Under the pieces are notes generated by a model, which was not told the DNA's origin, made no database searches, and was given only the letters and a program-made list of their open reading frames with translations. A stretch of 64,000 bases of DNA from a virus. Where the stretch lies: positions 32,001-96,000 of the IMG/VR virus record IMGVR_UViG_3300037258_001099; one strand, 5' to 3'. The translations under genes and the position numbers were made by a program. Below, one piece after another: positions 1 to 64,000 of the stretch (position 1 is the first letter of the stretch; every line of letters starts with the position of its first letter).

Positions 1-140
1 GTAGTAATTGTGTTTGTTACTTCCCTCCCATAATTTCCACTCCTGCAAAGCACTTTTCACAAAAACACCATAGACCAGCCTCCAGAGCCGCCTTACAGTA
101 TATATTTTAGCCCTATAAAGCCTCGTGGTAGACTAATCTC

Positions 141-431
141 ATGATATATCTCATTCTTACCGTTCTTATCCCTATCCCATTGGGGATTATTGCGGTTATC
201 TATGACATCCACCAGAAGAGATGGTTTGATCGCTATCGCTACTTGGAGCATAAGTTAATGGATCTACGCATGGAACTTGATAGGATAGAGCAGGATGTGG
301 ATGATCCGAAAGGCATTCCCCGTGAAGAACCTGAGACTGACGAATGGGAAATGGATAGTATACTCTGTATTGATCCCTCAATAGAAAAGACAACGAAAAG
401 CCCCTTCTCATCCCACCTGCAAAGTACATGA
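141..431 (+). CDS. Hypothetical membrane protein (N-terminal TM helix, coiled coil)
   Basis: Hydrophobic N-terminus MIYLILTVLIPIPLGIIAVIY; extended -10 (TGG-TAGACT, 126-134) 6 nt before the ATG. Confidence 0.6.
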   Translation: MIYLILTVLIPIPLGIIAVIYDIHQKRWFDRYRYLEHKLMDLRMELDRIEQDVDDPKGIPREEPETDEWEMDSILCIDPSIEKTTKSPFSSHLQST

Positions 432-633
432 GAAGGGGCCTTGCTCTCTACTGCAATAGAGAACGTTTTGTGTCTTGAGATTTAGCGCTCTCAAGACAAA
501 TCTCTAGAAAAGAGATCGGCATGGAATAGAACAGTGCTGATTATAAATCCAGCTTCTTTGATTGTCAATGCTCTCCCTTTTTGTTACCTAAATATATTTC
601 CTTCCGCGAAGTAATCTCTGCTAGAATGGCCCT

Positions 634-849
634 ATGGATGAATTAACTCCGAAAGTCTTGGCCCAAATAATCCTTGGAGAGGTACCAGAAGGCACGCCAG
701 AGACCTGGGAAGAGGTTCGTACTGTCCTGGCGAAAGCAGGACACACAAGTTGTCCTTGTGGCTGCGGATTTTTTCGCTACAACGCTTGGGGCAATGCCAT
801 GGACAACCAATCCGCAACATTTGATTTCCCTGATAAAATGAGCTCATGA
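634..849 (+). CDS. Hypothetical protein (CPCGC motif)
   Basis: 71-aa ORF; TGC-TAGAAT 6 nt before the ATG; ATGA overlap with next gene. Confidence 0.6.
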   Translation: MDELTPKVLAQIILGEVPEGTPETWEEVRTVLAKAGHTSCPCGCGFFRYNAWGNAMDNQSATFDFPDKMSS

Positions 850-1148
850 TCCGAACCAAAAAGCAGCGAGAGAGTGATACACGCAAAATACTGGCACTTG
901 TAGCCCAAGGGTTGACTGATAAGCAGATTGCAGCCAGGCTTCACTTGCATCGCAAGACCGTATGCAGGTACCTCTCTGCTGTCAGATGCAAAACTGGGAT
1001 TAAGAGTCGCATACTCCTTGGTTTCTATGCCCTCGGCAAGGGTATCGTTTCCCAGGAAGAGATACGAAAAGCAATTCACAGAGAAAGGCTAGCAAGTGGA
1101 AAGCATAGCAGGAAAATGGATACAGGAAGTGATATTAGAGCAGTGTAA
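846..1148 (+). CDS. LuxR/GerE-type HTH DNA-binding protein
   Basis: ILALVAQGLTDKQIAARLHLHRKTVCRYLSAVRCKTGIKSR matches the LuxR C-terminal HTH pattern. Confidence 0.85.
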   Translation: MIRTKKQRESDTRKILALVAQGLTDKQIAARLHLHRKTVCRYLSAVRCKTGIKSRILLGFYALGKGIVSQEEIRKAIHRERLASGKHSRKMDTGSDIRAV

Positions 1149-1344
1149 GCCATCCCAGCACCATTTCGATATTGTCACTGTTTCAGCAGGTACAGATTGG
1201 TATGACAAGAAAACACTTCGGATCTGCAAGCAGTGCGGAAGAACAAGTCAGTTCTCCTATGAAGAGGATGGCGCTGTATCATGGAGACCAGTGATTGAAA
1301 AAGATCTACCTCTAGAGCCTACTCATAGTCAAAGTAGTCAATGA
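1096..1344 (+). CDS. Hypothetical protein (CxxC)
   Basis: 82-aa ORF with CKQCG; overlaps the end of the LuxR gene. Confidence 0.45.
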   Translation: MESIAGKWIQEVILEQCKPSQHHFDIVTVSAGTDWYDKKTLRICKQCGRTSQFSYEEDGAVSWRPVIEKDLPLEPTHSQSSQ

Positions 1345-1612
1345 TATTCTGTTTTGGGTGAGACTCATCAAGGTCATGGTAAAAATCAATCATTTCCTGC
1401 ATACCCTGAGCATTATTGCCAGACTGGTCAGCCGCAAATGCTTTTCCAAGCTCTACCAGATCATCCCAAGTCTTAGAAATCGTCTTTTGCTCGATATTTC
1501 GTATACTTGCGTAAACAGCATCAAGGCTCATCACAAGCGCATACGCAATAGCAGGTGGCTCTTTGCCTTCTGCTATCAGAATAAGGATAGTGCGTTCTGA
1601 AAAAAGTATCAT
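1319..1612 (-). CDS. LuxR-like HTH protein
   Basis: SERTILILIAEGKEPPAIAYALVMSLDAVYASIRNIEQK resembles a LuxR HTH; TGG-TAGAGT 6 nt before the ATG. Confidence 0.7.
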   Translation of the reverse strand: MILFSERTILILIAEGKEPPAIAYALVMSLDAVYASIRNIEQKTISKTWDDLVELGKAFAADQSGNNAQGMQEMIDFYHDLDESHPKQNIIDYFDYE

Positions 1613-1639
1613 AGAGCTACTCTACCACAGGAGACCAGG

Positions 1640-2062
1640 ATGGATATATACCGCGCTTACCATAAAGAGCTCGGAATGATTCCAAAAGAGGAGTATTTTA
1701 CCATTGAGGACGCTATTGCTGGTGATCTCGCCTTCTGGGGCTCTCCATCCAAGGATTTTCCTCTAAAAGCTTTCACTTTTATGCGTTCGCTTAACCTGCA
1801 AGACAAAAACAAAACCGAGATTTTCTTTGGGGACATCCTAAAATACGGCTATTTTGCGTGCAATGACCCAAATTTGCCATGGGATCTACCAGAAGTCGTA
1901 AATGAGCTCGATATTACGACACAAATAGATAGAATTGTGGCAAGAGATCATCCAATGGTGCTCCATGCCATCTACCACATGATTTCTAATAATCCAGATG
2001 TGATCGGTGTGGAGATTATTGGGAACGTTCATGAGGACCCTGACCTATTGGAGGTGATATGA
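1640..2062 (+). CDS. YopX family phage protein
   Basis: LQDKNKTEIFFGDIL and C-terminal EIIGNVHEDPDLLE are YopX signatures. Confidence 0.85.
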   Translation: MDIYRAYHKELGMIPKEEYFTIEDAIAGDLAFWGSPSKDFPLKAFTFMRSLNLQDKNKTEIFFGDILKYGYFACNDPNLPWDLPEVVNELDITTQIDRIVARDHPMVLHAIYHMISNNPDVIGVEIIGNVHEDPDLLEVI

Positions 2063-2601
2063 CGGTTGTTGCGGGTCTCGTTGCAGATAATAAAGTTTAT
2101 ATGGGGGCAGATAGTCTAAGTGTGAGCGATGATGGCTCTGCTTGCATTGACAAATCTCCAAAAGTGTTTCGTGTAGGAGACTATCTCTTTGGGTGTGCTG
2201 GCTCCCCTAGACTCAAACAGCTTCTCTACTACGCCTATGTGCCTACAAAGACGACCATGGATGGGGAACATGCTCCAATGTGCTATCTAATAAGCAAATT
2301 TATGCGTGATTTGCAGGATTTCTTTGGCAAACATGGCTTTTTAGAGGAGTTTAAAGAGACAGAAACCCAGATCCTGCTAGGTATAGGTGGCAAGCTCTTT
2401 TGCATCTACAGCGATTTCTATCTCGAAGAGAGCGGCTACGGCTATTATGCAATAGGATGCGCTGCTGGTCTTGCACTCGGATCACTCTATAGTACGGCAG
2501 GGGCACCGATGAGCGCGAAAGATCGGGTACACCTTGCCCTTGAGGCCTCTGAAAAACATAATACACATGTAAGACGACCCTTTATTTTTGAGGAGGTCTA
2601 G
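2059..2601 (+). CDS. HslV/proteasome-beta-like Ntn hydrolase
   Basis: M-T start (Thr1 nucleophile), GADS, PKVF, GCAGS and AIGCAAGLALGSL motifs of the Ntn protease fold. Confidence 0.8.
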   Translation: MTVVAGLVADNKVYMGADSLSVSDDGSACIDKSPKVFRVGDYLFGCAGSPRLKQLLYYAYVPTKTTMDGEHAPMCYLISKFMRDLQDFFGKHGFLEEFKETETQILLGIGGKLFCIYSDFYLEESGYGYYAIGCAAGLALGSLYSTAGAPMSAKDRVHLALEASEKHNTHVRRPFIFEEV

Positions 2602-2607
2602 ATAGGC

Positions 2608-2802
2608 ATGGAAAATAGACAGGAAGATCCAAAAGAGAAGGCTATGCGTATTTTAGGGGAGGCGTCAGGCGATTTTGTGAGTAGTATTTTGCTGCTTTGT
2701 CCTGCCTCAAAGGAGCTTGTCGAGGCCATGCATCACGTACGTCAGGCCGTTTTATTTGCTAGGAAGGCAATAGAGGACGCAATGAATGCCCCAGATGAGT
2801 AA
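2608..2802 (+). CDS. Small helical-hairpin protein resembling Acb2/Tad1-hairpin family
   Basis: LCPASKELVEAMHHVRQAVLFARKAI resembles the CPxSRExSLAxTxLEEAVMWANxAI pattern; similar to 63060-63281. Confidence 0.5.
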   Translation: MENRQEDPKEKAMRILGEASGDFVSSILLLCPASKELVEAMHHVRQAVLFARKAIEDAMNAPDE

Positions 2803-3154
2803 GGGTCCTTACGTAAGGAAGCAGCCTCGTGCTCGCAATAAAGATGGAACCTGGCGTAATAAGCGAGCGGACACTGGAGTAAAACGAGAGAAGTATATGA
2901 CGAAGAATCCGCGAGATACACAATTTGTGCCCGAGGCCGAAGTCTTACTTCAGCAGCTCGGGAATGCGGGGTTTGTCTTTGAAGGTGCAGACGATGCTCA
3001 TAGAGAAGAGCACCTTGAACAGGCACGGCTCCTTATCGCACGCTGGGCCTATGATTTCGCCTGCCACGTCTGGGATGAGACAATTGGTGGCGGCAATCCT
3101 GGCTTTGCCATAGGAAGCATTCAGAGTATGACTGGAGGGAATAATCATGATTAG
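2786..3154 (+). CDS. Hypothetical protein with basic N-terminus
   Basis: ORF within an operon; basic segment RARNKDGTWRNKRADTG; possible internal start near 2897. Confidence 0.55.
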   Translation: MPQMSKGPYVRKQPRARNKDGTWRNKRADTGVKREKYMTKNPRDTQFVPEAEVLLQQLGNAGFVFEGADDAHREEHLEQARLLIARWAYDFACHVWDETIGGGNPGFAIGSIQSMTGGNNHD

Positions 3155-3392
3155 AGCTGTTTGTGAACACTGTGGAAGTGATATTTTGCCTCCCAGCAAT
3201 GAAGAGAGTCTCACCGACAAAGAGAGAAAAGATATAGACCAGATCAGGGATCGTATTTCGTCCTTTATCTCAAGTCAGGTAGAAGAGTTTTGGCCTGAGC
3301 ATATGGATATTCATATTGTTTGGCAATTAATTCTAAGCTCGTATGATGTAGAAGCATTCCAAAAAGAATATGGAGGAAACACTAATGAATAA
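3147..3392 (+). CDS. Hypothetical protein (CEHCG)
   Basis: RBS GGAGGG, translationally coupled to neighbours. Confidence 0.6.
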   Translation: MIRAVCEHCGSDILPPSNEESLTDKERKDIDQIRDRISSFISSQVEEFWPEHMDIHIVWQLILSSYDVEAFQKEYGGNTNE

Positions 3393-4020
3393 GACCATCA
3401 CGCTTGACCGAGATGAGTATGAGCATTTGCTCAACTGTCTGGCAAACCAGAAGTTTATTCACGAGGTAAATGCTGATGGGCTATCAGAAGGTGAGGAAAA
3501 AGTAAAACAGATGCAATCTGAGGCTCAGCAAGCTATAGATACCGCCTGGCGAAAGGGAATGGATCTTTTACATGACACACAGGAGAGGAAAGATATGGCA
3601 AATAACCGTGTAATAGTTTGTGTAGGTATTCCAGCTTCTGGTAAGACAGTATGGGCACTGCAATATTGTAAGGATAACCCTAATACTGTCCGTATCAACA
3701 AAGATAGTCTTCGCCTCATGGCTTATGGGGAGCCGTATAGGCCAGAGTGGGAAGATTTTATCTGTAATCTCAGGGATCGCATCATTGACCAGTCTTTACA
3801 TATGGAACATGACGTAGTTGTAGATGACACGAATGGGAGTCAGAAGCATAGAAAGAGAATAGAAGTGATAGCAAATTTCTATGATGCTACTGTAGAGATC
3901 AAGGACTTTCGATATGTTCCACTAGAGGTGTGCCTAGAGCGCAACAAGAATAGACCAAATCCGGTCCCTGAAGAAGCTATTCACCGCATCTATGATCAAC
4001 TGAAAGGGCAAGAGTTATGA
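3385..4020 (+). CDS. Polynucleotide-kinase-like P-loop kinase (AAA_33) with N-terminal extension
   Basis: GIPASGKT Walker A, RINKDSLR, VVVDDTN, VPLEVCLERNKNR lid as in the T4 PNK kinase domain; second RBS+ATG at 3595. Confidence 0.85.
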   Translation: MNKTITLDRDEYEHLLNCLANQKFIHEVNADGLSEGEEKVKQMQSEAQQAIDTAWRKGMDLLHDTQERKDMANNRVIVCVGIPASGKTVWALQYCKDNPNTVRINKDSLRLMAYGEPYRPEWEDFICNLRDRIIDQSLHMEHDVVVDDTNGSQKHRKRIEVIANFYDATVEIKDFRYVPLEVCLERNKNRPNPVPEEAIHRIYDQLKGQEL

Positions 4021-4460
4021 ATGAGCAATTTTACCTAAGACTCAACGATACAGAAGAATCTTGGGATCTTCTAGAGCATGATGCGATAAGTGATGATGGG
4101 ATTAAGGAGGACGCGCTCATAGCTAGATTATACGACGGGGATGCAAGAGGATCTGCGCTTGCAGAACTCATAAAAGGCTTCCTTGAGGAAGGTGATCAAG
4201 AACAAGACGCGCTTATTGAGCAACTAGCTGCATGTGAGCATGTGTCGTGGGCGAATTGGATGATCTATTTGTTCTCTAAATGCGAGTTCTGCGAAGATGG
4301 GTCATATTCTATTCCTGCCGGACTTGCATCGCAGTGGAAGAGGCAAGCCACTACTGCCTACAAAGATCTACCAGAGCGTGAGAAGCAGTATGACCGAGAT
4401 GAGGTGGCAAAGATTCTGCCTATTATTGAGGCATATAAGTCTGGAGCATTCCGTGAGTAA
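4017..4460 (+). CDS. RyR-repeat-like protein
   Basis: EQLAACEHVSWANW...YKDLPEREKQYDRDEV resembles the RyR repeat pattern (LAxxxHxxW...YxxLxExEKxYDR). Confidence 0.65.
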   Translation: MNEQFYLRLNDTEESWDLLEHDAISDDGIKEDALIARLYDGDARGSALAELIKGFLEEGDQEQDALIEQLAACEHVSWANWMIYLFSKCEFCEDGSYSIPAGLASQWKRQATTAYKDLPEREKQYDRDEVAKILPIIEAYKSGAFRE

Positions 4461-4947
4461 ATCTTGGGGCTATCAGTGCCGGACGTGTGATGAGCGATCT
4501 GGCTCTATCTACAACCACGGTCAAAACATCCTTCGAGGGTTAGCAAAAGCTGCTCCTCACATTAAGGCCGCATTTGAAGCTGATGATAGTGGGTATCTTG
4601 AGATTAGTGCTCTTTCTGATAACGGCAATGCAATCTTCTTCCTCCGAGAACACGGCGGCCACGACCTGGAGCTCTTTAGTGAATATGGGGATATTGAGCC
4701 GCTTGATGTGGACCCATCAGTTATATTTGAGCGTCAGCTTCAAATCTTTGAGCGAGCTGTGTCTAAGTACGGAGAGGCGATTGACATACTTATTGGAGAT
4801 ATTGGCCCAGAGAAGGCTGAACCAATTCTCAGAGCAGCAATTGGTCGCGTAGATCGTATAATTTTGCGAGATTGTCCCAGTGATCAGATGAGAGATCGGC
4901 TGGCGAAGCACACTGTGGATACCTCTTTGGAGAGCACCGATGCTTGA
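4453..4947 (+). CDS. Hypothetical protein (CRTC)
   Basis: GTG start after GGAG RBS, coupled to neighbours. Confidence 0.55.
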   Translation: MSKSWGYQCRTCDERSGSIYNHGQNILRGLAKAAPHIKAAFEADDSGYLEISALSDNGNAIFFLREHGGHDLELFSEYGDIEPLDVDPSVIFERQLQIFERAVSKYGEAIDILIGDIGPEKAEPILRAAIGRVDRIILRDCPSDQMRDRLAKHTVDTSLESTDA

Positions 4948-5149
4948 AGAAATACTTAAAATCTATAGCCTTGTTCATCTTCTCAAAGAATATCGAAAAC
5001 TTGCTCTTAATGAGCATCAGGGTAATACCCACAAATGTGATGAGTATTCCTACTTCCACAAAGAGATGCGTACGCTCGACACTATTGCAAAAGATGTTGG
5101 CATTCCTGGTATAATCCCAAAGAATGGTGCATGTGATAGGAACGATTAG
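4940..5149 (+). CDS. Hypothetical protein
   Basis: GGAG RBS, coupled ORF. Confidence 0.55.
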   Translation: MLEEILKIYSLVHLLKEYRKLALNEHQGNTHKCDEYSYFHKEMRTLDTIAKDVGIPGIIPKNGACDRND

Positions 5150-5160
5150 GGAGAATTGCC

Positions 5161-5757
5161 ATGGATGAGATGAAACCTGTAGCAGGCCAATATATTTTAG
5201 TTGATTGCTGTTTACTTCCAAGTAAGTGTCACATAACTATTGACAGCCTTTATAAAGGTCGAGCAAGACTTGGACTTGTAGCTAAACAGTCGATCACAGG
5301 TCAAAGCTATGAGGACGTATGGGAATATCCAAGCAAAGAAGCATCCCTTGTCCAGATTTTTACCTGGGACCCAGATAAGCAAGAGGAGCCCAGTCTTTGG
5401 GATAGGCATCCGGCAACTATGCGGTACCGCATAGACGGCCACAGCCACCTAGAATACATTCGATACAGCCATGATGATATCCAAGAGAAAGTGAACTATG
5501 CAATCAAAGCAACCCGAGGGCCTGAGTACTACACCACAAAGATAGTAGAGGACTCGGCCCATATTGGGCCTGAAATGCCAGAGGGAACCCGTTGCTTTCA
5601 TGCCTATGTCGAGAGTCTCTCCTGCGCCCATAGCACGCGCTGCCAGTGGGTTGATCGTGTTTATATTTATCTTGATCGCGCAGTTGTGCTCAAGATGTGG
5701 GATTTGATGAGTGTTACCCTTGGGGATCTAATAAGGAGGCTCAATGAAAAAGCATAA
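5161..5757 (+). CDS. Hypothetical protein
   Basis: 198-aa ORF with GGGAG RBS. Confidence 0.65.
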   Translation: MDEMKPVAGQYILVDCCLLPSKCHITIDSLYKGRARLGLVAKQSITGQSYEDVWEYPSKEASLVQIFTWDPDKQEEPSLWDRHPATMRYRIDGHSHLEYIRYSHDDIQEKVNYAIKATRGPEYYTTKIVEDSAHIGPEMPEGTRCFHAYVESLSCAHSTRCQWVDRVYIYLDRAVVLKMWDLMSVTLGDLIRRLNEKA

Positions 5758-5962
5758 GTTGGGTGGCTATGAAATCTCTGTGATAGCAGTAGATGAAGCC
5801 AAAGAGCTTTATAGCAATAAATCCCTTCGAGAGCTCTTTGAGTACACAAAAATGCATGATCAGGTATTACTCACGGTTGATTCTTCTCCCAAAGAGTGGA
5901 GTCTCTCTACTCAAACATATAGTAGGCTTGGCTCTCAGTTCTTCAAGAAAATTGTCCCCTAA
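5744..5962 (+). CDS. Hypothetical protein
   Basis: AGGAGG RBS before ATG. Confidence 0.55.
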   Translation: MKKHKLGGYEISVIAVDEAKELYSNKSLRELFEYTKMHDQVLLTVDSSPKEWSLSTQTYSRLGSQFFKKIVP

Positions 5963-6073
5963 ATTGCCTTCTTTGGTATACTCGGATGGTAGCAAGTCAT
6001 ATTGAGACATGCGAACAGGGAGACGGGACGCCGTGAGACTGTAGGCGTGAATAATCGCTACTGCTCGCTCCAA

Positions 6074-6175
6074 GCCCCTGACGGCCTTGAAATTGGCAGC
6101 GGTTATGCGGTTTTTCCTATCGGAGAGACTGTGCTTCTCGCATAAGCCCGTGTGAATCGGGATCAGGGGCACCCA
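6074..6175 (+). ncRNA. Candidate tRNA-like structured RNA (non-canonical)
   Basis: GCCCCTGA(6074-81)/TCAGGGGC(6163-70) closing stem followed by ACCCA; T-arm-like CCCG-TGTGAAT-CGGG; internal stems TTATGCG/CGCATAA and GTTTTTCC/GGAGAGAC; intergenic. Confidence 0.5.
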
Positions 6176-6196
6176 TTTTCTATTAGGAAACACCTG

Positions 6197-6418
6197 ATGC
6201 TTAACATAAAACCCAATACCTGGGTCAAAATCAAAAAACTTACTCCAGAAGGACCAATTATTGTGCCAAGACTTGTTGTGCAGTCACATAACGAGTTTCC
6301 TCATGGGTATGCCATTATCATCGATGATTCCCTCGAACCTTTTGATGAGAAGCCTCGTATGATCCATGAAGATGAGATCCTAGAGGTGATGCCTCCTGAA
6401 TGGATGCCTGGACTATGA
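6197..6418 (+). CDS. Hypothetical protein
   Basis: AGGA RBS; ATGA overlap with next gene. Confidence 0.55.
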   Translation: MLNIKPNTWVKIKKLTPEGPIIVPRLVVQSHNEFPHGYAIIIDDSLEPFDEKPRMIHEDEILEVMPPEWMPGL

Positions 6419-7038
6419 AAAAGAAGATTGTCCTTTTTCTGGACTGTGATGGGGTTTTTTCTATCTATTGTGGTGGTCCCCGTGACTCCTGGTTTGGTGA
6501 GATAAAGAGAACCGTCTGGCCCATTCCCAATGGGCAACTCCTTCTACAATGCATCGCAGAGGACACAAGACTGCATCCTGTCTGGTTGTCTGCCTGGGGT
6601 GATGATGCCATGATCTGGAATGTTTGGGCACGCACTCGATTCTTTCCCGTTGCCTATCATCTCTCAGAAAGGCAAGAATGTCTTGCTCGTAAGTTCTTTC
6701 CTCATTACTATGACGCGAATGTAGACAGCAAGCTGATTGCTGCAAACTACTATTTGAGGCAGCATCCAGGAGCAGATGTTGTGTGGATTGAGGACGAGTT
6801 TGCTCCTGAGACAGTTGCCTGGTCCCGCAAAGAGGACTGGTGTGCTACATATGATCATCCTCTTTCTAGTAAGCAGATACAGGACCATTATCACGCACTA
6901 GTCAGGGCACCTGAGCTCGGATCGATTACACTTCTTGACGCAAATGCGGACGAAGTTGGATCGCTTCTCCTCTCAGAAGATAAGTTGTATGCCAGAGAGC
7001 TCCTCTGCCGTATTCTGGAGAGCAAAAGTGACGCATGA
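6415..7038 (+). CDS. HAD-superfamily phosphatase (HAD_SAK / RNA-repair-associated type)
   Basis: VLFLDCDGV motif I, WLSAWG motif II, a Lys in DSKL, VVWIEDE motif IV. Confidence 0.75.
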   Translation: MKKKIVLFLDCDGVFSIYCGGPRDSWFGEIKRTVWPIPNGQLLLQCIAEDTRLHPVWLSAWGDDAMIWNVWARTRFFPVAYHLSERQECLARKFFPHYYDANVDSKLIAANYYLRQHPGADVVWIEDEFAPETVAWSRKEDWCATYDHPLSSKQIQDHYHALVRAPELGSITLLDANADEVGSLLLSEDKLYARELLCRILESKSDA

Positions 7039-7451
7039 AGGAAAAATACTCATTTCTAGACCCAGCCTGCGATAGCGAAAATGCCTTTGCATTTCGTGTC
7101 GCCTTGCGTGATAAGCCAACTCCAAATGAGCTCAACCAGATGCTTTGCGACTTCTACAGCCAGAGGTGTATAAAGCCAAGCTACCTCTTTCTCTCAGAAG
7201 CTGATCTTGCCTATTTCTCGGCTGATATCCGAGCTCTCGTCACTGATGGTCGCTCTTTTCATCGGTACGGTCGCTTCTTTGCCGAGAGCGATAAGATGGA
7301 GGACCTTTGTATGGCAAACACATCTGACTACGTTAAGCGTTTTGAGAGTATGGAGGGAATAGCTCGTCTTATTCCTCTTCCAGGCCTTGATGATGGCGTT
7401 GTTATTCTTGGCTTCTATAACGGATATGGCAGGTCGATCACAGAGCGTTAG
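7035..7451 (+). CDS. Hypothetical protein
   Basis: 138-aa ORF, ATGA overlap. Confidence 0.55.
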   Translation: MKEKYSFLDPACDSENAFAFRVALRDKPTPNELNQMLCDFYSQRCIKPSYLFLSEADLAYFSADIRALVTDGRSFHRYGRFFAESDKMEDLCMANTSDYVKRFESMEGIARLIPLPGLDDGVVILGFYNGYGRSITER

Positions 7452-7751
7452 CTATTCTATCGCTCTGTATCTTCCCTCTACATAGGCATAGGCGGTGACC
7501 TTCTCCTCAAGAATCATGAGCTCAATCATGAGGTCGTTGCCCTTCCTCATCAATCTATCACTAAAAGAATCAAGCGGCACGTCTGCCAGTTTTTCTATTT
7601 TTGCAATATGGGAAGCGTAAGCCATGCCACAAAAGGTAAGGAAGATGAAATCAGGTACCTTGAAGTATCGTCTCCCTTTTATATCTGGGAAATCTCCCCA
7701 GAATTTGTGCTTAATCCCAAGGCAGAAATACGCGACACTTTTGTAGTTCAT
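7452..7751 (-). CDS. Hypothetical protein
   Basis: 99-aa ORF; its ATG abuts the IS left end, which supplies an AGAAAGGA RBS-like sequence. Confidence 0.5.
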   Translation of the reverse strand: MNYKSVAYFCLGIKHKFWGDFPDIKGRRYFKVPDFIFLTFCGMAYASHIAKIEKLADVPLDSFSDRLMRKGNDLMIELMILEEKVTAYAYVEGRYRAIE

Positions 7752-7853
7752 AGAACGTCCTTTCTGGAGACCTATCCTCTTCAGGGGATAGGAGGAAAGA
7801 AATCTGTCCGCAGACAGCGTTCAATCCTTCTAGTTTCAAATAGTTCCAAAAAC

Positions 7854-7882
7854 TTGACACGTTGTTGAAGCTATGATACAAT
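7854..7882 (+). promoter_or_regulatory. Sigma70-type promoter for tnpB (leaderless)
   Basis: TTGACA-17 nt-TACAAT with TG extension; ATG 7 nt after the -10. Confidence 0.75.
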
Positions 7883-7889
7883 ACGAAGT

Positions 7890-9215
7890 ATGAAAACGAT
7901 AATTTCTGCAAAGCTCAAACTGAATACAACTCCAGAACAGTTTGCACAACTGCGCACGACTCAACTGGCATATCGTGACTCTCTCAATTTTGTGAGTCAG
8001 TATGCTTTTGAGCATGGCAAAACAAGTAGCAGGATTGCTTTGCATAAAGCCAATTATGGTGAGATACGTACTCGTTTTCACTTGCCTTCTCAAATGGCTT
8101 GCAGTGTTTTTATACAGGTAGGTGCGACCTATAAAGGTCTCTGGACCAAGGTCAAGAAGAATGCAGCAGACCGCAAATCTGGTCGAACCAAGAAACGCTA
8201 CAAGGGACTTGATCAAGCTCCTAAGTACGTTTCTCCTACCTTGACCTACCAACACGGCAAGGATTACAGTTTCAAGACAGACAACCACGTTAGCGTCTTG
8301 ACCTTGGAAGGGCGCGTGGTTGTTCCCTATACGGGTTATAACCAGCATGTTTCCTTGATTCAAAAGGGAGCTGAGATCGGAGCTGCCAAGCTCTGGTACG
8401 ACAAACCCAAGAAGCAATTCTATTTGCTGGTGAGTCTTGAGATTGAGATAGCCGACCCAACACCAGAAACCCATAAAGGGATAGCGGGTGTGGATGTGGG
8501 CGTTCGCTACTTGGCAGTATCCAGCAACACACGAGGGGAATGTTCTTTCCACACAGGGAAGAGTGTTGTCCCCAAAGCGAACCATTATGCGAGACTGAGA
8601 AAGCGTCTGCAACGAAAAGGCACTCGCTCTGCTACCCGCCGTTTGGTGGTGATTAGCGGACGAGAGAGACGGTTGAAAGCTGACGCCAATCATGTAGTCT
8701 CCAAACGCATTGTGACCCGATATCCAAACAGCCTGATCGGCTTGGAGCAATTGACAGATATCCGAGAACGAACCCCACGCAAGCATGGCAAGAAGGCTAG
8801 CAGGAAGCAGAGGCGTGCTAACGCTACTTATTCCAAATGGTCGTTTGCTGAGTTGCAGAGCATGATAGCCTATAAAGCTCTCATAGCTGGGAGCATGGCT
8901 ATCAAGGTGGATGCCAACTACACCAGCAAAGCTTGTCCCGTGTGTGGGCATACCTGTGGTGCTAATCGTCCCAACAAGGGCCTGCTGTTTATCTGTCAGA
9001 ATTGTCACTACACGCTCCATGCTGATCTAGTTGGTGCTAGGAATATCGCAATGCGAACGTTGCTCGTCCGGCAGGACTGGTCGAGTACGGGTACTTTGTC
9101 AGAGTGCCCTGATGTGTCGAGCGTTGAAGCCAAAGCAGCACGTCTTTCGAGATATGCTGAGTTGCGGTGGAGCTTAGACACAAGCTCATCCCCTTCTAGG
9201 GGATTGAGTTTCTGA
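7890..9215 (+). CDS. tnpB: TnpB RNA-guided endonuclease
   Basis: RuvC-I GVDVG, RuvC-II IGLEQL, Zn finger CPVCG...CQNC, RuvC-III HADLVGARNI; N-terminal KLKLNTTPEQ. Confidence 0.95.
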   Translation: MKTIISAKLKLNTTPEQFAQLRTTQLAYRDSLNFVSQYAFEHGKTSSRIALHKANYGEIRTRFHLPSQMACSVFIQVGATYKGLWTKVKKNAADRKSGRTKKRYKGLDQAPKYVSPTLTYQHGKDYSFKTDNHVSVLTLEGRVVVPYTGYNQHVSLIQKGAEIGAAKLWYDKPKKQFYLLVSLEIEIADPTPETHKGIAGVDVGVRYLAVSSNTRGECSFHTGKSVVPKANHYARLRKRLQRKGTRSATRRLVVISGRERRLKADANHVVSKRIVTRYPNSLIGLEQLTDIRERTPRKHGKKASRKQRRANATYSKWSFAELQSMIAYKALIAGSMAIKVDANYTSKACPVCGHTCGANRPNKGLLFICQNCHYTLHADLVGARNIAMRTLLVRQDWSSTGTLSECPDVSSVEAKAARLSRYAELRWSLDTSSSPSRGLSF

Positions 9216-9216
9216 C

Positions 9217-9847
9217 ATAATTTAGTATAGTGGTCAAATTTCTTTGCTCTCTGCCGCATACTAGAAGCTCTTGCACGCATCCTTGGTATCTCTCGTGTCC
9301 TGTATTCGCCCATACGTTTATTTATCTGCTCTCTATGCTTTTTTGCATAGGAGGTCGCCTGTGCTACCGCTTTCCTTGGATCTTTGTGGTACCTTCTTTT
9401 ACCACTTTCTTTATGGCAGGTTAGGCACTGTTTTCGTCCTCTTTTGTCCTTCTTTAGATTTCCTTCAACTAATGGATGACCTTTTGCGCAGCAATCTTTC
9501 TTTATCCTTTCCTTTACACCTTTTTGTCTTTGTCGTTTTGTTTCTTGCTCTCTGTGACAGGTTAGGCATCTATTGTGTCCATAATGTTTTCCTAAATTAC
9601 CCTCAGCTAGAGGATGTCCCTTGAGGCAGTGTGTTGATTTTTCTTTTGGTGGTTTCTCTCTGCGTTTCTTGGCTTTATGGGCGGATGATTTAGCTGAGTT
9701 GCATGCTTTACAAATGTTGTTAAGCCCATCCCTTGATCTCGCATTTTTATGGAAGTACTCAGCAGTAGCAGGATGCCATTGGTCTTCTTCAGGACAAGTG
9801 TGGCAATGTTTGAGCGGAGTAGTATTTTGGGGTATACTATTTTTCAC
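9217..9847 (-). pseudogene. HNH-endonuclease-family gene (zinc-binding repeats) interrupted by the TnpB element
   Basis: KHCHTC...FHKNARSRDGLNNICKAC plus two C-x-KGHP...CLTCH repeats; N-terminus parallels the HNH gene at 33978; ORF runs into the IS right end. Confidence 0.7.
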
Positions 9848-9957
9848 GGTACGTCTCCTCTAAGTTTCGTATCGTCACGCCAGGGGTAGTTGACGCTACG
9901 CCCTGGCAACACAGTATTTATGGTGTTATTATATCATAAATAAGCTCGATAAGCAAC

Positions 9958-10728
9958 TTATGATACTAATTTGATAGTCCAGAAGTCACTTGATAAATAA
10001 GGATTTACAAGCATCTGAAAGGGTATATAGAGATATCCTTTGTCACCAAATGATGTTCCCCACGAGTTTCTCACGATAAACCATTGATTGGATGTATTGT
10101 ATCCGACCACTGTCATACAATGCCCTCCGAGCACCTGCTCTCCCCACTGAGGCATCGGAACAATACCAGTTTGCTCTACTTGCTGACTCTCAAAGCTTTC
10201 ATAGACGGTCACACCAAAGACAAATGGACTTTCAGAGGCAAGACATCCGAGCATTTGAATGAGGCTCAGGTTATTGATGCGTTGATACTGGACTGCCTTT
10301 GTGAGAAGAGCATCAGTGTAAGCCTGTTCTGGCGGCTTTACGGTAAACTGGCTAATATCGTAGGGCCAATCAGTCTCAGAGCACGCGCCCTGGCTGTTTA
10401 CACTCCGAATGCCGTCACGAATAGCCGCTCCACTATCACTACTAACGGTCCCTTCCTCGGCTCTTTCATTGTAGTAGATAAAGAGTCGGGAAGGCGCAAA
10501 AGCAGTGATCTTTTGCTTCATCTGGTCAAATTCGATGGCTCCCGCAATAGCATTGGCTGTACAGCTTCCAAGTTGCCCCTGGTCAACGACAGGTGGGCAG
10601 TAGGGACGTAGATCAATACTTGGCGGGAGTACTGTCATACCCACCAGAGGTGCGCTGTAGAGGTGATCATGCCAATCAGGACGATCGGGAACCCAACCTT
10701 TTGCGTATTTACCTTTTGACATACTCAT
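9958..10728 (-). CDS. Papain-like C1 family cysteine peptidase
   Basis: DQGQLGSCTANA (Gln/Cys), GGHCMTVVGY (His), RNSWG (Asn), SRLFIYYNER. Confidence 0.95.
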   Translation of the reverse strand: MSMSKGKYAKGWVPDRPDWHDHLYSAPLVGMTVLPPSIDLRPYCPPVVDQGQLGSCTANAIAGAIEFDQMKQKITAFAPSRLFIYYNERAEEGTVSSDSGAAIRDGIRSVNSQGACSETDWPYDISQFTVKPPEQAYTDALLTKAVQYQRINNLSLIQMLGCLASESPFVFGVTVYESFESQQVEQTGIVPMPQWGEQVLGGHCMTVVGYNTSNQWFIVRNSWGTSFGDKGYLYIPFQMLVNPYLSSDFWTIKLVS

Positions 10729-10736
10729 TTCTCCTT

Positions 10737-10994
10737 CTATTCTCCAAAGATATCATCAATTGCTTTGGTGATATCTGCTTCGCTTGTAAGTGTGTTGTAG
10801 TAGTCCATGTCTGGGACATAAACGTATCCATCAGGCCCAAGACAATATCCCCATCGTTTAAGCGGTGAGTCGTAGATGGCCTGCATGGTTCGACCAGACT
10901 CTGGGTCAATAGCGATCGTTGCTCTCTGTGCGTGATGCCAAAGCTCAAATTTGCGCTGTTCCTCATACACATTGAGCTTCTTTGCTCTAAACAT
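10737..10994 (-). CDS. Hypothetical protein
   Basis: Coupled between thyX and the peptidase gene. Confidence 0.6.
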   Translation of the reverse strand: MFRAKKLNVYEEQRKFELWHHAQRATIAIDPESGRTMQAIYDSPLKRWGYCLGPDGYVYVPDMDYYNTLTSEADITKAIDDIFGE

Positions 10995-11919
10995 GCCTAT
11001 GCTCGCTATGTGCTATATAGCTCTCGTCATCAAGTTGTTCTATTGTGTAGTCTGCAAACTCCAGTGGGCAGATTTGCTTGAGGCAAAGTAGAAGCCGCAC
11101 AGCGATATTTCTAATCTCAGGGTCAACATACTTTGTTGCTCGAAGATCAATGATATGCCGCCAGTGACGAATGTTGGCCGTCCCATAGAGGGCTGTCTCA
11201 GTGTCATTGGGGAGCATAGATCTCGCCGCCTCATGGATCTTCTTGCGTAGGTCTGTCCCAGTTTCCCCTTGCAGCATCGGGTGTTCGAGTTGCTGTTCTG
11301 AGCGTAACTGTGCGCAAAGCGAGCTATACTCTTTCTTGGTACGATCAATATGTTTGATGAAGAGCTCGTGGAGCACTGGGTTTGCGGCAAATTCAGGTCG
11401 CTCTACAAAGCGCAAGAGATCTTCCCCCACGTATCGCTGAGAGATCTGGGAGACCGAGAGAAAGCGGTGACGTGCAACAAGTTCATGGGAAAGACTACGG
11501 GATACTCCGTAGAGCCAGAAACCAAAATAGACATGCTCTAGGACTGACCCATGGCCGCTCTCGATCAGCTTGGTAACATATTTCTTTGCGTCTTTGCGCA
11601 TGGTTCGCTTTGGTCCCCAGGAGCCGTAGCAGCCTTGTCCTGCAAACTGTATGATACGACTACTCTGTGGAATAGGTGAGCCATCTTCAAAAAAAGGAAG
11701 ATGACAGCAGTAGTCTTTAAAGAGTAGTTTCTCATCAAAACCTGCAAAGTAGTCCTCCATGCCGTCTTCAATGAAAATCATTGTTCCTTTGAGAACAATG
11801 CCAGGCTGGGTAAGATACCGTGTACCAGCCTCGCTTTTATAGACAGGGGCATGCATCGTAATGGTGTAACGATCATCCCCACCAAGATCGTAGAAAAGTC
11901 TTTCGTTCACTTTCTCCAC
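10987..11919 (-). CDS. thyX: FAD-dependent thymidylate synthase
   Basis: GHGSVLEH, GVSRSLSHELVARHRFLSVSQISQRY (RHRx7S), ARSMLPN, NIRHWRHIIDLR, PEIR. Confidence 0.95.
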   Translation of the reverse strand: MEKVNERLFYDLGGDDRYTITMHAPVYKSEAGTRYLTQPGIVLKGTMIFIEDGMEDYFAGFDEKLLFKDYCCHLPFFEDGSPIPQSSRIIQFAGQGCYGSWGPKRTMRKDAKKYVTKLIESGHGSVLEHVYFGFWLYGVSRSLSHELVARHRFLSVSQISQRYVGEDLLRFVERPEFAANPVLHELFIKHIDRTKKEYSSLCAQLRSEQQLEHPMLQGETGTDLRKKIHEAARSMLPNDTETALYGTANIRHWRHIIDLRATKYVDPEIRNIAVRLLLCLKQICPLEFADYTIEQLDDESYIAHSEHRHV

Positions 11920-12200
11920 TCACTCCAGCTCTTGGTACGTATATCAAGTTTCTTCCAGGGAGCGCCATCTCTGCGCACATGAAAGAAATAGAGAATTGTT
12001 GGATCTTTCTTCGCGTTGTAGATGGTAATCATAGGATTTTCCCGCTCGTCTATCTGAACGCAGTGCTCTGCCATGATGAGTTCTAGTCGATCGAGCTGTT
12101 GCATATAGGCTCTTTTTGTCTCCCACATGCGGCGTGTGTCGGCTATTCCGCACCTGGCTGAGACCTCGATATAGTCTTCTACAAGCTGGCAGATATCCAT
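11907..12200 (-). CDS. Hypothetical protein
   Basis: GGAGAG RBS before MDICQL; overlaps thyX start. Confidence 0.55.
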   Translation of the reverse strand: MDICQLVEDYIEVSARCGIADTRRMWETKRAYMQQLDRLELIMAEHCVQIDERENPMITIYNAKKDPTILYFFHVRRDGAPWKKLDIRTKSWSEWRK

Positions 12201-12295
12201 TACTTCTTCTCTCCAAGCACGACTATACATCCTTTGGCAAATTTGGCCTGATAGCTGTGCTCTCTGCTATGCTGGGAACACAAAGAGGAGGGGTT

Positions 12296-12727
12296 ATGTT
12301 GATCGTTTCTGATCATCTACGATGCCATGAGACCATAAAAGATTGGGTAAACAAGCTTATAAGCCAGCATAGGGAGACTATTGGTCTCGAATCTCGCTGG
12401 ATTATTGACGTTTCTGTCCTTTGTGCGCATGAAACGACAGATCAGTCAGCAGGGCTCATCGAGTGGATACCTGATACCTATCAGGCCAAGCTTTCCATAC
12501 GCTGCGACCTTCCGTATGGACTGGTGCGCTGGGAAACGATTCATGAGTTACAAGAACTGGCCTGGTATCGCAGCGGTACTGCCGTTTCTCATTTTGTCAG
12601 TAATTGTCAGGAGCATTGTCTTGGTGAGCTTGCAGCCCTCTTTATGCGCCAGTATAGAGTTGCGCGTAACCAGGAGGTAGAGCAAGCCATCGAACGCTAT
12701 CTTGGTGAGAGGAGACCACAACTATGA
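12296..12727 (+). CDS. Hypothetical protein, possible degenerate zincin-like fold
   Basis: GAGGAGG RBS; ETIHELQEL (HExxE rather than HExxH). Confidence 0.55.
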   Translation: MLIVSDHLRCHETIKDWVNKLISQHRETIGLESRWIIDVSVLCAHETTDQSAGLIEWIPDTYQAKLSIRCDLPYGLVRWETIHELQELAWYRSGTAVSHFVSNCQEHCLGELAALFMRQYRVARNQEVEQAIERYLGERRPQL

Positions 12728-13014
12728 GTGAGCCAGAAGTAGTAGAAGTCCAGCCCTACTTTGAAAAAGATGGAGCAGTGGTCTTTGGTCCAACAATTAA
12801 GGCCCTTCCCTATACCCACGTGGGCTTTCTCACTGATTACCACACAAAGTCACTTCTCATCATGATGCATAATCAGTCGATCCTGGAAGCGCCCTCAGAA
12901 GAAAAAGTGCCTGCGGTCTATCTCCACGAAAAAGATCTTGCCAGGCTTATCCTGAGCCTTCAGCAGGCACTGGGTATACTGCGCAGCCTTCCTGAAAGCG
13001 AGCCGGATGCGTAA
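12724..13014 (+). CDS. Hypothetical protein
   Basis: AGGAG RBS; overlaps terminase start. Confidence 0.6.
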   Translation: MSEPEVVEVQPYFEKDGAVVFGPTIKALPYTHVGFLTDYHTKSLLIMMHNQSILEAPSEEKVPAVYLHEKDLARLILSLQQALGILRSLPESEPDA

Positions 13015-14614
13015 GTACGACAAACCGACCCAGTTTGCCCTCTCCGCCCTTGATCGTGAAATCCTTACCTACGGCCAGTATGATATTGATCTGTGGGCTC
13101 GCGGCTACTTCGGTCGCGGTCTCTTTCCATGGCAGCAATACTTCTACCATGCACCACAAAAAGATAAAATGTGTGTGGCAAGTATTAGAGTTGGTAAATC
13201 TTTCCTTGCCTCTAATGGCGGCCTCCATAAGATGCAGTTCAATCCTGGAGCAAGATTTTTAAATACCTCTATTTCCTCCGAGCAGGCCAAAATCGTCTAT
13301 AATCATTGCCTTGAGATGTGCAATGCCCCTAACTTCCAGCACTGGGTCGAACACGTGCAAAGCAGTCCGTATCCTCTCATTAGACTAGTAAACGGGAGTG
13401 AACTATGGTTTCGTTCAATTGGATACGAAGCAGAATTGATCAGGGGCTTTGAGTTCGATGTCATAAATGTGGACGAAGCAGCATATATCGTGCGTGAAAT
13501 GGCAATTAAGACATTACGGGGCCGCCTGCTTGGTATTAACCCGATCACGAACATGCCGCGTCTACGTGAGATCTGGTTTATTAGCTCGCCAAAAGGTGGG
13601 GGATGGCTCTTTGAGCGGTGGAAAAAAGGTGACCCTAAATATCCTAACGCCGATCCGTCCAAATATCTCTCGCTACGTGCCACGATCTGGCAAAATCCGC
13701 TGCTTGATCCAGAGGCCATCGCTGACATCATGGCCGACTATACCGAAGATATGATCCAGCAGGAGCTCTTTGGTGAGTTCTTAATCGATACAGGTTCGCT
13801 CTTCCCCTATGAGGCGGTGCTTTCCTGCTGCGATGAGGATAAGCGCGAGGTGCGATGGCTCTACGAACAGATTAAAGCCTGGAAAGAGAAGAACCAGACA
13901 AGAACGTACCGAAGTGACGCAGGATTATCTGAGGATATATCCCACTATGAATGTGATCCACAACCAGGCCACCAGTACATATCAAGCTGGGACTTGGGCA
14001 AGAAGCCGACGCGCAAGGGACGCAATGCCATGGTCGGTATGGTCTACGACGTGACTCATGAGCCATGGGTGCAAGCTGGCTTCTTCTACCGAGAAGGTAT
14101 GGGATATACCGATGTGAAGCCACTGATAGAGCAGTGGAGCGAGAAATATGGGGCGGAACGACTTGGTTGCCGCTGCAAAACAGTGATGGATAGCACTGGC
14201 AAAGGTGATGTTCTTGAGGAGTTCATGGTGCGTGAGCACTCTGTGGACAGCCTGGAGGGCTATGTTTACAGCGCATCCAATAAGCCGAACCTCATACATG
14301 CGGGAAAACTTGCCATAGAGCGTGGTCAGACTGTCTTTCCATTCATCAAACGTCAGGTAGACGAGCTTACCAATTATGTTGCCGATGATAAGGACATTGC
14401 GCAGGATATCGTAATGTGCTATTGCCAAGCCATGTATGCGGCACGCGAGATGATGCGCCTCTCGCCCAAAGACAATAGCCTCCAGCGCAAGCTCAATGCC
14501 ATGCCACAGTATCATAGCCGCCTCTGGACAGCCAAGATGAATCCTCGCTATATCCAAAGTCGTATGGGCAGTCGAGTTGCCAGGACCTCTAGAATGAAAC
14601 TCACGAGGAGGTAA
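13007..14614 (+). CDS. terL: Terminase large subunit
   Basis: PWQ Q-motif, ASIRVGKS Walker A, VDEAAY Walker B, ISSPKG motif III, SWDLGK and MDSTGKG nuclease motifs, QDIVMC. Confidence 0.9.
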   Translation: MRKYDKPTQFALSALDREILTYGQYDIDLWARGYFGRGLFPWQQYFYHAPQKDKMCVASIRVGKSFLASNGGLHKMQFNPGARFLNTSISSEQAKIVYNHCLEMCNAPNFQHWVEHVQSSPYPLIRLVNGSELWFRSIGYEAELIRGFEFDVINVDEAAYIVREMAIKTLRGRLLGINPITNMPRLREIWFISSPKGGGWLFERWKKGDPKYPNADPSKYLSLRATIWQNPLLDPEAIADIMADYTEDMIQQELFGEFLIDTGSLFPYEAVLSCCDEDKREVRWLYEQIKAWKEKNQTRTYRSDAGLSEDISHYECDPQPGHQYISSWDLGKKPTRKGRNAMVGMVYDVTHEPWVQAGFFYREGMGYTDVKPLIEQWSEKYGAERLGCRCKTVMDSTGKGDVLEEFMVREHSVDSLEGYVYSASNKPNLIHAGKLAIERGQTVFPFIKRQVDELTNYVADDKDIAQDIVMCYCQAMYAAREMMRLSPKDNSLQRKLNAMPQYHSRLWTAKMNPRYIQSRMGSRVARTSRMKLTRR

Positions 14615-14616
14615 GT

Positions 14617-15312
14617 ATGGACAACGAAAATTTTTTTTATAGAGAGACAGCACATGCTTATGGTGGCCCTGAAGAGTTCAAGAAATATCTTGAAGGGGGC
14701 TGGGATGGTTTTGATAAGCGCCCCTATCCAGAGCTTGCCTTAGACGAGCCTGGTAGCCCACTTTCTGACAAGCGTATTAAGCGTGCCATGCAAGCAGGGC
14801 ATATCATTATTGAACCATTTAACGCGAAGTATCTTGGCCCCAACTCCTATGATGTGCGGCTTGGGAGCTACTACTATCGCGGTAGGGATCAGATACTTGC
14901 TGTTCACCTCAATAATGAAGAGGATGTTAAAGCTTATTGGAATGGCCCCCTTTGCGCCCATAAGGAAATCGAAATCCACCCTGGAACCACGATTTTAGCT
15001 CATACTATTGAGAGAATAGGTGGGCAGAATGGCTATGTTGCGCAAATGCATAGCAAATCAACAATTGCTCGCTGTGGACTTTCTGTGTGTCGTTGTGCTG
15101 GAGTGGGCGATGTTGGGTACATTAACCGTTGGACCATGGAGATTCTAAACGGAACAAAGATTCCCATCTGGGTGCCAGTCGGTGCGAAAATTGCGCAATT
15201 TTCTTTTCACTATGCTGGAGAGACAGATAAAGAGTATCACGGACATTATGGTCAGGACGACTGGCAGCCCTCTGATATGCTACCTAATATAGATAGTATT
15301 AGTTCACAGTAA
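14617..15312 (+). CDS. dcd: dCTP deaminase
   Basis: LSDKRI, LGPNSYDVRLG, KSTIARCGL, GDVGY, TMEI, GAKIAQFSF. Confidence 0.9.
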   Translation: MDNENFFYRETAHAYGGPEEFKKYLEGGWDGFDKRPYPELALDEPGSPLSDKRIKRAMQAGHIIIEPFNAKYLGPNSYDVRLGSYYYRGRDQILAVHLNNEEDVKAYWNGPLCAHKEIEIHPGTTILAHTIERIGGQNGYVAQMHSKSTIARCGLSVCRCAGVGDVGYINRWTMEILNGTKIPIWVPVGAKIAQFSFHYAGETDKEYHGHYGQDDWQPSDMLPNIDSISSQ

Positions 15313-15565
15313 TCTTCCCCCTTCTGCCCACTCATGTAATAGTTTGCTATGCTTTCTGAGATTGCATGATGGGCATGCAATTACTATGTTATCAATATTA
15401 TTGCTTCCTCCACGGGATATGGGGAGGATATGATCTATGTGGTATGAATATCTACCATTATCATCTACAATTTTCTTTTGGCAGTAATAGCATTGGCTTT
15501 TTTGGCGCAATATTTGTTGTTGTATGTCTTTATGCGTATAAGAACCATTTGATCCCCTCTTTATA
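15304..15565 (-). pseudogene. HNH endonuclease domain, 5' end disrupted by a MITE
   Basis: CYYCQK...YHIDHILPISRGGSNNIDNIVIACPSCNLRK; ends EGGRLL like the HNH at 33978-34901. Confidence 0.8.
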
Positions 15566-15753
15566 GGCCTGATATGCGCAAGCGTGACATGAAGTGCAGA
15601 TGAGCTGCTTGCTTGTTTCCGAGCTTTGGTGCTGAAGTGGCTATTGAGGCCATATCTGCTCAAATGACTCGCAGCAGAAAAGTCTATGAGGCCAAATGTC
15701 CCCAATGAAATTGATCACTCTGCACTTGGTGACAGCTTCGCGCATATCAGGCC
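15566..15753. mobile_element. 188-bp MITE with terminal inverted repeats and TA target duplication
   Basis: Left GGCCTGATATGCGCAAGCGTGACATGAAGTGCAGA versus right reverse complement GGCCTGATATGCGCGAAGCTGTCACCAAGTGCAGA; TA on both flanks; no transposase. Confidence 0.8.
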
Positions 15754-15793
15754 TATATGCGAGGCGGCCATGATCTCGCATATGAGGAACTCA

Positions 15794-16132
15794 TTATTCG
15801 GAAAGGTATGCAAGACCTGGGACAATCTTCGAGCTAATCACGGCTGAAACATAACTACTTGCATCCGAACTTGCTGGATGCACATGGAGCGTGACTGACT
15901 TTGCCGAGGCCTCGATACAATACTCTTTTGGTTCTTCTCTTTGTGGAGGAGTAAAGCATGTTGTATGGAAGTGATACTGCGTTTTGGCGATGATAAAGAG
16001 CAGGTCCTTCTTGTCTCCATCAGGAAAATTGACGGCGATAGAGAGATAGTCACTTGGCCGTGGGACAAGGTTCTCTTTTGCAGTGAGTTCAGCCAGCTTA
16101 TAGTATTTATCGTAGAGCAGATGGATCTTCAT
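15794..16132 (-). CDS. Hypothetical protein
   Basis: 112-aa ORF coupled to upstream gene (TAATG). Confidence 0.6.
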   Translation of the reverse strand: MKIHLLYDKYYKLAELTAKENLVPRPSDYLSIAVNFPDGDKKDLLFIIAKTQYHFHTTCFTPPQREEPKEYCIEASAKSVTLHVHPASSDASSYVSAVISSKIVPGLAYLSE

Positions 16133-16491
16133 TAGGGCTTCCAGTTCTTCATAGTCTCCGCCGCCACTTTTACATCATACTCAATACCGTAATCGGTAGC
16201 TCTCAGTCCTGGAAAACTTGTCTCCAGCGCTTTTGAGAGCAGGCCTGCTTCAGTGGTAAGCGCCTTGAGGAATTCGTCTTCAGTGAAGACTCCCTTTTCT
16301 ATGAGCAGATTAATAATCGCTGATTTCTCTGCTCGTAGCAGAAGTGTCACTTCTCGGTGATCTTTCACCGCTTTGCATTCTGGATCGGTATCAGATCTGG
16401 TGCCTAGCTGCCAGGAAGCAAAAACTTGCCTCCATTTAGTAAGCCTGTTGCAGGCTATTTCACACGCCTGCGCTAGTCTCTGATTAGTCAT
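16132..16491 (-). CDS. Hypothetical phage protein
   Basis: Likely start MTNQRL; NRLTKWRQVFASWQLGTR...DHRE. Confidence 0.65.
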   Translation of the reverse strand: MTNQRLAQACEIACNRLTKWRQVFASWQLGTRSDTDPECKAVKDHREVTLLLRAEKSAIINLLIEKGVFTEDEFLKALTTEAGLLSKALETSFPGLRATDYGIEYDVKVAAETMKNWKP

Positions 16492-16744
16492 CTTCTTTTT
16501 CCTCTCTTGGGCTCCCGCAGCAGGGGCAGACTTCTTGTATATGGGCATAGGCGAGCAAATCAAGCTTCGGCCTGGAAAACTGGACGGTCGCATGGATTAG
16601 TTCATACATATTGCTTGGGTTGATATCGATAAGTACTTTTCGCAGAAACACAATCTCGCGGCCCGTCTCGACTTCAGTCACTTTGGTTTGAAATGCGGGA
16701 CCTTTCCCGTCATGGGTAATGCAAACTTTGACTAAATCTTTCAT
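16484..16744 (-). CDS. Hypothetical protein with C-terminal CPCCG
   Basis: TGC-TATAGT 6 nt before the ATG; coupled to downstream gene. Confidence 0.6.
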   Translation of the reverse strand: MKDLVKVCITHDGKGPAFQTKVTEVETGREIVFLRKVLIDINPSNMYELIHATVQFSRPKLDLLAYAHIQEVCPCCGSPREEKEDD

Positions 16745-16835
16745 GGCCCCACTATAGCAGGGGCGACAAAAAAAATAGCTTGATTACTCTTCCCTCTGCT
16801 ACGCTTTGCCTACCACACACGCAAAGGGAGTATTC

Positions 16836-18542
16836 ATGGTCACAACGGTCAAAGTCACCACGAGAGGGCAGCCACCTTTCGAGCAGCAACATGGCATCTC
16901 ACGTAATTTGGCATTAGGCCGCATTCTCCACTTTGAAGCCCTCATGCGCCGTAGACTTGGTGAAGCTCGCACCATGCGCTACGTACGCCTCTTCAACTAC
17001 TACCAGAACCAAAACCTTCCTCCAGACAACGTGGACCAACCCCTGCAAGTCAACTACTTTTCGCGTATCGTGGACAAACATAACGGTTACCTTTGGGGCC
17101 AGTACAAAGAGCGCCTCTTCTCCTGGCGCGTGACCCCAATTGGCAAAGAAGACATGAACCCAGCCGAGCTTGATGAAGCCGAGCAGTTTGGCCGCAAGAT
17201 CAAGCTTTTTCTTGATAAGTGGTATGACGATAACGAGGCCAATGTAACGATCTTCCAGAGCTCCAAAAATGGCAGTCTTTACGGTGATGCCGTCTTTGAG
17301 GTGCGCTACGATGAGTGGAAGCGCTTAGTGGTTCTCGATCCAGTACTCCCAGAATACTTCTACTGCATGTGGGACCCAGGCAATATGCGCGAGGTTCTAG
17401 AGGTCATCATTGCTTACCCCATCGATCGTATTCTTGCGTGGGAGCGCTGGGGATCTTCTGGCAATGATCACTTTCTTGGATACCAGGCACTTAATCCCAT
17501 GTATGCACCAGGGGTTGGAGTCCTCTGGAAACGCTGGAGTCCCGTTGCTCATCAGGTCTGGATCGATGATGTGAATGTCGTCAATATTGCCAATCCCTAT
17601 GCGCCTCAATTCGGTGGCTATCTCTTCCCAGGCGTAATCCCCTTCATCCATATTCCCAACATTCCAGCAGGTGGCGAATATTGGGGACTTGGAGATGCAG
17701 AAAATATCATGCTCATACAAGACGAGCTAAATAGGCGTCTCGCCGATTTTGGCGATATTATGCAAAATCATGCACATCCGATCATTACACTTTCCAACTT
17801 CCGAGGCGAGACAGAGGATCTACCAGTAGGGGCTGACTCGGTATGGGATCTTGGCTCCAATGATGGCAAAGCAGAGCGGCTAGAGGGAACTGGTCCTGGA
17901 AAAGAAGCAATGGACTACTTGCACGAGATAAAGCTCACCATGCACGAGACTGCCTCTATGCCGGAGCAGAGTTATGGTACACAGAGAGGTGGTGCAAGTC
18001 ACAGTTCCGGCGCAGCTTTGGCGCTCACTATGATGCCAGTTATCGAGCGAGCCAAGGAGAAGCGCATTCGTTGGCAGGCAGCTCTCAAAAAGCTGGCTAA
18101 AATGGTGTTCTATATGTACTTTATACGTGACCCACAGCTACTTCAGTCTCAAGGCATTGATTACCCGAGGACTAGACTTTATAATATCGAACCTATTTTC
18201 TACGATATCCTACCAAAGGATGAATTGCAGCTTGTCAACGAGCAGGTTGCATTATACGTCAATGGCCTGCGTAGCCTAGAGGTGTCGCTGCGCAAGCTTG
18301 GAGAAGATGATGTGGCAACGGAGATCAATCGTATCCATTCCGATTTGCAACTCAAAGCCTCTCTTGGACAGCCTACCCCACCAGCAGAGGGCGGAACAGC
18401 AGGCAAAAATTCTGATCAAGGGTTAGGAGGATCAGCCCAGCTTCCAGGAGGCATTGGAGCCTCTGCGTCCAAGCCAGGCACACTCATCTCTAGTCCAGAA
18501 ACCGAGAAGGTTGACTCGGTAGCACTGAGTCAAACGGTGTGA
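16836..18542 (+). CDS. Portal protein (SPP1-like)
   Basis: VNYFSRIVDK, SLYGDAVFEV, IPFIHIPN...WGLGD...QDELNRR, SGAAL; lies between terminase and head genes. Confidence 0.9.
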   Translation: MVTTVKVTTRGQPPFEQQHGISRNLALGRILHFEALMRRRLGEARTMRYVRLFNYYQNQNLPPDNVDQPLQVNYFSRIVDKHNGYLWGQYKERLFSWRVTPIGKEDMNPAELDEAEQFGRKIKLFLDKWYDDNEANVTIFQSSKNGSLYGDAVFEVRYDEWKRLVVLDPVLPEYFYCMWDPGNMREVLEVIIAYPIDRILAWERWGSSGNDHFLGYQALNPMYAPGVGVLWKRWSPVAHQVWIDDVNVVNIANPYAPQFGGYLFPGVIPFIHIPNIPAGGEYWGLGDAENIMLIQDELNRRLADFGDIMQNHAHPIITLSNFRGETEDLPVGADSVWDLGSNDGKAERLEGTGPGKEAMDYLHEIKLTMHETASMPEQSYGTQRGGASHSSGAALALTMMPVIERAKEKRIRWQAALKKLAKMVFYMYFIRDPQLLQSQGIDYPRTRLYNIEPIFYDILPKDELQLVNEQVALYVNGLRSLEVSLRKLGEDDVATEINRIHSDLQLKASLGQPTPPAEGGTAGKNSDQGLGGSAQLPGGIGASASKPGTLISSPETEKVDSVALSQTV

Positions 18543-18546
18543 GATC

Positions 18547-18786
18547 ATGCATTTACGTATTTTAAAGCCGATTAAAGATATTTCTGTCGAGCAGTTTGAG
18601 GTGATAGGGCAGTGTAGCCGCTGTCACGACATTTTTAGTGTTATTGTCTACCGTCATGGCAGTAGCCTTTATGCGGTAGAGACAGCTTCCACCAATCTCG
18701 TGTCCACCTCGCGGAACGAGAAGGTGCTTATTCATCGGCGAGGATCATGTAACGGCGAGGTAAAGCTGTATGGCAACGAGGAATAG
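18547..18786 (+). CDS. Hypothetical protein (CSRC)
   Basis: ORF directly after portal. Confidence 0.5.
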   Translation: MHLRILKPIKDISVEQFEVIGQCSRCHDIFSVIVYRHGSSLYAVETASTNLVSTSRNEKVLIHRRGSCNGEVKLYGNEE

Positions 18787-18991
18787 GCTTAAAGTCACGT
18801 CTTACCAGGAGCAGGCCAGACTCCGGATGATCTCCAATGATTGGGAGCCAAATGGCTACTGGCGCTATCCTGTTATGCGAGCAGAGCAGGATCAGATGTC
18901 AGTACTTGGAGGTATTGGTGACAATGGTGGCACAGATCCAGATCGTTTTCGGACAGTTGGCCCCCTAGAGGCTGATTTTCCAGTCAGCTAG
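18770..18991 (+). CDS. Hypothetical protein
   Basis: GAGG RBS. Confidence 0.55.
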   Translation: MATRNRLKVTSYQEQARLRMISNDWEPNGYWRYPVMRAEQDQMSVLGGIGDNGGTDPDRFRTVGPLEADFPVS

Positions 18992-19000
18992 GAGGGTGCC

Positions 19001-19222
19001 ATGAATGCTGATGACTACAAAAAGTATGGGACAGTCAAATCTGGCGGAAAGAAGAAGTATCCAATTAAGAATGCAAAGTCCGCTAGGTCTGCACTAAAGT
19101 TAATTGGAAATGCAAAACCGCCCTTGAGCTCGTCTCAGAAATCTTCTGTGCGGAGTAGAGCGGCGTCGTTTGGAGTGAAACCCAAGTCTGGATCGGCTGC
19201 TGATCCCAAGGAGAAGAAATAA
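19001..19222 (+). CDS. Basic DUF6582-like head-module protein
   Basis: KKYPIKNAKSARSAL...VRSRAASFGVK resembles the KYPIxDxxHARxAL...RAAKKFG pattern; AGGAGG RBS. Confidence 0.6.
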   Translation: MNADDYKKYGTVKSGGKKKYPIKNAKSARSALKLIGNAKPPLSSSQKSSVRSRAASFGVKPKSGSAADPKEKK

Positions 19223-19431
19223 TGACAAAGAAACCATTTAAGCAAGATCCGCCTGCCCTCAAGAAGAAGGAAGAAAAGTTTGGGGATCAGGATGGTGACG
19301 GCGAAGCGGGAGAAGCACCTTCTCATGTCAAAAAGGTGAAAGCTGCCGAAAAGAAGCAGAAGTCTGGGTTTGTTCCTTTTCAGAAAGGCGGGAAATCTGA
19401 TGGCAAAGCCAAAACAAAAGCCAAAAAATAA
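19222..19431 (+). CDS. Small Lys-rich protein
   Basis: AGGAG RBS, TAATG coupling. Confidence 0.55.
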   Translation: MTKKPFKQDPPALKKKEEKFGDQDGDGEAGEAPSHVKKVKAAEKKQKSGFVPFQKGGKSDGKAKTKAKK

Positions 19432-19561
19432 CATATCGCCACTTATGCGCAATCAGAAGCCTGTTGCCAAAGTCAGCAAGAGCAACATGGCTTCCGGCGT
19501 CGGCGATAAGGTGTGTCCGTCATGTAAAGCCAAAGGCAAGACTTCTTGCTCGTGCATATAG
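19400..19561 (+). CDS. Small basic Cys-containing protein
   Basis: MAKPKQKPK...CPSCKAKGKTSCSC. Confidence 0.45.
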   Translation: MAKPKQKPKNNISPLMRNQKPVAKVSKSNMASGVGDKVCPSCKAKGKTSCSCI

Positions 19562-19570
19562 GAGGGAGCT

Positions 19571-19798
19571 GTGGGCGATAGACTCCACGAAGGGGTTTCG
19601 GGAGATGACGCCGCTATCTTCTCGATCAATACCACGGACAATAGCGACGACAATGAGACAGAGGACCCGACTGGGAAGAGGTCTCAAATGCAGCCGTCTC
19701 TACCGTGGACATATGGGATGCGGAGAGTGAAGACAGGGGGATCTCCCAGCGGTCATGTTCCCAATATCACTCCAGGAGCAAAGCGTGTTCAGTGGTAG
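19571..19798 (+). CDS. Hypothetical protein
   Basis: GGAGGGAG RBS before GTG. Confidence 0.5.
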   Translation: MGDRLHEGVSGDDAAIFSINTTDNSDDNETEDPTGKRSQMQPSLPWTYGMRRVKTGGSPSGHVPNITPGAKRVQW

Positions 19799-19962
19799 TT
19801 TAGTTGCGCCACTATCAAGGTGGTTGCTAGTCTTGAAAAAATAGGAGCAAGGTTCGCAAACGAGCGAGAAGCTGATTGACGAATTTCTCACCCACCTATC
19901 CAGCTCTCACGTTCGCTCTGTGTCCTGCTCCTCTCGTTACACACATTCAAGGAGAATCCCAA

Positions 19963-20790
19963 ATGGACCCAAATACAGGTGATCCTACTACGCAGCCACC
20001 AGCGGTCACTCCCCCGCTCGCTGAGCCATCTCAGCAGTCTGGGAGCACTGTGCCAGGTGCGTCGGTCAGCACCCCAGCTTCAACAGGACCCAGTGTCGCA
20101 GATTTGGTTGCACAATGGGAAAAGCGCCATCGTGATCTGATGTCAGAGAAAGATAGAATGGCAAATGATCGCGATAAAGCAATTGCAGCCCAGGTAAAAA
20201 TGCAGGAAGAACATACTGCCCTCAAAGAGCAGAGTTCCAATGCCCTTACCGGAGCCGCACAAACCACCCAGAGTGCGATCGATCAAGCAAAGATCCTTGC
20301 AGACAAAATCGCTCAGCTCGAAGCTGAAAATGTTCGCAATAGAGTTTTGCTTGAAAATCCAGACCTTGCCCCATACGCCGCCCTTATCCCGCCATCGTCT
20401 GACGAGGCCAAGGTACGAGAGACGGTTGCTAATCTTAAAAAGATCAATGAAGAGCAGTTTAAACGACTTGCTTCTCAGCCTGTCCAGCAGCAACAGCAGC
20501 TACCTGCGGGAGGTCAGCCTCCGCAGCAGGTAGCCGATATTATGAGTCTGTACGCAGGTCGTCCTGGTATGAACCCCATGCTGCCAGGAATGCCACTTGC
20601 TCAACTTCCTGGCTCTACTCCGGCTGCTATGGCACCAGCAGGTTCAGTTGAGGACCAAAACAAGGCGATCGATGAGATCTTAACAGAGGCAAAAAAGTCT
20701 GGGGACCCACAAAAGTTTGCGGCAGCACTTGAAGAGGCGAAATCCAGAGCAAAGGCACTTGTGAACAGTGTCACGGGATACTCCTCATAA
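19963..20790 (+). CDS. Capsid scaffolding protein
   Basis: AAGGAG RBS; disordered N-terminus, central coiled coil, helical C-terminus; immediately upstream of the capsid gene. Confidence 0.75.
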   Translation: MDPNTGDPTTQPPAVTPPLAEPSQQSGSTVPGASVSTPASTGPSVADLVAQWEKRHRDLMSEKDRMANDRDKAIAAQVKMQEEHTALKEQSSNALTGAAQTTQSAIDQAKILADKIAQLEAENVRNRVLLENPDLAPYAALIPPSSDEAKVRETVANLKKINEEQFKRLASQPVQQQQQLPAGGQPPQQVADIMSLYAGRPGMNPMLPGMPLAQLPGSTPAAMAPAGSVEDQNKAIDEILTEAKKSGDPQKFAAALEEAKSRAKALVNSVTGYSS

Positions 20791-20793
20791 GAT

Positions 20794-20837
20794 AGAACAA
20801 TTTCCGGTAATCACTTTTCATTACCGGAAATTGTTCT
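20794..20837. repeat. Perfect 18-bp inverted repeat with 8-bp spacer
   Basis: AGAACAATTTCCGGTAAT-CACTTTTC-ATTACCGGAAATTGTTCT; 12-bp core arms recur at 47859-47890. Confidence 0.9.
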
Positions 20838-20854
20838 GACGATAGAGGAAAGCC

Positions 20855-22120
20855 ATGGCCGGAACGATTTATTCGGACATCATTACAACTTCGGCTTTGC
20901 CGGATAGCATGCGTATAATCTACTCAAATGAGCTAGAATTTACGTCGCTCCCTAATTTAATGTTTGACCAGCCTGCGTTTGTAGAGCCACGAAATGACTT
21001 TTCTGCAAAACGCGGCGAGCAGGTCATTTGGACGATCTACCATCAGATTGCGCCATCCATCGCTCCGCTTTCTGAAAACCAGGATATTGAGGGTGGCTCG
21101 GTCGAAGACCATCAGGTAAGCTTCACCGTGAACGAGTATGGTACAGCAATCGGTACGGCTGAGAAGCTGGATTTGCTCTCCTACCATGGCCCCATCGGTA
21201 ACATTGTGCGGTCCCTGCTAGCTCCTCACGAGGCGCTCACGCTCGACACGCTCTGCCGAAATATGTTCTGGTATGCCCCTAATCGCACACTGATGGACAA
21301 CACGCTCGTTGGACCTGCGTTCCAGAGCTTCACTGGCGGTGCTGCAAGCCGCGAGACGCTCACCCAAGATTCCATCATGACCGCAGACGTGGCACGCCTG
21401 ATTGCGCTTCACCTCACCATTCGCCGTGTGCCAACTATGAGTGGGCAAGAGCCAAGCTACTTGTGTCTTACCCACCCAAGCGTAACATATGATTTACGCG
21501 CAGATCCGTTCTGGAAGGATGCCCAGCTTTATGCAGGCGCAACAAAGATCTTTAACGGCGAAGAAGGCATGATTCACGGGGTTCGCTTCATTAAGAGCGA
21601 TCGCGCCAGAATTGCAAATGGCGGCCTAGTTAAGGAACAAACCACGCTAGCCGCCGCCTATAGCCAAGGTGTGAACCAGATTGCAGTTACCTCTGCTGCT
21701 GGCTTCAACATTGGCGACGAGATCACGCTGCACGCAACTGGTACTGCAAAGACGGTGGGCTCCACTTCCTGGACTGCCCCTGATGGCCGCGATGCAACCC
21801 AGGAAGATGTCGTGATCAAAGCTATCAACAGTAATACCCTCACCCTCACCAACAAGACCATGCTCGCGCACTCTGCTGGTGACTTTGTGACGGAAGGGCT
21901 GGATGTCTATCCGATGACCTTCTTGGGTGGACTTGCCGCAGTGGGTAAGGGCACAGTCATTCCACCTGAAGTTAGAGTAAGTTTACCAACTGATAAACTG
22001 CGTAGAATCAACTATGTCGGGTGGTACGGTCTCTTTGGATATGGGGTTATCAGAGACTGGGCCTACGAAATTGTGGAAACTGCCGCTTCCGTAAATGTGG
22101 CACCTATATACGGGTTCTAA
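20855..22120 (+). CDS. Major capsid protein (N4-gp56-like) with inserted beta domain
   Basis: PLSE, TVNEYG, THPSVTYDLRADPFWKDAQLYAG..IFNGEEG.IHGVRFI, DKLRRINYVGWYG. Confidence 0.9.
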   Translation: MAGTIYSDIITTSALPDSMRIIYSNELEFTSLPNLMFDQPAFVEPRNDFSAKRGEQVIWTIYHQIAPSIAPLSENQDIEGGSVEDHQVSFTVNEYGTAIGTAEKLDLLSYHGPIGNIVRSLLAPHEALTLDTLCRNMFWYAPNRTLMDNTLVGPAFQSFTGGAASRETLTQDSIMTADVARLIALHLTIRRVPTMSGQEPSYLCLTHPSVTYDLRADPFWKDAQLYAGATKIFNGEEGMIHGVRFIKSDRARIANGGLVKEQTTLAAAYSQGVNQIAVTSAAGFNIGDEITLHATGTAKTVGSTSWTAPDGRDATQEDVVIKAINSNTLTLTNKTMLAHSAGDFVTEGLDVYPMTFLGGLAAVGKGTVIPPEVRVSLPTDKLRRINYVGWYGLFGYGVIRDWAYEIVETAASVNVAPIYGF

Positions 22121-22162
22121 TGATTGCTGGGGGTGCTAAGCACCCCTACGAGGAGAGAGATC

Positions 22163-22450
22163 ATGGCTGATGGTGAAAACTTCATGGCAAGAAATCGCAA
22201 AATCAATGGCGCGTATGATCCCGCACCCACGCCTAATAGCAAGGCTCGACAGATTGCGGCGAACGGACCTGTTCCAGGCGATCCTTCAGATCCACTTTTT
22301 ACTCCGTCCATGTCTACTTGCGAGGCAATTAATGAGGCACATTACCAGGGCGGCATCAGCGGCGCTGGTCCTTATAGTAAGAGCTATGAAGACAAGATGC
22401 CTTACACTGGCGAGCGTCCGTTCCCTGAGCAGAAGTTAAAGGGTAGGTAG
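22163..22450 (+). CDS. Hypothetical virion-module protein
   Basis: AGGAG RBS before MADGENF. Confidence 0.6.
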   Translation: MADGENFMARNRKINGAYDPAPTPNSKARQIAANGPVPGDPSDPLFTPSMSTCEAINEAHYQGGISGAGPYSKSYEDKMPYTGERPFPEQKLKGR

Positions 22451-22453
22451 CTT

Positions 22454-22933
22454 GTGGCAACTGCTCCAGTCATCGAGTGGAGGGCGTCACTTACGCCCTT
22501 CGCTGTTGTATCGTCCCAAGCCTTTACTGGATCGGGATTCAGCGGGGCAATCCCTGCTGGGACCAATTCCAATACGGTCCAGGTGCGCATTTACAACAAT
22601 TTTTCCAATGCTGCATCCATCGCTGATGCGACCAATGCAGTGATCGCAGTCTACGATGACACCGTGCATCAGGGGGCCGCAACGGCTGTGCCAACCACGA
22701 GCAAATATGTGCAGGTGGAAGTCAATGACTACAACGGGACAACCACTGGGCAAGATAGCACCTTCTTCCCCATTGGTGGCTCGATTAAACATGCGATACC
22801 TGTGAACTCGGGGACGATTGGTGGAGCAAGCCCGAATTATGTGTCGGTAACCATTCAGATTGCTGTGCCAAGCGGTGCAACGCAAGGTGCGGTCAGCCAG
22901 GGGATATGGTGTGAATATAACTCCGTTGCTTAA
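22454..22933 (+). CDS. Putative structural protein (beta-rich)
   Basis: S/T/G/A-rich ORF in the virion operon. Confidence 0.7.
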   Translation: MATAPVIEWRASLTPFAVVSSQAFTGSGFSGAIPAGTNSNTVQVRIYNNFSNAASIADATNAVIAVYDDTVHQGAATAVPTTSKYVQVEVNDYNGTTTGQDSTFFPIGGSIKHAIPVNSGTIGGASPNYVSVTIQIAVPSGATQGAVSQGIWCEYNSVA

Positions 22934-23294
22934 TAGTGATCCGCCTTCCTGGGATGTGATCTTTGAAGATGATAGCCATGCCTCATCAAAGAGTGTCTCG
23001 TGGGCAAACTTTTCGGATTGCACTCAGATTGATGGGGTGACTGTCTATCTCTCGCGCCGCAACATATTCCAGATCACTATTGCCTCTGCATATAGCATTC
23101 ATAGCCTGCTCATGGAGGAGCCACAGTCCTGCTTTGGCTTTCATCGCTTGAGATCACGACTTGCAGAGGATCAGGCAGAGTGGCTCTATAGCGCTTTTGG
23201 CTATGCGACAGAAGAGAATCGCATCATCCTCCAGGTAACCCAGACTTCTGGCAGAATGCTTATTCAGAAACGCTCAACGCCTTTTGTGCTCTAA
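22911..23294 (+). CDS. Hypothetical protein
   Basis: Coupled ORF, likely GTG start. Confidence 0.55.
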   Translation: MNITPLLNSDPPSWDVIFEDDSHASSKSVSWANFSDCTQIDGVTVYLSRRNIFQITIASAYSIHSLLMEEPQSCFGFHRLRSRLAEDQAEWLYSAFGYATEENRIILQVTQTSGRMLIQKRSTPFVL

Positions 23295-23307
23295 AGGATA
23301 GAAGAAC

Positions 23308-24000
23308 ATGGCATCACGAGATTACACTCAGGTCCACGATGATATTGGACCAATCCAGGGTCAGCTTGATAATCCAGTAGCCAGAGAATTTACTACCCAG
23401 GCTGCTGAAAATGTACGCTCAATCGTGGCATCCAATGGTCGAATTACCCGTATTGGGGACGGGGCGGTTGTCCCTAAAGGAACCAAGCGTATCATCTGGT
23501 CGAGCGAGGGCTACACCTATCGCGGAGTCACTATTCCAGCGCTTACTGCTGCTCAGAAGAAAGCTACTGGCTCAGTTGCGACCAATATCAGCGCGGCATC
23601 GCTTCCAACTGGCTTCACGCTTCCAACCACGCTTGATCTGTCCCCTGCGAGGTATTTGGCGCTCGTTGTCAGTTACACATCGCTTACGGGAGGCAGCTCA
23701 CCAACAATCGCCTTTGAGCTGGATCTGCTCGATGACTCGGCAGGACCAATCAAGTTTCCTGTCTGGAATCCTGCGGCATTTAGTGGAGCAACACCTATCC
23801 TTTCATATGTCAATGTGGGTCCAGGACTGACTTCACCGCCAGCTAGCGCACCTACAGGATACGCTAACCAGACAATTGCAACGAACTGGACGGTGTATAT
23901 GGTTCCACTGGTGCTCTTGCCAAATGGGAACCTTACCTGGACTGTTACTGGAAGCCCAACTGCTGCTTCCTGGATCGCAGAGCTTTACGGCACATTTTAG
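23308..24000 (+). CDS. Putative structural protein
   Basis: AAGGA RBS; beta-rich S/T/G composition. Confidence 0.7.
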   Translation: MASRDYTQVHDDIGPIQGQLDNPVAREFTTQAAENVRSIVASNGRITRIGDGAVVPKGTKRIIWSSEGYTYRGVTIPALTAAQKKATGSVATNISAASLPTGFTLPTTLDLSPARYLALVVSYTSLTGGSSPTIAFELDLLDDSAGPIKFPVWNPAAFSGATPILSYVNVGPGLTSPPASAPTGYANQTIATNWTVYMVPLVLLPNGNLTWTVTGSPTAASWIAELYGTF

Positions 24001-24012
24001 GAAGGCAAGAGA

Positions 24013-25047
24013 ATGGTTCGGGAACAGTTCAAAAATTTCGCAACCTCAGCACTCAATGGTGCGATAACCAGCGGCTCGACCAGCATTGTGCTCACTGGTG
24101 GCTCAGGTGGTAACTTTCCGTCTGTGGGCAACTTTGTCATTGTGATCGACACCGAGCTCATTCTCATTGCCAGTAGATCAACTGACACGCTTACCGTTGC
24201 CTCCGGTGGACGCGGCTTTGATGGAACATCTGCCGCGTCCCACAACAGCGCGACAACCGTCCAGCTCCCGCTGTGTTCCTACAATCTAGACCATATCTGG
24301 GCCAATCTTGCTGATACCTTTAACCCAATAGTGCCACCAGTCCAAACACCGCTCTCGGCATCAGGAGTACCAACAGGATCGGCAGATAGCCATGACAATG
24401 AGATGGAAGCGCAAGGCTCCTGGGTACTCAATCCAACAAGTCTTCCGTCAGGGGCAAACTTTGATATTGGTGTGACGACACGTTCCCATCTCACATTTGC
24501 TCGTGGTACCTCTGATACTACACTTTATGCAGCCTATGTGGCCTTTGCGCCAGGCTCATCGACACCACTCACCCTTACCTGTAAACTCTCTGATGCGATC
24601 AATATCCAGCAAAATGGCAACAATACCGTTGAGACCCATTTCTTTGTGAGTGACCAGTCAACGCCAACGGCCTCAGCCGATGCAGGCAACGCAATGCGCA
24701 TTGATGTTCAGATCAATGCAGCATTTAGTGGTGCCTCATGGACTGGATTTCGCAATGTTCGTAGCGTCAAGGATGTGACAGGTACAGGAACAGCGCTGAC
24801 TCCTTCTGTGCCCGTTTCTTTGGGGATGCCTCTTTATTTGCGTATTAACTATGATGGAGCTGGAAAATGGAGAACGTTTTTTGGAGATGGGATCACCTAT
24901 ACACTCCTTTCAGAGGTAGGATCATTTACTTTTGCTCCACAGTCTTGTGGTATTCACTTTTATACACCAGTTACATCGCTTTCGCATTACGTGCTCATTG
25001 ATTTTGTAAGAGTGCTGGTCGGAACACGCCTCCAGTTCTGGGGGTAG
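24013..25047 (+). CDS. Putative tail/fibre-associated protein
   Basis: N-terminal LNGAITSGSTSI...ELILI...TLTV..GRG.DGT.AASH domain seen in virion proteins; beta-sandwich-like C-terminus. Confidence 0.7.
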   Translation: MVREQFKNFATSALNGAITSGSTSIVLTGGSGGNFPSVGNFVIVIDTELILIASRSTDTLTVASGGRGFDGTSAASHNSATTVQLPLCSYNLDHIWANLADTFNPIVPPVQTPLSASGVPTGSADSHDNEMEAQGSWVLNPTSLPSGANFDIGVTTRSHLTFARGTSDTTLYAAYVAFAPGSSTPLTLTCKLSDAINIQQNGNNTVETHFFVSDQSTPTASADAGNAMRIDVQINAAFSGASWTGFRNVRSVKDVTGTGTALTPSVPVSLGMPLYLRINYDGAGKWRTFFGDGITYTLLSEVGSFTFAPQSCGIHFYTPVTSLSHYVLIDFVRVLVGTRLQFWG

Positions 25048-25050
25048 GCC

Positions 25051-25713
25051 ATGCCAAATTTTACACTTGCGCAAGGTCAAATCGGACAATCTCGCTACGG
25101 CGATGGTCTTGTAGCCCCCACGTTTACCCATAGCGCGAAGATGGGGATTACCTACGTAATCGGCTCGGTGGCCGGAACGATTAGCACCACGGGACTTGTT
25201 GCAATCTTTGGACAACCTCGCTACGGCGATGAACTTGGTATCTCACTGCTTCCTCGTGTGAATGCCATGGGGCTCTCCTACATCATAGTTGCCTCTAAGT
25301 ATGCAGTCCCCATGGGCCTCACCTATACTATCCAGCGTCCACATACTGCCCCCATGCTCATCTATTATTTGATTGTGCCTCCTTCAAATTTCACCATTAA
25401 TGGCGATGGCTCTATCATTAATCCTGACCAGATGAATTATGGGCCACGTCCAGTTGTCGCAAGGAGCCTGCTTGCGACCCCTATTGAGCAGGGTCTCGAT
25501 GCCGTTACCTGGAGCTGGGCTATTCTCTCATGGCCGGAGTACAAGCAGATTGTCAGCCATTACAATCCAGTGTCCCCTATTGTCACTATTGGATATATAG
25601 GAGAAGACGGCAACTGGGCACAGCGGCAGGCAGTGATGCATCCGCCGACCTACGGTCATATGGAGACCATGCTCTTTTACGATACGTCCATTTTGTTTTC
25701 AATTCTGCTGTGA
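25051..25713 (+). CDS. Structural protein with Dit-like C-terminal domain
   Basis: NPDQMNYGPRP...G..AVTWSW resembles 55646-56170; N-terminal RYGD and MGxxYxI repeats. Confidence 0.6.
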   Translation: MPNFTLAQGQIGQSRYGDGLVAPTFTHSAKMGITYVIGSVAGTISTTGLVAIFGQPRYGDELGISLLPRVNAMGLSYIIVASKYAVPMGLTYTIQRPHTAPMLIYYLIVPPSNFTINGDGSIINPDQMNYGPRPVVARSLLATPIEQGLDAVTWSWAILSWPEYKQIVSHYNPVSPIVTIGYIGEDGNWAQRQAVMHPPTYGHMETMLFYDTSILFSILL

Positions 25714-25721
25714 GGTGTATC

Positions 25722-26333
25722 ATGACCAGACTTCCGCAAGACCCCAATGATTTTCCAGCGCTTGGGCTCTATAATCCAGGGGTTCCTGTTGCTCCAGCAC
25801 TTTCCCAGTTTCTGACAAAGGACAGTACTGGCGAACAAGTGGCAACCCAGGCCATGGCCGAGGCTGTTGCTGCGTTTATCGCTATGGGAAAAGGCTATAG
25901 TGCCTCAACGGGCATCATAAGTGCAGCAGCATCAACCAACAACTATCCACTCTCGGTTTTTAATCCGTCCTCGTCAGGTAAATCTCTTGCAATTTATAGT
26001 GTGCAATTTGCCAATGGTTCGGGAGGGGCAACAGGACTACTTCAGATGACGGACACAAACCCAGCTTTTGGCTCTCAGATTACCCCTATCAGTGATCTCG
26101 GATCTGGTAGCGCGTCAGCTCTACCAGGGGCAGCAGTTACCTCCACTGCAACGTCACAGTCGCTCGCTGGGAGCTTCAAGCAGGTTGCAACGCTTTTCGC
26201 TGATACTGTTGAGGTGCTTACCAATGGAGCAATGATCGTGCTTCCGGCTGGCACAAATAGCGGCTTGGTGGCCTATTTGCAAAGCTATGGCGTTGGGATA
26301 AATAGCGTTCTCATCCGGTGGGTTGAGCTTTGA
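25722..26333 (+). CDS. Putative structural protein
   Basis: GAGG RBS; S/T/A/G-rich. Confidence 0.65.
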   Translation: MTRLPQDPNDFPALGLYNPGVPVAPALSQFLTKDSTGEQVATQAMAEAVAAFIAMGKGYSASTGIISAAASTNNYPLSVFNPSSSGKSLAIYSVQFANGSGGATGLLQMTDTNPAFGSQITPISDLGSGSASALPGAAVTSTATSQSLAGSFKQVATLFADTVEVLTNGAMIVLPAGTNSGLVAYLQSYGVGINSVLIRWVEL

Positions 26334-26671
26334 TCACGGTCATTCCTGTTGCCAGTGCGCCTTTCTCTTATATCATGAATGGGGTGACGCTGGACACTCC
26401 TGCGCAAATCACTGGTCCTATCCTTAACGGAGGGTTCATTGCCGCTAATGTAAGCTTCGTTGTGCTGTGGCGTTCTCCCACAACGGTAACCCAAAACGCG
26501 CTTACAAGCGGCAAGATTGGGATAATGACCTTTGCTGCCCATGATGGATCGAAGATGACCACACAGGTGCAGGTGAGTAGCGTGCTCTCAGGAAGTTTGC
26601 TGATTGCGACCTTTCGAGTGCTTGCAGCAACACCCGTGTATCGCTACGTTATCGTGACTCAGTGCTACTAA
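26330..26671 (+). CDS. Hypothetical virion-module protein
   Basis: TTGA overlap; fills the gap in the operon. Confidence 0.5.
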   Translation: MITVIPVASAPFSYIMNGVTLDTPAQITGPILNGGFIAANVSFVVLWRSPTTVTQNALTSGKIGIMTFAAHDGSKMTTQVQVSSVLSGSLLIATFRVLAATPVYRYVIVTQCY

Positions 26672-26680
26672 GGAGCAGGT

Positions 26681-27646
26681 ATGCAGATTTCTCAACTCCT
26701 CTCCTGGCCGCAGACAAACTGGCCTGGGGCGTCAATAGCAACGCAGTATACCGTGCTTCAGATGTATCCAGGCGAACCAACAGAGGTGACAACCGTCCCC
26801 GCGAACAGCGCTCTTCTCAGCTTTGATGATAGTGCGCCCTTGGTGTTTCAGGTGCGGCCATCTAGTGGCACAAGTCCAAGCCTCACCTACGGACCTGAGA
26901 CCCTCACGTATGTCAATCAATTTGTGCCGTGCCGCGCATATATTCGGCAGTTAGTTAGAAATGTGCTTGCCGATCGCTCTGATACGGCAGACACCACCCC
27001 TGTGTGGCCTGATGACGAGATCAATAGCTACGTCTACGACTCGATGGTTGAGCTCAATAATCTCTTTCCAGTAGACCGAGATAGTGAGTATCCCCTGGTG
27101 ACCAGACAGCGCAACTATCCGCTTCCTGACGACTTTTACCTGATCCGCACTGCTGAATACGTCTCTCTTGAAGGCAGACTACGCCTCTATCTCAAAGAGA
27201 AGCCATGGAAGGGCGGAGAATCAACAGCGACATCCTATCTTGGGTACCCCAAACTTGGCATTCTTATCTCCCCGCTTGCAGGAAGGTTCTACCCAGGCCA
27301 CTTCTACATTTACGAGGATCAGATCTGGCTCGACTGGGACCCTTACTCAAGTGCAGATGACCAACTTCATCTGCGCTACGCTGGCAAACGGACACTGCCT
27401 GTGGGTGATGCTGATGTGCTGGAGCTGACTCAGGAGGATATCTTGCTTGTGTCGCTACGAACACAGCTCTTTTGTTGGCTGCGCGTAGAATCGGCAGATG
27501 CCAGGTTATCAAGATGGACTACTGACAAAAAGAGAGATGATATGCCTACGGTAAAAATGTCGGCAGATATCCAGAAACTGTATAATGGTGCTGTTATTGA
27601 CCGGAAAGAGCGTCGTCCATCCGTAAAGCGCCTTATGCGCAGATAG
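26681..27646 (+). CDS. Putative head-tail adaptor protein
   Basis: VRNVLAD...WPDDEINSYV...YPLPDDFY pattern typical of phage adaptor proteins; AAGGAG RBS. Confidence 0.7.
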   Translation: MQISQLLSWPQTNWPGASIATQYTVLQMYPGEPTEVTTVPANSALLSFDDSAPLVFQVRPSSGTSPSLTYGPETLTYVNQFVPCRAYIRQLVRNVLADRSDTADTTPVWPDDEINSYVYDSMVELNNLFPVDRDSEYPLVTRQRNYPLPDDFYLIRTAEYVSLEGRLRLYLKEKPWKGGESTATSYLGYPKLGILISPLAGRFYPGHFYIYEDQIWLDWDPYSSADDQLHLRYAGKRTLPVGDADVLELTQEDILLVSLRTQLFCWLRVESADARLSRWTTDKKRDDMPTVKMSADIQKLYNGAVIDRKERRPSVKRLMRR

Positions 27647-27654
27647 GGAAATGC

Positions 27655-28251
27655 ATGGCAACATATCCAGAAGACATTGATGAGAATATACTGGCCGCGC
27701 TCCAAATACTCTTTCAGGTAAAGCTGCAATCAGAGCCAGCCCAGGCTGGCGATAAGCTTGCGCTACGAACGCTCAAGCAGAGCCCATTGCAGGATGATCC
27801 CACACTCAAAGCTCCTTTCGTGGTTTATACCAATGATTCTGGCAAAGGCAAGGACGGCTATTCCTTGCAGCTCATCACCAAGCACATAGAGGCAGCAGAG
27901 TATGGTTCAGTTGAGATTGGCGGACCTGTGCGCTACCTCTACTGCTACTGTGCCAGCTTTGGTACCCCTCAAGTCTCCACACGTGATCAGGCACGAGCTG
28001 ACGGCTCGGTGATGATGACCAGGATTATGGGTACCCTTATCCAGTACTGCAATCTCAACAACATTATCCGGCCTGGTATGCTCACGAGCGATGATGGTAC
28101 CAAGCAAATTGAGGGGCAAAATGAACGCCTGGTCACCGCTGCTGAATACGAGATTTACGGCGGTGAGTCTACCTTCTTTAGTAAGGGCATTGTGAATTTT
28201 CGCTATCCAGTGGCTTGGTACATGCCTATCCAAATGGGTCCATTCTCCTGA
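27655..28251 (+). CDS. Putative tail terminator/neck protein
   Basis: Position after the adaptor and size; function inferred from synteny. Confidence 0.5.
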   Translation: MATYPEDIDENILAALQILFQVKLQSEPAQAGDKLALRTLKQSPLQDDPTLKAPFVVYTNDSGKGKDGYSLQLITKHIEAAEYGSVEIGGPVRYLYCYCASFGTPQVSTRDQARADGSVMMTRIMGTLIQYCNLNNIIRPGMLTSDDGTKQIEGQNERLVTAAEYEIYGGESTFFSKGIVNFRYPVAWYMPIQMGPFS

Positions 28252-28355
28252 AGTGGCCCCACTCCGGTCCTTTCCTCTACACTGAGCTCCAATGGGGTGA
28301 GAGAGCCTCTATCCTGCTTTCTACTAATGCAGGTAGAGAGGGAAGGAATAATACA

Positions 28356-29114
28356 ACGAGCGATTACTCTGTCTTTGACCTAGATACCAATACTGCCGCT
28401 AGTGACGCGGCTTCTCCAATCTGGACCAACCAGATCACAGCAGGGGGTTCTGGAGGAGCGGAGGAGCTTCGTTTCTGTGCTTCTGGCGCTGGCACCACAA
28501 CTACCCCATCAGCATCCTGGCCTGGCTTTCAGAGACCCGCATCTGTTGGAGTTGTCCCAGAATGCTGGGGTTTTACCACAAATATTCTGGGTGCCAAGGT
28601 GAACACCTATGACGGCACGAATGCCAATGCCAGACAGTTCCGATGGGACTTCGATAATCTTGGAACTCCTGTCTCTCCCATGCAGATGTCTTCATTTGCG
28701 ACATCTGCTCTTCCAACTCCGGTGCCTGGAACGCAGCCATCCTCACCTTCTTCTGATGGCTCAGGTATTGTAAACGGCCATGCAACTGACACATCTTCAA
28801 GATCCTACATGAAGGGCAATGCATACGGTGTTGGCCTTACAGGAGCTGGTGCTCAGCAAACGCCTTCTGCTGGCACTACCGGAACAGTCACAGCAACAAG
28901 TGGGACAACTGGCCCTGTTACTCCTGGTGCCTCTGCCTGGCTTGCTAACTGGCAGGATCTAGCTGGTTTCACGGATTATATCCTTTCCGGTGCTACCGCT
29001 CAAGCACTCACGGCGGGCTTCTGGTTCTTCTGTCTCTCGTTGTGGTCTGGTCCCAATTTGTGTCTTGGAACAAATATAGGTCCAGTTATTGTTAATCAGT
29101 ATAATTTCACATAG
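28356..29114 (+). CDS. Putative structural protein (start uncertain, possibly ACG at 28356)
   Basis: G/T/S/A-rich ORF; GGAAGGA RBS 8 nt before ACG-AGC-GAT-TAC; track start is 28215. Confidence 0.65.
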   Translation, partial: TSDYSVFDLDTNTAASDAASPIWTNQITAGGSGGAEELRFCASGAGTTTTPSASWPGFQRPASVGVVPECWGFTTNILGAKVNTYDGTNANARQFRWDFDNLGTPVSPMQMSSFATSALPTPVPGTQPSSPSSDGSGIVNGHATDTSSRSYMKGNAYGVGLTGAGAQQTPSAGTTGTVTATSGTTGPVTPGASAWLANWQDLAGFTDYILSGATAQALTAGFWFFCLSLWSGPNLCLGTNIGPVIVNQYNFT

Positions 29115-29123
29115 GATCGCTCT

Positions 29124-29594
29124 ATGATCATTACGCCCCTTTCCCTTAAACAATATTCATATTGGGAGGTAGCCTTAACTTCAGGACGCGTTATTAATGA
29201 GCTTGATACGGTCAAGGACGACCGAGGAGAACGCTTGGTAGATTGGACGCTCGATCTTTGTTCGACGGGAGACGCTCGGCGTGTGAAGGAAGTCCGCATT
29301 ATCTGCCCTGGCCTCATGAAGCATGGGGTTATCAAGCTCAAGGAGAGGCAGACAGCTTTCCAGTTTAAGAATTCCTCTAAGGTCCATGATGGAGTGCGCC
29401 AATACCGCATTCTGGAAGCTCAGGTGATAGGCCGTGTAAGCAATCTGGATACGGGCCAGTGTGATTGCTTCATCTGGGACCGGATGCTTGGGCTCATCAA
29501 GTACCAATCAACAATTGTCAACTTTGGGTCGTGGCGACCTGGCATAGCACCCATAAAGTCGCTTTCCCTTGATGTGATGGGATTGCGTCTCTGA
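29124..29594 (+). CDS. Hypothetical protein
   Basis: 156-aa ORF, AGGA RBS. Confidence 0.65.
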   Translation: MIITPLSLKQYSYWEVALTSGRVINELDTVKDDRGERLVDWTLDLCSTGDARRVKEVRIICPGLMKHGVIKLKERQTAFQFKNSSKVHDGVRQYRILEAQVIGRVSNLDTGQCDCFIWDRMLGLIKYQSTIVNFGSWRPGIAPIKSLSLDVMGLRL

Positions 29595-29607
29595 GGGAGG
29601 TAAATAG

Positions 29608-31569
29608 TTGACTACTGCTCTTACGGTCTATGGCGCTGGAGCTGTATCTTCAGATGTTTCTACAGCATGTAAGCTAGTGTCCGCTTCTGGTGGCACGCTC
29701 AATAGCGCCTCGACAAACATGAGCTTCACCTCCGGTGCTACTGGATGGATACAGATATGGGGGAAAGGTGGCGCAAGTGGGCAAACAGGGTCAGGAAGTC
29801 AAGGCTCGCCTGATGGCAATGGTTTCCATTTTGATGGCACGGCACTAGAAGGACAGAGGCTTCTAGCAGGTATCCATGCTTGGACACTTAATCTCCATAC
29901 GAATGCAGGCGGATCGATGACCGCTGATGTCGTTTTTCGTGCTTTAAAGAGATCATCAAGTGGTGTCTACACCGTTATTGGAAGTGCTACACTTTCTGGT
30001 CAAACTTTCACAAATACCCAAGCTGCCTATGCCGATTCCCCGTCTTTTTCTTTGATGGATTTTACTACTGGAGATAGATTAGAATATGATGCCTGGCTCA
30101 ATGTATTGTCTAATACCTCCGTATCTGTTATTGGAATATACCGTTCATCTTCCACAACGCTAGGTGCATCAGGGTGCAATATGGTAACACCTGGCTTTGC
30201 TCCGACGCCTTCAACGAACCAGAGGAAGATTATTTCTAGGCTCTCTCAATATGCGACAACTCAGAGGAAGGGAGTAAGCAGGTTTTACCAGTATGCTGTT
30301 AAGGCAAAAAAGACAACAACTAGACTTTTCCAAAAGGGATTAGTGAATAGAGGTATCTCTACACGATTTGCTCACTATAGCAAATCACTCAAAGCTACTG
30401 CTACGAGAGTAATTCAGTATCTTCTTGCAAAAAGGGCAATAGGAACGAGACTCACTCAATATGCTGTAGGACAGATAAATATTGCTGCTAGGATGTCCCA
30501 GTACGGTCTTGCGGGAAAATCAGTTCCATCGCGCTTCTTTCAAATGCTGTCTTCCGCAAGGCGCTATGCGGTAAGACTCTATCAGTATAGTGCGATCAAG
30601 AGGATAGTTGCCTCTAGGCTTTCCCAGTTTGTTCTAGGCATGCGGACTGTCGCATCTCGTCTAAGCCAATACAGCATATCTGGACGCATAGTCTCCTCTC
30701 GCTTCTTTGCCTACCTCAAAGCTCAGAGGTCCACTGCCTCTCGGGTACATCAATACCTGATAGCAGATAAAGCGTTCCTTTCCAGAATGAGGCAGTACGG
30801 GGTATCATCTCAGACAGTACTAATTCGGTACGGCCAATATGCTTTCCACTTTTCTATACAGAGCATCCAGTCCAGGTTCTCTCAGTACGTAGCACAAATG
30901 AGGGGAATACAAAGTCACTTTGGACACTATAGTGTTTCTGACAGGCGTATTGCTTCCAGACTCTTTTTGCTTGGACACGGTGTCCAGACAGTTGTCTCTC
31001 GGTTCTATCAACACATGGTCAGCCAGAGGGCCTATCAAACCAGGCTTAGGATGGTAAGCAGTTTCCAGTTTGCGCAGCAGTTTTTTGCCTCTAGGCTCTA
31101 TCAGTTCACAGGAGCACAAAGGGCTGTTCGTTCTCGCGTGGCGCTTATTCTCCTCTCTCCAAAGGCATTCGCCATCAGGCTTTATCAGTATGCAGAGAGC
31201 CAGCAAAAGATACACACTCGCATCTTTGTCTATAGGCAAGCAATGAAGTCCCTTCCTATAAGGCTCTTTGCTTATGGCCGTAAGAGCCAGAAATATCCGT
31301 CGAGAGTTTTTATTTATAATGTAGCCACGCGTGGGATTGGGTCGCGTACATTTTCTTACGATAAGAGGAAACACAGTCTAGCAACCAGACTCAATCACAT
31401 TGTTACTCCGATGACGACCAGATTGATAGCCTTGCGTATGAGCCAGTTTGCGGGACAGCACCGAGGAGTCTCTTCTCGACTAAAATGTGTAGAAGCACTT
31501 GATCTTGCTCCTGTCGTTGGACAAGCAGTGGGCAGAGATGGCATTATGGAAATACGGAGGATTCTATGA
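29608..31569 (+). CDS. Virion protein with N-terminal beta domain and about 30 basic 14-aa repeats
   Basis: GGGAGG RBS with TTG start; repeats such as TQRKGVSRFYQYAV, IKRIVASRLSQFVL. Confidence 0.75.
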   Translation: MTTALTVYGAGAVSSDVSTACKLVSASGGTLNSASTNMSFTSGATGWIQIWGKGGASGQTGSGSQGSPDGNGFHFDGTALEGQRLLAGIHAWTLNLHTNAGGSMTADVVFRALKRSSSGVYTVIGSATLSGQTFTNTQAAYADSPSFSLMDFTTGDRLEYDAWLNVLSNTSVSVIGIYRSSSTTLGASGCNMVTPGFAPTPSTNQRKIISRLSQYATTQRKGVSRFYQYAVKAKKTTTRLFQKGLVNRGISTRFAHYSKSLKATATRVIQYLLAKRAIGTRLTQYAVGQINIAARMSQYGLAGKSVPSRFFQMLSSARRYAVRLYQYSAIKRIVASRLSQFVLGMRTVASRLSQYSISGRIVSSRFFAYLKAQRSTASRVHQYLIADKAFLSRMRQYGVSSQTVLIRYGQYAFHFSIQSIQSRFSQYVAQMRGIQSHFGHYSVSDRRIASRLFLLGHGVQTVVSRFYQHMVSQRAYQTRLRMVSSFQFAQQFFASRLYQFTGAQRAVRSRVALILLSPKAFAIRLYQYAESQQKIHTRIFVYRQAMKSLPIRLFAYGRKSQKYPSRVFIYNVATRGIGSRTFSYDKRKHSLATRLNHIVTPMTTRLIALRMSQFAGQHRGVSSRLKCVEALDLAPVVGQAVGRDGIMEIRRIL

Positions 31570-31904
31570 GTATCTCTCCCTGGTATCAATTTGACACAAA
31601 GCCCTCGTGGAAGTTCTTTCTACTTCTCGACAGTGGTATCCTTGTCACTACTGGCCTTGCTCCATCTGACTTCTCGTTTCGGATGGTCAACACACAAAAT
31701 ACAAGCGCACAGGAGATTATTGGAGCTGGATATTGCAGTGATCTGCTAGCGGCAGACGCGGACACGCTGCCATCAATTATCTATAATCAGAGTAGGGCAG
31801 ATGTCTCCGTCCCTGGTATTTATCGTACCTATTTTGTCATTACGCTGCCAACGCAGGACCAGGAAACGCTTTCTCTTGGTGAAATAAAAATCGTATCGAG
31901 GTAA
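31566..31904 (+). CDS. BppU-like baseplate/fibre-associated protein
   Basis: YQFDTKPSW...ADVSVPGIY..YFVITLP...ET resembles the BppU N-terminal domain. Confidence 0.5.
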   Translation: MSISPWYQFDTKPSWKFFLLLDSGILVTTGLAPSDFSFRMVNTQNTSAQEIIGAGYCSDLLAADADTLPSIIYNQSRADVSVPGIYRTYFVITLPTQDQETLSLGEIKIVSR

Positions 31905-31906
31905 CT

Positions 31907-32185
31907 ATGAACGAAGATCTTGTAACCGAGATTGGCAAAGCCGTGGCTGATGTCAACGTGACCGATCTACCGACCATTCTCAAACTGATGGAGAAAATTT
32001 CCTCTGATAGCATTGTTATGTTACTCTCATGCAATAAGGCCCATATTTTGGCCGATCTTCTGCTCTCAAAGCTCACCCTTTGGCTGGCTGATATTCCAGC
32101 GCTTCCTGTGGAGCAGCGAGCAGTACTACAAAATATTGTCTCCCTCTACCAGGAAGGTGTGAAAGGACAGTGGAAATATGCTTGA
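31907..32185 (+). CDS. Hypothetical protein
   Basis: GAGG RBS, coupled to tmk. Confidence 0.55.
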   Translation: MNEDLVTEIGKAVADVNVTDLPTILKLMEKISSDSIVMLLSCNKAHILADLLLSKLTLWLADIPALPVEQRAVLQNIVSLYQEGVKGQWKYA

Positions 32186-32813
32186 ACGTGGCTATTTTAT
32201 TTCATTTGAAGGGATCGATGGGGCAGGTAAATCTACCCAGGTGAAGTTGCTTCACGACTATTTAGTGGGCCGTGGTATTCCCACCCTTATGACTCATGAG
32301 CCTGGAGGGACAACACTTGGCCGTGAACTACGCTATCTTCTCATGAGTGCAGATGCAAAGATGGACCCGCTTGCTGCAATGTTTCTCTATCAGGCCGATC
32401 GCGCTCAGCACTTTGAGACGGTCGTTATCCCGCATCTCGTTATGGGTGACATGGTGCTCACCGATCGCTGTTATGACTCCACTGTGGTTTATCAGGGCTA
32501 CGGGCATGGCATTGACCCAAAATTGATTGATCATATCAGCCTTCTAGCCATGCATGGCTTTATGCCACAACTCACCATCTATCTTGACCTTGATCCAGCA
32601 CTTGTGTGGCAGCGCAAACGCGATAACAACCCGCTCTCCTACGATTGGGCACCAGCAGCCTTTCACGAGAGGCTACGGGCTGCCTATGTGGATCGTAAGA
32701 CGAAAGACCCTGATCGCATCAAAGCTATTCGCGCAGACCAGCCACAAGAGAAAGTCCATGCTGAAGTAGTGAGACATGTTGAGGAGCTTTTTGCAAGGAG
32801 GCACCATGATTGA
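32178..32813 (+). CDS. tmk: Thymidylate (dTMP) kinase
   Basis: FISFEGIDGAGKSTQ, HEPGGT, ADRAQH, TDRCYDSTVVYQG. Confidence 0.95.
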   Translation: MLERGYFISFEGIDGAGKSTQVKLLHDYLVGRGIPTLMTHEPGGTTLGRELRYLLMSADAKMDPLAAMFLYQADRAQHFETVVIPHLVMGDMVLTDRCYDSTVVYQGYGHGIDPKLIDHISLLAMHGFMPQLTIYLDLDPALVWQRKRDNNPLSYDWAPAAFHERLRAAYVDRKTKDPDRIKAIRADQPQEKVHAEVVRHVEELFARRHHD

Positions 32814-33300
32814 TGTCTATCCTGGTATCTATGTTGGTAGTGACAAGGATTACAATGAGTGGGCCTCCCACGGGAGTGGCTTTGCTATTGTCCATGCAGC
32901 TAAAGAGCCATGGCATAGAAAGGCCGTAGGCTATCGGGGCCGAGGATGTCCAAAGGATAGCCCTGAGTATCTGGTGGCTAGACGTGACCACAGACTGATG
33001 CTCAACATGATCGACACTGAAGACCCTACCTATGTGCCAATGGCGATGATCTGGCAGTCGCTGAAATTCATCGAAGAGCATCACGAGGCTGGATACAAAG
33101 TCCTCATAGCTTGCAACAAGGGAGAGTCTCGCGCTCCATCCATCGCTATGCTCTATCTGTCCGCTTGGCTCAAAGTTATTCCAAATAAAACAATAGAGGA
33201 GGCTGAAGATCATTTTGTCGAGCTCTATCCCAATTACCATCCAAGGTCTGGTATCCGCCTTCATCTCAAGGAAAACTGGGAAAGGTATCGCAACGAATGA
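32806..33300 (+). CDS. Dual-specificity/PTP-like phosphatase
   Basis: VLIACNKGESRAPSI CX5R loop; VYPGIYVG N-terminus. Confidence 0.85.
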   Translation: MIDVYPGIYVGSDKDYNEWASHGSGFAIVHAAKEPWHRKAVGYRGRGCPKDSPEYLVARRDHRLMLNMIDTEDPTYVPMAMIWQSLKFIEEHHEAGYKVLIACNKGESRAPSIAMLYLSAWLKVIPNKTIEEAEDHFVELYPNYHPRSGIRLHLKENWERYRNE

Positions 33301-33839
33301 AACTTTTTGAGCATATACGGCATCCCTATACCCCAAAAAATATCAATGAAATCCATGACGACCAGCTTGGTGTTGGAGACAAAGTTTCTGATAGCGTGGC
33401 TGCAACTATGGGGAGTTGGCGATTCATTATCATCCAGGGAAGTCTTCTCATTATCTGGATTATCATCAACACCATCGCCTTTTTTGCGCACTTTGATGGC
33501 TATCCGTACATTTTGCTCAACTTGGCCCTATCGTTTCAAGCGGCCTTCGCTACTCCGATAATTTTGATGTCACAGAACAGGCAATCCTCCAAGGATCGGC
33601 TAACTGCTGAGCATGATTACCAGATCAACCTCAAATCAGAGCAAGAGACTAGGCAACTTATTGCTCACCTGGATGAGCAGGATAAGCAACTTCTCCTGGC
33701 CTACGAAGAGCTGATCAAGCAGACATCTATGCTGATCTCGCTCCTTGAGCACAAGGATATGCCAACAATTCCGAAAACAACTGTTTCCGAAATTAATGAT
33801 GTTGAATCCTATAATGATTCCAATACGCCAAAGCCTTAG
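33297..33839 (+). CDS. DUF1003 membrane protein
   Basis: MGSWRFII, FDGYPYILLNLALSFQAAFATPIILMSQNRQ..KDR..AEHDYQINLK. Confidence 0.92.
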   Translation: MKLFEHIRHPYTPKNINEIHDDQLGVGDKVSDSVAATMGSWRFIIIQGSLLIIWIIINTIAFFAHFDGYPYILLNLALSFQAAFATPIILMSQNRQSSKDRLTAEHDYQINLKSEQETRQLIAHLDEQDKQLLLAYEELIKQTSMLISLLEHKDMPTIPKTTVSEINDVESYNDSNTPKP

Positions 33840-33977
33840 TTTGCTGCTGTAAAAAATTATATTTGCTTGCTTTATGATGTAATATATTTTATAATGGTAG
33901 AGGTAACTAAATACTGTTGCCCCCGCGATGCTGATACATCCAGGGGCGTGAGTCAATTCTGTTTAGGAGAATTAACT

Positions 33978-34901
33978 ATGCATAGTGTAACACCTCATGA
34001 CCAAAACGACAATCCTCCAGAAAAAGCTTGCACAGGTCTTTGTGGACGTACCCTTCCGGCTACCGCCGAATTTTTCCATAGAGGGCAGAAGAATAAGAGC
34101 TCACTAGCCAGCAAATGCAAGGAATGTGTAAGCAAAGCCAAGAAAGAATATTATAGTCAGACTCGCGTTAAAGAGCATAAACGCACCTATGACAAAGTCC
34201 GTAATAGTAATCCAGAAACGCACGAACATATTCTCGCTTTAAAGAGAGTTTCTGACAACCGTCCTGATGTACATAATCGAAAAAAGCAGCGCGACAAGGA
34301 CTATCGTACTCGTTCAGGAATACGAGAACGCAAACGATCCTATGCTGAAAGATACCGTAATAGCCCAGAAGGACAGAGATATAGATACGATTATCGTAAC
34401 CGCCCAGATGTAAAGGAGCGCAGGAAAGCTTTGTGCAAAGTCTATCGCAACCAGCCAGCGATTCGAGTAAGAATACAGAACTGGAAAAGAGAGTATTATA
34501 GCCGACCTGACGTTCGTGAGAAAGTTAGACAGAACCGACGTATCTGGCAGGAAAATTACTTTAGTAATCCAGAAAAAAAAGAAATGAGAATTGCTAGAGT
34601 TCGTAATCGTCGAGCTAAGAAGAACTCTATTCCTGGTGTTCATACTCCCCAACAAATCCAGGAACAATTAACTCGACAAGAACACAGGTGCTACTATGCT
34701 GCCTGTGGTTACTCCAAGTTTGATCAAATTAATGGTAAATATATCTACCATGTTGATCATACATTTCCAATAAGTAGGGTAGCAGGGACTGATATTCCTG
34801 CAAATAGCATTGAGTACTTGGTGTTAGCTTGTCCTGCCTGCAATATGAGTAAAGGAAATAAATTCCCATGGGAATTCCCTGAAGGCGGACGACTTTTATA
34901 G
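33978..34901 (+). CDS. HNH endonuclease with N-terminal Zn motif and Arg-rich repeats
   Basis: ACTGLC...CKEC; RPDV-type repeats; CYYAAC...HVDHTFP...LACPACNMSK; AGGAG RBS. Confidence 0.88.
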   Translation: MHSVTPHDQNDNPPEKACTGLCGRTLPATAEFFHRGQKNKSSLASKCKECVSKAKKEYYSQTRVKEHKRTYDKVRNSNPETHEHILALKRVSDNRPDVHNRKKQRDKDYRTRSGIRERKRSYAERYRNSPEGQRYRYDYRNRPDVKERRKALCKVYRNQPAIRVRIQNWKREYYSRPDVREKVRQNRRIWQENYFSNPEKKEMRIARVRNRRAKKNSIPGVHTPQQIQEQLTRQEHRCYYAACGYSKFDQINGKYIYHVDHTFPISRVAGTDIPANSIEYLVLACPACNMSKGNKFPWEFPEGGRLL

Positions 34902-34905
34902 GGAA

Positions 34906-34933
34906 AAGGGGAGCTCGTAAAATCTCCCCTTTA
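34906..34933. terminator. Bidirectional terminator between convergent genes
   Basis: AAGGGGAG...CTCCCCTT stem flanked by A and T tracts. Confidence 0.55.
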
Positions 34934-35620
34934 TTTTAAGTTATAGCACTCGCACTGCATATTTTTGCATTGGCTAAAAGATACTCTCCATTTTATCCAA
35001 AATAGCATTGCAGCTTTTTGTAAATCGGTATCTAGATATCGTTCAGTTTCATGAGGGCGTCCTGGCTTGGGACGGTTCGTTGTCTCAATCTTCTCTTTAT
35101 TTGGGCCAATACCATCCTCAACATGATGTCTCCATGTGCTTCGTTTAATGCCGTGCATTTCTGCGAACTTTGAGCCAAGGATGGAGCCCTCTGGGAGATT
35201 GCTTTGTACTGGCTTTGCCGCAACACCCTCGGCTTTGAAGGTATAGGAGTCAAGATCTTCTGGTTTCAGTATGGGGGCGATGCGCTGTTCAAGACTTGCT
35301 ACTCGCCCTTCGAGAATAGCTATTGCCACCTTGAGCTCACCAATCTCCGCTTCTAGCTCCTTTCTGGTAGTATCCTGGAAGAGTACTTCCTCTCTAGGAG
35401 GTTCTAGAAAGCCCATAATCTGGGATGTGGTGAGAAAGCTTGATCGCTCTTCTTCCCAGGCTTTTTTAGCACGCTCAACCTCTTCCAGGGTAAATCTGAG
35501 CTTGCCCTGTGGGGTACGATCGCCTGTGATCCAGCCTTCATCGTAGCGTTTCTTGAGGGTCTTGTAGGACATTCCAATGAGTCGTGCGGCCATATCTCCG
35601 CCTACGAACTGTTGTGTCAT
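34931..35620 (-). CDS. MerR/excisionase-like HTH protein with coiled coil and second HTH
   Basis: AARLIGMSYKTLKKRYDEGWI..DRTPQGKLRF; coiled coil; FAEMHGIKRSTWRHH. Confidence 0.75.
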   Translation of the reverse strand: MTQQFVGGDMAARLIGMSYKTLKKRYDEGWITGDRTPQGKLRFTLEEVERAKKAWEEERSSFLTTSQIMGFLEPPREEVLFQDTTRKELEAEIGELKVAIAILEGRVASLEQRIAPILKPEDLDSYTFKAEGVAAKPVQSNLPEGSILGSKFAEMHGIKRSTWRHHVEDGIGPNKEKIETTNRPKPGRPHETERYLDTDLQKAAMLFWIKWRVSFSQCKNMQCECYNLK

Positions 35621-35682
35621 GGTGTGCTACTTTCTTCTAGTAGTAATCGGTAGGTTCTAGAAGGATTATAGCACGCACTGGC

Positions 35683-35716
35683 AAAAAGAAACCGTGAGAA
35701 TCATTCTCACGGTTTC
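35683..35716 (-). terminator. Intrinsic terminator after the par operon
   Basis: GAAACCGTGAGAAT/ATTCTCACGGTTTC stem, with a T tract on the minus strand. Confidence 0.7.
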
Positions 35717-35734
35717 CTAGGACAGTCTTTCTAT

Positions 35735-35998
35735 TTAGTCTGGATCTCCATAGACATCTAGGTTTTCGTCACTAATATTACTGGTGATAAGATCATGTCT
35801 ACCATTTGACTTGATGAAGTCATCAAGATTTTGGTTAATGCGATTCTGCTCAGACATCTGATATCGTTCTTTTAGGAGATCATGGATCAGATCGGCAACA
35901 CTTATCCCTCTTTGTCTGGCCTCTTCTTGGTAAAAATTTGCAAAATCTGACCCATCCTGCATGGGGATGGAAACCTGTCGTATTTCTTCATTTTTCAT
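35735..35998 (-). CDS. ParR-like ribbon-helix-helix protein (paralog 2)
   Basis: RQVSI...FYQEEARQRGISVADLIHDLLKERY; similar to 36013-36321. Confidence 0.65.
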   Translation of the reverse strand: MKNEEIRQVSIPMQDGSDFANFYQEEARQRGISVADLIHDLLKERYQMSEQNRINQNLDDFIKSNGRHDLITSNISDENLDVYGDPD

Positions 35999-36012
35999 GG
36001 TAGTTTTCCTTT

Positions 36013-36321
36013 CTAGTCTTCTATGCCGCCAAGGGCATCCAATAACTGATCATCTGCTGGAGGAGTAGGATCTTTTCTATTCTCCTCCAGCTTAGTTGCT
36101 TTTTTTAAGGAAGAGGGGACCGTAACGATCCCTCCTCCAGGCCAATATGTAGAGTGCTGAACCTTCTCGGTCATTAAAAGGTAACGTTCTTTTAAGATGC
36201 TGTGAAGTAAGCTTGTGACGCTACCAGCCTCTCTTCTTGCGGCTTCCTCTTGATAGAATCGCTCTAGTTCTGAGCCCTCTTCCATTAGGATGATAAACTG
36301 GCGAGTCCCTTGCTTTCTCAT
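36013..36321 (-). CDS. ParR-like ribbon-helix-helix adaptor (paralog 1)
   Basis: RQFII...FYQEEAARREAGSVTSLLHSILKERY, acidic helical tail DDQLLDALGGIED; coupled to parM. Confidence 0.7.
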   Translation of the reverse strand: MRKQGTRQFIILMEEGSELERFYQEEAARREAGSVTSLLHSILKERYLLMTEKVQHSTYWPGGGIVTVPSSLKKATKLEENRKDPTPPADDQLLDALGGIED

Positions 36322-37508
36322 GATACTTGTCCTACATTCTGATATTGCCCTAAGAGGGCTCTAGCATAGTAGGCTAACCCATCTGCTGTGTCAAACTCAG
36401 GGTGGCTAGAAACGGTGATTTTACGGGCAGGAATACGGGGACGGAAAGCATCTCTAAAGAAGTAGAACCCTCCTCCTACAAAGTAAACAGTTGATGCCTT
36501 TTCTGCAAGCATTCCATCTTTTCCTGCACCTAATCTGCTTGCAAGCTCTGCGGTGATTTGATATCCAACACTATTGCATCCATCCCTTACCCATCTTTCC
36601 ATATCTTCTAGGCTTACTGGTCCCCTATCGCTATTGGTTTCAATGATTGGATACGCAGGTATCTCTCGATGTTCTCTCCCTCTTCCCATTTCTGTAATAT
36701 CAAAGTCATCGTTCTCTTCTTGATATCTTCGTACAGCTATGTATGCACGGAGAATGTCCTCTGTTCTCGCTTGACTAATTTCAACCCCGTACTCATTCCT
36801 TGCTTCACTAATAATATGGTCAGCTATGTTCCTGACACCCTTGTTGATAGTTCCGCACTCAGCACCATCTTGTGCCTTCATTCCTCTTAGGGTGGCATAA
36901 TCGAATGTGTAATATCCACTATCAAAAACGATAGTGTATCGGTCATCCGCTGGAGCATTCCTAATAGCAGGCCCTATTCCCTCGGCGACAATTCTCCCTA
37001 CTTTAAGATCCTGGATGCGAATTTTTCTACCATTGTACTCAATATCGTGTGGGCCATTAAGGTTTCTCTTTACTTTTTCTTTTACTACTGGGTCCGATGC
37101 TAGTGTGAGAGGCAGGCACATGACACCAACAATATTGCACTGAACAATATCCTTGGGAAGTAGGGCTGCTATCCCAGTGAGCACATTCCTTCTGCACTCA
37201 AGAGATGAGTACCTACCTGGATCTGAATGACTCGTGGATGCATCTTTGGAGCGAAAAGCTCGGTCTCCAACAAACCATGATTGTTTGTTATATTTAAGCA
37301 CATGATCTGTCGGTTCAAGAGCATCGATGTCAGCAACAACAGAATTCCCTAGCAGGCTTCTTCGAGACGCAATATCTTCAATCCGCCCTAATTTACTTGC
37401 GCTTGGGAACGTTACCCTCTCGTATACTCCTTGTTCATTAATTCTCACTGCCGTAAAGTAGGAATTTCCATCATCAATTCCTATTGCAAAGGTTGGAACG
37501 TCGGTCAT
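36318..37508 (-). CDS. parM: ParM/StbA actin-like partition ATPase
   Basis: IGIDDGNS phosphate-1, VAEG connect, FDSGYYTFD phosphate-2, FVGGG adenosine motif. Confidence 0.88.
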   Translation of the reverse strand: MTDVPTFAIGIDDGNSYFTAVRINEQGVYERVTFPSASKLGRIEDIASRRSLLGNSVVADIDALEPTDHVLKYNKQSWFVGDRAFRSKDASTSHSDPGRYSSLECRRNVLTGIAALLPKDIVQCNIVGVMCLPLTLASDPVVKEKVKRNLNGPHDIEYNGRKIRIQDLKVGRIVAEGIGPAIRNAPADDRYTIVFDSGYYTFDYATLRGMKAQDGAECGTINKGVRNIADHIISEARNEYGVEISQARTEDILRAYIAVRRYQEENDDFDITEMGRGREHREIPAYPIIETNSDRGPVSLEDMERWVRDGCNSVGYQITAELASRLGAGKDGMLAEKASTVYFVGGGFYFFRDAFRPRIPARKITVSSHPEFDTADGLAYYARALLGQYQNVGQVS

Positions 37509-37579
37509 TTTTCTGTTTCCCTTTCTAAATTTTAATGGAATAGCAATCTATCTTAAAATTGCCATCCAATTCTTCTAGA

Positions 37580-37608
37580 AGTATAGCATACTCTTTTTGA
37601 TAAAACAA
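37580..37608 (-). promoter_or_regulatory. Putative parM promoter
   Basis: Minus strand TTGTTT-17 nt-TATACT with TG extension. Confidence 0.55.
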
Positions 37609-37610
37609 GG

Positions 37611-37750
37611 CTTACTAGTACTAGAACTACTAATGTACTAGTAAGGTACTAGCAACTATTTTGCACTTCGGGATTTTAATTTTAAATTGTGTTTTACGGG
37701 CACTTTTCTAATGGTCTTTCTAGTACTTCACTAGTACCCGTACTAGTAGC
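37611..37750. repeat. Clustered TACTAGTA-like repeats (candidate parC centromere)
   Basis: TACTAGTA at 37613, 37637 and 37741 plus variants (TACTAGAA, TACTAGCA, CACTAGTA, TTCTAGTA) upstream of parM. Confidence 0.55.
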
Positions 37751-37850
37751 TCCATTTCCCCTCTCATTTGCCCCACTTTTTGACCATACAGTAGAGTATG
37801 CTTTGCTAGCCCCCACTACCCACTAACAAGGGTATGCCAAAAATGAGCTT

Positions 37851-38040
37851 AAAAAAGCCGTCAGGAGCCTGTAGAGCGGTGGCCGCACTTTTGATTTTCC
37901 TCTGGTAGTGAGGAAGGGGGAACAGAAAACCCCCTACCCAGGGGGTTTTGCAGCTATTTTCTTACTCAAAATTGCAAAATAAGTCAGTTTTCTGTCCAAA
38001 ATCCCAGGACGCCGCTCTACAGGCCGTTGACTGGTTTTTT
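37851..38040. repeat. Long-range inverted repeat enclosing a hairpin (candidate origin or regulatory site)
   Basis: GCCTGTAGAGCGG (37867-79)/CCGCTCTACAGGC (38012-24) within about 33-bp imperfect arms; central AAAACCCCCT-ACCC-AGGGGGTTTT. Confidence 0.6.
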
Positions 38041-38051
38041 AACAGAAAGGA

Positions 38052-38285
38052 ATGACCATGACAGTCATGGATTACCAATGTCCAGAGTGCAGCCACATCT
38101 GGGAAGTCACACGAGGAATGAAGGACGAGAGCCCTATCCTGTGCCCCTCGTGTAGTCATATCGGGCTTGCCTACTTTGGTAAGATGAACGCATCTGATGT
38201 ACAGTTGAGCTTCGGCTTTCGGCCAGAGAAATATGACAACGATGTGGACAGACGCATCGCCCAATTTCAACATACCCATTTGTAA
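38052..38285 (+). CDS. FmdB-family zinc-ribbon protein
   Basis: DYQCPECSHIWEV...CPSCS. Confidence 0.85.
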   Translation: MTMTVMDYQCPECSHIWEVTRGMKDESPILCPSCSHIGLAYFGKMNASDVQLSFGFRPEKYDNDVDRRIAQFQHTHL

Positions 38286-38293
38286 GGAGAAAT

Positions 38294-38503
38294 ATGAAAA
38301 CTAGCATCCATTCATTTTTTGGGAACGACAATGCTGCTTACCCTGAGAGAGCAATACAGGGAGCAATAGAGCAATCAAATAAGTTTCTTGATTCTCTTCG
38401 GAAAGAATTCCACGCTGTAGAGGTCGATGCTATTACAATGACTCACTTCACCCACGGTGAATTTTTTTCATCTGTCATTACATTGGCAATAAGCACAGAT
38501 TAG
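38294..38503 (+). CDS. Hypothetical protein
   Basis: AAGGAG RBS. Confidence 0.6.
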   Translation: MKTSIHSFFGNDNAAYPERAIQGAIEQSNKFLDSLRKEFHAVEVDAITMTHFTHGEFFSSVITLAISTD

Positions 38504-38521
38504 GCCGAAGGAAGCATAGAT

Positions 38522-38815
38522 ATGCTAGGAAAGCATCTGAAAAATATCTATGAAGCATTGCAGATTGATAATACGCTCAGTGAGGCACTGCTTCATATGC
38601 TGAACCAGCAACACGTGGAATTTCTTGATTTCCAAAAACAGTGCTACCAACAACAGCAGGACTGGATTGATTGGTGCAAGCAAAACAAAAAAGAGGAAGA
38701 GGATAAGAAAACCCAAGAGAAAGAGGCAGCTCTCCTCGTGCTTAATGAAAGAATCCGCGAGACGTTTACAGATGATGCTAAAGAGCGCTTAGAAGCCGAG
38801 GAAAAGCCCAAATGA
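38522..38815 (+). CDS. Hypothetical coiled-coil protein
   Basis: AAGGA RBS; ATGA overlap. Confidence 0.6.
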   Translation: MLGKHLKNIYEALQIDNTLSEALLHMLNQQHVEFLDFQKQCYQQQQDWIDWCKQNKKEEEDKKTQEKEAALLVLNERIRETFTDDAKERLEAEEKPK

Positions 38816-39711
38816 AAATCCTTGCCCTCTATACCGAGTACAATTTCTCGATCCTGCGCCGTGTAAAAGGGCCATTCAGTGTTCTTGCAGAGCGCAATCA
38901 CTCTTTTAACCTGCTCCAGGTGAAGTCCTTCTCGACAGGGCTCTCCTTTGGCTCTGATATCACGGTGCTTGCGAACTGGGAACTTTCCGAAGAGGAACTA
39001 GGAGGGCTGCGCTCAGTTATCCCACACAGAGCTATTGTTGCCGACTGCTCTGACCCTAGGCTCCTCTACAACGAGCTCTACCGCAAGCAGCTCGAAGTGG
39101 TAAGCCTGGTGACTGTTCCCAATGACTGGACGCGTAGCGCTATCCATGGCATTAACCCCCGCGTGGTCGTGGTCCCATCGTGTGTGGACCTTCCCTATTT
39201 TGTCCAGGCTAATAAGGTGAAGATCGCCAAGAACCAACCACTCACCATCGGGTGCCTTGGTCCCTATGATTGGAAGCTGGTGAAGGATGCACTTATTGCC
39301 ATTGCAGAGAAGTATCCCAAGGTAGCTATCTGCGCTGATCAGGGATCGTACCCTATCCTAAGAGATGTGCCACGTATTCTTGGTGTGCAGACCTCAGTCT
39401 ATAATTTACCAGAGGTCATGCGTCATTGCGGCTTTGGTCTTTGCCCCTACGACGGACAGAGCGGCTGGGATGATATCTGGGAATATGAGTATGGCTCGCT
39501 GTGTCGACCAGTCATCAAGCTCCACCCACCTATCTCACAAAACACAGGAGCATGGGTTGCTCGCATCGAAGAGCTGACTAGAGACGGAGCACTTCGATCA
39601 AAACTTGGAAACCAGGCCTTTATCCGAGCAAACGAGCAGCGTACCACCAAGCTTGCCTCCAAATATCTTGCCGCATACCACAAGAAGTTGCCTCAGTTGT
39701 TTCTCGCTTAG
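38812..39711 (+). CDS. GT-B glycosyltransferase-like protein
   Basis: MKIL start, ADCSD, VTVPN, VVVVPSCVD, TIGCLG, GLCPY, EYGSLCRPVI, LRSKLGNQA pattern of GT4-like enzymes. Confidence 0.7.
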   Translation: MKILALYTEYNFSILRRVKGPFSVLAERNHSFNLLQVKSFSTGLSFGSDITVLANWELSEEELGGLRSVIPHRAIVADCSDPRLLYNELYRKQLEVVSLVTVPNDWTRSAIHGINPRVVVVPSCVDLPYFVQANKVKIAKNQPLTIGCLGPYDWKLVKDALIAIAEKYPKVAICADQGSYPILRDVPRILGVQTSVYNLPEVMRHCGFGLCPYDGQSGWDDIWEYEYGSLCRPVIKLHPPISQNTGAWVARIEELTRDGALRSKLGNQAFIRANEQRTTKLASKYLAAYHKKLPQLFLA

Positions 39712-39847
39712 TACCCTCAGAGGAGCACATTGTACTTTCTCTTGCCCTGTGAGGGGGTCACAAGCTGATCCCTTCAACAGATGCTTTCCCCTTCACGGGT
39801 AGTGCCTGCTTGCCTTGCAGGCTTTCCCTCTCGTGGAGAAAAGCTCT

Positions 39848-40885
39848 ATGTCACACACAGCACTCTCTGGAGCGATTGGCTTTGCTAAGCAATCAGCCAA
39901 AGACATCGCCAATACCTCCTACAATTACATGGCCTGCACATCCATTAGTATGGACCCCCAGCAAAATGCACAGGTACTTCCGCCTGAGATCGGGGGCGCG
40001 TACTTCCCGCGTGGGTCCTACAAAGCCTCGATCATGAGTAACGGCACGCTCGGCTTTTTGGTCCGTCCACATAGCATTGGGCATTTGCTCATGATGCTTT
40101 GCGGTGTAGATACCGTACTCACTGATACCCCAGTAGCAGGCGCAAACACCCATACCTTTACGCCGTTTCTGGTCGGCACTGGCAACGATTTGCCTTGGTA
40201 CACCACCGCTAAAGATGAGAGCCAGCTCTGGGCTGAGCAGCACTTAAACACCAGGCTTTCAAGTCTGCAACTCACCGTCCCCAAGTCAAGCATCATGACA
40301 GGGCAGGCAACGCTTGTTGCAACCACACCATCTGCTATCCTGTCATCCTCTCTTGGGGCCAAAACGTTCGACAACAATCCACCCTTCCAGGCGTGTCTGG
40401 CATCGATGAGTCTACAAGAAGAGGGTGGCTCTGGCAACATCTCGGCTAATTCTGTTCATGTGGAGCGCCTTGGCTTTACCTACAACAACAACCTCTCAAA
40501 CGATGAGTTTAGCGTTGGTAGCTTCAGTCTTGACGACATCACGCTGCAACAGAGGACGGTCACGGTTGACATGGATTTCGTGGTGAGAGATCCGGCCATC
40601 TATCAGGCGGTGTATTACAACGGTGGTGCAATCCCGCAGTCTTGGAGCCCCACAATTTATCGTGGGAATTTAAGCGTTGACGCCATTTCTACTGCCAATA
40701 TCGGCGCAACGACCACGCCGTTTTCTTGCCAGTTTAACTTCCCTGGATTGGATTTCTTGATGTTCCCAGCTCCCATGCAGGGTTCTGATGTTGTTCGCGC
40801 CACACTCTCAACACAAGTAACCCTTGGTCCGAGTGGGAGTGATCAGTTTAGCGTGGTGCTTATCAACGACGTAGCTTCGTACTAG
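39848..40885 (+). CDS. Tail tube protein
   Basis: GAIGFAKQS, NTHTFTP, FTYNNNL, FSVVLINDVASY; directly upstream of chaperones and tape measure. Confidence 0.85.
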   Translation: MSHTALSGAIGFAKQSAKDIANTSYNYMACTSISMDPQQNAQVLPPEIGGAYFPRGSYKASIMSNGTLGFLVRPHSIGHLLMMLCGVDTVLTDTPVAGANTHTFTPFLVGTGNDLPWYTTAKDESQLWAEQHLNTRLSSLQLTVPKSSIMTGQATLVATTPSAILSSSLGAKTFDNNPPFQACLASMSLQEEGGSGNISANSVHVERLGFTYNNNLSNDEFSVGSFSLDDITLQQRTVTVDMDFVVRDPAIYQAVYYNGGAIPQSWSPTIYRGNLSVDAISTANIGATTTPFSCQFNFPGLDFLMFPAPMQGSDVVRATLSTQVTLGPSGSDQFSVVLINDVASY

Positions 40886-41077
40886 AGGAGCTGTGTTATG
40901 GGGGAATTGTTTCTACTCCCAACCCATCCAGACTACCCATATGGGCAGAAAAGTGGTGAGGGGGATCAACCTTTAAAGGAGATATGTTCCCCCTCGTCTG
41001 TCCATAATATGGAGCAACTCTCCAAATCCGAGCTGCACGCCTACATGGTAACCCATAGTGTCAAAGGAAATAAATTT

Positions 41078-41671
41078 ATGCCAAAAAGAGCGCCATTCGT
41101 CGGCGATACCAAGACCTTCGCTTCCCCAACTGATAAAGAAACCACCTTTGTCATCAGGCGGCTCTCGATCCAGCAAGTCATGATCTACCGCGATCGCAAC
41201 TCCAAGGTCCGCTACATCACTGAGGATAACGATGACAACAACCAGAAAGTGGTCACTGAGCGCGATTACCCCGCAGGCTCGATGACCGTGGATATTGCGG
41301 TGCTTGGCCTTGCCTCCTGGAACATCGCCGATCTTGCTGGCAATAACGTTCCTGTTTCTGAGGAGAACATGCTCAAGTATCTGGAGCCAGAGGAGCTGGA
41401 CTTTATCTCAGAGAAGGTTCTCGATGTCAATCCCATTCTCAGCAATCGGGGGAACCAGAAAAGCAAACCTGGAGAAAATGCTTCGCCCTCAGATGGCAGC
41501 AGTGATGGAACAGATGACACACCGACAGTACGTCAAATACTGCCAGGAGACGGAGGTGGAGAAGGAACACTACGAGACTCACAGCTATCCACATCCGTTT
41601 CTCCTCATCTGGATGGAGGCCAGACGACAAGTCAATCCCATCACGGGAGCTATGAGTTATCCCGAACCTAA
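41078..41671 (+). CDS. Tail assembly chaperone (G)
   Basis: AAGGA RBS at MPKRAP; FVIRRLS...GLASWNIAD..G..VPVSEEN...LEPEELDFI; lies between tube and tape measure. Confidence 0.75.
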   Translation: MPKRAPFVGDTKTFASPTDKETTFVIRRLSIQQVMIYRDRNSKVRYITEDNDDNNQKVVTERDYPAGSMTVDIAVLGLASWNIADLAGNNVPVSEENMLKYLEPEELDFISEKVLDVNPILSNRGNQKSKPGENASPSDGSSDGTDDTPTVRQILPGDGGGEGTLRDSQLSTSVSPHLDGGQTTSQSHHGSYELSRT

Positions 41672-41819
41672 CAAAGGCTACCTGGAGCAAGATGCCGAGC
41701 TGATGCTGGCCTTTGAGGTCCTGGAGGAGCTCTACGAAGAGCATGAAGCTGAGCAGGAACGCATGGAAGAGATAAAGAAGGCTAGATCAGCGCATTTCGG
41801 GACCCAGCAGTCGGGATAG
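41447..41819 (+). CDS. Tail chaperone T portion (probable frameshift product GT)
   Basis: Overlapping frame encodes YPEPNKGYLEQDAELMLAFEVL; GGGGG run at 41448-52. Confidence 0.65.
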
Positions 41820-41879
41820 GCCAACGTATTAAGGAAAAGTCGGTTTCACGCACATTTTTGGAAAGGACAAGAGCAGTTC

Positions 41880-44800
41880 TTGTTCCCAGAAGAAAAGGAA
41901 CGTGAAACCGTGTCAACATTCGATTACAGCGCCTGGTTTGGATTTCGTCCCAGGATTTCATCCACAGCGGAAGGGTTTGCACGCATGCCAGACTATGATC
42001 CCTCTCAGTTTGCTCCCCGTCCTGTGTGGAACCCTGCAACAGGTAAGTGGGAAGATCCAAACAAAGCAAATCGCACAATCAACCGCAGACCTACCATTGA
42101 GGCAGAGATTGCTGAGCGACAGCGCAGAGGATATTCTCTCTCTGATATTTCGCTTGCGCCACATGCTATCCCTCAAGGTGCCGCAGGTCCAGAGAAGTAT
42201 CAGTCACCAGAGGAATGGAAGAAAGCTCAGAGCACCTTCCAGTCTGTACAAGGCGCTCTTGGAGCCTCCACTGGTAAACAAGCTGCTACAGAAGCCCTAC
42301 GACGAAGTGATCTCAATAAGGCACTACGCCAGGGTCAGATAAGTACAGCAACTGCTGGCAAAGCTGCCATGATCACTGAGCGCATGAACCAAGAAGGGAA
42401 GCGTACACAGGCAGCGAACGAGGATCAGCTCAGAAATATGAGCACCCAGCCAGATGTAACGCCCTTCACCATCGTGCCACAAAAGAATCTTCCGTCACGA
42501 GCAAGCTTGCTCTCCCAGATGGAAGCTGCACAGCCCCAGGTAATAGCACTGCAACAGCAAACGCAGAAAAATGCCTCCGAGCTTATGGGCAAACAGGTAA
42601 AGATGCAGACGGTAAGTCAGTTCTTACCTGCCCTTTCACACGAGCAGCTTGGAGGGGTGCAGAGCAAGTCACAATATGTAGGGTTTCGTGGTGGTCCTGG
42701 TGGTGGCAAAAGTAAAGCGCTCATATCAGCCATCTTCAACAATCTGCTCAACCAAGGGCTCTCATCTGACGAGGCTGCTAGACTTGCCAAAAATACCATC
42801 TTTCTAAGCCAGACCAAATCAGCAGTCAGTCGCATGCGCACCAATATGGAAGGTGCAGAGCAAATGATCCCAGGCTGGGACGAGAAGGCTAGATCCGAGC
42901 AGATGATGACACTTGGCCGCTTTGCCATGAGTCTGCTTAATCGTAACCAGTCATCAGGCGGATCAATCTTACAGCAGATGGGGGCAGGTGACTACAAGCC
43001 GCTCTACCAGGGATCTGGCGAAAACATTGAAGAGGAGATGGCAAAGCGCGAGCATGAGCAGGTTTTGAAGCGCGTGCTCACCCAACATGGTTACAATACT
43101 CGGATCAATAATGTAGGCCAGCTTGCCCAAACGATCGCCGAGATCAAAGGCACAAGCAGAGAGACTTTTGAGGCAGCCTACAAACGAGGGAAGTCTCTGC
43201 AAGACCAAAATAGTCAACGGCAAGTCATCCCCTCTGAGCAGGCGCTCTACTTGTATCAGAACGAGCTGCATAGAACGAAGCAGTATGACATCAATGATGT
43301 GCCAGGAATGCTACTCAAAGCTTCGACGAAGAAGAATGTTCAGTTTCCGCGATTTGGCATGATTGCCAATGATGAGAGTCAGGACACGCCACCCATTTAT
43401 GGACAGCTCTTCCAGAAACTCCTTGGTCCATCTGGCCGACTCATTACGGCGGGCGACCCATCTCAGCAAGCGATCCGTCGCCCATGGGATATCGATCAGA
43501 CCATGAAGAGTGCTGGAGCCAAAATCCATGAGCTGAGCATCAATTTTCGTACTGGCCGCCACAATGTCTCCAGTCTCAATCCACTGCTCGCAACCCAGGC
43601 CATGGCTGATCAGCCAAAGAGCCCATTCCAGGCTGCATTCAAAGAGCATGATCAACCTATCAGAACGCATGTGGAGGAAAATTTCCCTGCCATGCACCGA
43701 GCCATGTTTGGCAACTGGATGAAAGACATGGGTCTGACTCCAGCCATGATTGCCAAAAACATGCAGTCAGGGGTCCATCCATTCTCAAGTCCAGATGCTG
43801 GGAGTCTGCTTCCAGGAGATGCACCGTTCATCTTCCAAAGAGATGAGGAAGGTCGTGGTGCATTCCTCAAAGAGATGCGGTCTACGCTGAGCAAGCACAT
43901 GGACGAGGCGATGCTTGATCGCTTCATGCAAGAGAACATCTCCAGCGAGCCACCTACCGCAAGCAATGTGATGTCTGCTCGTGCCTACACGGTTGGTCAA
44001 GCTAGGTCCCATGAGTTCCCTGAAATTCATGGCGACGTAACTCCGCAAGGTCTCTGGCCTCCAGAAGGTCATATAGGCCAGATCTATACGATGCAGTCAA
44101 GGGCTATTAATCAGCAGCATCTCTACTATTCTAAGAAGAATATGCCCAAGGGAACGCAGCATGATCTGGCTACCTCGTTCTTTGGAGGCCAAGAAGTGCC
44201 ACATGGTTGGGACCAACTTATGCAGGCAGGAACAGAAAATCTGGTAGATCAGCAAGGTATGGCTGTCGCAGATTTACCAGAGGCGATGCAGTATGCCTAT
44301 AACAGCCCACATGCCATGAACCTGGGGACTTCTCCAGAGCGGCCAACAGAAGACCCAGAGATGGTGAAGCAGTTTGTTGAGGAAACACTCTTTGCCAACA
44401 AGTTCTATAGTCCACCAGTTGACTCTGGATCTGGGCTGCTCCAGGGCAGCAAAGATGATCAATTTGCCGCTGACATGCGCACTTACGGTTTCAACGCCGA
44501 GATGCTCTCAGGGCAAACCAAGCGTTCTGTGATCTCACAGTCCAAGATGGAGATGGCAGCGCGTGCAGCCCAAGATATGATCATGAATGGCCCTGGTGTG
44601 GTCTCGCGGGGAGCAGCAACCTTCAACAGCGAAGGTGTCTGGCAAACCAAGCGTATGGGCAGGTCAGAGATCGAATCCGTTCCATCGCCCAAAGAGTTCA
44701 TGGATCGTATCCATCAGATGGCGGGACCTATTCCAGCACGTCTCATGAAGGACGATATCGAGCGAGAAGCTTCCTCAGAGTTTCCTGAGATCGATAATAT

Positions 44801-47800
44801 CCAGATGAAGCCATGGGCAGGAAAGGAGCAATCTCAAGAGGCTGGTGACACGACGCAGGTCCGTCAGTGGATGGGACACGCACTTGCTATTCCAGGGTTC
44901 CGCAATGTTCCAGAGATCATGGGCAGACTGAATGATCTACTCACTCATCCCAAGGTTCTCCAGTCGATCACGGGGCCACTTGGGAAGCTTGCTAAAAGTG
45001 ATCCAAAGCTTGCTCAACTTCAGAAGCGGATCAATCTTGGTCGGCTCGATGGTCACGAAGCTGAGAAGATCAAGAACAGGATTGCCAGACTTATAGGACT
45101 GGGTGCAAAAATCACACAGACTCAGCAAGTCCAGCTTTCTGCACTGCAATCGAAGATGAAGAAGGTTGGAGGAGAGCCTCTTCACCGGATCATCTCGCGG
45201 GTAGTGACACCAACACTCACAGGTACCAACAAACCTAATCCGCTCTATCATGCAGGGTTTGCAGATCTACTTCATGGGGCCGCAGCAAAACAGCTTCCCT
45301 GGCAGCATCTTGATCCAGACTTTGTGGGCTCGCTGGGAGGTAGGGCACGACAATTTGAAAGAGAGGGAGACACATCCAAGCGCCGTTTCTGGGGTGAGGC
45401 GGCAGGAAAATTTGAAGCATTTAGTTCCCAGGTGCATCCAGATGGATCGCCGCTCACAAAAGAGATGCTTGCCCACGCAGCTCCTCACGAGCGAGCACTT
45501 TTAGAGCGGATCTTCGAGAGCAAGCATGGTGGAGATATCCTGCCCTATAACCACCCAGATGTCGAGAGCCGCGTAAGCCAGTTTACCTATCAGCGAGGCC
45601 TCGTCAATCGTGGCATGGTCTCTCCCGAAAACATGGCAGCAATGAAGCTTTCTCGTGCTAACTCCAGGCGTGCTCCTGGTGAGACGGAGTTTGCCAACCT
45701 CTACATGGCGTTGCAAGGTGGTCTTTCGGAAGGAAGCGGCTCTGGTATCGAAGACCCAATGAACACACTTGCACGGGGAGGAGGCAGATTTGCAAGTCTT
45801 GGCGCTGGAACGCGACTTGACTCTATGATCCAGAGACTTACGGAACTCTCTGATCCTGCTGGTCGTGTGCTCACTTCAGCCGAACGTGCGGGGTTTGCTG
45901 AGCAACTTGGGCAGGCACAGTATGTGAAGTCTGAGCTCTCCAGTCCTACCAACTGGCGTGATTGGGCGCATACCCTGCGGGCGGCAAGCCTTGCCTCAAC
46001 TGGGAAAAACCTCCATGATCCAAAGCCCTTGGAGGAAGGAAAACCCAACGATCCAGTGAGAGAGCTTTTCCGCCACCGCGACCAACATGTTAAAAATGCT
46101 AGGTCTCTAGAAGGGCTGACAGGTCTCATCACTCCGCTCAAAGAGGCAACAGCACATTTACAAAAGACAGGATCACTGCGGCGGTCTCATGTGGACGAGA
46201 TCCTGAGAGCGTTTGGCTACGATCCGGCGGACAAGAATCTTACCGCGCTCCGAAAGCTAGAGGAGAAGAAAGGCTTTAGTAGCCGAGGCGGCCAAGATCC
46301 AGATCTACCAATGGCAAAATTGATCGGGCAGTTCCCAGACCAGATGAAAGATATGCGGGAGCAGCTTACCCGTGTGCCGATTATCCAGGGATCGCAGCAC
46401 TACACTTATATGGGAGGCGAGCCTGGATATGCCGATATCAAAAAAGCACAGCAGGGTATTCCCTCTGGGATCATGGGAACGCTGCATCCGCTTCCTAAAA
46501 CAGATGAGACTGGGCCTGAAGAAGAATTTGGTCTCTCCAAAAATGTCCAGTTCCACATGAGTCGGGACATGTTCTCCAAATCCGATCTGGGAGTATTCAA
46601 CCCAGAGAAGGCCAAGAGATTACCAGAGCATGTTGCAAATATGGATTATGCGCCACTCATGCAATTTGAAGGAATGCACCAGGGCAGCCACGTAAGCTTT
46701 CCAGTTCACCCAGAGCAACTTGCTCTTGCGGACACCAGTGGCCTCGAACAGGAAAAGGGTATCCAGGATCTCTTCAAACGTGCTAGGTGGACAGGTCTCA
46801 GATGGAAGGAGCAAGATCAAAATAAAAAGCAGATAGAGGTATTGCGTCGGTCAGCAGACGCTAAGCATAGAAAGGAGCATCCCCTCTTTACGCCAAGGCA
46901 GCTTGCAAACCCTCGGGGATATGCTAGTTCCTTTGGAGTTGATCCACGGACACTCCCGCCAGCGTACAGATCACACATAGGAGGGCAAATTAACTCTCCA
47001 AGCAAGGTCCTGGCGGCAGCGCAGGTAGCCCAGCACAGCCAGGGTCAGATGGCACGAGGGCTGGTGGGAATGCAGCAGCCAGTGCCAGAGCCCATGCCGT
47101 CTTATCGTGGATACCAGCTTGGTGGAGATTTAAACGAAGCGGCCATTGACTCGATCATTCGCAGCCAGCAGAAGAAGGAGCTAGAGGCAAATACGGCAGA
47201 GACACCTGAGTTTGGGCCAGTTGATCCAAATTTGCAGCCGATGCTTCCTGGCTTTGGTGGAGGCGGGGGAAATCTTCCCCCAAGGCCACCATCGGTTCCT
47301 ACACCAGAACCAGAAAACGATCCCAGTAGAATGTTCTCGGCTTTGTCTTCTCCAGAATTGGAGAGGGCACAGCCTTTTCTTGCGCATCCCAGATTCAACC
47401 AGCTCTACAAAACTTTCGAGACAGGACGGCTCTTTGGAAGACAAGTAACGTGGCAAGGGCATCTTGAAGATGAGCACGCCTTTAATCTGCGTCATCCAGA
47501 GCTCCATAAGAGTGATCTTGAGCTAACGAGCGGCCTCTTGGGGAAATCAGTTCCTCCGCCTCCACCTGATGCATCTACCATGGCTCCACGGCAAAGACAA
47601 GAATCATCCGGCTTGCGCCAAAGAATGATGGTTCAACATGCATCTGGTCTGGCACAGGCAAGAGATAGGAAAAACGATCCGCTGCTCGCAACGATTGGGC
47701 AGCATATTCCTGCCCAGGTGCCACTAGCACCAAGCCAAGGGGGAATTCCACCCCACGACATGGCTCAACTTCTTACACATCTACGCAGCGGGAAACAGTC

Positions 47801-50800
47801 CTCTGATATCGCCCTGGCAAAGCAATACGGCAAAGCGCCGATGCAATACCTAGGTAGTATTTCCGGTAATCAGAAACCATTACCGGAAATTGCAGCAGTA
47901 GCTCCTGGCGCGAGAGGGTCCTGGGATGAAGATTCGTATGGCTTCCCAGCAGAAGCTCCTCCTGATGACCTTTCTATGGGTGACGAGGAAATGTTTGAGT
48001 TTCACCAAGCTCTGGGTCAGATGGATGCGTTCGAGTCACCTGCAAAAAAAGCTACTCCAGCCCCTGTAAGTCCAACGCCTATTCCTGCTCCTGCCTCAGC
48101 GGGGCCAGCGTACCAACTCTCTCACTTGCCAAAGCTGATGCGATCACAAAGGCGCACCCTTATTAGAGGAGGCCAGATTCACCCCTTTGAGGAAGGAAAG
48201 CCTGGCATTGGTGTTGGAGGAACCAATCCTGAGCAACGTGATGTGTTAAATGCTCCTGATCGCCGCATGATTGTGCAAGGTGGGCCTGGCACGGGCAAAA
48301 CTGAGACCATGATCATGAAGATCGCGGACCTGATTGCTAAAGGCCATGTCGACCCAAGCCGTATCATGGCTTTCTCTGGTATGCACTCAGGTGTCTCTGA
48401 GCTCAACACCAGGATGAGCAAATTCTTGCAGCCATTACTTCCCCATGGAGAAGAGCACAAGCTTCCTGCGGCTCGTACACTGCACTCTCTAGCCCATCAG
48501 GTCCTCTTCCAAAGAGGCAAGCCAAGTCCAGCACTGGGTGGCATTGGACTTGGTTGGATTAAGGGGGTCATGGGTAACCCAAGCGAGGAAGAGCTCGCAA
48601 GGCAAACTCCAGAGACCCAGGAAAAGCTCCGCGACCAGCAACGTCAATTCTTGCACGGGGCTATTAAGCAAAACTTCCCGAAAGCCAAATGGCTTCCAAG
48701 CACACCAGACGAGCTTGATCGTGTCATGGGGGATATCAAGAAATACAAGTCTAGTCGCACTGGAGAGGACCCACTTTACGATAAGATGATAAAAAAAGGC
48801 CTTGGGGATATTTCTCATGGCAAAAAGTTCACCCATGCCGGAGCCCTTGCTGTCTATGAGCAATCTGTGGCGCAGACAGGCAACATTGATTTTGAGGATC
48901 TGATCACCTACGGCAGTTCTGCTCTTGGCCGTCTCGGAAGCGAAGCTATCCCGCAAGGTGTTGAGGGAACGCAGCTCCTCGCCTATGACGAGGCGCAAGA
49001 CGCCAACCGAGAGAACCTGGGATTTGTCTCCAATCTCGTGAGTGCTCTTGGACCAGAAACACATGCAGTTGTCGGTCTTGATCCACTCCAGTCGCTTTTT
49101 CAGGGAGCTGGAAGCCTGCCTGGAGAGCATATTGTGCCAGCCATTCAGCAGATGCTGGGTGGAGCAGGACACATTCAGCTTCGCGGAAACTATCGCAGCT
49201 CCATGAAGGATGTGGCGCTCTCCAATTCGATCTTACAAATGCATGCCATGAGCGGAAAGAAAGGACTTTCCCCACTTCAGGTCCCCTATTCACAGAAGCT
49301 TGGATCAGAGCCAAGCTTCATGCTTAGAAAATCCCAGCCTGAGCTCTATAAGAAGATGTTTTCCTCTATGCTTGCCCATGCTGGTGTCTCTCCAAAAACC
49401 ATGCGAGAAAATATTTTGGCTGGAGAGCATCCCTTTAAAGGAGTGGACTGGAACCAGCCAGACAAGATTCGGCCAGGGGAAATGCCTGCACTTTTTATGA
49501 TGAAGGCGCAGCGCTCACTCTTTGAGCATATTGCCCCATCAATCATTCAGGGGCTTGATCCAGCGGGCAAGATTGATCCTGAGATGGCAAAGAAAGCCTT
49601 TGGGCAGATGTATCGGCCAGGTCTGCCTGGCAAAGCCGCAAGCGATGAAGAACAGACTATATTTGCCAATAAGCTCGCATTCCGAGGACTCACCGTGGGC
49701 CAGAGTAGAGGACTCTCCTTTGAGAACCCACATATGGATGCCTCCCCCGTAGGGGAATGGCGGCGTCCTGGGGAGAAGGCTGAGGAGTCGTACTTGCACA
49801 ATCTGGGAGTCATGGTTTCTCGCACAAAAGAGGGTGGACGCAGCTTTATTGGGGCGGCAAGCACCCCGTTTTCTGGCGATCAGATGAAGGATTTTGTCCA
49901 GACACAAGGAAAGCACTACCGCGAGACCTCTCCAGAGTCACATAATCGTGGATCGGTATGGTATGGGGAACCTGGCTCTGATCCGCTATCTGTCCATCCC
50001 CGCAATGAGTTCGATACCCACGAAGGTCAACCAGTAGCACACTACTTTGGCGAGATTATGGGACTCCAGAAGAAGCAGGTAGATGACTGGAAAGCGATGA
50101 AGAATTCCCCTGCCCAAGCGGCTGTTCCAGCACAACTTGTCTCGCAAGAAGCAGTTGCCGCATCACCCCCTAGAAAGCAAGATCTTGCCAAGACAGCTCT
50201 GTCTGACCTTCAATCACGTGCGCCATCTGGCAGGAGTGCTCAAATAGAGTCGCTGCTAGCAAAGACGGTTGCATCGCCCCACGCGTCAGATCCTAGCCAG
50301 CACGCAATGGTCGGTCAACTCCACACAGAGTTTGCCAAACTTGGTGGCTCAGCTTCCTGGTCAGATTTCATGAAAGCAAAAGCACCAGAGATTGAGAATC
50401 TAGCAGGACCACAAAGCCCTGTGACCAAGCTTGCTCAAACAATGGCCGCATCCCCTGATAAATATGCGCCTGGATCTACGGCGATATCAGCCAAAGATGT
50501 CACCGTCAATGCTGCCGCCAATTCCAAAATCACCGTTGCAGGGGGCGCACAGGTTGATGTGATCCGAGCAAGCACGCCTCCTCTCGCCTCTATGGCAGCA
50601 GTAGGTAAAGGCGCATCGCCCGTGAGCTCCACCATTGCCAAAAATACACCAATAGAGGACTTACCTCTCTCGGGAGCAACTCCTGTCACGCGTATTAGCC
50701 GCAATCCTTTTGCAAGCACTGGAGGCATTCCGTCTACGTCAACAACGACAGTGGCTCAGGTCACAGGTGGTGCTCCTTCTGGGACAAGTGTTGGCGCAAG

Positions 50801-53800
50801 CACAGTAGGTGGGCCATCATCTAAAGGTGGCATTGGCTCGTTGGTTATCCACCCAGGAGCATCTGTTGGCGCTATCAACGTCTACGGAGGTGGACCAACT
50901 ACGGGCGGAGGCGGAGATGGTGGGGACAAAGAGCCGCCAAAGACCACGCTTGCGAAGTTCTCCGACGGGCTCACGAATACTGGTCGTACCTTCGCTCGTA
51001 TTGGGCAGGAGATGCAGTACTTCGGGCAGCTCTTCAATGATGTTACGCAGAAGGCACTTGAGCAAGGATCAGACTATAGACTTGCCTCTGGGACATTTAA
51101 AGCATCTGGCGCAACCGCTGACAGGGGCTTCTACGACTTTGCCAATCCTGCGAGCGGCATCTCTCAGATGCAGACGAATAGCCTGCCGATGTTCTCCAAG
51201 ACCGATATTGCACAAAATCTCCAAAATGTAGCAGGCATGGTAGGAGGCCAGCTTCCACCTTCTGGGACGTCAACGAGTATCATGCAGCTTGCAGCACTAA
51301 CTGGGGCAGATCCGACACAGCTTACCTCTCAGATAGGCTACATCAGTGGCTCGATGGGACAAGGGATGACCGCTACACCTGCAATCGAAGGATACACGGG
51401 GAGCCTCTATCACGGCCAGGTAAACGCAACCAACCTTGCTCCAACGCTCCAAGCGGTCTCCTCGGCGCTTCCCAGCATGCAAGGGCTCACATTTGGACAA
51501 GGCAACAATCTAGGAGCCTTCTACGGCCTCATGAATGCGGCTCAAGGCGGAGGCATGACAGCGGCCAATATGCCCGATGTCTCTGACCTTACGAATTCTC
51601 TGGCTCAAGTAGGCACTGCGCCTAATCTCAATCAGCAGGCAGCACTCAATCAGCTTTTCCCAGGACAGCTCACAGGCGGTGCCCAGCTTGCCCAGTTCCA
51701 ACAGCAACAAGTGGGAATGAGTGAGCAGGCAGGAGAGCTTGGTCTTCAGCAGCAGTTCAATGTGCCAGGCCTTCAGATGCAGATTGGCAATGCCAACGTC
51801 GCGATGCAGCAGGCTAATGTTGATCTCGGGCAGATCCAACAACAGCAAGGCTATGCCCAACTTGGCCTCTCTCAGCAAGAGCTTGGATCAAGCCAGGCGA
51901 ACCTTGATTACCAGAGAGACCAGCATGACTATCAGCAAGCCAGCCTGAACTATCAGAAGCAGCAGCTTAATTATAGTGAGGCACAGCTTGGCTATTCCCA
52001 GCAGCAATTTCAATATAGCCAGGCTCAGTACAGCCAAGCGCAACTCCAGCAGCAATATGCGCAAGCGAGCTTTACCCAGCAGCAATATGTCCAGACACAG
52101 GAGTATGGCCCCATTGGTGCCGACACTGGACGGCAGAGCTACTTCGATTTCATGCGTAATCAGCAAGCGGCAGGATACAACCCGCTCTCCGCTGAAACTG
52201 GGACCCAGTTCAAGCCGTCAGCGCCTCAAGGTATCCAGAACATGCAGTTCTACGCAGGGATTGAGAACCAGCGTCAGATGAGCATCCTCTCGCGGTCACC
52301 GCTGCTCTCAGATGCTGCATTTCAGCAACAGCAAAAATACTTAAACGAGCAAGAGGCCTTCTATAAGGAGCAGCTAGACTTAACAAACGAGCAGCGTACC
52401 TTTGACGTGACCTGGGGACAGAAGATGCTCGACTCCCAGCAGAAACTCCTCGACCTACAAGGGCCACTGCTCACTACACAGAAGAAGCTCCTGGATATGC
52501 AGCAGCCAATGCTCGATACCCAAAAGAGCCTGCTGAACCAACAGCAAGGGCTTCTCAACACTGAGGGGCATCTCCTCGATCTCCAACAAGGCATTCTGGA
52601 TACCCAAAAAGGCATGCTTGTCTATACCCAGGAAGCCCTTGATCAGCAGGGCAAAATCCTGGGTATCCAGCAGACCCAGGTGGGCCTTACAGCGCAGATG
52701 AATGATTACCAAAATGCTCAGCTCAAGCTTCAACAAGCGTATCTGCCAGCCCAGCTTGGGGCTCTTCTCGCAGTCCAGACAGCCATGGAGCAGCAAATTA
52801 ATGGACAAGGCCCTGTCAATGGCACAAATCCCACGCCACAGCAGATCATTAAGCAGCTCTCTCTTATCCAGAATCCAACCCAGCAACAGGATATTATGCG
52901 CAACCTGGGACTGCCTCCCAATCAGGTAAATACCCTGCAAACTATCCTCAATGGTATGAAGAAGGCTGGCGGCTATGATGCAGCCATGAGTGGGGTTTCC
53001 CCTGCCGACAAAAGCATCCAGGCGCAGGTGAACAACCTCATCAAGTCAGGAGCCTTTGCTGGACAAACAAATCAAGCTGCACAGTCTGACACCTCGCTCC
53101 TGCTTGGTGGCACAGCAGCGCAGTGGACAAAGTTCACGCAGGCTTTTGATACGGCCAACAAATATGCAGAGCAAACAGCAAACGCTGCATCCTCCATCAA
53201 CGACTATATCAAGGGCTGGGGAACCTTCTTTTCTATGGCTGGTCCTGCCATTGTTGGCATCGGCATGCTGCTCCAGGGTCTTGGGCTTGGCGGACAGGCA
53301 CTGAACTTCTTTACATCAGGAGGTGCCTCTGCTGCTGCTGGCGGGGCTGCAAGCTGGGTAACACAAACAGCAGCTCCAGCAGTCGCCTCGGCGGCATCAA
53401 CAACGGCAAGCGCAATCTCGTTAGCCCTTACCACTGCTGCCCCTATCATCATTCCTCTGGTTATTGCTGCTGCCGGAACGGCAATTATAACATTCGCATT
53501 AAAGTGGCTTGGGGATCAGGCATCAAATATTAATCAGCAGAACTTTAACAACCCAAAGAATGCAACCTCAAATCTTCCGTCGTGGCTTCAGTGGCTTCCT
53601 GGCAAAACAGCTTCTCCACAAGTTGTTGCTTCTGCGCAATCGAAGCAAGATGCGTACCGAGCCTCTCACGGCGGAAAAGACATGCCGATGCCTGATGAGA
53701 GTCCGCTCGCCAAGGGAACGCTTCTTGGGGATGCCTGGAGCGGTATTAAGACAGGCGTAGGCAACGCCTGGAATTGGCTGACAGGTGGAAACAACAAAGC

Positions 53801-55646
53801 TGAAGCATCTCCCGCTCCAGCAAATCCCAAAGGACATGACTTTGGGGCACAACCAAATGCACCAGTGATACCCACGCCACCATCGGTATCACCATGGAGT
53901 ACGGCATACAAAGCTATTGTGGGGGTATTTGCGCCGCTAGGCAAAACTTTCCAGGGCTATTGGAACGCTGTAGCTAGCGGATCTGACTGGTTAAGAACAT
54001 ATATCAAAGGTAAAATAAGCGATTCATGGAATGCTATCGTCACTAAGTTCTCTCCTCTAGGTAAGTTTTTTAGCAATCTTTGGGTTGATGTACAAAATGT
54101 ATGGAAATCAGCTCCTGGATGGCTACACGATAGATTTCAAGATGCATGGAACAGGGTAACAGGGGTATGGTCCCCTCTCGGTAAGATTTTCCAGGGCTTT
54201 TGGAAAGACGTACAGAATGTATTTGTAGGAGCACCCAAGTGGTTCCAAGGTGAATGGCAAATTGCGTGGAATAATGTAACAAATATATGGTCTCCAATCG
54301 GTAAAACATTCCAGGGATACTGGAATGATATCATGGGAGGAGTTAATTGGCTCAGAACGAATATATCTAATACATGGAATAGTATAAAGGTAGATACTGA
54401 AAATATATTTCACAATATGATAAACGGGATTATCGATCATTTAAATGATGGAATATCGGGCGTAGAGGGATTTATTAACTTTTTTGGGCAAGGACTCGAT
54501 AAAATTGCTGGGGCCTTCCATGTCAGTGATCCTATCCCACAGAATAATCACCTCGGTCGCATTCCCCACTATGCTCTTGGTACCGACTCCCATCCTGGCG
54601 GCCCTATGGTTGTAGGTGAAAAAGGTCCCGAACTGCTTTTTGCTCCAAAGGGCTCTACAGTTGTTCCGGCTGATCTGACCGAAGCGCTGCTCTCAATGTT
54701 TAAAGGCAAGGTTCCAGGCTATGCTGGCGGCGTTGGTGATATCACAGCGTCTATCATCGATTGGGTAACAGGTGGCGCTAAATCGTTATTGGACAACGTT
54801 GTGAGCACTCTGCATATCACGGCTCCAAATCTCGGACCAATGAAGGACATTTCATCTGGTGTCTTCAACTCATTGGAGAAGTGGGCGCTAAGTTGGATCA
54901 GTTCGATTTTGCCATCTTTCGGTGGCAGTGGCAGCCAAGGGAGCCCAGGAACACTGACAGGTGTTCCTGGCAATGTTGCTTCATGGATACAATCCGCTAT
55001 GGCGCTCACGCACGTGCCTGCAAGCTGGCTAGCAGACCTAGAAATTATCGCTATGCACGAATCGGGCGGCAATCCGAATTCTATTAACCTTTGGGACAGC
55101 AATGCCCTAGCTGGTCATCCTTCACAAGGCCTGTTTCAGACGATACCTGGCACTTTCGCCGCCCATGCTCTTCCAGGTCACGGAAATATATTAAACCCGA
55201 TAGACAATGCTGCTTCAGCTATTGGGTACATAGAGGGTAGATATGGCGATGTGTTCCATGTGCCTGGAATAGTCTCAATGAGTCATGGTGGCCCTTATGT
55301 CGGGTATTCTGGAGGCGGCATACTCTCTGAACCTGTTGTTGGCACGGGACTGAGTACTGGGACACGATATAGCTTTGCAGAGGCTGCGCCAGAGGCAATT
55401 GTGCCACTCTCAAAGCTTTCCATTGCGCTCAAGTCTCTTCCCAAGAGCGGGAGTAGTGCCGTCTCTACCCAGCCAACAACAATATCTTCAAATTCTGGAC
55501 AAAGCATTCAAATAAAGAGCCTGATTGGGACCGCAACCATTAACATAAACACCAATGGAACAAAAATTGCTGACACCGAGAAAGATGAGCTGATGAGTCA
55601 GATCATGGATCTCTTTAGTGATGCGCTCAAGCAGTTGAACACCTAA
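41880..55646 (+). CDS. Giant tape measure protein with two UvrD-like SF1 helicase modules, Gln-rich coiled coil and C-terminal lytic transglycosylase
   Basis: 4588 aa after the chaperones; helicase motifs at about 42630-44125 and 48220-49860; Trp-periodic repeats near 53900-54400; PHYALGT...VGEKGPEL; HESGGNPNSINLWDSNA..GHPSQGLFQ. Confidence 0.9.
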   Translation: MFPEEKERETVSTFDYSAWFGFRPRISSTAEGFARMPDYDPSQFAPRPVWNPATGKWEDPNKANRTINRRPTIEAEIAERQRRGYSLSDISLAPHAIPQGAAGPEKYQSPEEWKKAQSTFQSVQGALGASTGKQAATEALRRSDLNKALRQGQISTATAGKAAMITERMNQEGKRTQAANEDQLRNMSTQPDVTPFTIVPQKNLPSRASLLSQMEAAQPQVIALQQQTQKNASELMGKQVKMQTVSQFLPALSHEQLGGVQSKSQYVGFRGGPGGGKSKALISAIFNNLLNQGLSSDEAARLAKNTIFLSQTKSAVSRMRTNMEGAEQMIPGWDEKARSEQMMTLGRFAMSLLNRNQSSGGSILQQMGAGDYKPLYQGSGENIEEEMAKREHEQVLKRVLTQHGYNTRINNVGQLAQTIAEIKGTSRETFEAAYKRGKSLQDQNSQRQVIPSEQALYLYQNELHRTKQYDINDVPGMLLKASTKKNVQFPRFGMIANDESQDTPPIYGQLFQKLLGPSGRLITAGDPSQQAIRRPWDIDQTMKSAGAKIHELSINFRTGRHNVSSLNPLLATQAMADQPKSPFQAAFKEHDQPIRTHVEENFPAMHRAMFGNWMKDMGLTPAMIAKNMQSGVHPFSSPDAGSLLPGDAPFIFQRDEEGRGAFLKEMRSTLSKHMDEAMLDRFMQENISSEPPTASNVMSARAYTVGQARSHEFPEIHGDVTPQGLWPPEGHIGQIYTMQSRAINQQHLYYSKKNMPKGTQHDLATSFFGGQEVPHGWDQLMQAGTENLVDQQGMAVADLPEAMQYAYNSPHAMNLGTSPERPTEDPEMVKQFVEETLFANKFYSPPVDSGSGLLQGSKDDQFAADMRTYGFNAEMLSGQTKRSVISQSKMEMAARAAQDMIMNGPGVVSRGAATFNSEGVWQTKRMGRSEIESVPSPKEFMDRIHQMAGPIPARLMKDDIEREASSEFPEIDNIQMKPWAGKEQSQEAGDTTQVRQWMGHALAIPGFRNVPEIMGRLNDLLTHPKVLQSITGPLGKLAKSDPKLAQLQKRINLGRLDGHEAEKIKNRIARLIGLGAKITQTQQVQLSALQSKMKKVGGEPLHRIISRVVTPTLTGTNKPNPLYHAGFADLLHGAAAKQLPWQHLDPDFVGSLGGRARQFEREGDTSKRRFWGEAAGKFEAFSSQVHPDGSPLTKEMLAHAAPHERALLERIFESKHGGDILPYNHPDVESRVSQFTYQRGLVNRGMVSPENMAAMKLSRANSRRAPGETEFANLYMALQGGLSEGSGSGIEDPMNTLARGGGRFASLGAGTRLDSMIQRLTELSDPAGRVLTSAERAGFAEQLGQAQYVKSELSSPTNWRDWAHTLRAASLASTGKNLHDPKPLEEGKPNDPVRELFRHRDQHVKNARSLEGLTGLITPLKEATAHLQKTGSLRRSHVDEILRAFGYDPADKNLTALRKLEEKKGFSSRGGQDPDLPMAKLIGQFPDQMKDMREQLTRVPIIQGSQHYTYMGGEPGYADIKKAQQGIPSGIMGTLHPLPKTDETGPEEEFGLSKNVQFHMSRDMFSKSDLGVFNPEKAKRLPEHVANMDYAPLMQFEGMHQGSHVSFPVHPEQLALADTSGLEQEKGIQDLFKRARWTGLRWKEQDQNKKQIEVLRRSADAKHRKEHPLFTPRQLANPRGYASSFGVDPRTLPPAYRSHIGGQINSPSKVLAAAQVAQHSQGQMARGLVGMQQPVPEPMPSYRGYQLGGDLNEAAIDSIIRSQQKKELEANTAETPEFGPVDPNLQPMLPGFGGGGGNLPPRPPSVPTPEPENDPSRMFSALSSPELERAQPFLAHPRFNQLYKTFETGRLFGRQVTWQGHLEDEHAFNLRHPELHKSDLELTSGLLGKSVPPPPPDASTMAPRQRQESSGLRQRMMVQHASGLAQARDRKNDPLLATIGQHIPAQVPLAPSQGGIPPHDMAQLLTHLRSGKQSSDIALAKQYGKAPMQYLGSISGNQKPLPEIAAVAPGARGSWDEDSYGFPAEAPPDDLSMGDEEMFEFHQALGQMDAFESPAKKATPAPVSPTPIPAPASAGPAYQLSHLPKLMRSQRRTLIRGGQIHPFEEGKPGIGVGGTNPEQRDVLNAPDRRMIVQGGPGTGKTETMIMKIADLIAKGHVDPSRIMAFSGMHSGVSELNTRMSKFLQPLLPHGEEHKLPAARTLHSLAHQVLFQRGKPSPALGGIGLGWIKGVMGNPSEEELARQTPETQEKLRDQQRQFLHGAIKQNFPKAKWLPSTPDELDRVMGDIKKYKSSRTGEDPLYDKMIKKGLGDISHGKKFTHAGALAVYEQSVAQTGNIDFEDLITYGSSALGRLGSEAIPQGVEGTQLLAYDEAQDANRENLGFVSNLVSALGPETHAVVGLDPLQSLFQGAGSLPGEHIVPAIQQMLGGAGHIQLRGNYRSSMKDVALSNSILQMHAMSGKKGLSPLQVPYSQKLGSEPSFMLRKSQPELYKKMFSSMLAHAGVSPKTMRENILAGEHPFKGVDWNQPDKIRPGEMPALFMMKAQRSLFEHIAPSIIQGLDPAGKIDPEMAKKAFGQMYRPGLPGKAASDEEQTIFANKLAFRGLTVGQSRGLSFENPHMDASPVGEWRRPGEKAEESYLHNLGVMVSRTKEGGRSFIGAASTPFSGDQMKDFVQTQGKHYRETSPESHNRGSVWYGEPGSDPLSVHPRNEFDTHEGQPVAHYFGEIMGLQKKQVDDWKAMKNSPAQAAVPAQLVSQEAVAASPPRKQDLAKTALSDLQSRAPSGRSAQIESLLAKTVASPHASDPSQHAMVGQLHTEFAKLGGSASWSDFMKAKAPEIENLAGPQSPVTKLAQTMAASPDKYAPGSTAISAKDVTVNAAANSKITVAGGAQVDVIRASTPPLASMAAVGKGASPVSSTIAKNTPIEDLPLSGATPVTRISRNPFASTGGIPSTSTTTVAQVTGGAPSGTSVGASTVGGPSSKGGIGSLVIHPGASVGAINVYGGGPTTGGGGDGGDKEPPKTTLAKFSDGLTNTGRTFARIGQEMQYFGQLFNDVTQKALEQGSDYRLASGTFKASGATADRGFYDFANPASGISQMQTNSLPMFSKTDIAQNLQNVAGMVGGQLPPSGTSTSIMQLAALTGADPTQLTSQIGYISGSMGQGMTATPAIEGYTGSLYHGQVNATNLAPTLQAVSSALPSMQGLTFGQGNNLGAFYGLMNAAQGGGMTAANMPDVSDLTNSLAQVGTAPNLNQQAALNQLFPGQLTGGAQLAQFQQQQVGMSEQAGELGLQQQFNVPGLQMQIGNANVAMQQANVDLGQIQQQQGYAQLGLSQQELGSSQANLDYQRDQHDYQQASLNYQKQQLNYSEAQLGYSQQQFQYSQAQYSQAQLQQQYAQASFTQQQYVQTQEYGPIGADTGRQSYFDFMRNQQAAGYNPLSAETGTQFKPSAPQGIQNMQFYAGIENQRQMSILSRSPLLSDAAFQQQQKYLNEQEAFYKEQLDLTNEQRTFDVTWGQKMLDSQQKLLDLQGPLLTTQKKLLDMQQPMLDTQKSLLNQQQGLLNTEGHLLDLQQGILDTQKGMLVYTQEALDQQGKILGIQQTQVGLTAQMNDYQNAQLKLQQAYLPAQLGALLAVQTAMEQQINGQGPVNGTNPTPQQIIKQLSLIQNPTQQQDIMRNLGLPPNQVNTLQTILNGMKKAGGYDAAMSGVSPADKSIQAQVNNLIKSGAFAGQTNQAAQSDTSLLLGGTAAQWTKFTQAFDTANKYAEQTANAASSINDYIKGWGTFFSMAGPAIVGIGMLLQGLGLGGQALNFFTSGGASAAAGGAASWVTQTAAPAVASAASTTASAISLALTTAAPIIIPLVIAAAGTAIITFALKWLGDQASNINQQNFNNPKNATSNLPSWLQWLPGKTASPQVVASAQSKQDAYRASHGGKDMPMPDESPLAKGTLLGDAWSGIKTGVGNAWNWLTGGNNKAEASPAPANPKGHDFGAQPNAPVIPTPPSVSPWSTAYKAIVGVFAPLGKTFQGYWNAVASGSDWLRTYIKGKISDSWNAIVTKFSPLGKFFSNLWVDVQNVWKSAPGWLHDRFQDAWNRVTGVWSPLGKIFQGFWKDVQNVFVGAPKWFQGEWQIAWNNVTNIWSPIGKTFQGYWNDIMGGVNWLRTNISNTWNSIKVDTENIFHNMINGIIDHLNDGISGVEGFINFFGQGLDKIAGAFHVSDPIPQNNHLGRIPHYALGTDSHPGGPMVVGEKGPELLFAPKGSTVVPADLTEALLSMFKGKVPGYAGGVGDITASIIDWVTGGAKSLLDNVVSTLHITAPNLGPMKDISSGVFNSLEKWALSWISSILPSFGGSGSQGSPGTLTGVPGNVASWIQSAMALTHVPASWLADLEIIAMHESGGNPNSINLWDSNALAGHPSQGLFQTIPGTFAAHALPGHGNILNPIDNAASAIGYIEGRYGDVFHVPGIVSMSHGGPYVGYSGGGILSEPVVGTGLSTGTRYSFAEAAPEAIVPLSKLSIALKSLPKSGSSAVSTQPTTISSNSGQSIQIKSLIGTATININTNGTKIADTEKDELMSQIMDLFSDALKQLNT
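47859..47890. repeat. Second copy of the 12-8-12 palindrome, inside the tape measure gene
   Basis: ATTTCCGGTAAT-CAGAAACC-ATTACCGGAAAT. Confidence 0.9.
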
Positions 55647-56170
55647 TGGGAAATGCAAGTGGCTTTGGCATTGGAACATACCAGCCTCTCTCTGGGGTAA
55701 CAACAACCATCGGATCAGGCTTTCCAAATGCTCCATTTCAGCTCGTCCATCCGTATGCAGGTACCTACGGTGGCAACTATGGGTACGTGATCGACACGAC
55801 GATCAAGTCACCAAACGAGGTCCAGTGGACTCCTGCGCCAGAAATCGGCATTGATGGGATTGGCAACTCTGTCATTCGTGGATTTCCACAGATTGAGTGG
55901 GACTACCCGATTATGCGGCCAGATCATTGGTACAAGCTAAAATTTTTGAGAAATCAGTCAGCTAAAGTGCCACCTGCATATCAGTACATTGTGTTGCTCC
56001 AGTACCCCGACGTTTTTGGATCAGGGGTGCTCGCACAACAACTAGCACGATTTGAGCCCATCACCTTTTCAAGCCGAACATCTGCGATCTTCCAATCGGT
56101 CGTCTTGAAATTCACGTACGTGGGGCAAGCACAACTGCTTTCTGGAACACCTATTTCTATCATTGCATAA
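55646..56170 (+). CDS. Distal tail (Dit-like) protein
   Basis: Coupled to the tape measure stop (TAATG); position and size. Confidence 0.65.
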   Translation: MGNASGFGIGTYQPLSGVTTTIGSGFPNAPFQLVHPYAGTYGGNYGYVIDTTIKSPNEVQWTPAPEIGIDGIGNSVIRGFPQIEWDYPIMRPDHWYKLKFLRNQSAKVPPAYQYIVLLQYPDVFGSGVLAQQLARFEPITFSSRTSAIFQSVVLKFTYVGQAQLLSGTPISIIA

Positions 56171-56181
56171 GGAGGCGACCT

Positions 56182-57243
56182 ATGACTTGCCAGGATGTTA
56201 CAAAGGTTACAGGACAACATCTGATCTTTCTTGGGGTGGGTGCCGCGTCCTGGTCTCTTGCGCAGTTTAGCCAAGCAGGAGCCTTTGCCAAAGCGCATGG
56301 GGTAGATAGCCTTCTTCTCAAAAGCGCAGATGGAACGAACAGATGGTACGGGGGGATGGACGGGTACCGCCAAAGGAGAGATGCGATCAAAGCTCAAGGC
56401 GTTGGTGTTGTCCCCTATACCTATAGCTACGGCAACAAATTTGGGGCTATTGATGGAGAAATTGCGATCCTCAAGAGCTTTATGGCAGAGGACGGCGTGG
56501 TATGCATGGATGCTGAGGCCGAGTGGAATGGGCAAGTTGGCTGGGCTTCCCACCTGTGTTCTGCAATGACTGGCACTCCTGGCATCTTCCTAGTCTCCAC
56601 ATGGGCAGATCCATCGATCCAAAACTGGATGGGTGTGCTCCAAGCAATGAACCCGTGTGTGGATGCCTACATGCCACAGCAGTACAGTAATTTCCTGGCA
56701 CCACTTTGGACGCAGTTTGGAGCAACGGGAGCAGCCTGTATCCAACCAACCGTGGATCTGAGCCAGGAAGCAGGGCCTAACGATCCTGTCGCTATTGCAC
56801 GGGCCGCAAGCGCACAGGGGCATACAGCACTTTCTGTCTGGCATCATGATCTGGCCGTTGCCAACCCTGCACTTCTTGATGCGATCCTGGCCGCATTCCC
56901 AAAAATAGAGGAGGACATCCCTATGGTTATTAATCTCACAACGCCCCTGGTTGGCAACTATTACGAATCTACTGGCAATGATGCTGTATGGAAGTGCAAG
57001 CAAACAGGCTTTCTGGTAGGACACGGCATCCTAGCCTTCTACCAGAAATTTGGGGGAGATGCCCTTTGTGGGCTCACCTACCTCGGGATAGCGATGAGTA
57101 ATGAAATTGCAATAACAGGACATCCTGGCAGTGTGTACCAAAAATTTGAGCGAGGGATTGCGGTTTATAATCCAGACCACAGCTTCGACTTTCCCCCAGG
57201 AGCGGGTCCTGTATACATGGCCCATACTGACGCAAAGTTTTAG
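56182..57243 (+). CDS. Endolysin (TIM-barrel glycoside-hydrolase-like plus C-terminal binding domain)
   Basis: LLKSADG, CMDAEAEW, MPQQY; C-terminal TGFLVGHGILAFYQKFGG...LG...SNE...QKFERG; AAGGAGG RBS. Confidence 0.75.
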   Translation: MTCQDVTKVTGQHLIFLGVGAASWSLAQFSQAGAFAKAHGVDSLLLKSADGTNRWYGGMDGYRQRRDAIKAQGVGVVPYTYSYGNKFGAIDGEIAILKSFMAEDGVVCMDAEAEWNGQVGWASHLCSAMTGTPGIFLVSTWADPSIQNWMGVLQAMNPCVDAYMPQQYSNFLAPLWTQFGATGAACIQPTVDLSQEAGPNDPVAIARAASAQGHTALSVWHHDLAVANPALLDAILAAFPKIEEDIPMVINLTTPLVGNYYESTGNDAVWKCKQTGFLVGHGILAFYQKFGGDALCGLTYLGIAMSNEIAITGHPGSVYQKFERGIAVYNPDHSFDFPPGAGPVYMAHTDAKF

Positions 57244-57253
57244 GGGGACGACT

Positions 57254-57415
57254 ATGATGCACTTCTTGCAAAATTGCATTCAGCCTAGCGCTGTACTCAT
57301 GCTTTTTATATCGGTGGTCTGCCTGGTTGGATATGGGTATTCAGGATATAAAGCAAATAATGGTCTTCTCTGGCTGCTCTGGCTTTTTATTGGTATTCTA
57401 GCCCTAGTATCCTAG
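57254..57415 (+). CDS. Small two-TM protein, holin candidate
   Basis: Two hydrophobic segments directly after the endolysin. Confidence 0.5.
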   Translation: MMHFLQNCIQPSAVLMLFISVVCLVGYGYSGYKANNGLLWLLWLFIGILALVS

Positions 57416-57439
57416 TTCATGATTGTAGGATCGTAAAGT

Positions 57440-59563
57440 ATGGCTTCTCCCTACGCACTCACCAATTACGATCTGAGCCTGGTCAATCTTACTGGGCAAG
57501 CTTTTCGTGTCTATGTTGCCTTCATGAATCCGGTAAGGATTACTACTTCCTGGGCTTCGCTTAACCAAGATGCGCAAGGAAATTGGCTTCCGCCTCCAAA
57601 CTTCGACACTGCTGCCAACCATAAGCAGCCGTATGCGCCCACGGCGAACTTAGGGTCGAATAGAATTGGGTTTGTGGGTGAGCCACTCTACTTTGATGGC
57701 TCGCGATCAACCCAGCGCTATGATATTCCGGTGATTACTGGAAGCTATGTCTGGACGATTACTGGCCCTGCTAGCACCACTTCTTATAATGGCAATTCTC
57801 AGGTTGCTATCTCCTGGTCCAATCCTGGTCTCTACACGGTCTCTCTTTCGGTTAAAGACCGTGCTGGGACAGCCGTGGTGGGCACAAGACAGGTGATGAT
57901 CTATCAGGACAGGAACTCAACACTACCAGGTGTGATCAGCGTCTCAGGGCTCTCTGGAAGCCTTGCCAATGGTGGCTGGACCATGCAGCTTACCACGGTC
58001 AATTCCCAGACCACGATTCTCAGTCCCGATGTGCTTCCTTCTGGGAGTTATCTGCCAGTCGTACTGTTGTGCGAGACGAGCTATGAAGTTACTCCTGGCA
58101 ACTGGGTGAGTCGCACCATCGGGCCGCATGGGTTGTTTAATCCAGGATATCCCTATATTGACTCCAGGGTGCTCTTCGATGGCTACGTCCAAAATGGTAC
58201 TATTCACCAGGATGTGGACAAAGATAGTCTTTCCTGCACCTGTGTAGGTCCACAGATGATTCTTCAGCTTGCTCAAAGCGCCCAGCTCGGCTACTATAAC
58301 TGTGCGTACACAAGTGTTGTTAACAACGTACCCCTTGGATGCAAGACTTCTCCTGCTGGTCAAGGATATCAAGTGGGGTATCTCGGTTCAGCCGATGTTA
58401 TTCACTCGCTTCTACAAGACCACTGCAATATCGGCACCTATCATGATATCCATATCTGGAATCCACTCATTGTGACCAATCCGTATAGTCCAAGCAAAAC
58501 AAATGCCTACTACTATCAGTACTACACCACGCTCTCAGTCAATCAGGGAACGATCTGGCAGTGCATCGGGGATCTGACCGCCAATGAATGGAGCCAGTGC
58601 TACTGTGAGCGAGATGGTTCTATCCGCGTTGGCCCAATGGTGAACTACCAGGGGTATGACTTCTGGAATCAGCCAACACTTCTTGGAGGGCTTGCCGCCC
58701 CCTACTTGATTAATCTTGTCCAAGATTTGGGGTATTCCACGCCTGGGGATCTCAACACTATTGCCTCCAATATCCCAATACTACCAGCAACACCCATGCC
58801 TATTCAATTCGTGCATCCCTGGGGGCAGCAGCAGAACCCGCCGCAGTTCTTAAAGCCTTTTGGGGAGCCCAATGCGCAAATCCAGGTAACGCAATCAGCC
58901 CTTGTCGGGCCACCCATCCTTTGCGCCTTTAGTGATGTGCCCCTCTATGACCAATCAGGAACGCCTCCTGATACACAGGCGCTCTTTCCCTGGATCGTTG
59001 CCAATTGGCCCCAAGATCTAGTCGTCTATCCAGTCGCTTTTGACTTCCAAGAAAACTACACTACAAGAGACAGCTTGGTAAAACTCATCACGACCACCTA
59101 CGGTCAGACCACGCTCTGGAGTGCCTGGTATCCACTCTCCGCCTTTAGCCTTACTGGAGATGGCACGGTCTCTATTGTGCAAACCATTCTCCCTGCTGGA
59201 AACTGGACCGTGGACCAATCTCATCTGCTTCCCGACATCACCACCAACCAGAACAAGCTACTTGTCTGGAATTACCTCTGGGAGATGGCGAGACGTACCT
59301 ACTATGACCAGAATACTAACTATACTGGTACGATCACCCTTGGGCAATTTACTGCGATCTCCCTTGGCGATATCGTGAGTGTCACACGGCAAGGCGGCAC
59401 CCTTGGACCAAAATTTGCCCAGAAGCTCTTTTATGTGCAAGGCATTGACTATTCCATTGATCTTACTGCCCGTGTCTGGCAGACCAGTCTCACCGTCTCA
59501 GAAGTTACCTCAAATACCCTTGGCCCTATCCAGACGCCTCCAGTGACGATACCCAAGGCGTAG
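57440..59563 (+). CDS. Baseplate hub/tail protein with PKD-like domain
   Basis: FDGSRS...YVWT...WSNPGLYTVSLSVKD PKD motif; VLFDGYV, CERDGSIRV, ISLGDIVSV hub-like motifs. Confidence 0.7.
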   Translation: MASPYALTNYDLSLVNLTGQAFRVYVAFMNPVRITTSWASLNQDAQGNWLPPPNFDTAANHKQPYAPTANLGSNRIGFVGEPLYFDGSRSTQRYDIPVITGSYVWTITGPASTTSYNGNSQVAISWSNPGLYTVSLSVKDRAGTAVVGTRQVMIYQDRNSTLPGVISVSGLSGSLANGGWTMQLTTVNSQTTILSPDVLPSGSYLPVVLLCETSYEVTPGNWVSRTIGPHGLFNPGYPYIDSRVLFDGYVQNGTIHQDVDKDSLSCTCVGPQMILQLAQSAQLGYYNCAYTSVVNNVPLGCKTSPAGQGYQVGYLGSADVIHSLLQDHCNIGTYHDIHIWNPLIVTNPYSPSKTNAYYYQYYTTLSVNQGTIWQCIGDLTANEWSQCYCERDGSIRVGPMVNYQGYDFWNQPTLLGGLAAPYLINLVQDLGYSTPGDLNTIASNIPILPATPMPIQFVHPWGQQQNPPQFLKPFGEPNAQIQVTQSALVGPPILCAFSDVPLYDQSGTPPDTQALFPWIVANWPQDLVVYPVAFDFQENYTTRDSLVKLITTTYGQTTLWSAWYPLSAFSLTGDGTVSIVQTILPAGNWTVDQSHLLPDITTNQNKLLVWNYLWEMARRTYYDQNTNYTGTITLGQFTAISLGDIVSVTRQGGTLGPKFAQKLFYVQGIDYSIDLTARVWQTSLTVSEVTSNTLGPIQTPPVTIPKA

Positions 59564-59786
59564 TCTTTGACACATAGGCTAGGATAGCTCAAAAGGAGAG
59601 AGAGAGACTGTGCTTGAATTGCTACGCAAAAAGCTTTTTGTACGCCCAAAATCAAAGCTGGTCTTCTTAGACGGGGCGAATCACTGGAACCCCAATTGGA
59701 AGCCAGAGCAAGAAACACCGAGCAGGAAGCTCCACAAGATCACCCTTATTTCGGAAACAGTTGTTTAGAAAATTGGAGAGAAATAA

Positions 59787-62700
59787 ATGGTCACTGAGAA
59801 AAGAACAATTCTAGACGGTATTCGCCAAAAGGTCTTTCTGGATCGCTACGCACTCAAAGATGCAGGGGGAAACCCCATCGAGGAGTATCCAGAAGAAATG
59901 TGGAGACGAGTTGCCTTCGCCATCGCATCCGTTGAGAAGACAAAGCCAGATCAAGACCTCTGGGAAAAGCGCTTCTACCATGCCATGGCTGATTTCAAAT
60001 TTGTCCCTGGTGGCCGTATTCTCTCTGGTGCAGGAACTGGGTTTGATGTAACATGCTATAACTGCTATGTGATCGAAAGTCCTCATGACAGTCGTGAAGG
60101 TATTATCGATAATCTGAAGATCATGACCGAGATCATGGCACGTGGTGGTGGTGTTGGTATTAATCTCTCTACGCTGCGTCCACGCGGAAGTTATATCAAG
60201 ACGGTCAATGGGACAGCATCGGGACCTTGCTCGTGGGCACAATTGTACTCGGTTGCCACAGGTGATGTGATCCAGCAAGGTGGCTGCTTTGGGCCGCATG
60301 TAGAAATTGAGACAGACCGTGGAGTGATCGCAGCAAGTGATCTTGCTGACCTGCTCGATAGTGGCGAGGATGTACAAGCACTTACCCATAAAGGATATCA
60401 CCCCATTACGGCGGTTTTTCGCAATGGGAAAAAGAAACTCTTCCAGGTAAAAACCTATTCTGGCTTTGAAATTGAAGTCACAAAAGACCATAAGATGGGC
60501 GTCCTTCGTGACGATACCATAACGACCGTTCCCCTTGAACATCTGCGCATCGGTAGCTCTATTCTTCGTTTCCGCAAAGAGTCGAGTACCTGCCACCCGA
60601 CAAGCATCTCCTCTATCACGCCTATTGGCGAGCACGAGACCTTTGATTTTGAAGTTGCAGATGTGCATCTGCTTGTTGCTAACGGCCTCTATACCTCAAA
60701 CTCCAGGCGCGGCGCACTTATGCTGATGCTCAATGATAATCATCCTGATATTGAAGAGTTCATCACGGTCAAAAAGCAGAAGGGCATGATTGAGCATGCG
60801 AACCTTTCTATCTGTGTCTCAGATTCGTTCATGAAGGCAGTTGAGCATGATGCTGACTGGAACCTCATCTGGGACGACAAAGTACAAAAGACAGTGAAGG
60901 CTCGCTCACTCTGGGATCTCATCTGCACCTCGGCCTGGGAGTCAGCCGAACCAGGACTGGTATTTATGGAGCGGTGTAACGAGCAAAGCAATACATGGTA
61001 CTATGAAAAGATTAATTGTGTCAATCCATGTGTGGCTGGAGACACCCTTGTCTCTTGCTTCTACTCGATAGAGCCCATTCCTATCAAAGAGCTCGCAGAG
61101 AGAGGAAAAGATGTTCGGGTAGAGTGCTTTGACAAAGAGCGCGGTACGAGAGAAATACGCCTTGGGAGATCTCCACGTCTTACCCGCAAAGATGCGGAAG
61201 TCTGGAAGCTTACGCTTGATGATGGATCAGTCTTTCGAGCAACCCCTGACCATAAAATGCTGCTTGCAAACGGAGAAGAGCGCCAGCTTCAAGATCTTCA
61301 GGTAGATGATTACCTTGCTTCTTACGTTCGCAAAGAGGGAGTGTCGCCAACAACTAGGCAAGTTGCGGGCATTGTTCCTTATGGCAGAGAAGATGTCTAC
61401 AACATTACTGTGGATGACTATCATACCGTTGCCTATATAACAAATGCAGAAAAGTATTCTGGCATCTTTGCCATGAATTGCGGCGAGCAGCCGTTAGGGG
61501 ATTGGGGTGTATGTAATCTGGGAGCGATTAACTTAGCAGCTTTTGTAGAAGATGAGACCTTTGACTACACAGAGCTCAGATTAGTCACAAGAGAAGCAAT
61601 GCGCTTCTTGGACAACGTGATTGACGCAACCACCTATTTTATTCCTGAGAACAAAGAAGCCCAGCTTGGTACCCGCCGTACGGGTCTTGGAACCATGGGT
61701 TTGGCCGACGCGCTGATTAAAATGCGTATCTCGTATGGGAGTCTAGAATCGCTCACTCTTATTGAATCTATCTATACCAACATTCGTAACGTTGCCTATG
61801 AAACATCTGCGCACCTGGCAGGTGAAAAGGGAGCGTTTCCAAAGTATAGCTGGGGTGAGTATAAGCAAGGCTACTTTATTGAGCGGCTTCCTTCCCACAT
61901 CCGAAGTGAGATCGCGGCAAACGGGATACGTAATGCAGTCCTGTTGACTCAGGCCCCTACAGGCACCACAAGTCTATTTGCGGGTGTCAGTTCTGGCATC
62001 GAACCTGTCTACGACTTTGCGATGATCCGGCGCGATCGTACAGGTGAGCATGTGATGTATCATCCACTGATGCAGAAGTGGCTTGACACCTGCTCTGAGA
62101 AAACACATGGATCACTTCCAAGCTACTTTGTCTCCTCAAAAGATCTCACCCCAGAACAACATGTGGCCGTACAAGCCAGGATACAGAAGTTTACCGACGC
62201 TTCCATTTCCAAAACTGTAAATGCTCCCAGTAATCATACTGTTGAACAAGTAAAAAAGCTTTATCAGCTTGCCTACAATGAGGGTTGTAAAGGTATTACT
62301 TACTACCGTGACGGCTCACGTGACGCGGTACTCACCCGTATTGCTGACGAGAAGATACTAGAAACGCCCCAGGTCGCGGAAATCTTTCAGAGAGATCGTC
62401 CAGAGATCGTCTATGGCTACACCAGGCAAATCCAGGCTCCTGAAGGCAAAGCTAATGTAACGATCAATAGTGATGAGGCAGGGCTTTTTGAGGTCTTCAT
62501 AAATGTAGGGAAAGCAGGCTCGGATATCGCGGCACTATCGGAAGCACTAGGGCGGCTGATTTCCCTCAATCTTCAAATACCAAGCCTACTCTCCCCAGAG
62601 ATGAAGACGATGGAGATCATCAAACAGTTACGTGGCATTGGTGGAAGCCGTACTGTTGGCTTTGGAACGCGCCAGGTGCGTTCCCTTCCTGATGCAGTAG

Positions 62701-62897
62701 CGCGTACCCTGGAGCTCCACAGCAGCCGTGTGAGCCAAGCAGAAAGCGCAGAGATTATCAGCGATGTTATTGCGTGCATGGGGTGCGCTGCTGAACCTAT
62801 TCTCACTGGCAACCTCTGTCCTGAGTGTGGATGTGACAGCGTGGTCAGAGAAGAGGGATGCAAGAAGTGCCACATCTGTGGTTATAGTGAGTGCTAA
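59787..62897 (+). CDS. nrdJ: Class II (adenosylcobalamin-dependent) ribonucleotide reductase with two inteins
   Basis: FVPGGRIL, NCYV, GGGVGINLS, RRGA, NP|CGEQPL, CNLGAINL, APTGT, ISKTVN, KGITYYRDGSR; C-terminal TSCPD-like domain and Zn ribbon. Confidence 0.95.
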   Translation: MVTEKRTILDGIRQKVFLDRYALKDAGGNPIEEYPEEMWRRVAFAIASVEKTKPDQDLWEKRFYHAMADFKFVPGGRILSGAGTGFDVTCYNCYVIESPHDSREGIIDNLKIMTEIMARGGGVGINLSTLRPRGSYIKTVNGTASGPCSWAQLYSVATGDVIQQGGCFGPHVEIETDRGVIAASDLADLLDSGEDVQALTHKGYHPITAVFRNGKKKLFQVKTYSGFEIEVTKDHKMGVLRDDTITTVPLEHLRIGSSILRFRKESSTCHPTSISSITPIGEHETFDFEVADVHLLVANGLYTSNSRRGALMLMLNDNHPDIEEFITVKKQKGMIEHANLSICVSDSFMKAVEHDADWNLIWDDKVQKTVKARSLWDLICTSAWESAEPGLVFMERCNEQSNTWYYEKINCVNPCVAGDTLVSCFYSIEPIPIKELAERGKDVRVECFDKERGTREIRLGRSPRLTRKDAEVWKLTLDDGSVFRATPDHKMLLANGEERQLQDLQVDDYLASYVRKEGVSPTTRQVAGIVPYGREDVYNITVDDYHTVAYITNAEKYSGIFAMNCGEQPLGDWGVCNLGAINLAAFVEDETFDYTELRLVTREAMRFLDNVIDATTYFIPENKEAQLGTRRTGLGTMGLADALIKMRISYGSLESLTLIESIYTNIRNVAYETSAHLAGEKGAFPKYSWGEYKQGYFIERLPSHIRSEIAANGIRNAVLLTQAPTGTTSLFAGVSSGIEPVYDFAMIRRDRTGEHVMYHPLMQKWLDTCSEKTHGSLPSYFVSSKDLTPEQHVAVQARIQKFTDASISKTVNAPSNHTVEQVKKLYQLAYNEGCKGITYYRDGSRDAVLTRIADEKILETPQVAEIFQRDRPEIVYGYTRQIQAPEGKANVTINSDEAGLFEVFINVGKAGSDIAALSEALGRLISLNLQIPSLLSPEMKTMEIIKQLRGIGGSRTVGFGTRQVRSLPDAVARTLELHSSRVSQAESAEIISDVIACMGCAAEPILTGNLCPECGCDSVVREEGCKKCHICGYSEC
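60285..60701 (+). other. Mini-intein 1 (139 aa) in NrdJ
   Basis: QQGG|CFGPH...VTKDHK...FDFEV...NGLYTSN|SRRGA; no endonuclease domain. Confidence 0.9.
61029..61478 (+). other. Mini-intein 2 (150 aa) in NrdJ at the catalytic Cys
   Basis: NP|CVAGDT...ATPDHK...VYNITVDDYH...GIFAMN|CGEQ; no endonuclease domain. Confidence 0.9.
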
Positions 62898-62898
62898 C

Positions 62899-63063
62899 AT
62901 GCCGCTAGAAGTTATCCGAGAACTCTTTGTGGTCCTTATTATGGGTGCCATCATTATCATTGCCATGCTTCTCTTTCTCGTTGTAGCGTGGAAACTCTTT
63001 GTGCTTATAAACAAGATAACCTGTGCAGCAATGGATAGGTTTCAGAAAAGGAATGTTCGATGA
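62899..63063 (+). CDS. Small membrane protein
   Basis: MPLEVIRELFVVLIMGAIIIIAMLLFLVVAW hydrophobic stretch. Confidence 0.5.
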   Translation: MPLEVIRELFVVLIMGAIIIIAMLLFLVVAWKLFVLINKITCAAMDRFQKRNVR

Positions 63064-63281
63064 ACAGAGAAGAAAAAAGAAAAAAGATTATCCATTCATT
63101 CACTTACCATAGTCCAAAAGGTGATCAGCAAGAGCGCTACCAGGCGCTACGAGAGAAGGGCCTAGAGCTTGCGCTTCTCATCTTTGACACAACTCCAGAG
63201 TCTCTGGAGCAGGATCAAGCACAGATGCTTCTCAACCTGGCAGTAATGAGCGCCAACGCTTCTGTAGCAAGGAATGAATAG
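63060..63281 (+). CDS. Acb2/Tad1-hairpin-like protein (candidate immune-signal sponge)
   Basis: HSFTYHSPKGDQQERYQALREKGLELA...PES.E...AVMSANASVARNE. Confidence 0.7.
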   Translation: MNREEKRKKIIHSFTYHSPKGDQQERYQALREKGLELALLIFDTTPESLEQDQAQMLLNLAVMSANASVARNE

Positions 63282-63655
63282 TGGCACCACCAAGAAGAGC
63301 CGCTGATTCGGCAAGGTATAACGCTGTTATCGCCAGGCGCATTAAGAGCCAACGGATAGCAGTAGGTCTCACACAAGACGCGCTTGCAGAAAGGATTGAT
63401 TATACGCGGGTCACGGTACATCATGTTGAGACAGGCAGACATGACGTTAGCATTTATTTGCTCTATAGACTATCCTCTGCCTTTGGCTGCTCCATCTATG
63501 ATTTGCTGCCGGAGCATATTGAGGAAGAGCTGGAGAAGGAGAATGTCTACCATCTGGCAAGTATTCTCAACGTTGACGCAGACATTAATGAAGAGGATCT
63601 CTCTACTATCTTAGGGAAGATCAAAGGTCTCAAACCAAAAAGTCGAGAGGAGTGA
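63281..63655 (+). CDS. XRE-family HTH transcriptional regulator
   Basis: RIKSQRIAVGLTQDALAERIDYTRVTVHHVETG...LYRLSSAFGCSIYDLL. Confidence 0.9.
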   Translation: MAPPRRAADSARYNAVIARRIKSQRIAVGLTQDALAERIDYTRVTVHHVETGRHDVSIYLLYRLSSAFGCSIYDLLPEHIEEELEKENVYHLASILNVDADINEEDLSTILGKIKGLKPKSREE

Positions 63656-63673
63656 TCTCTCGGCTTTCCTTTT
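63638..63673. terminator. Bidirectional terminator
   Basis: AAAGTCGAGAG...CTCTCGGCTTT stem between convergent genes. Confidence 0.6.
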
Positions 63674-63907
63674 CTATAGCTGAACGTAACCTCGTTTCAC
63701 ATCATCAATGTCGGCGGGGTTCTCTTTAACATGAAGGTACCTATTAAGCGGGTCAATCCACCTGAACGCTGAGAGATTTTTTTCCTTAATGTAGGCGCTT
63801 TCCCCTGTCTCGGGAAATCCTTGGACCTCGAATTGTAGATCCTTTTTCTCCATGCCAAGGGTGACCATTACTGATTTCATATAGCTAATCACATGGGAGG
63901 CAGACAT
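63674..63907 (-). CDS. Hypothetical protein (may extend beyond the window)
   Basis: ORF ending at the terminator; true start uncertain. Confidence 0.45.
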   Translation of the reverse strand: MSASHVISYMKSVMVTLGMEKKDLQFEVQGFPETGESAYIKEKNLSAFRWIDPLNRYLHVKENPADIDDVKRGYVQL

Positions 63908-64000
63908 CCTCCCACTTTTGCCTGGGAAATGGATAGTAATATGCGTGACTTGTCCCTTCTCAGTCGATAGGTTGAGGCAGGTAAGCTCACGTGCTTTTTG

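Follow-up and report, generated by a model that had tools for sequence, protein, structure and literature searches.

An uncultured soil phage and at least seven of its relatives possess a giant, cysteine-free tape measure protein that opens with two UvrD-type motors. Because the tape measure protein begins with these motors, the helicases are probably delivered into the host together with the phage DNA. About the separate elements of this picture, namely a continuous gene, a conserved architecture, a UvrD fold in the second helicase module, intact catalytic residues, a tape measure third and the lack of cysteine, we have hardly any doubt.

A giant gene and its relatives

The gene lies in the window that we analysed, a stretch of 64,000 nucleotides (positions 32,001 to 96,000 of IMG/VR record IMGVR_UViG_3300037258_001099) from a contig of 137 kb that was estimated to be 91% complete. 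The TerL of this phage is about 24-29% identical to that of any cultured phage. The single uninterrupted ORF of 4588 aa reported by the first-pass annotation was recovered on the + strand at 41880-55646 without a stop, and it encodes 4588 aa if read from the TTG at 41880 and 4553 aa if read from the ATG at 41985 (M36). The ATG is probably the real start, because the public gene call for the same protein (P0002) comprises 4553 aa and the consensus N-terminus of the homologues reads MDYDP. The features of the gene and its surroundings are the following (window coordinates, aa positions counted from the TTG):

39815..40885, + strand: upstream gene of a 356-aa tail protein (phrog_290 'minor tail protein', E 4.6e-20, sole match)
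40898-41671 and 41295-41819, + strand: two overlapping ORFs directly upstream, a candidate tail assembly chaperone pair
41880..55646, + strand: the giant ORF, 4588 codons from TTG 41880, no internal stop
41985..42554, + strand: aa 36-225, conserved N-terminal region without an assigned fold (local HMM 'Nterm')
42555..44249, + strand: aa 226-790, helicase module 1, UvrD-like SF1A (PF00580, hhalign, motifs)
44250..47279, + strand: aa 791-1800, conserved middle region (homologue conservation)
47280..48146, + strand: aa 1801-2089, variable Pro-rich linker 1 (low identity and many gaps among homologues)
48147..50084, + strand: aa 2090-2735, helicase module 2, UvrD-like SF1A without 2B (PF00580, phmmer, hhalign, AF2, Foldseek, VIA-align)
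50085..50939, + strand: aa 2736-3020, variable linker 2, rich in Ala, Ser, Pro and Gly (homologue comparison, composition)
50940..53219, + strand: aa 3021-3780, tape measure core including a Gln-rich coiled part (phrog_58, phrog_1535)
53220..53759, + strand: aa 3781-3960, one or more hydrophobic membrane-type segments (hydropathy)
53760..54479, + strand: aa 3961-4200, Trp-periodic repeats with a period of about 40 aa (regex, composition)
54480..55646, + strand: C-terminal tape measure part with an SLT lytic transglycosylase (PF01464, phrog_167, tblastn)
55646..59563, + strand: three genes further downstream, encoding 174, 353 and 707 aa (presumed proteins of the tail tip)

The architecture proposed by the first-pass annotation, UvrD-UvrD-tape measure, was found in eight full-length members (P0001, P0003, P0004, P0005, P0007, P0009, P0010 and L010; 3891-4588 aa), which stem from different assemblies and sources. 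All eight share the order N-terminus, helicase module 1, middle region, helicase module 2, tape measure and C-terminus, and for two of them the frame was found open at the DNA level; the relative L010, for instance, has an uninterrupted ORF of 4352 codons. Outside this family little was found: megablast detected no match to the ORF in 50,697 phage records, pattern scans of IMG/VR with module 2 and with alignment A1 yielded no relative, and tblastn of aa 1-2900 against the same 50,697 phage records gave a single weak helicase match, in Bacillus phage S4-1 (24% identity). In the literature searched no tape measure fused to helicases is described, in line with what had been supposed at first reading.

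The possibility that separate helicase and tape measure genes were joined by an assembly chimera or a missed stop was considered and rejected, and its probability seems negligible to us. The record is a metagenome assembly, and the sequencing run behind the matching Logan contig, the single one that holds the stretch, may be the record's own source. Nevertheless, this contig, made by an independent assembler, spans 41000-56500 with 0 differences and no joint, the eight full-length members show the same order, and both the absence of cysteine and the conservation among homologues continue through the junctions.

Two UvrD-like helicase modules

The two ordered SF1 motif sets that had been read from the sequence were confirmed by Pfam, as PF00580 (UvrD-helicase, cut-off 23 bits) passed its cut-off twice: at aa 254-529 in module 1 (55 bits, E 1.3e-14) and at aa 2116-2407 in module 2 (82.6 bits, E 5e-23). 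A genome-wide scan for UvrD-helicase returned the same two places and no third, and the family was matched in all nine members. Profile comparison by hhalign with UvrD-like proteins gave a probability of 99.5% (E 1.7e-22) for module 1 and of 99.9% (E 1.3e-31) for module 2. Searched against the PDB with phmmer, module 2 matched PcrA and UvrD at about E 1e-6, and module 1 alone gave 0 matches.

The expected UvrD/PcrA fold was recovered clearly for module 2 and more weakly for module 1. The AF2 model of module 2 (pLDDT 79, pTM 0.73) retrieved UvrD with Foldseek (E 3.6e-20) and aligned with E. coli UvrD (3lfu) in VIA-align over 463 of 633 residues (Z 25.6, rmsd 4.4 A), so that a UvrD fold is predicted for this module with near certainty. 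In the alignment used for folding module 2, an added row for module 1 fell on other columns and contributed nothing; a mixed alignment of standalone UvrD-like proteins and family members misaligned motifs V and VI and was not used for folding. The model of module 1, built from 4 sequences, was poor (pLDDT 53.7), and its top Foldseek matches, PcrA, UvrD and Rep at E 2.5e-5, lend the fold weak support.

The label UvrD/PcrA-like SF1A, given by the first-pass annotation, stands as far as PF00580, motifs and fold are concerned, but not for the 2B domain and the UvrD_C family. The genome contained no match to Pfam UvrD_C (PF13361) at E <= 10, and UvrD_C_2 was touched in one of the nine members (E 0.0017). 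A profile-profile alignment (E 9.6e-5, a single comparison) paired motifs IV-VI with the UvrD-like 2A domain and had a gap of about 200 aa at the place of 2B, and about 170 UvrD residues lack a counterpart in the structural alignment of module 2. The NCBIfam equivalogs of PcrA, UvrD and Rep reached 28-45 bits, far below their cut-offs of 911-1168, and identity of the modules to solved structures is 13-21%. With UvrD/PcrA/Rep, AdnB, RecB and AddA the modules have in common a 1A-1B-2A fold as well as motifs Q and I-VI; they differ from UvrD/PcrA/Rep in the missing 2B domain, in the lack of a UvrD_C match and in that both motors reside in one chain with a tape measure. The paired UvrD-like motors are reminiscent of AdnAB and AddAB; a search for a nuclease domain in the giant protein found none. 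Modules 1 and 2 match each other over 519 aa (E 8e-13), and in all members a module scores far higher with its own profile than with that of the other module. The two are old paralogues, and both lack 2B.

Motifs Q, I, Ia, II, III, IV and VI are present in the modules and motif V is variable. The Walker A GK[ST], the DE and the arginines of motifs IV and VI are kept in all 16 modules of the eight full-length members, although overall identity among these modules is 23-56%. Since 2B is missing and motif V varies, true unwinding activity is uncertain. These same features, together with the undetected UvrD_C, could point to decayed enzymes that are kept merely as spacer length for a very long tail, and in P23-45-like phages giant tape measures are described as accompanying very long tails. 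We nevertheless consider this very unlikely, as the catalytic residues are invariant despite the low overall identity, module 2 is confidently predicted as a globular UvrD-like fold, and a spacer would drift to the coiled, repeat-rich type that is seen in the real tape region.

The first-pass annotation had taken about 3000 N-terminal residues for enzyme. The two helicase modules bear this out in part, but only about 1200 aa are helicase and about 1000 aa (791-1800) match nothing: this middle region had no match in Pfam, PDB or Atlas, neither aa 790-1800 nor aa 1351-1800 had a usable match in the ESM Atlas, and among 1.84 billion representatives it matched only family members. It contains the stretch that is best conserved among the homologues (aa 1401-1600). 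The HMM 'Nterm' for aa 36-225 matched every family member that possesses an N-terminus, and by analogy with other tape measures (80alpha) this region would form the head-proximal end in the virion. The Pro content of linker 1 is 11.5-12.5%.

The tape measure third, its neighbours and the absence of cysteine

We are nearly certain that the last 1570 aa or so, the C-terminal third, represent a genuine tape measure as judged from homology. PHROG tape-measure families matched aa 3645-4566 (phrog_167, E 7.7e-72), with further matches of phrog_4070, 5448, 1535 and 58. With tblastn this part hit 956 phage records, the best being the tape measure of Aeribacillus phage AP45 (31%, E 1e-44), and all but a few of the best 25 of these 956 matches carry a tape measure or minor tail protein annotation. 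The C-terminal 500 aa or so are homologous to AP45 gp55 and Bacillus phage PM1 gp72 (31% and 26.5%), which are also cysteine-free but measure 1251 and 1456 aa and lack the helicase extension. No other ORF of the 137-kb contig matched tape measure profiles, and the giant gene is, on this profile search, its sole tape-measure-like gene.

The Gln-rich coil, the Trp-periodic repeats and the transglycosylase noticed earlier were all supported by composition, regex and Pfam. Gln makes up 20-26% across aa 3201-3600, and within this part four members share 68-88% identity over aa 3401-3500. Hydropathy peaks at aa 3856-3874 (Kyte-Doolittle 2.48), with one or two peaks in the same region of the homologues. 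The pattern SP[LI]GK.F..W matched three times, at aa 4058, 4098 and 4138 (spacing 40 aa), a fourth, variant copy was seen by eye near aa 4018, and Trp reaches 8.5% in aa 4001-4200; the repeats are visible at the protein level only, Tandem Repeats Finder returning one trivial 20-bp row over the ORF. Pfam SLT (PF01464) matched aa 4387-4457 (window 55038-55250; 31.6 bits, cut-off 21.3), and in five of the nine family members an M23 peptidase replaces SLT at the C-terminus.

The neighbouring genes agree in part with the tape-measure position that had been assigned to the gene, after tube and chaperones and before a Dit-like gene. A tail protein gene lies upstream and downstream partners are shared with L010 (lineage of P0008), the relative to which the comparison of neighbourhoods is confined: the 174-aa and 707-aa genes also occur 3' of its giant gene (tblastn, 50% and 62% identity), and its genes upstream of the giant gene were not recognisable as tail genes. 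The labels tube, chaperone, Dit and Tal for the neighbours, however, were weakly or not matched, as 38812-39711, 40898-41671, 41295-41819, 55646-56170 and 56182-57243 gave no match in Pfam, PHROGs and NCBIfam, and the only family match among the downstream genes was PKD, which fitted the 707-aa protein weakly (22 bits, below cut-off). The overlapping ORFs upstream remain candidate chaperones, with a possible +1 slip at CAG AAA AGC (about 41456-41464) that was read from the sequence alone. No Phage_sheath_1 was found in the genome at E <= 1, a hint that the tail may be non-contractile.

Because the neighbours cannot firmly be named as tube or chaperones, one could also think of a polyvalent protein, packaged in the head or ejected in some other way, that has borrowed tape-measure-like C-terminal domains and does not measure a tail. 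Polyvalent proteins join helicases to lysozyme or peptidase domains and were proposed to be injected with DNA (PMC5512222). We find this quite improbable: the collinearity with tape measure families extends over about 1500 aa and thus beyond the lytic domain alone, the contig, estimated to be 91% complete, has no other tape-measure-like gene, a long-tailed phage requires a tape measure and no sheath gene was found, and the giant gene sits between tail genes and conserved tail-tip-like downstream genes.

Another finding was the absence of cysteine. Among 4589 codons the giant ORF has 0 in-frame TGT/TGC, whereas its two other frames contain 124 and 241. There are 0 Cys in P0001, P0003, P0004, P0005, P0006, P0008, P0009 and P0010 and 2 in P0007, and of the eight full-length proteins seven are without Cys (L010 counted from its first Met). 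The tape measures of AP45, PM1 and P23-45 (gp96), the three proteins that make up this comparison, also have 0 Cys each. In contrast, 20 standalone UvrD-like proteins contain 112 Cys in 18845 aa (0.59%), with at least 2 in each, and Cys accounts for 1.8% in the other ORFs of the phage. The helicase part thus appears to obey the constraint of the tape measure, since it is cysteine-free like tape measures and unlike standalone UvrD-like proteins.

Delivery and possible action of the helicases

A folded helicase of about 70 kDa should be too large for the narrow lumen of a tail tube; the cargo would have to be kept in an unfolded state, possibly inside a very long tail. The narrow lumen may also be taken to mean that the helicase part has its function in the cell that produces the virions, or is removed ahead of assembly. 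The fusion would then be a polyprotein of which the N-terminal 2700 aa or so are cleaved away or produced in other quantities, such that only an ordinary tape measure of about 1500 aa enters the tail. Linker 2 (aa 2736-3020), variable and disordered-looking, would be a plausible cutting zone, and tape measures were often found fragmented on gels (80alpha, bioRxiv 10.1101/2024.12.10.627806). On the other hand, Pfam found a protease domain in none of the nine members, a crude scan for a Shine-Dalgarno sequence plus start gave 6 places in the ORF with none near aa 2750-3100 (weak evidence), and a k-mer search for split or shorter forms of aa 200-2800, of limited sensitivity, found none among 8000 candidates scored. 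Moreover, a purely cytoplasmic enzyme would not need to be cysteine-free like the tape measure, and gp96 of Thermus phage P23-45 is full-size in virions (PMC10770324). We regard this alternative as unlikely, and delivery of the helicase part into the host, by analogy with gp96, as fairly probable; given delivery, it is likely that the helicases act on the incoming DNA.

As the best explanation we propose a helicase-extended tape measure that is built into the tail and delivered, with motors acting on the entering genome, a chain of steps that, taken as a whole, we believe and doubt in equal measure. An ancestor would have enlarged its tape measure gene by an N-terminal extension of about 2700 aa, made up of two paralogous modules without the regulatory 2B domain, with about 1000 conserved residues and flexible linkers between them, and the full polypeptide would be incorporated in the tail, like gp96. 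During infection the C-terminal end would exit first, SLT would cut the cell wall and the hydrophobic part would make a channel. The N-terminal end, which would adjoin the DNA end in the virion, would go in last and refold in the cytoplasm; in 80alpha the end of the DNA is capped by the tail completion protein, to which the tape measure attaches with its N-termini (bioRxiv 10.1101/2024.12.10.627806). Tethered to the channel, the two motors would then work on the genome as it comes in, most likely as translocases that use ATP to reel in DNA and clear bound host proteins from it. The first-pass annotation had suggested that the helicases could pull in DNA, strip defence proteins or prime replication.

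A more far-reaching version, which we put forward tentatively and hold to be rather improbable in its entirety, is that the tape measure is a DNA-entry machine. The entire chain of about 4550 residues, with its helicases, would lie in a non-native, cysteine-free state within a tail of about 0.7 micrometre, the C-terminal part would form the envelope channel after ejection, and the motors would refold at its cytoplasmic mouth and, stationary and ATP-driven, reel in the 137-kb genome while stripping host proteins. If true, this would parallel, with helicases, the transcription-coupled entry that has been proposed for P23-45.

A large helicase-domain protein that travels with the virion is also known from phage P1: DarB, which is injected with DNA and shields it from restriction. 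DarB differs from the giant protein in that it is packaged in the head, combines a methyltransferase with an SF2 helicase and is not a tape measure. The polyvalent proteins resemble the protein described here as giant multidomain proteins with DNA enzymes and cell-wall hydrolases that are predicted to enter with DNA (Iyer et al. 2017, PMC5512222), but their processing metallopeptidase (MPTase-type) was not found by Pfam in the nine members, and about 1000 aa here match nothing. The main text of that study contains neither 'tape measure' nor 'tape-measure' and mentions UvrD-like helicases only for a few actinomycete plasmid proteins.

The idea of an injected enzyme-tape measure fusion is not new: a proven precedent exists in P23-45 gp96, whose N-terminal RNA polymerase is joined to a tape measure (Chaban et al. 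2024, PMC10770324) and for which the authors propose action at the tape measure pore during DNA entry. Both gp96 (also in P74-26, G20c and TSP4) and the giant protein are giant tape measures (5002 aa for gp96) with a nucleic-acid enzyme at the N-terminus, C-terminal membrane and cell-wall-cutting domains and 0 Cys. They differ in that the enzyme of gp96 is a two-barrel RNA polymerase, whereas here it consists of predicted SF1 helicases; BLASTP of the giant protein against gp96 gave no match at 1e-3.

It is largely unsolved how long-tailed phages import the final portion of a large genome, and how this DNA gets through its first seconds in the cell; conserved tape measures with two intact predicted DNA motors are a concrete candidate for both jobs. 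The 2B-less helicases may interest enzymologists, because deletion of 2B from Rep activates its monomer. Zero cysteine in chains of about 4500 residues that include normally cysteine-bearing enzymes is a simple signature, which could flag other virion-delivered enzymes. Together with the RNA polymerase of P23-45, the helicases suggest that the tape measure may be a general vehicle for 'first-in' enzymes.

The giant reading frame and its family

The first-pass annotation had described one uninterrupted ORF of 4588 aa, and window 41880-55646 (+) is indeed open without a stop for 4588 codons, beginning with TTG. The true start is probably ATG 41985, since the gene call on the public record (P0002) is 4553 aa long and the consensus N-terminus of the homologues is MDYDP; GGAAGGG stands just before this ATG. 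The source contig is an IMG/VR virus of 136,990 bp (completeness estimate 91%), of which the window takes bases 32001-96000, and the stretch was found in one public run, labelled soil metagenome. With regard to a possible chimera, a 22,744-bp contig made by a second assembler spans window 41000-56500 with 0 differences and no joint; it possibly comes from the same sample, and therefore tests the assembly, not the biology.

A length-restricted protein search returned three further giants with identical Pfam content (P0003, 4332 aa; P0004, 4525 aa; P0005, 4467 aa), which share 27-42% identity with the giant ORF in the best local BLASTP alignment. A HMMER search with the middle region (aa 790-1800) as the query, run exhaustively against 1.84 billion representatives, returned only 8 proteins, and added P0007 (4093 aa), P0009 (3891 aa) and P0010 (4428 aa), along with three fragments, to the family. 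A scan of metagenome contigs yielded locus L010, where an uninterrupted 4352-codon ORF keeps the family domain order, represents the complete form of one fragment (P0008, 99.7% identical to part of it) and is followed by homologues of the 174-aa and 707-aa genes downstream of the giant gene in the window (50% and 62% identity, respectively). According to local profiles derived from a four-way alignment, the N-terminal region is followed in every full-length member by helicase 1, the middle region, helicase 2, the tape measure core and the C-terminal part, the helicase-helicase-tape measure architecture for which a database search had been proposed. Conservation is collinear along the entire chain and variable only in two Pro-rich linkers (approximately aa 1800-2090 and 2736-3020). 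That the giant ORF belongs to a genuine conserved family, and is not an artefact, is well supported.

Between the modules lie about 1000 residues (aa 791-1800; window 44250-47279 (+)) with many invariant columns, chiefly at aa 1400-1620, where the invariant stretches include TRVP, GG..GY and FPV.P.QL. No relative of this region was found outside the family with Pfam (on 9 members), PDB profiles or the ESM Atlas. The N-terminal 190 aa likewise carry no family assignment.

The two helicase modules

Both ordered SF1 motif sets that had been read from the sequence are present at their positions, in module 1 (aa 226-790) and module 2 (aa 2090-2735). PF00580 (UvrD-helicase, cut-off 23 bits) matches aa 254-529 with 55 bits and aa 2116-2407 with 82.6 bits, and these are the only two places found when the entire contig was scanned in six frames. 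Module 2 matched PcrA, UvrD and AdnB among PDB sequences at about E 1e-6, and with module 1 the family profile extended to UvrD, Rep, RecB and HelD. At the level of structure, the suggested SF1/UvrD fold was recovered clearly for module 2 and weakly for module 1. The AlphaFold2 model of module 2 (9-row alignment, pLDDT 79, pTM 0.73) matches D. radiodurans UvrD, Rep, PcrA, E. coli UvrD and M. tuberculosis UvrD1 (best E 3.6e-20), with AdnB, RecB, AddA and HelD also among the matches, and aligns with E. coli UvrD (3lfu) over 463 of 633 residues, spanning positions 3-641 (Z 25.6, rmsd 4.4 A). The model of module 1 is poor (4 rows, pLDDT 53.7), and its top matches are PcrA, UvrD and Rep, weakly, at E 2.5e-5.

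Compared by hhalign with an alignment of those 18 of 20 standalone UvrD-like proteins that exceed 700 aa, module 1 reached a probability of 99.5% (E 1.7e-22) and module 2 one of 99.9% (E 1.3e-31), over the stretch between motifs Q and IV. When the C-terminal halves were merged into one profile, motifs IV-VI fell on the UvrD-like 2A domain (E 9.6e-5 in this single comparison), with a gap of about 200 residues at the position of 2B. Pfam UvrD_C has no match in the giant ORF, and in NCBIfam the modules fall far short of the equivalog cut-offs set for PcrA, UvrD and Rep. Together this identifies the modules as predicted UvrD-like SF1A motors that lack a 2B domain and are not orthologous to UvrD, PcrA or Rep. 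Among standalone proteins the closest found were helicase-nuclease proteins (22-35% identity), including ones from Candidatus Vogelbacteria and Wolfebacteria.

The modules share 23% identity over 519 aa (E 8e-13) and an idiosyncratic insert past motif IV, and are recognizable as paralogues of each other. In every member each module scores far better on its own profile than on that of the other module, which indicates that the duplication is older than the family. In all 16 modules examined, GK[S/T] of Walker A and Asp-Glu of motif II are kept, as are the Arg of motif IV and the Ser-Arg of motif VI, and motif V is variable; the pattern fits working ATPases and not spacer sequence. The phage also codes for a primase-helicase and an SF2 helicase for replication, and the motors in the tape measure are therefore unnecessary as replicative helicase.

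The tape measure part and the surrounding genes

The Gln-rich coil, Trp-periodic repeats and transglycosylase domain noticed at first reading were all recovered: Gln makes up 20-26% across aa 3201-3600, Trp makes up 8.5% across aa 4001-4200, where four 40-aa repeat units are found (three by pattern match and one variant by eye), and an SLT domain covers aa 4387-4457. A strongly hydrophobic segment lies at aa 3856-3874. Matches to tape-measure families of PHROG span aa 3645-4566 (phrog_167, E 7.7e-72). With aa 3021-4588 as the tblastn query, matches came from 956 phage records, for the most part siphophages that infect Gram-positive hosts; Aeribacillus phage AP45 ranked first, through its annotated tape measure (31%, E 1e-44). 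Tape measure profiles detected no other tape measure gene among the contig's ORFs, and no sheath family was detected in the genome. In five of nine family members an M23 peptidase takes the place of SLT; exchange of the wall-cutting domain is usual in tape measures.

Genes around the giant gene (window coordinates)
33867-34901, HNH/endonuclease VII-like gene, inside the break in the structural block
36318-37508, ParB-like gene, in a minus-strand block after the HNH/endonuclease VII-like gene
Upstream of the giant ORF, tail protein gene (phrog_290)
40898-41819 (+), pair of ORFs that overlap, ahead of the giant gene; read from sequence only
55646-56170 (+), 174-aa gene with 0 cysteine, its start overlapping the giant-gene stop; also follows the giant gene in L010

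The overlapping ORFs may be a chaperone pair, joined via a +1 slip instead of the usual -1 frameshift: the second frame is protein-like from about 41448, and a +1 slip at CAG AAA AGC (about 41456-41464) would join the two. Terminase, portal and major head genes lie farther upstream of the giant ORF, and the structural block is broken at window 33867-38279. Between head and tail genes we also found a 653-aa ORF (window 29608-31569 (+)), of which the final ~450 residues repeat a ~19-aa unit about 20 times, with SR(L/F)xQY at the centre of the unit, and which has no Pfam or PHROG match. Two matches to phrog_506 ('transposase'), at window 7890-9215 (+) and at 101330-102556 (-) of the whole contig C1 (E 7.9e-40 and 1.5e-111, respectively), point to insertion-sequence-type genes within the phage genome. 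Upstream of its giant gene, L010 carries genes for a DNA methyltransferase and for Mom-like modification (L010:684-4525), and homologues of window 70795-72808 are found past the presumed tail-tip genes (L010:23197-32672); the ribonucleotide reductase block (window 59787-62897) is absent from the corresponding L010 stretch downstream of the tail-tip genes.

Proposed delivery and the absence of cysteine

The first-pass annotation knew of no described tape measure with tandem helicases, and full-text literature searches likewise found no tape measure-helicase fusion. In the main text of a paper on polyvalent proteins (PMC5512222), 'tape measure' does not occur and UvrD-like helicases are mentioned solely for actinomycete plasmid proteins. 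That an enzyme can be fused to a tape measure and delivered is already established by phage P23-45. Its fusion partner is an RNA polymerase, whereas the giant protein described here carries two UvrD-like helicases and is known from sequence. According to PMC10770324, the P23-45 polymerase is found in virions within the full-size tape measure protein, the authors propose that it acts at the tape measure pore during DNA entry, and P74-26 is a relative with the same fusion. The P74-26 tail measures nearly 1 micrometre (PMC10034513), and its length suggests that the enzyme part of the fusion also counts as tape.

Phage 80alpha contains three copies of its tape measure; their C-termini lie at the tip protein, and their N-termini are held by the tail completion protein, which caps the end of the DNA (bioRxiv 10.1101/2024.12.10.627806). 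By analogy, the C-terminal end of the giant protein would exit first, cut the wall and make a channel, and the N-terminal end would follow beside the leading DNA end, with helicase 1 about 200 residues from the terminus. Tethered at the channel, the translocating motors would pull DNA through, and could also displace bound proteins. UvrD, Rep and PcrA displace proteins bound to DNA. By likeness to Rep without 2B, which is in an active state, the modules may be constitutively active.

The giant ORF contains 0 TGT/TGC in 4589 in-frame codons (124 and 241 in the other two frames). Seven relatives (P0003, P0004, P0005, P0006, P0008, P0009 and P0010) have 0 cysteines, P0007 has 2, and the L010 ORF has a single one, ahead of its first Met. 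The remaining crude ORF set of the phage has 632 cysteines in 35,458 aa (1.78%), from which about 81 would be expected in the giant protein, and 112 were counted over the 18,845 aa of the 20 standalone UvrD-like proteins, each of which has at least 2. All three tape measures compared have 0 cysteines, namely those of AP45 (1251 aa, L008:4126-7881), PM1 (1456 aa, L009:3619-7989) and P23-45 (gp96, 5002 aa, L007:13288-28296), and the genes adjoining them have 0.19-0.46%. Since cysteine is missing from the helicase part as from these tape measures, the enzyme part appears to be under a tape-measure constraint. Such absence would be expected if the enzyme part is stored in the virion and crosses the envelope before folding; the argument is indirect and draws on three comparators. 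As all three of them lack cysteine, it may be generally absent from tape measures and, if that rule holds, its absence is a possible signature of proteins stored unfolded and ejected.
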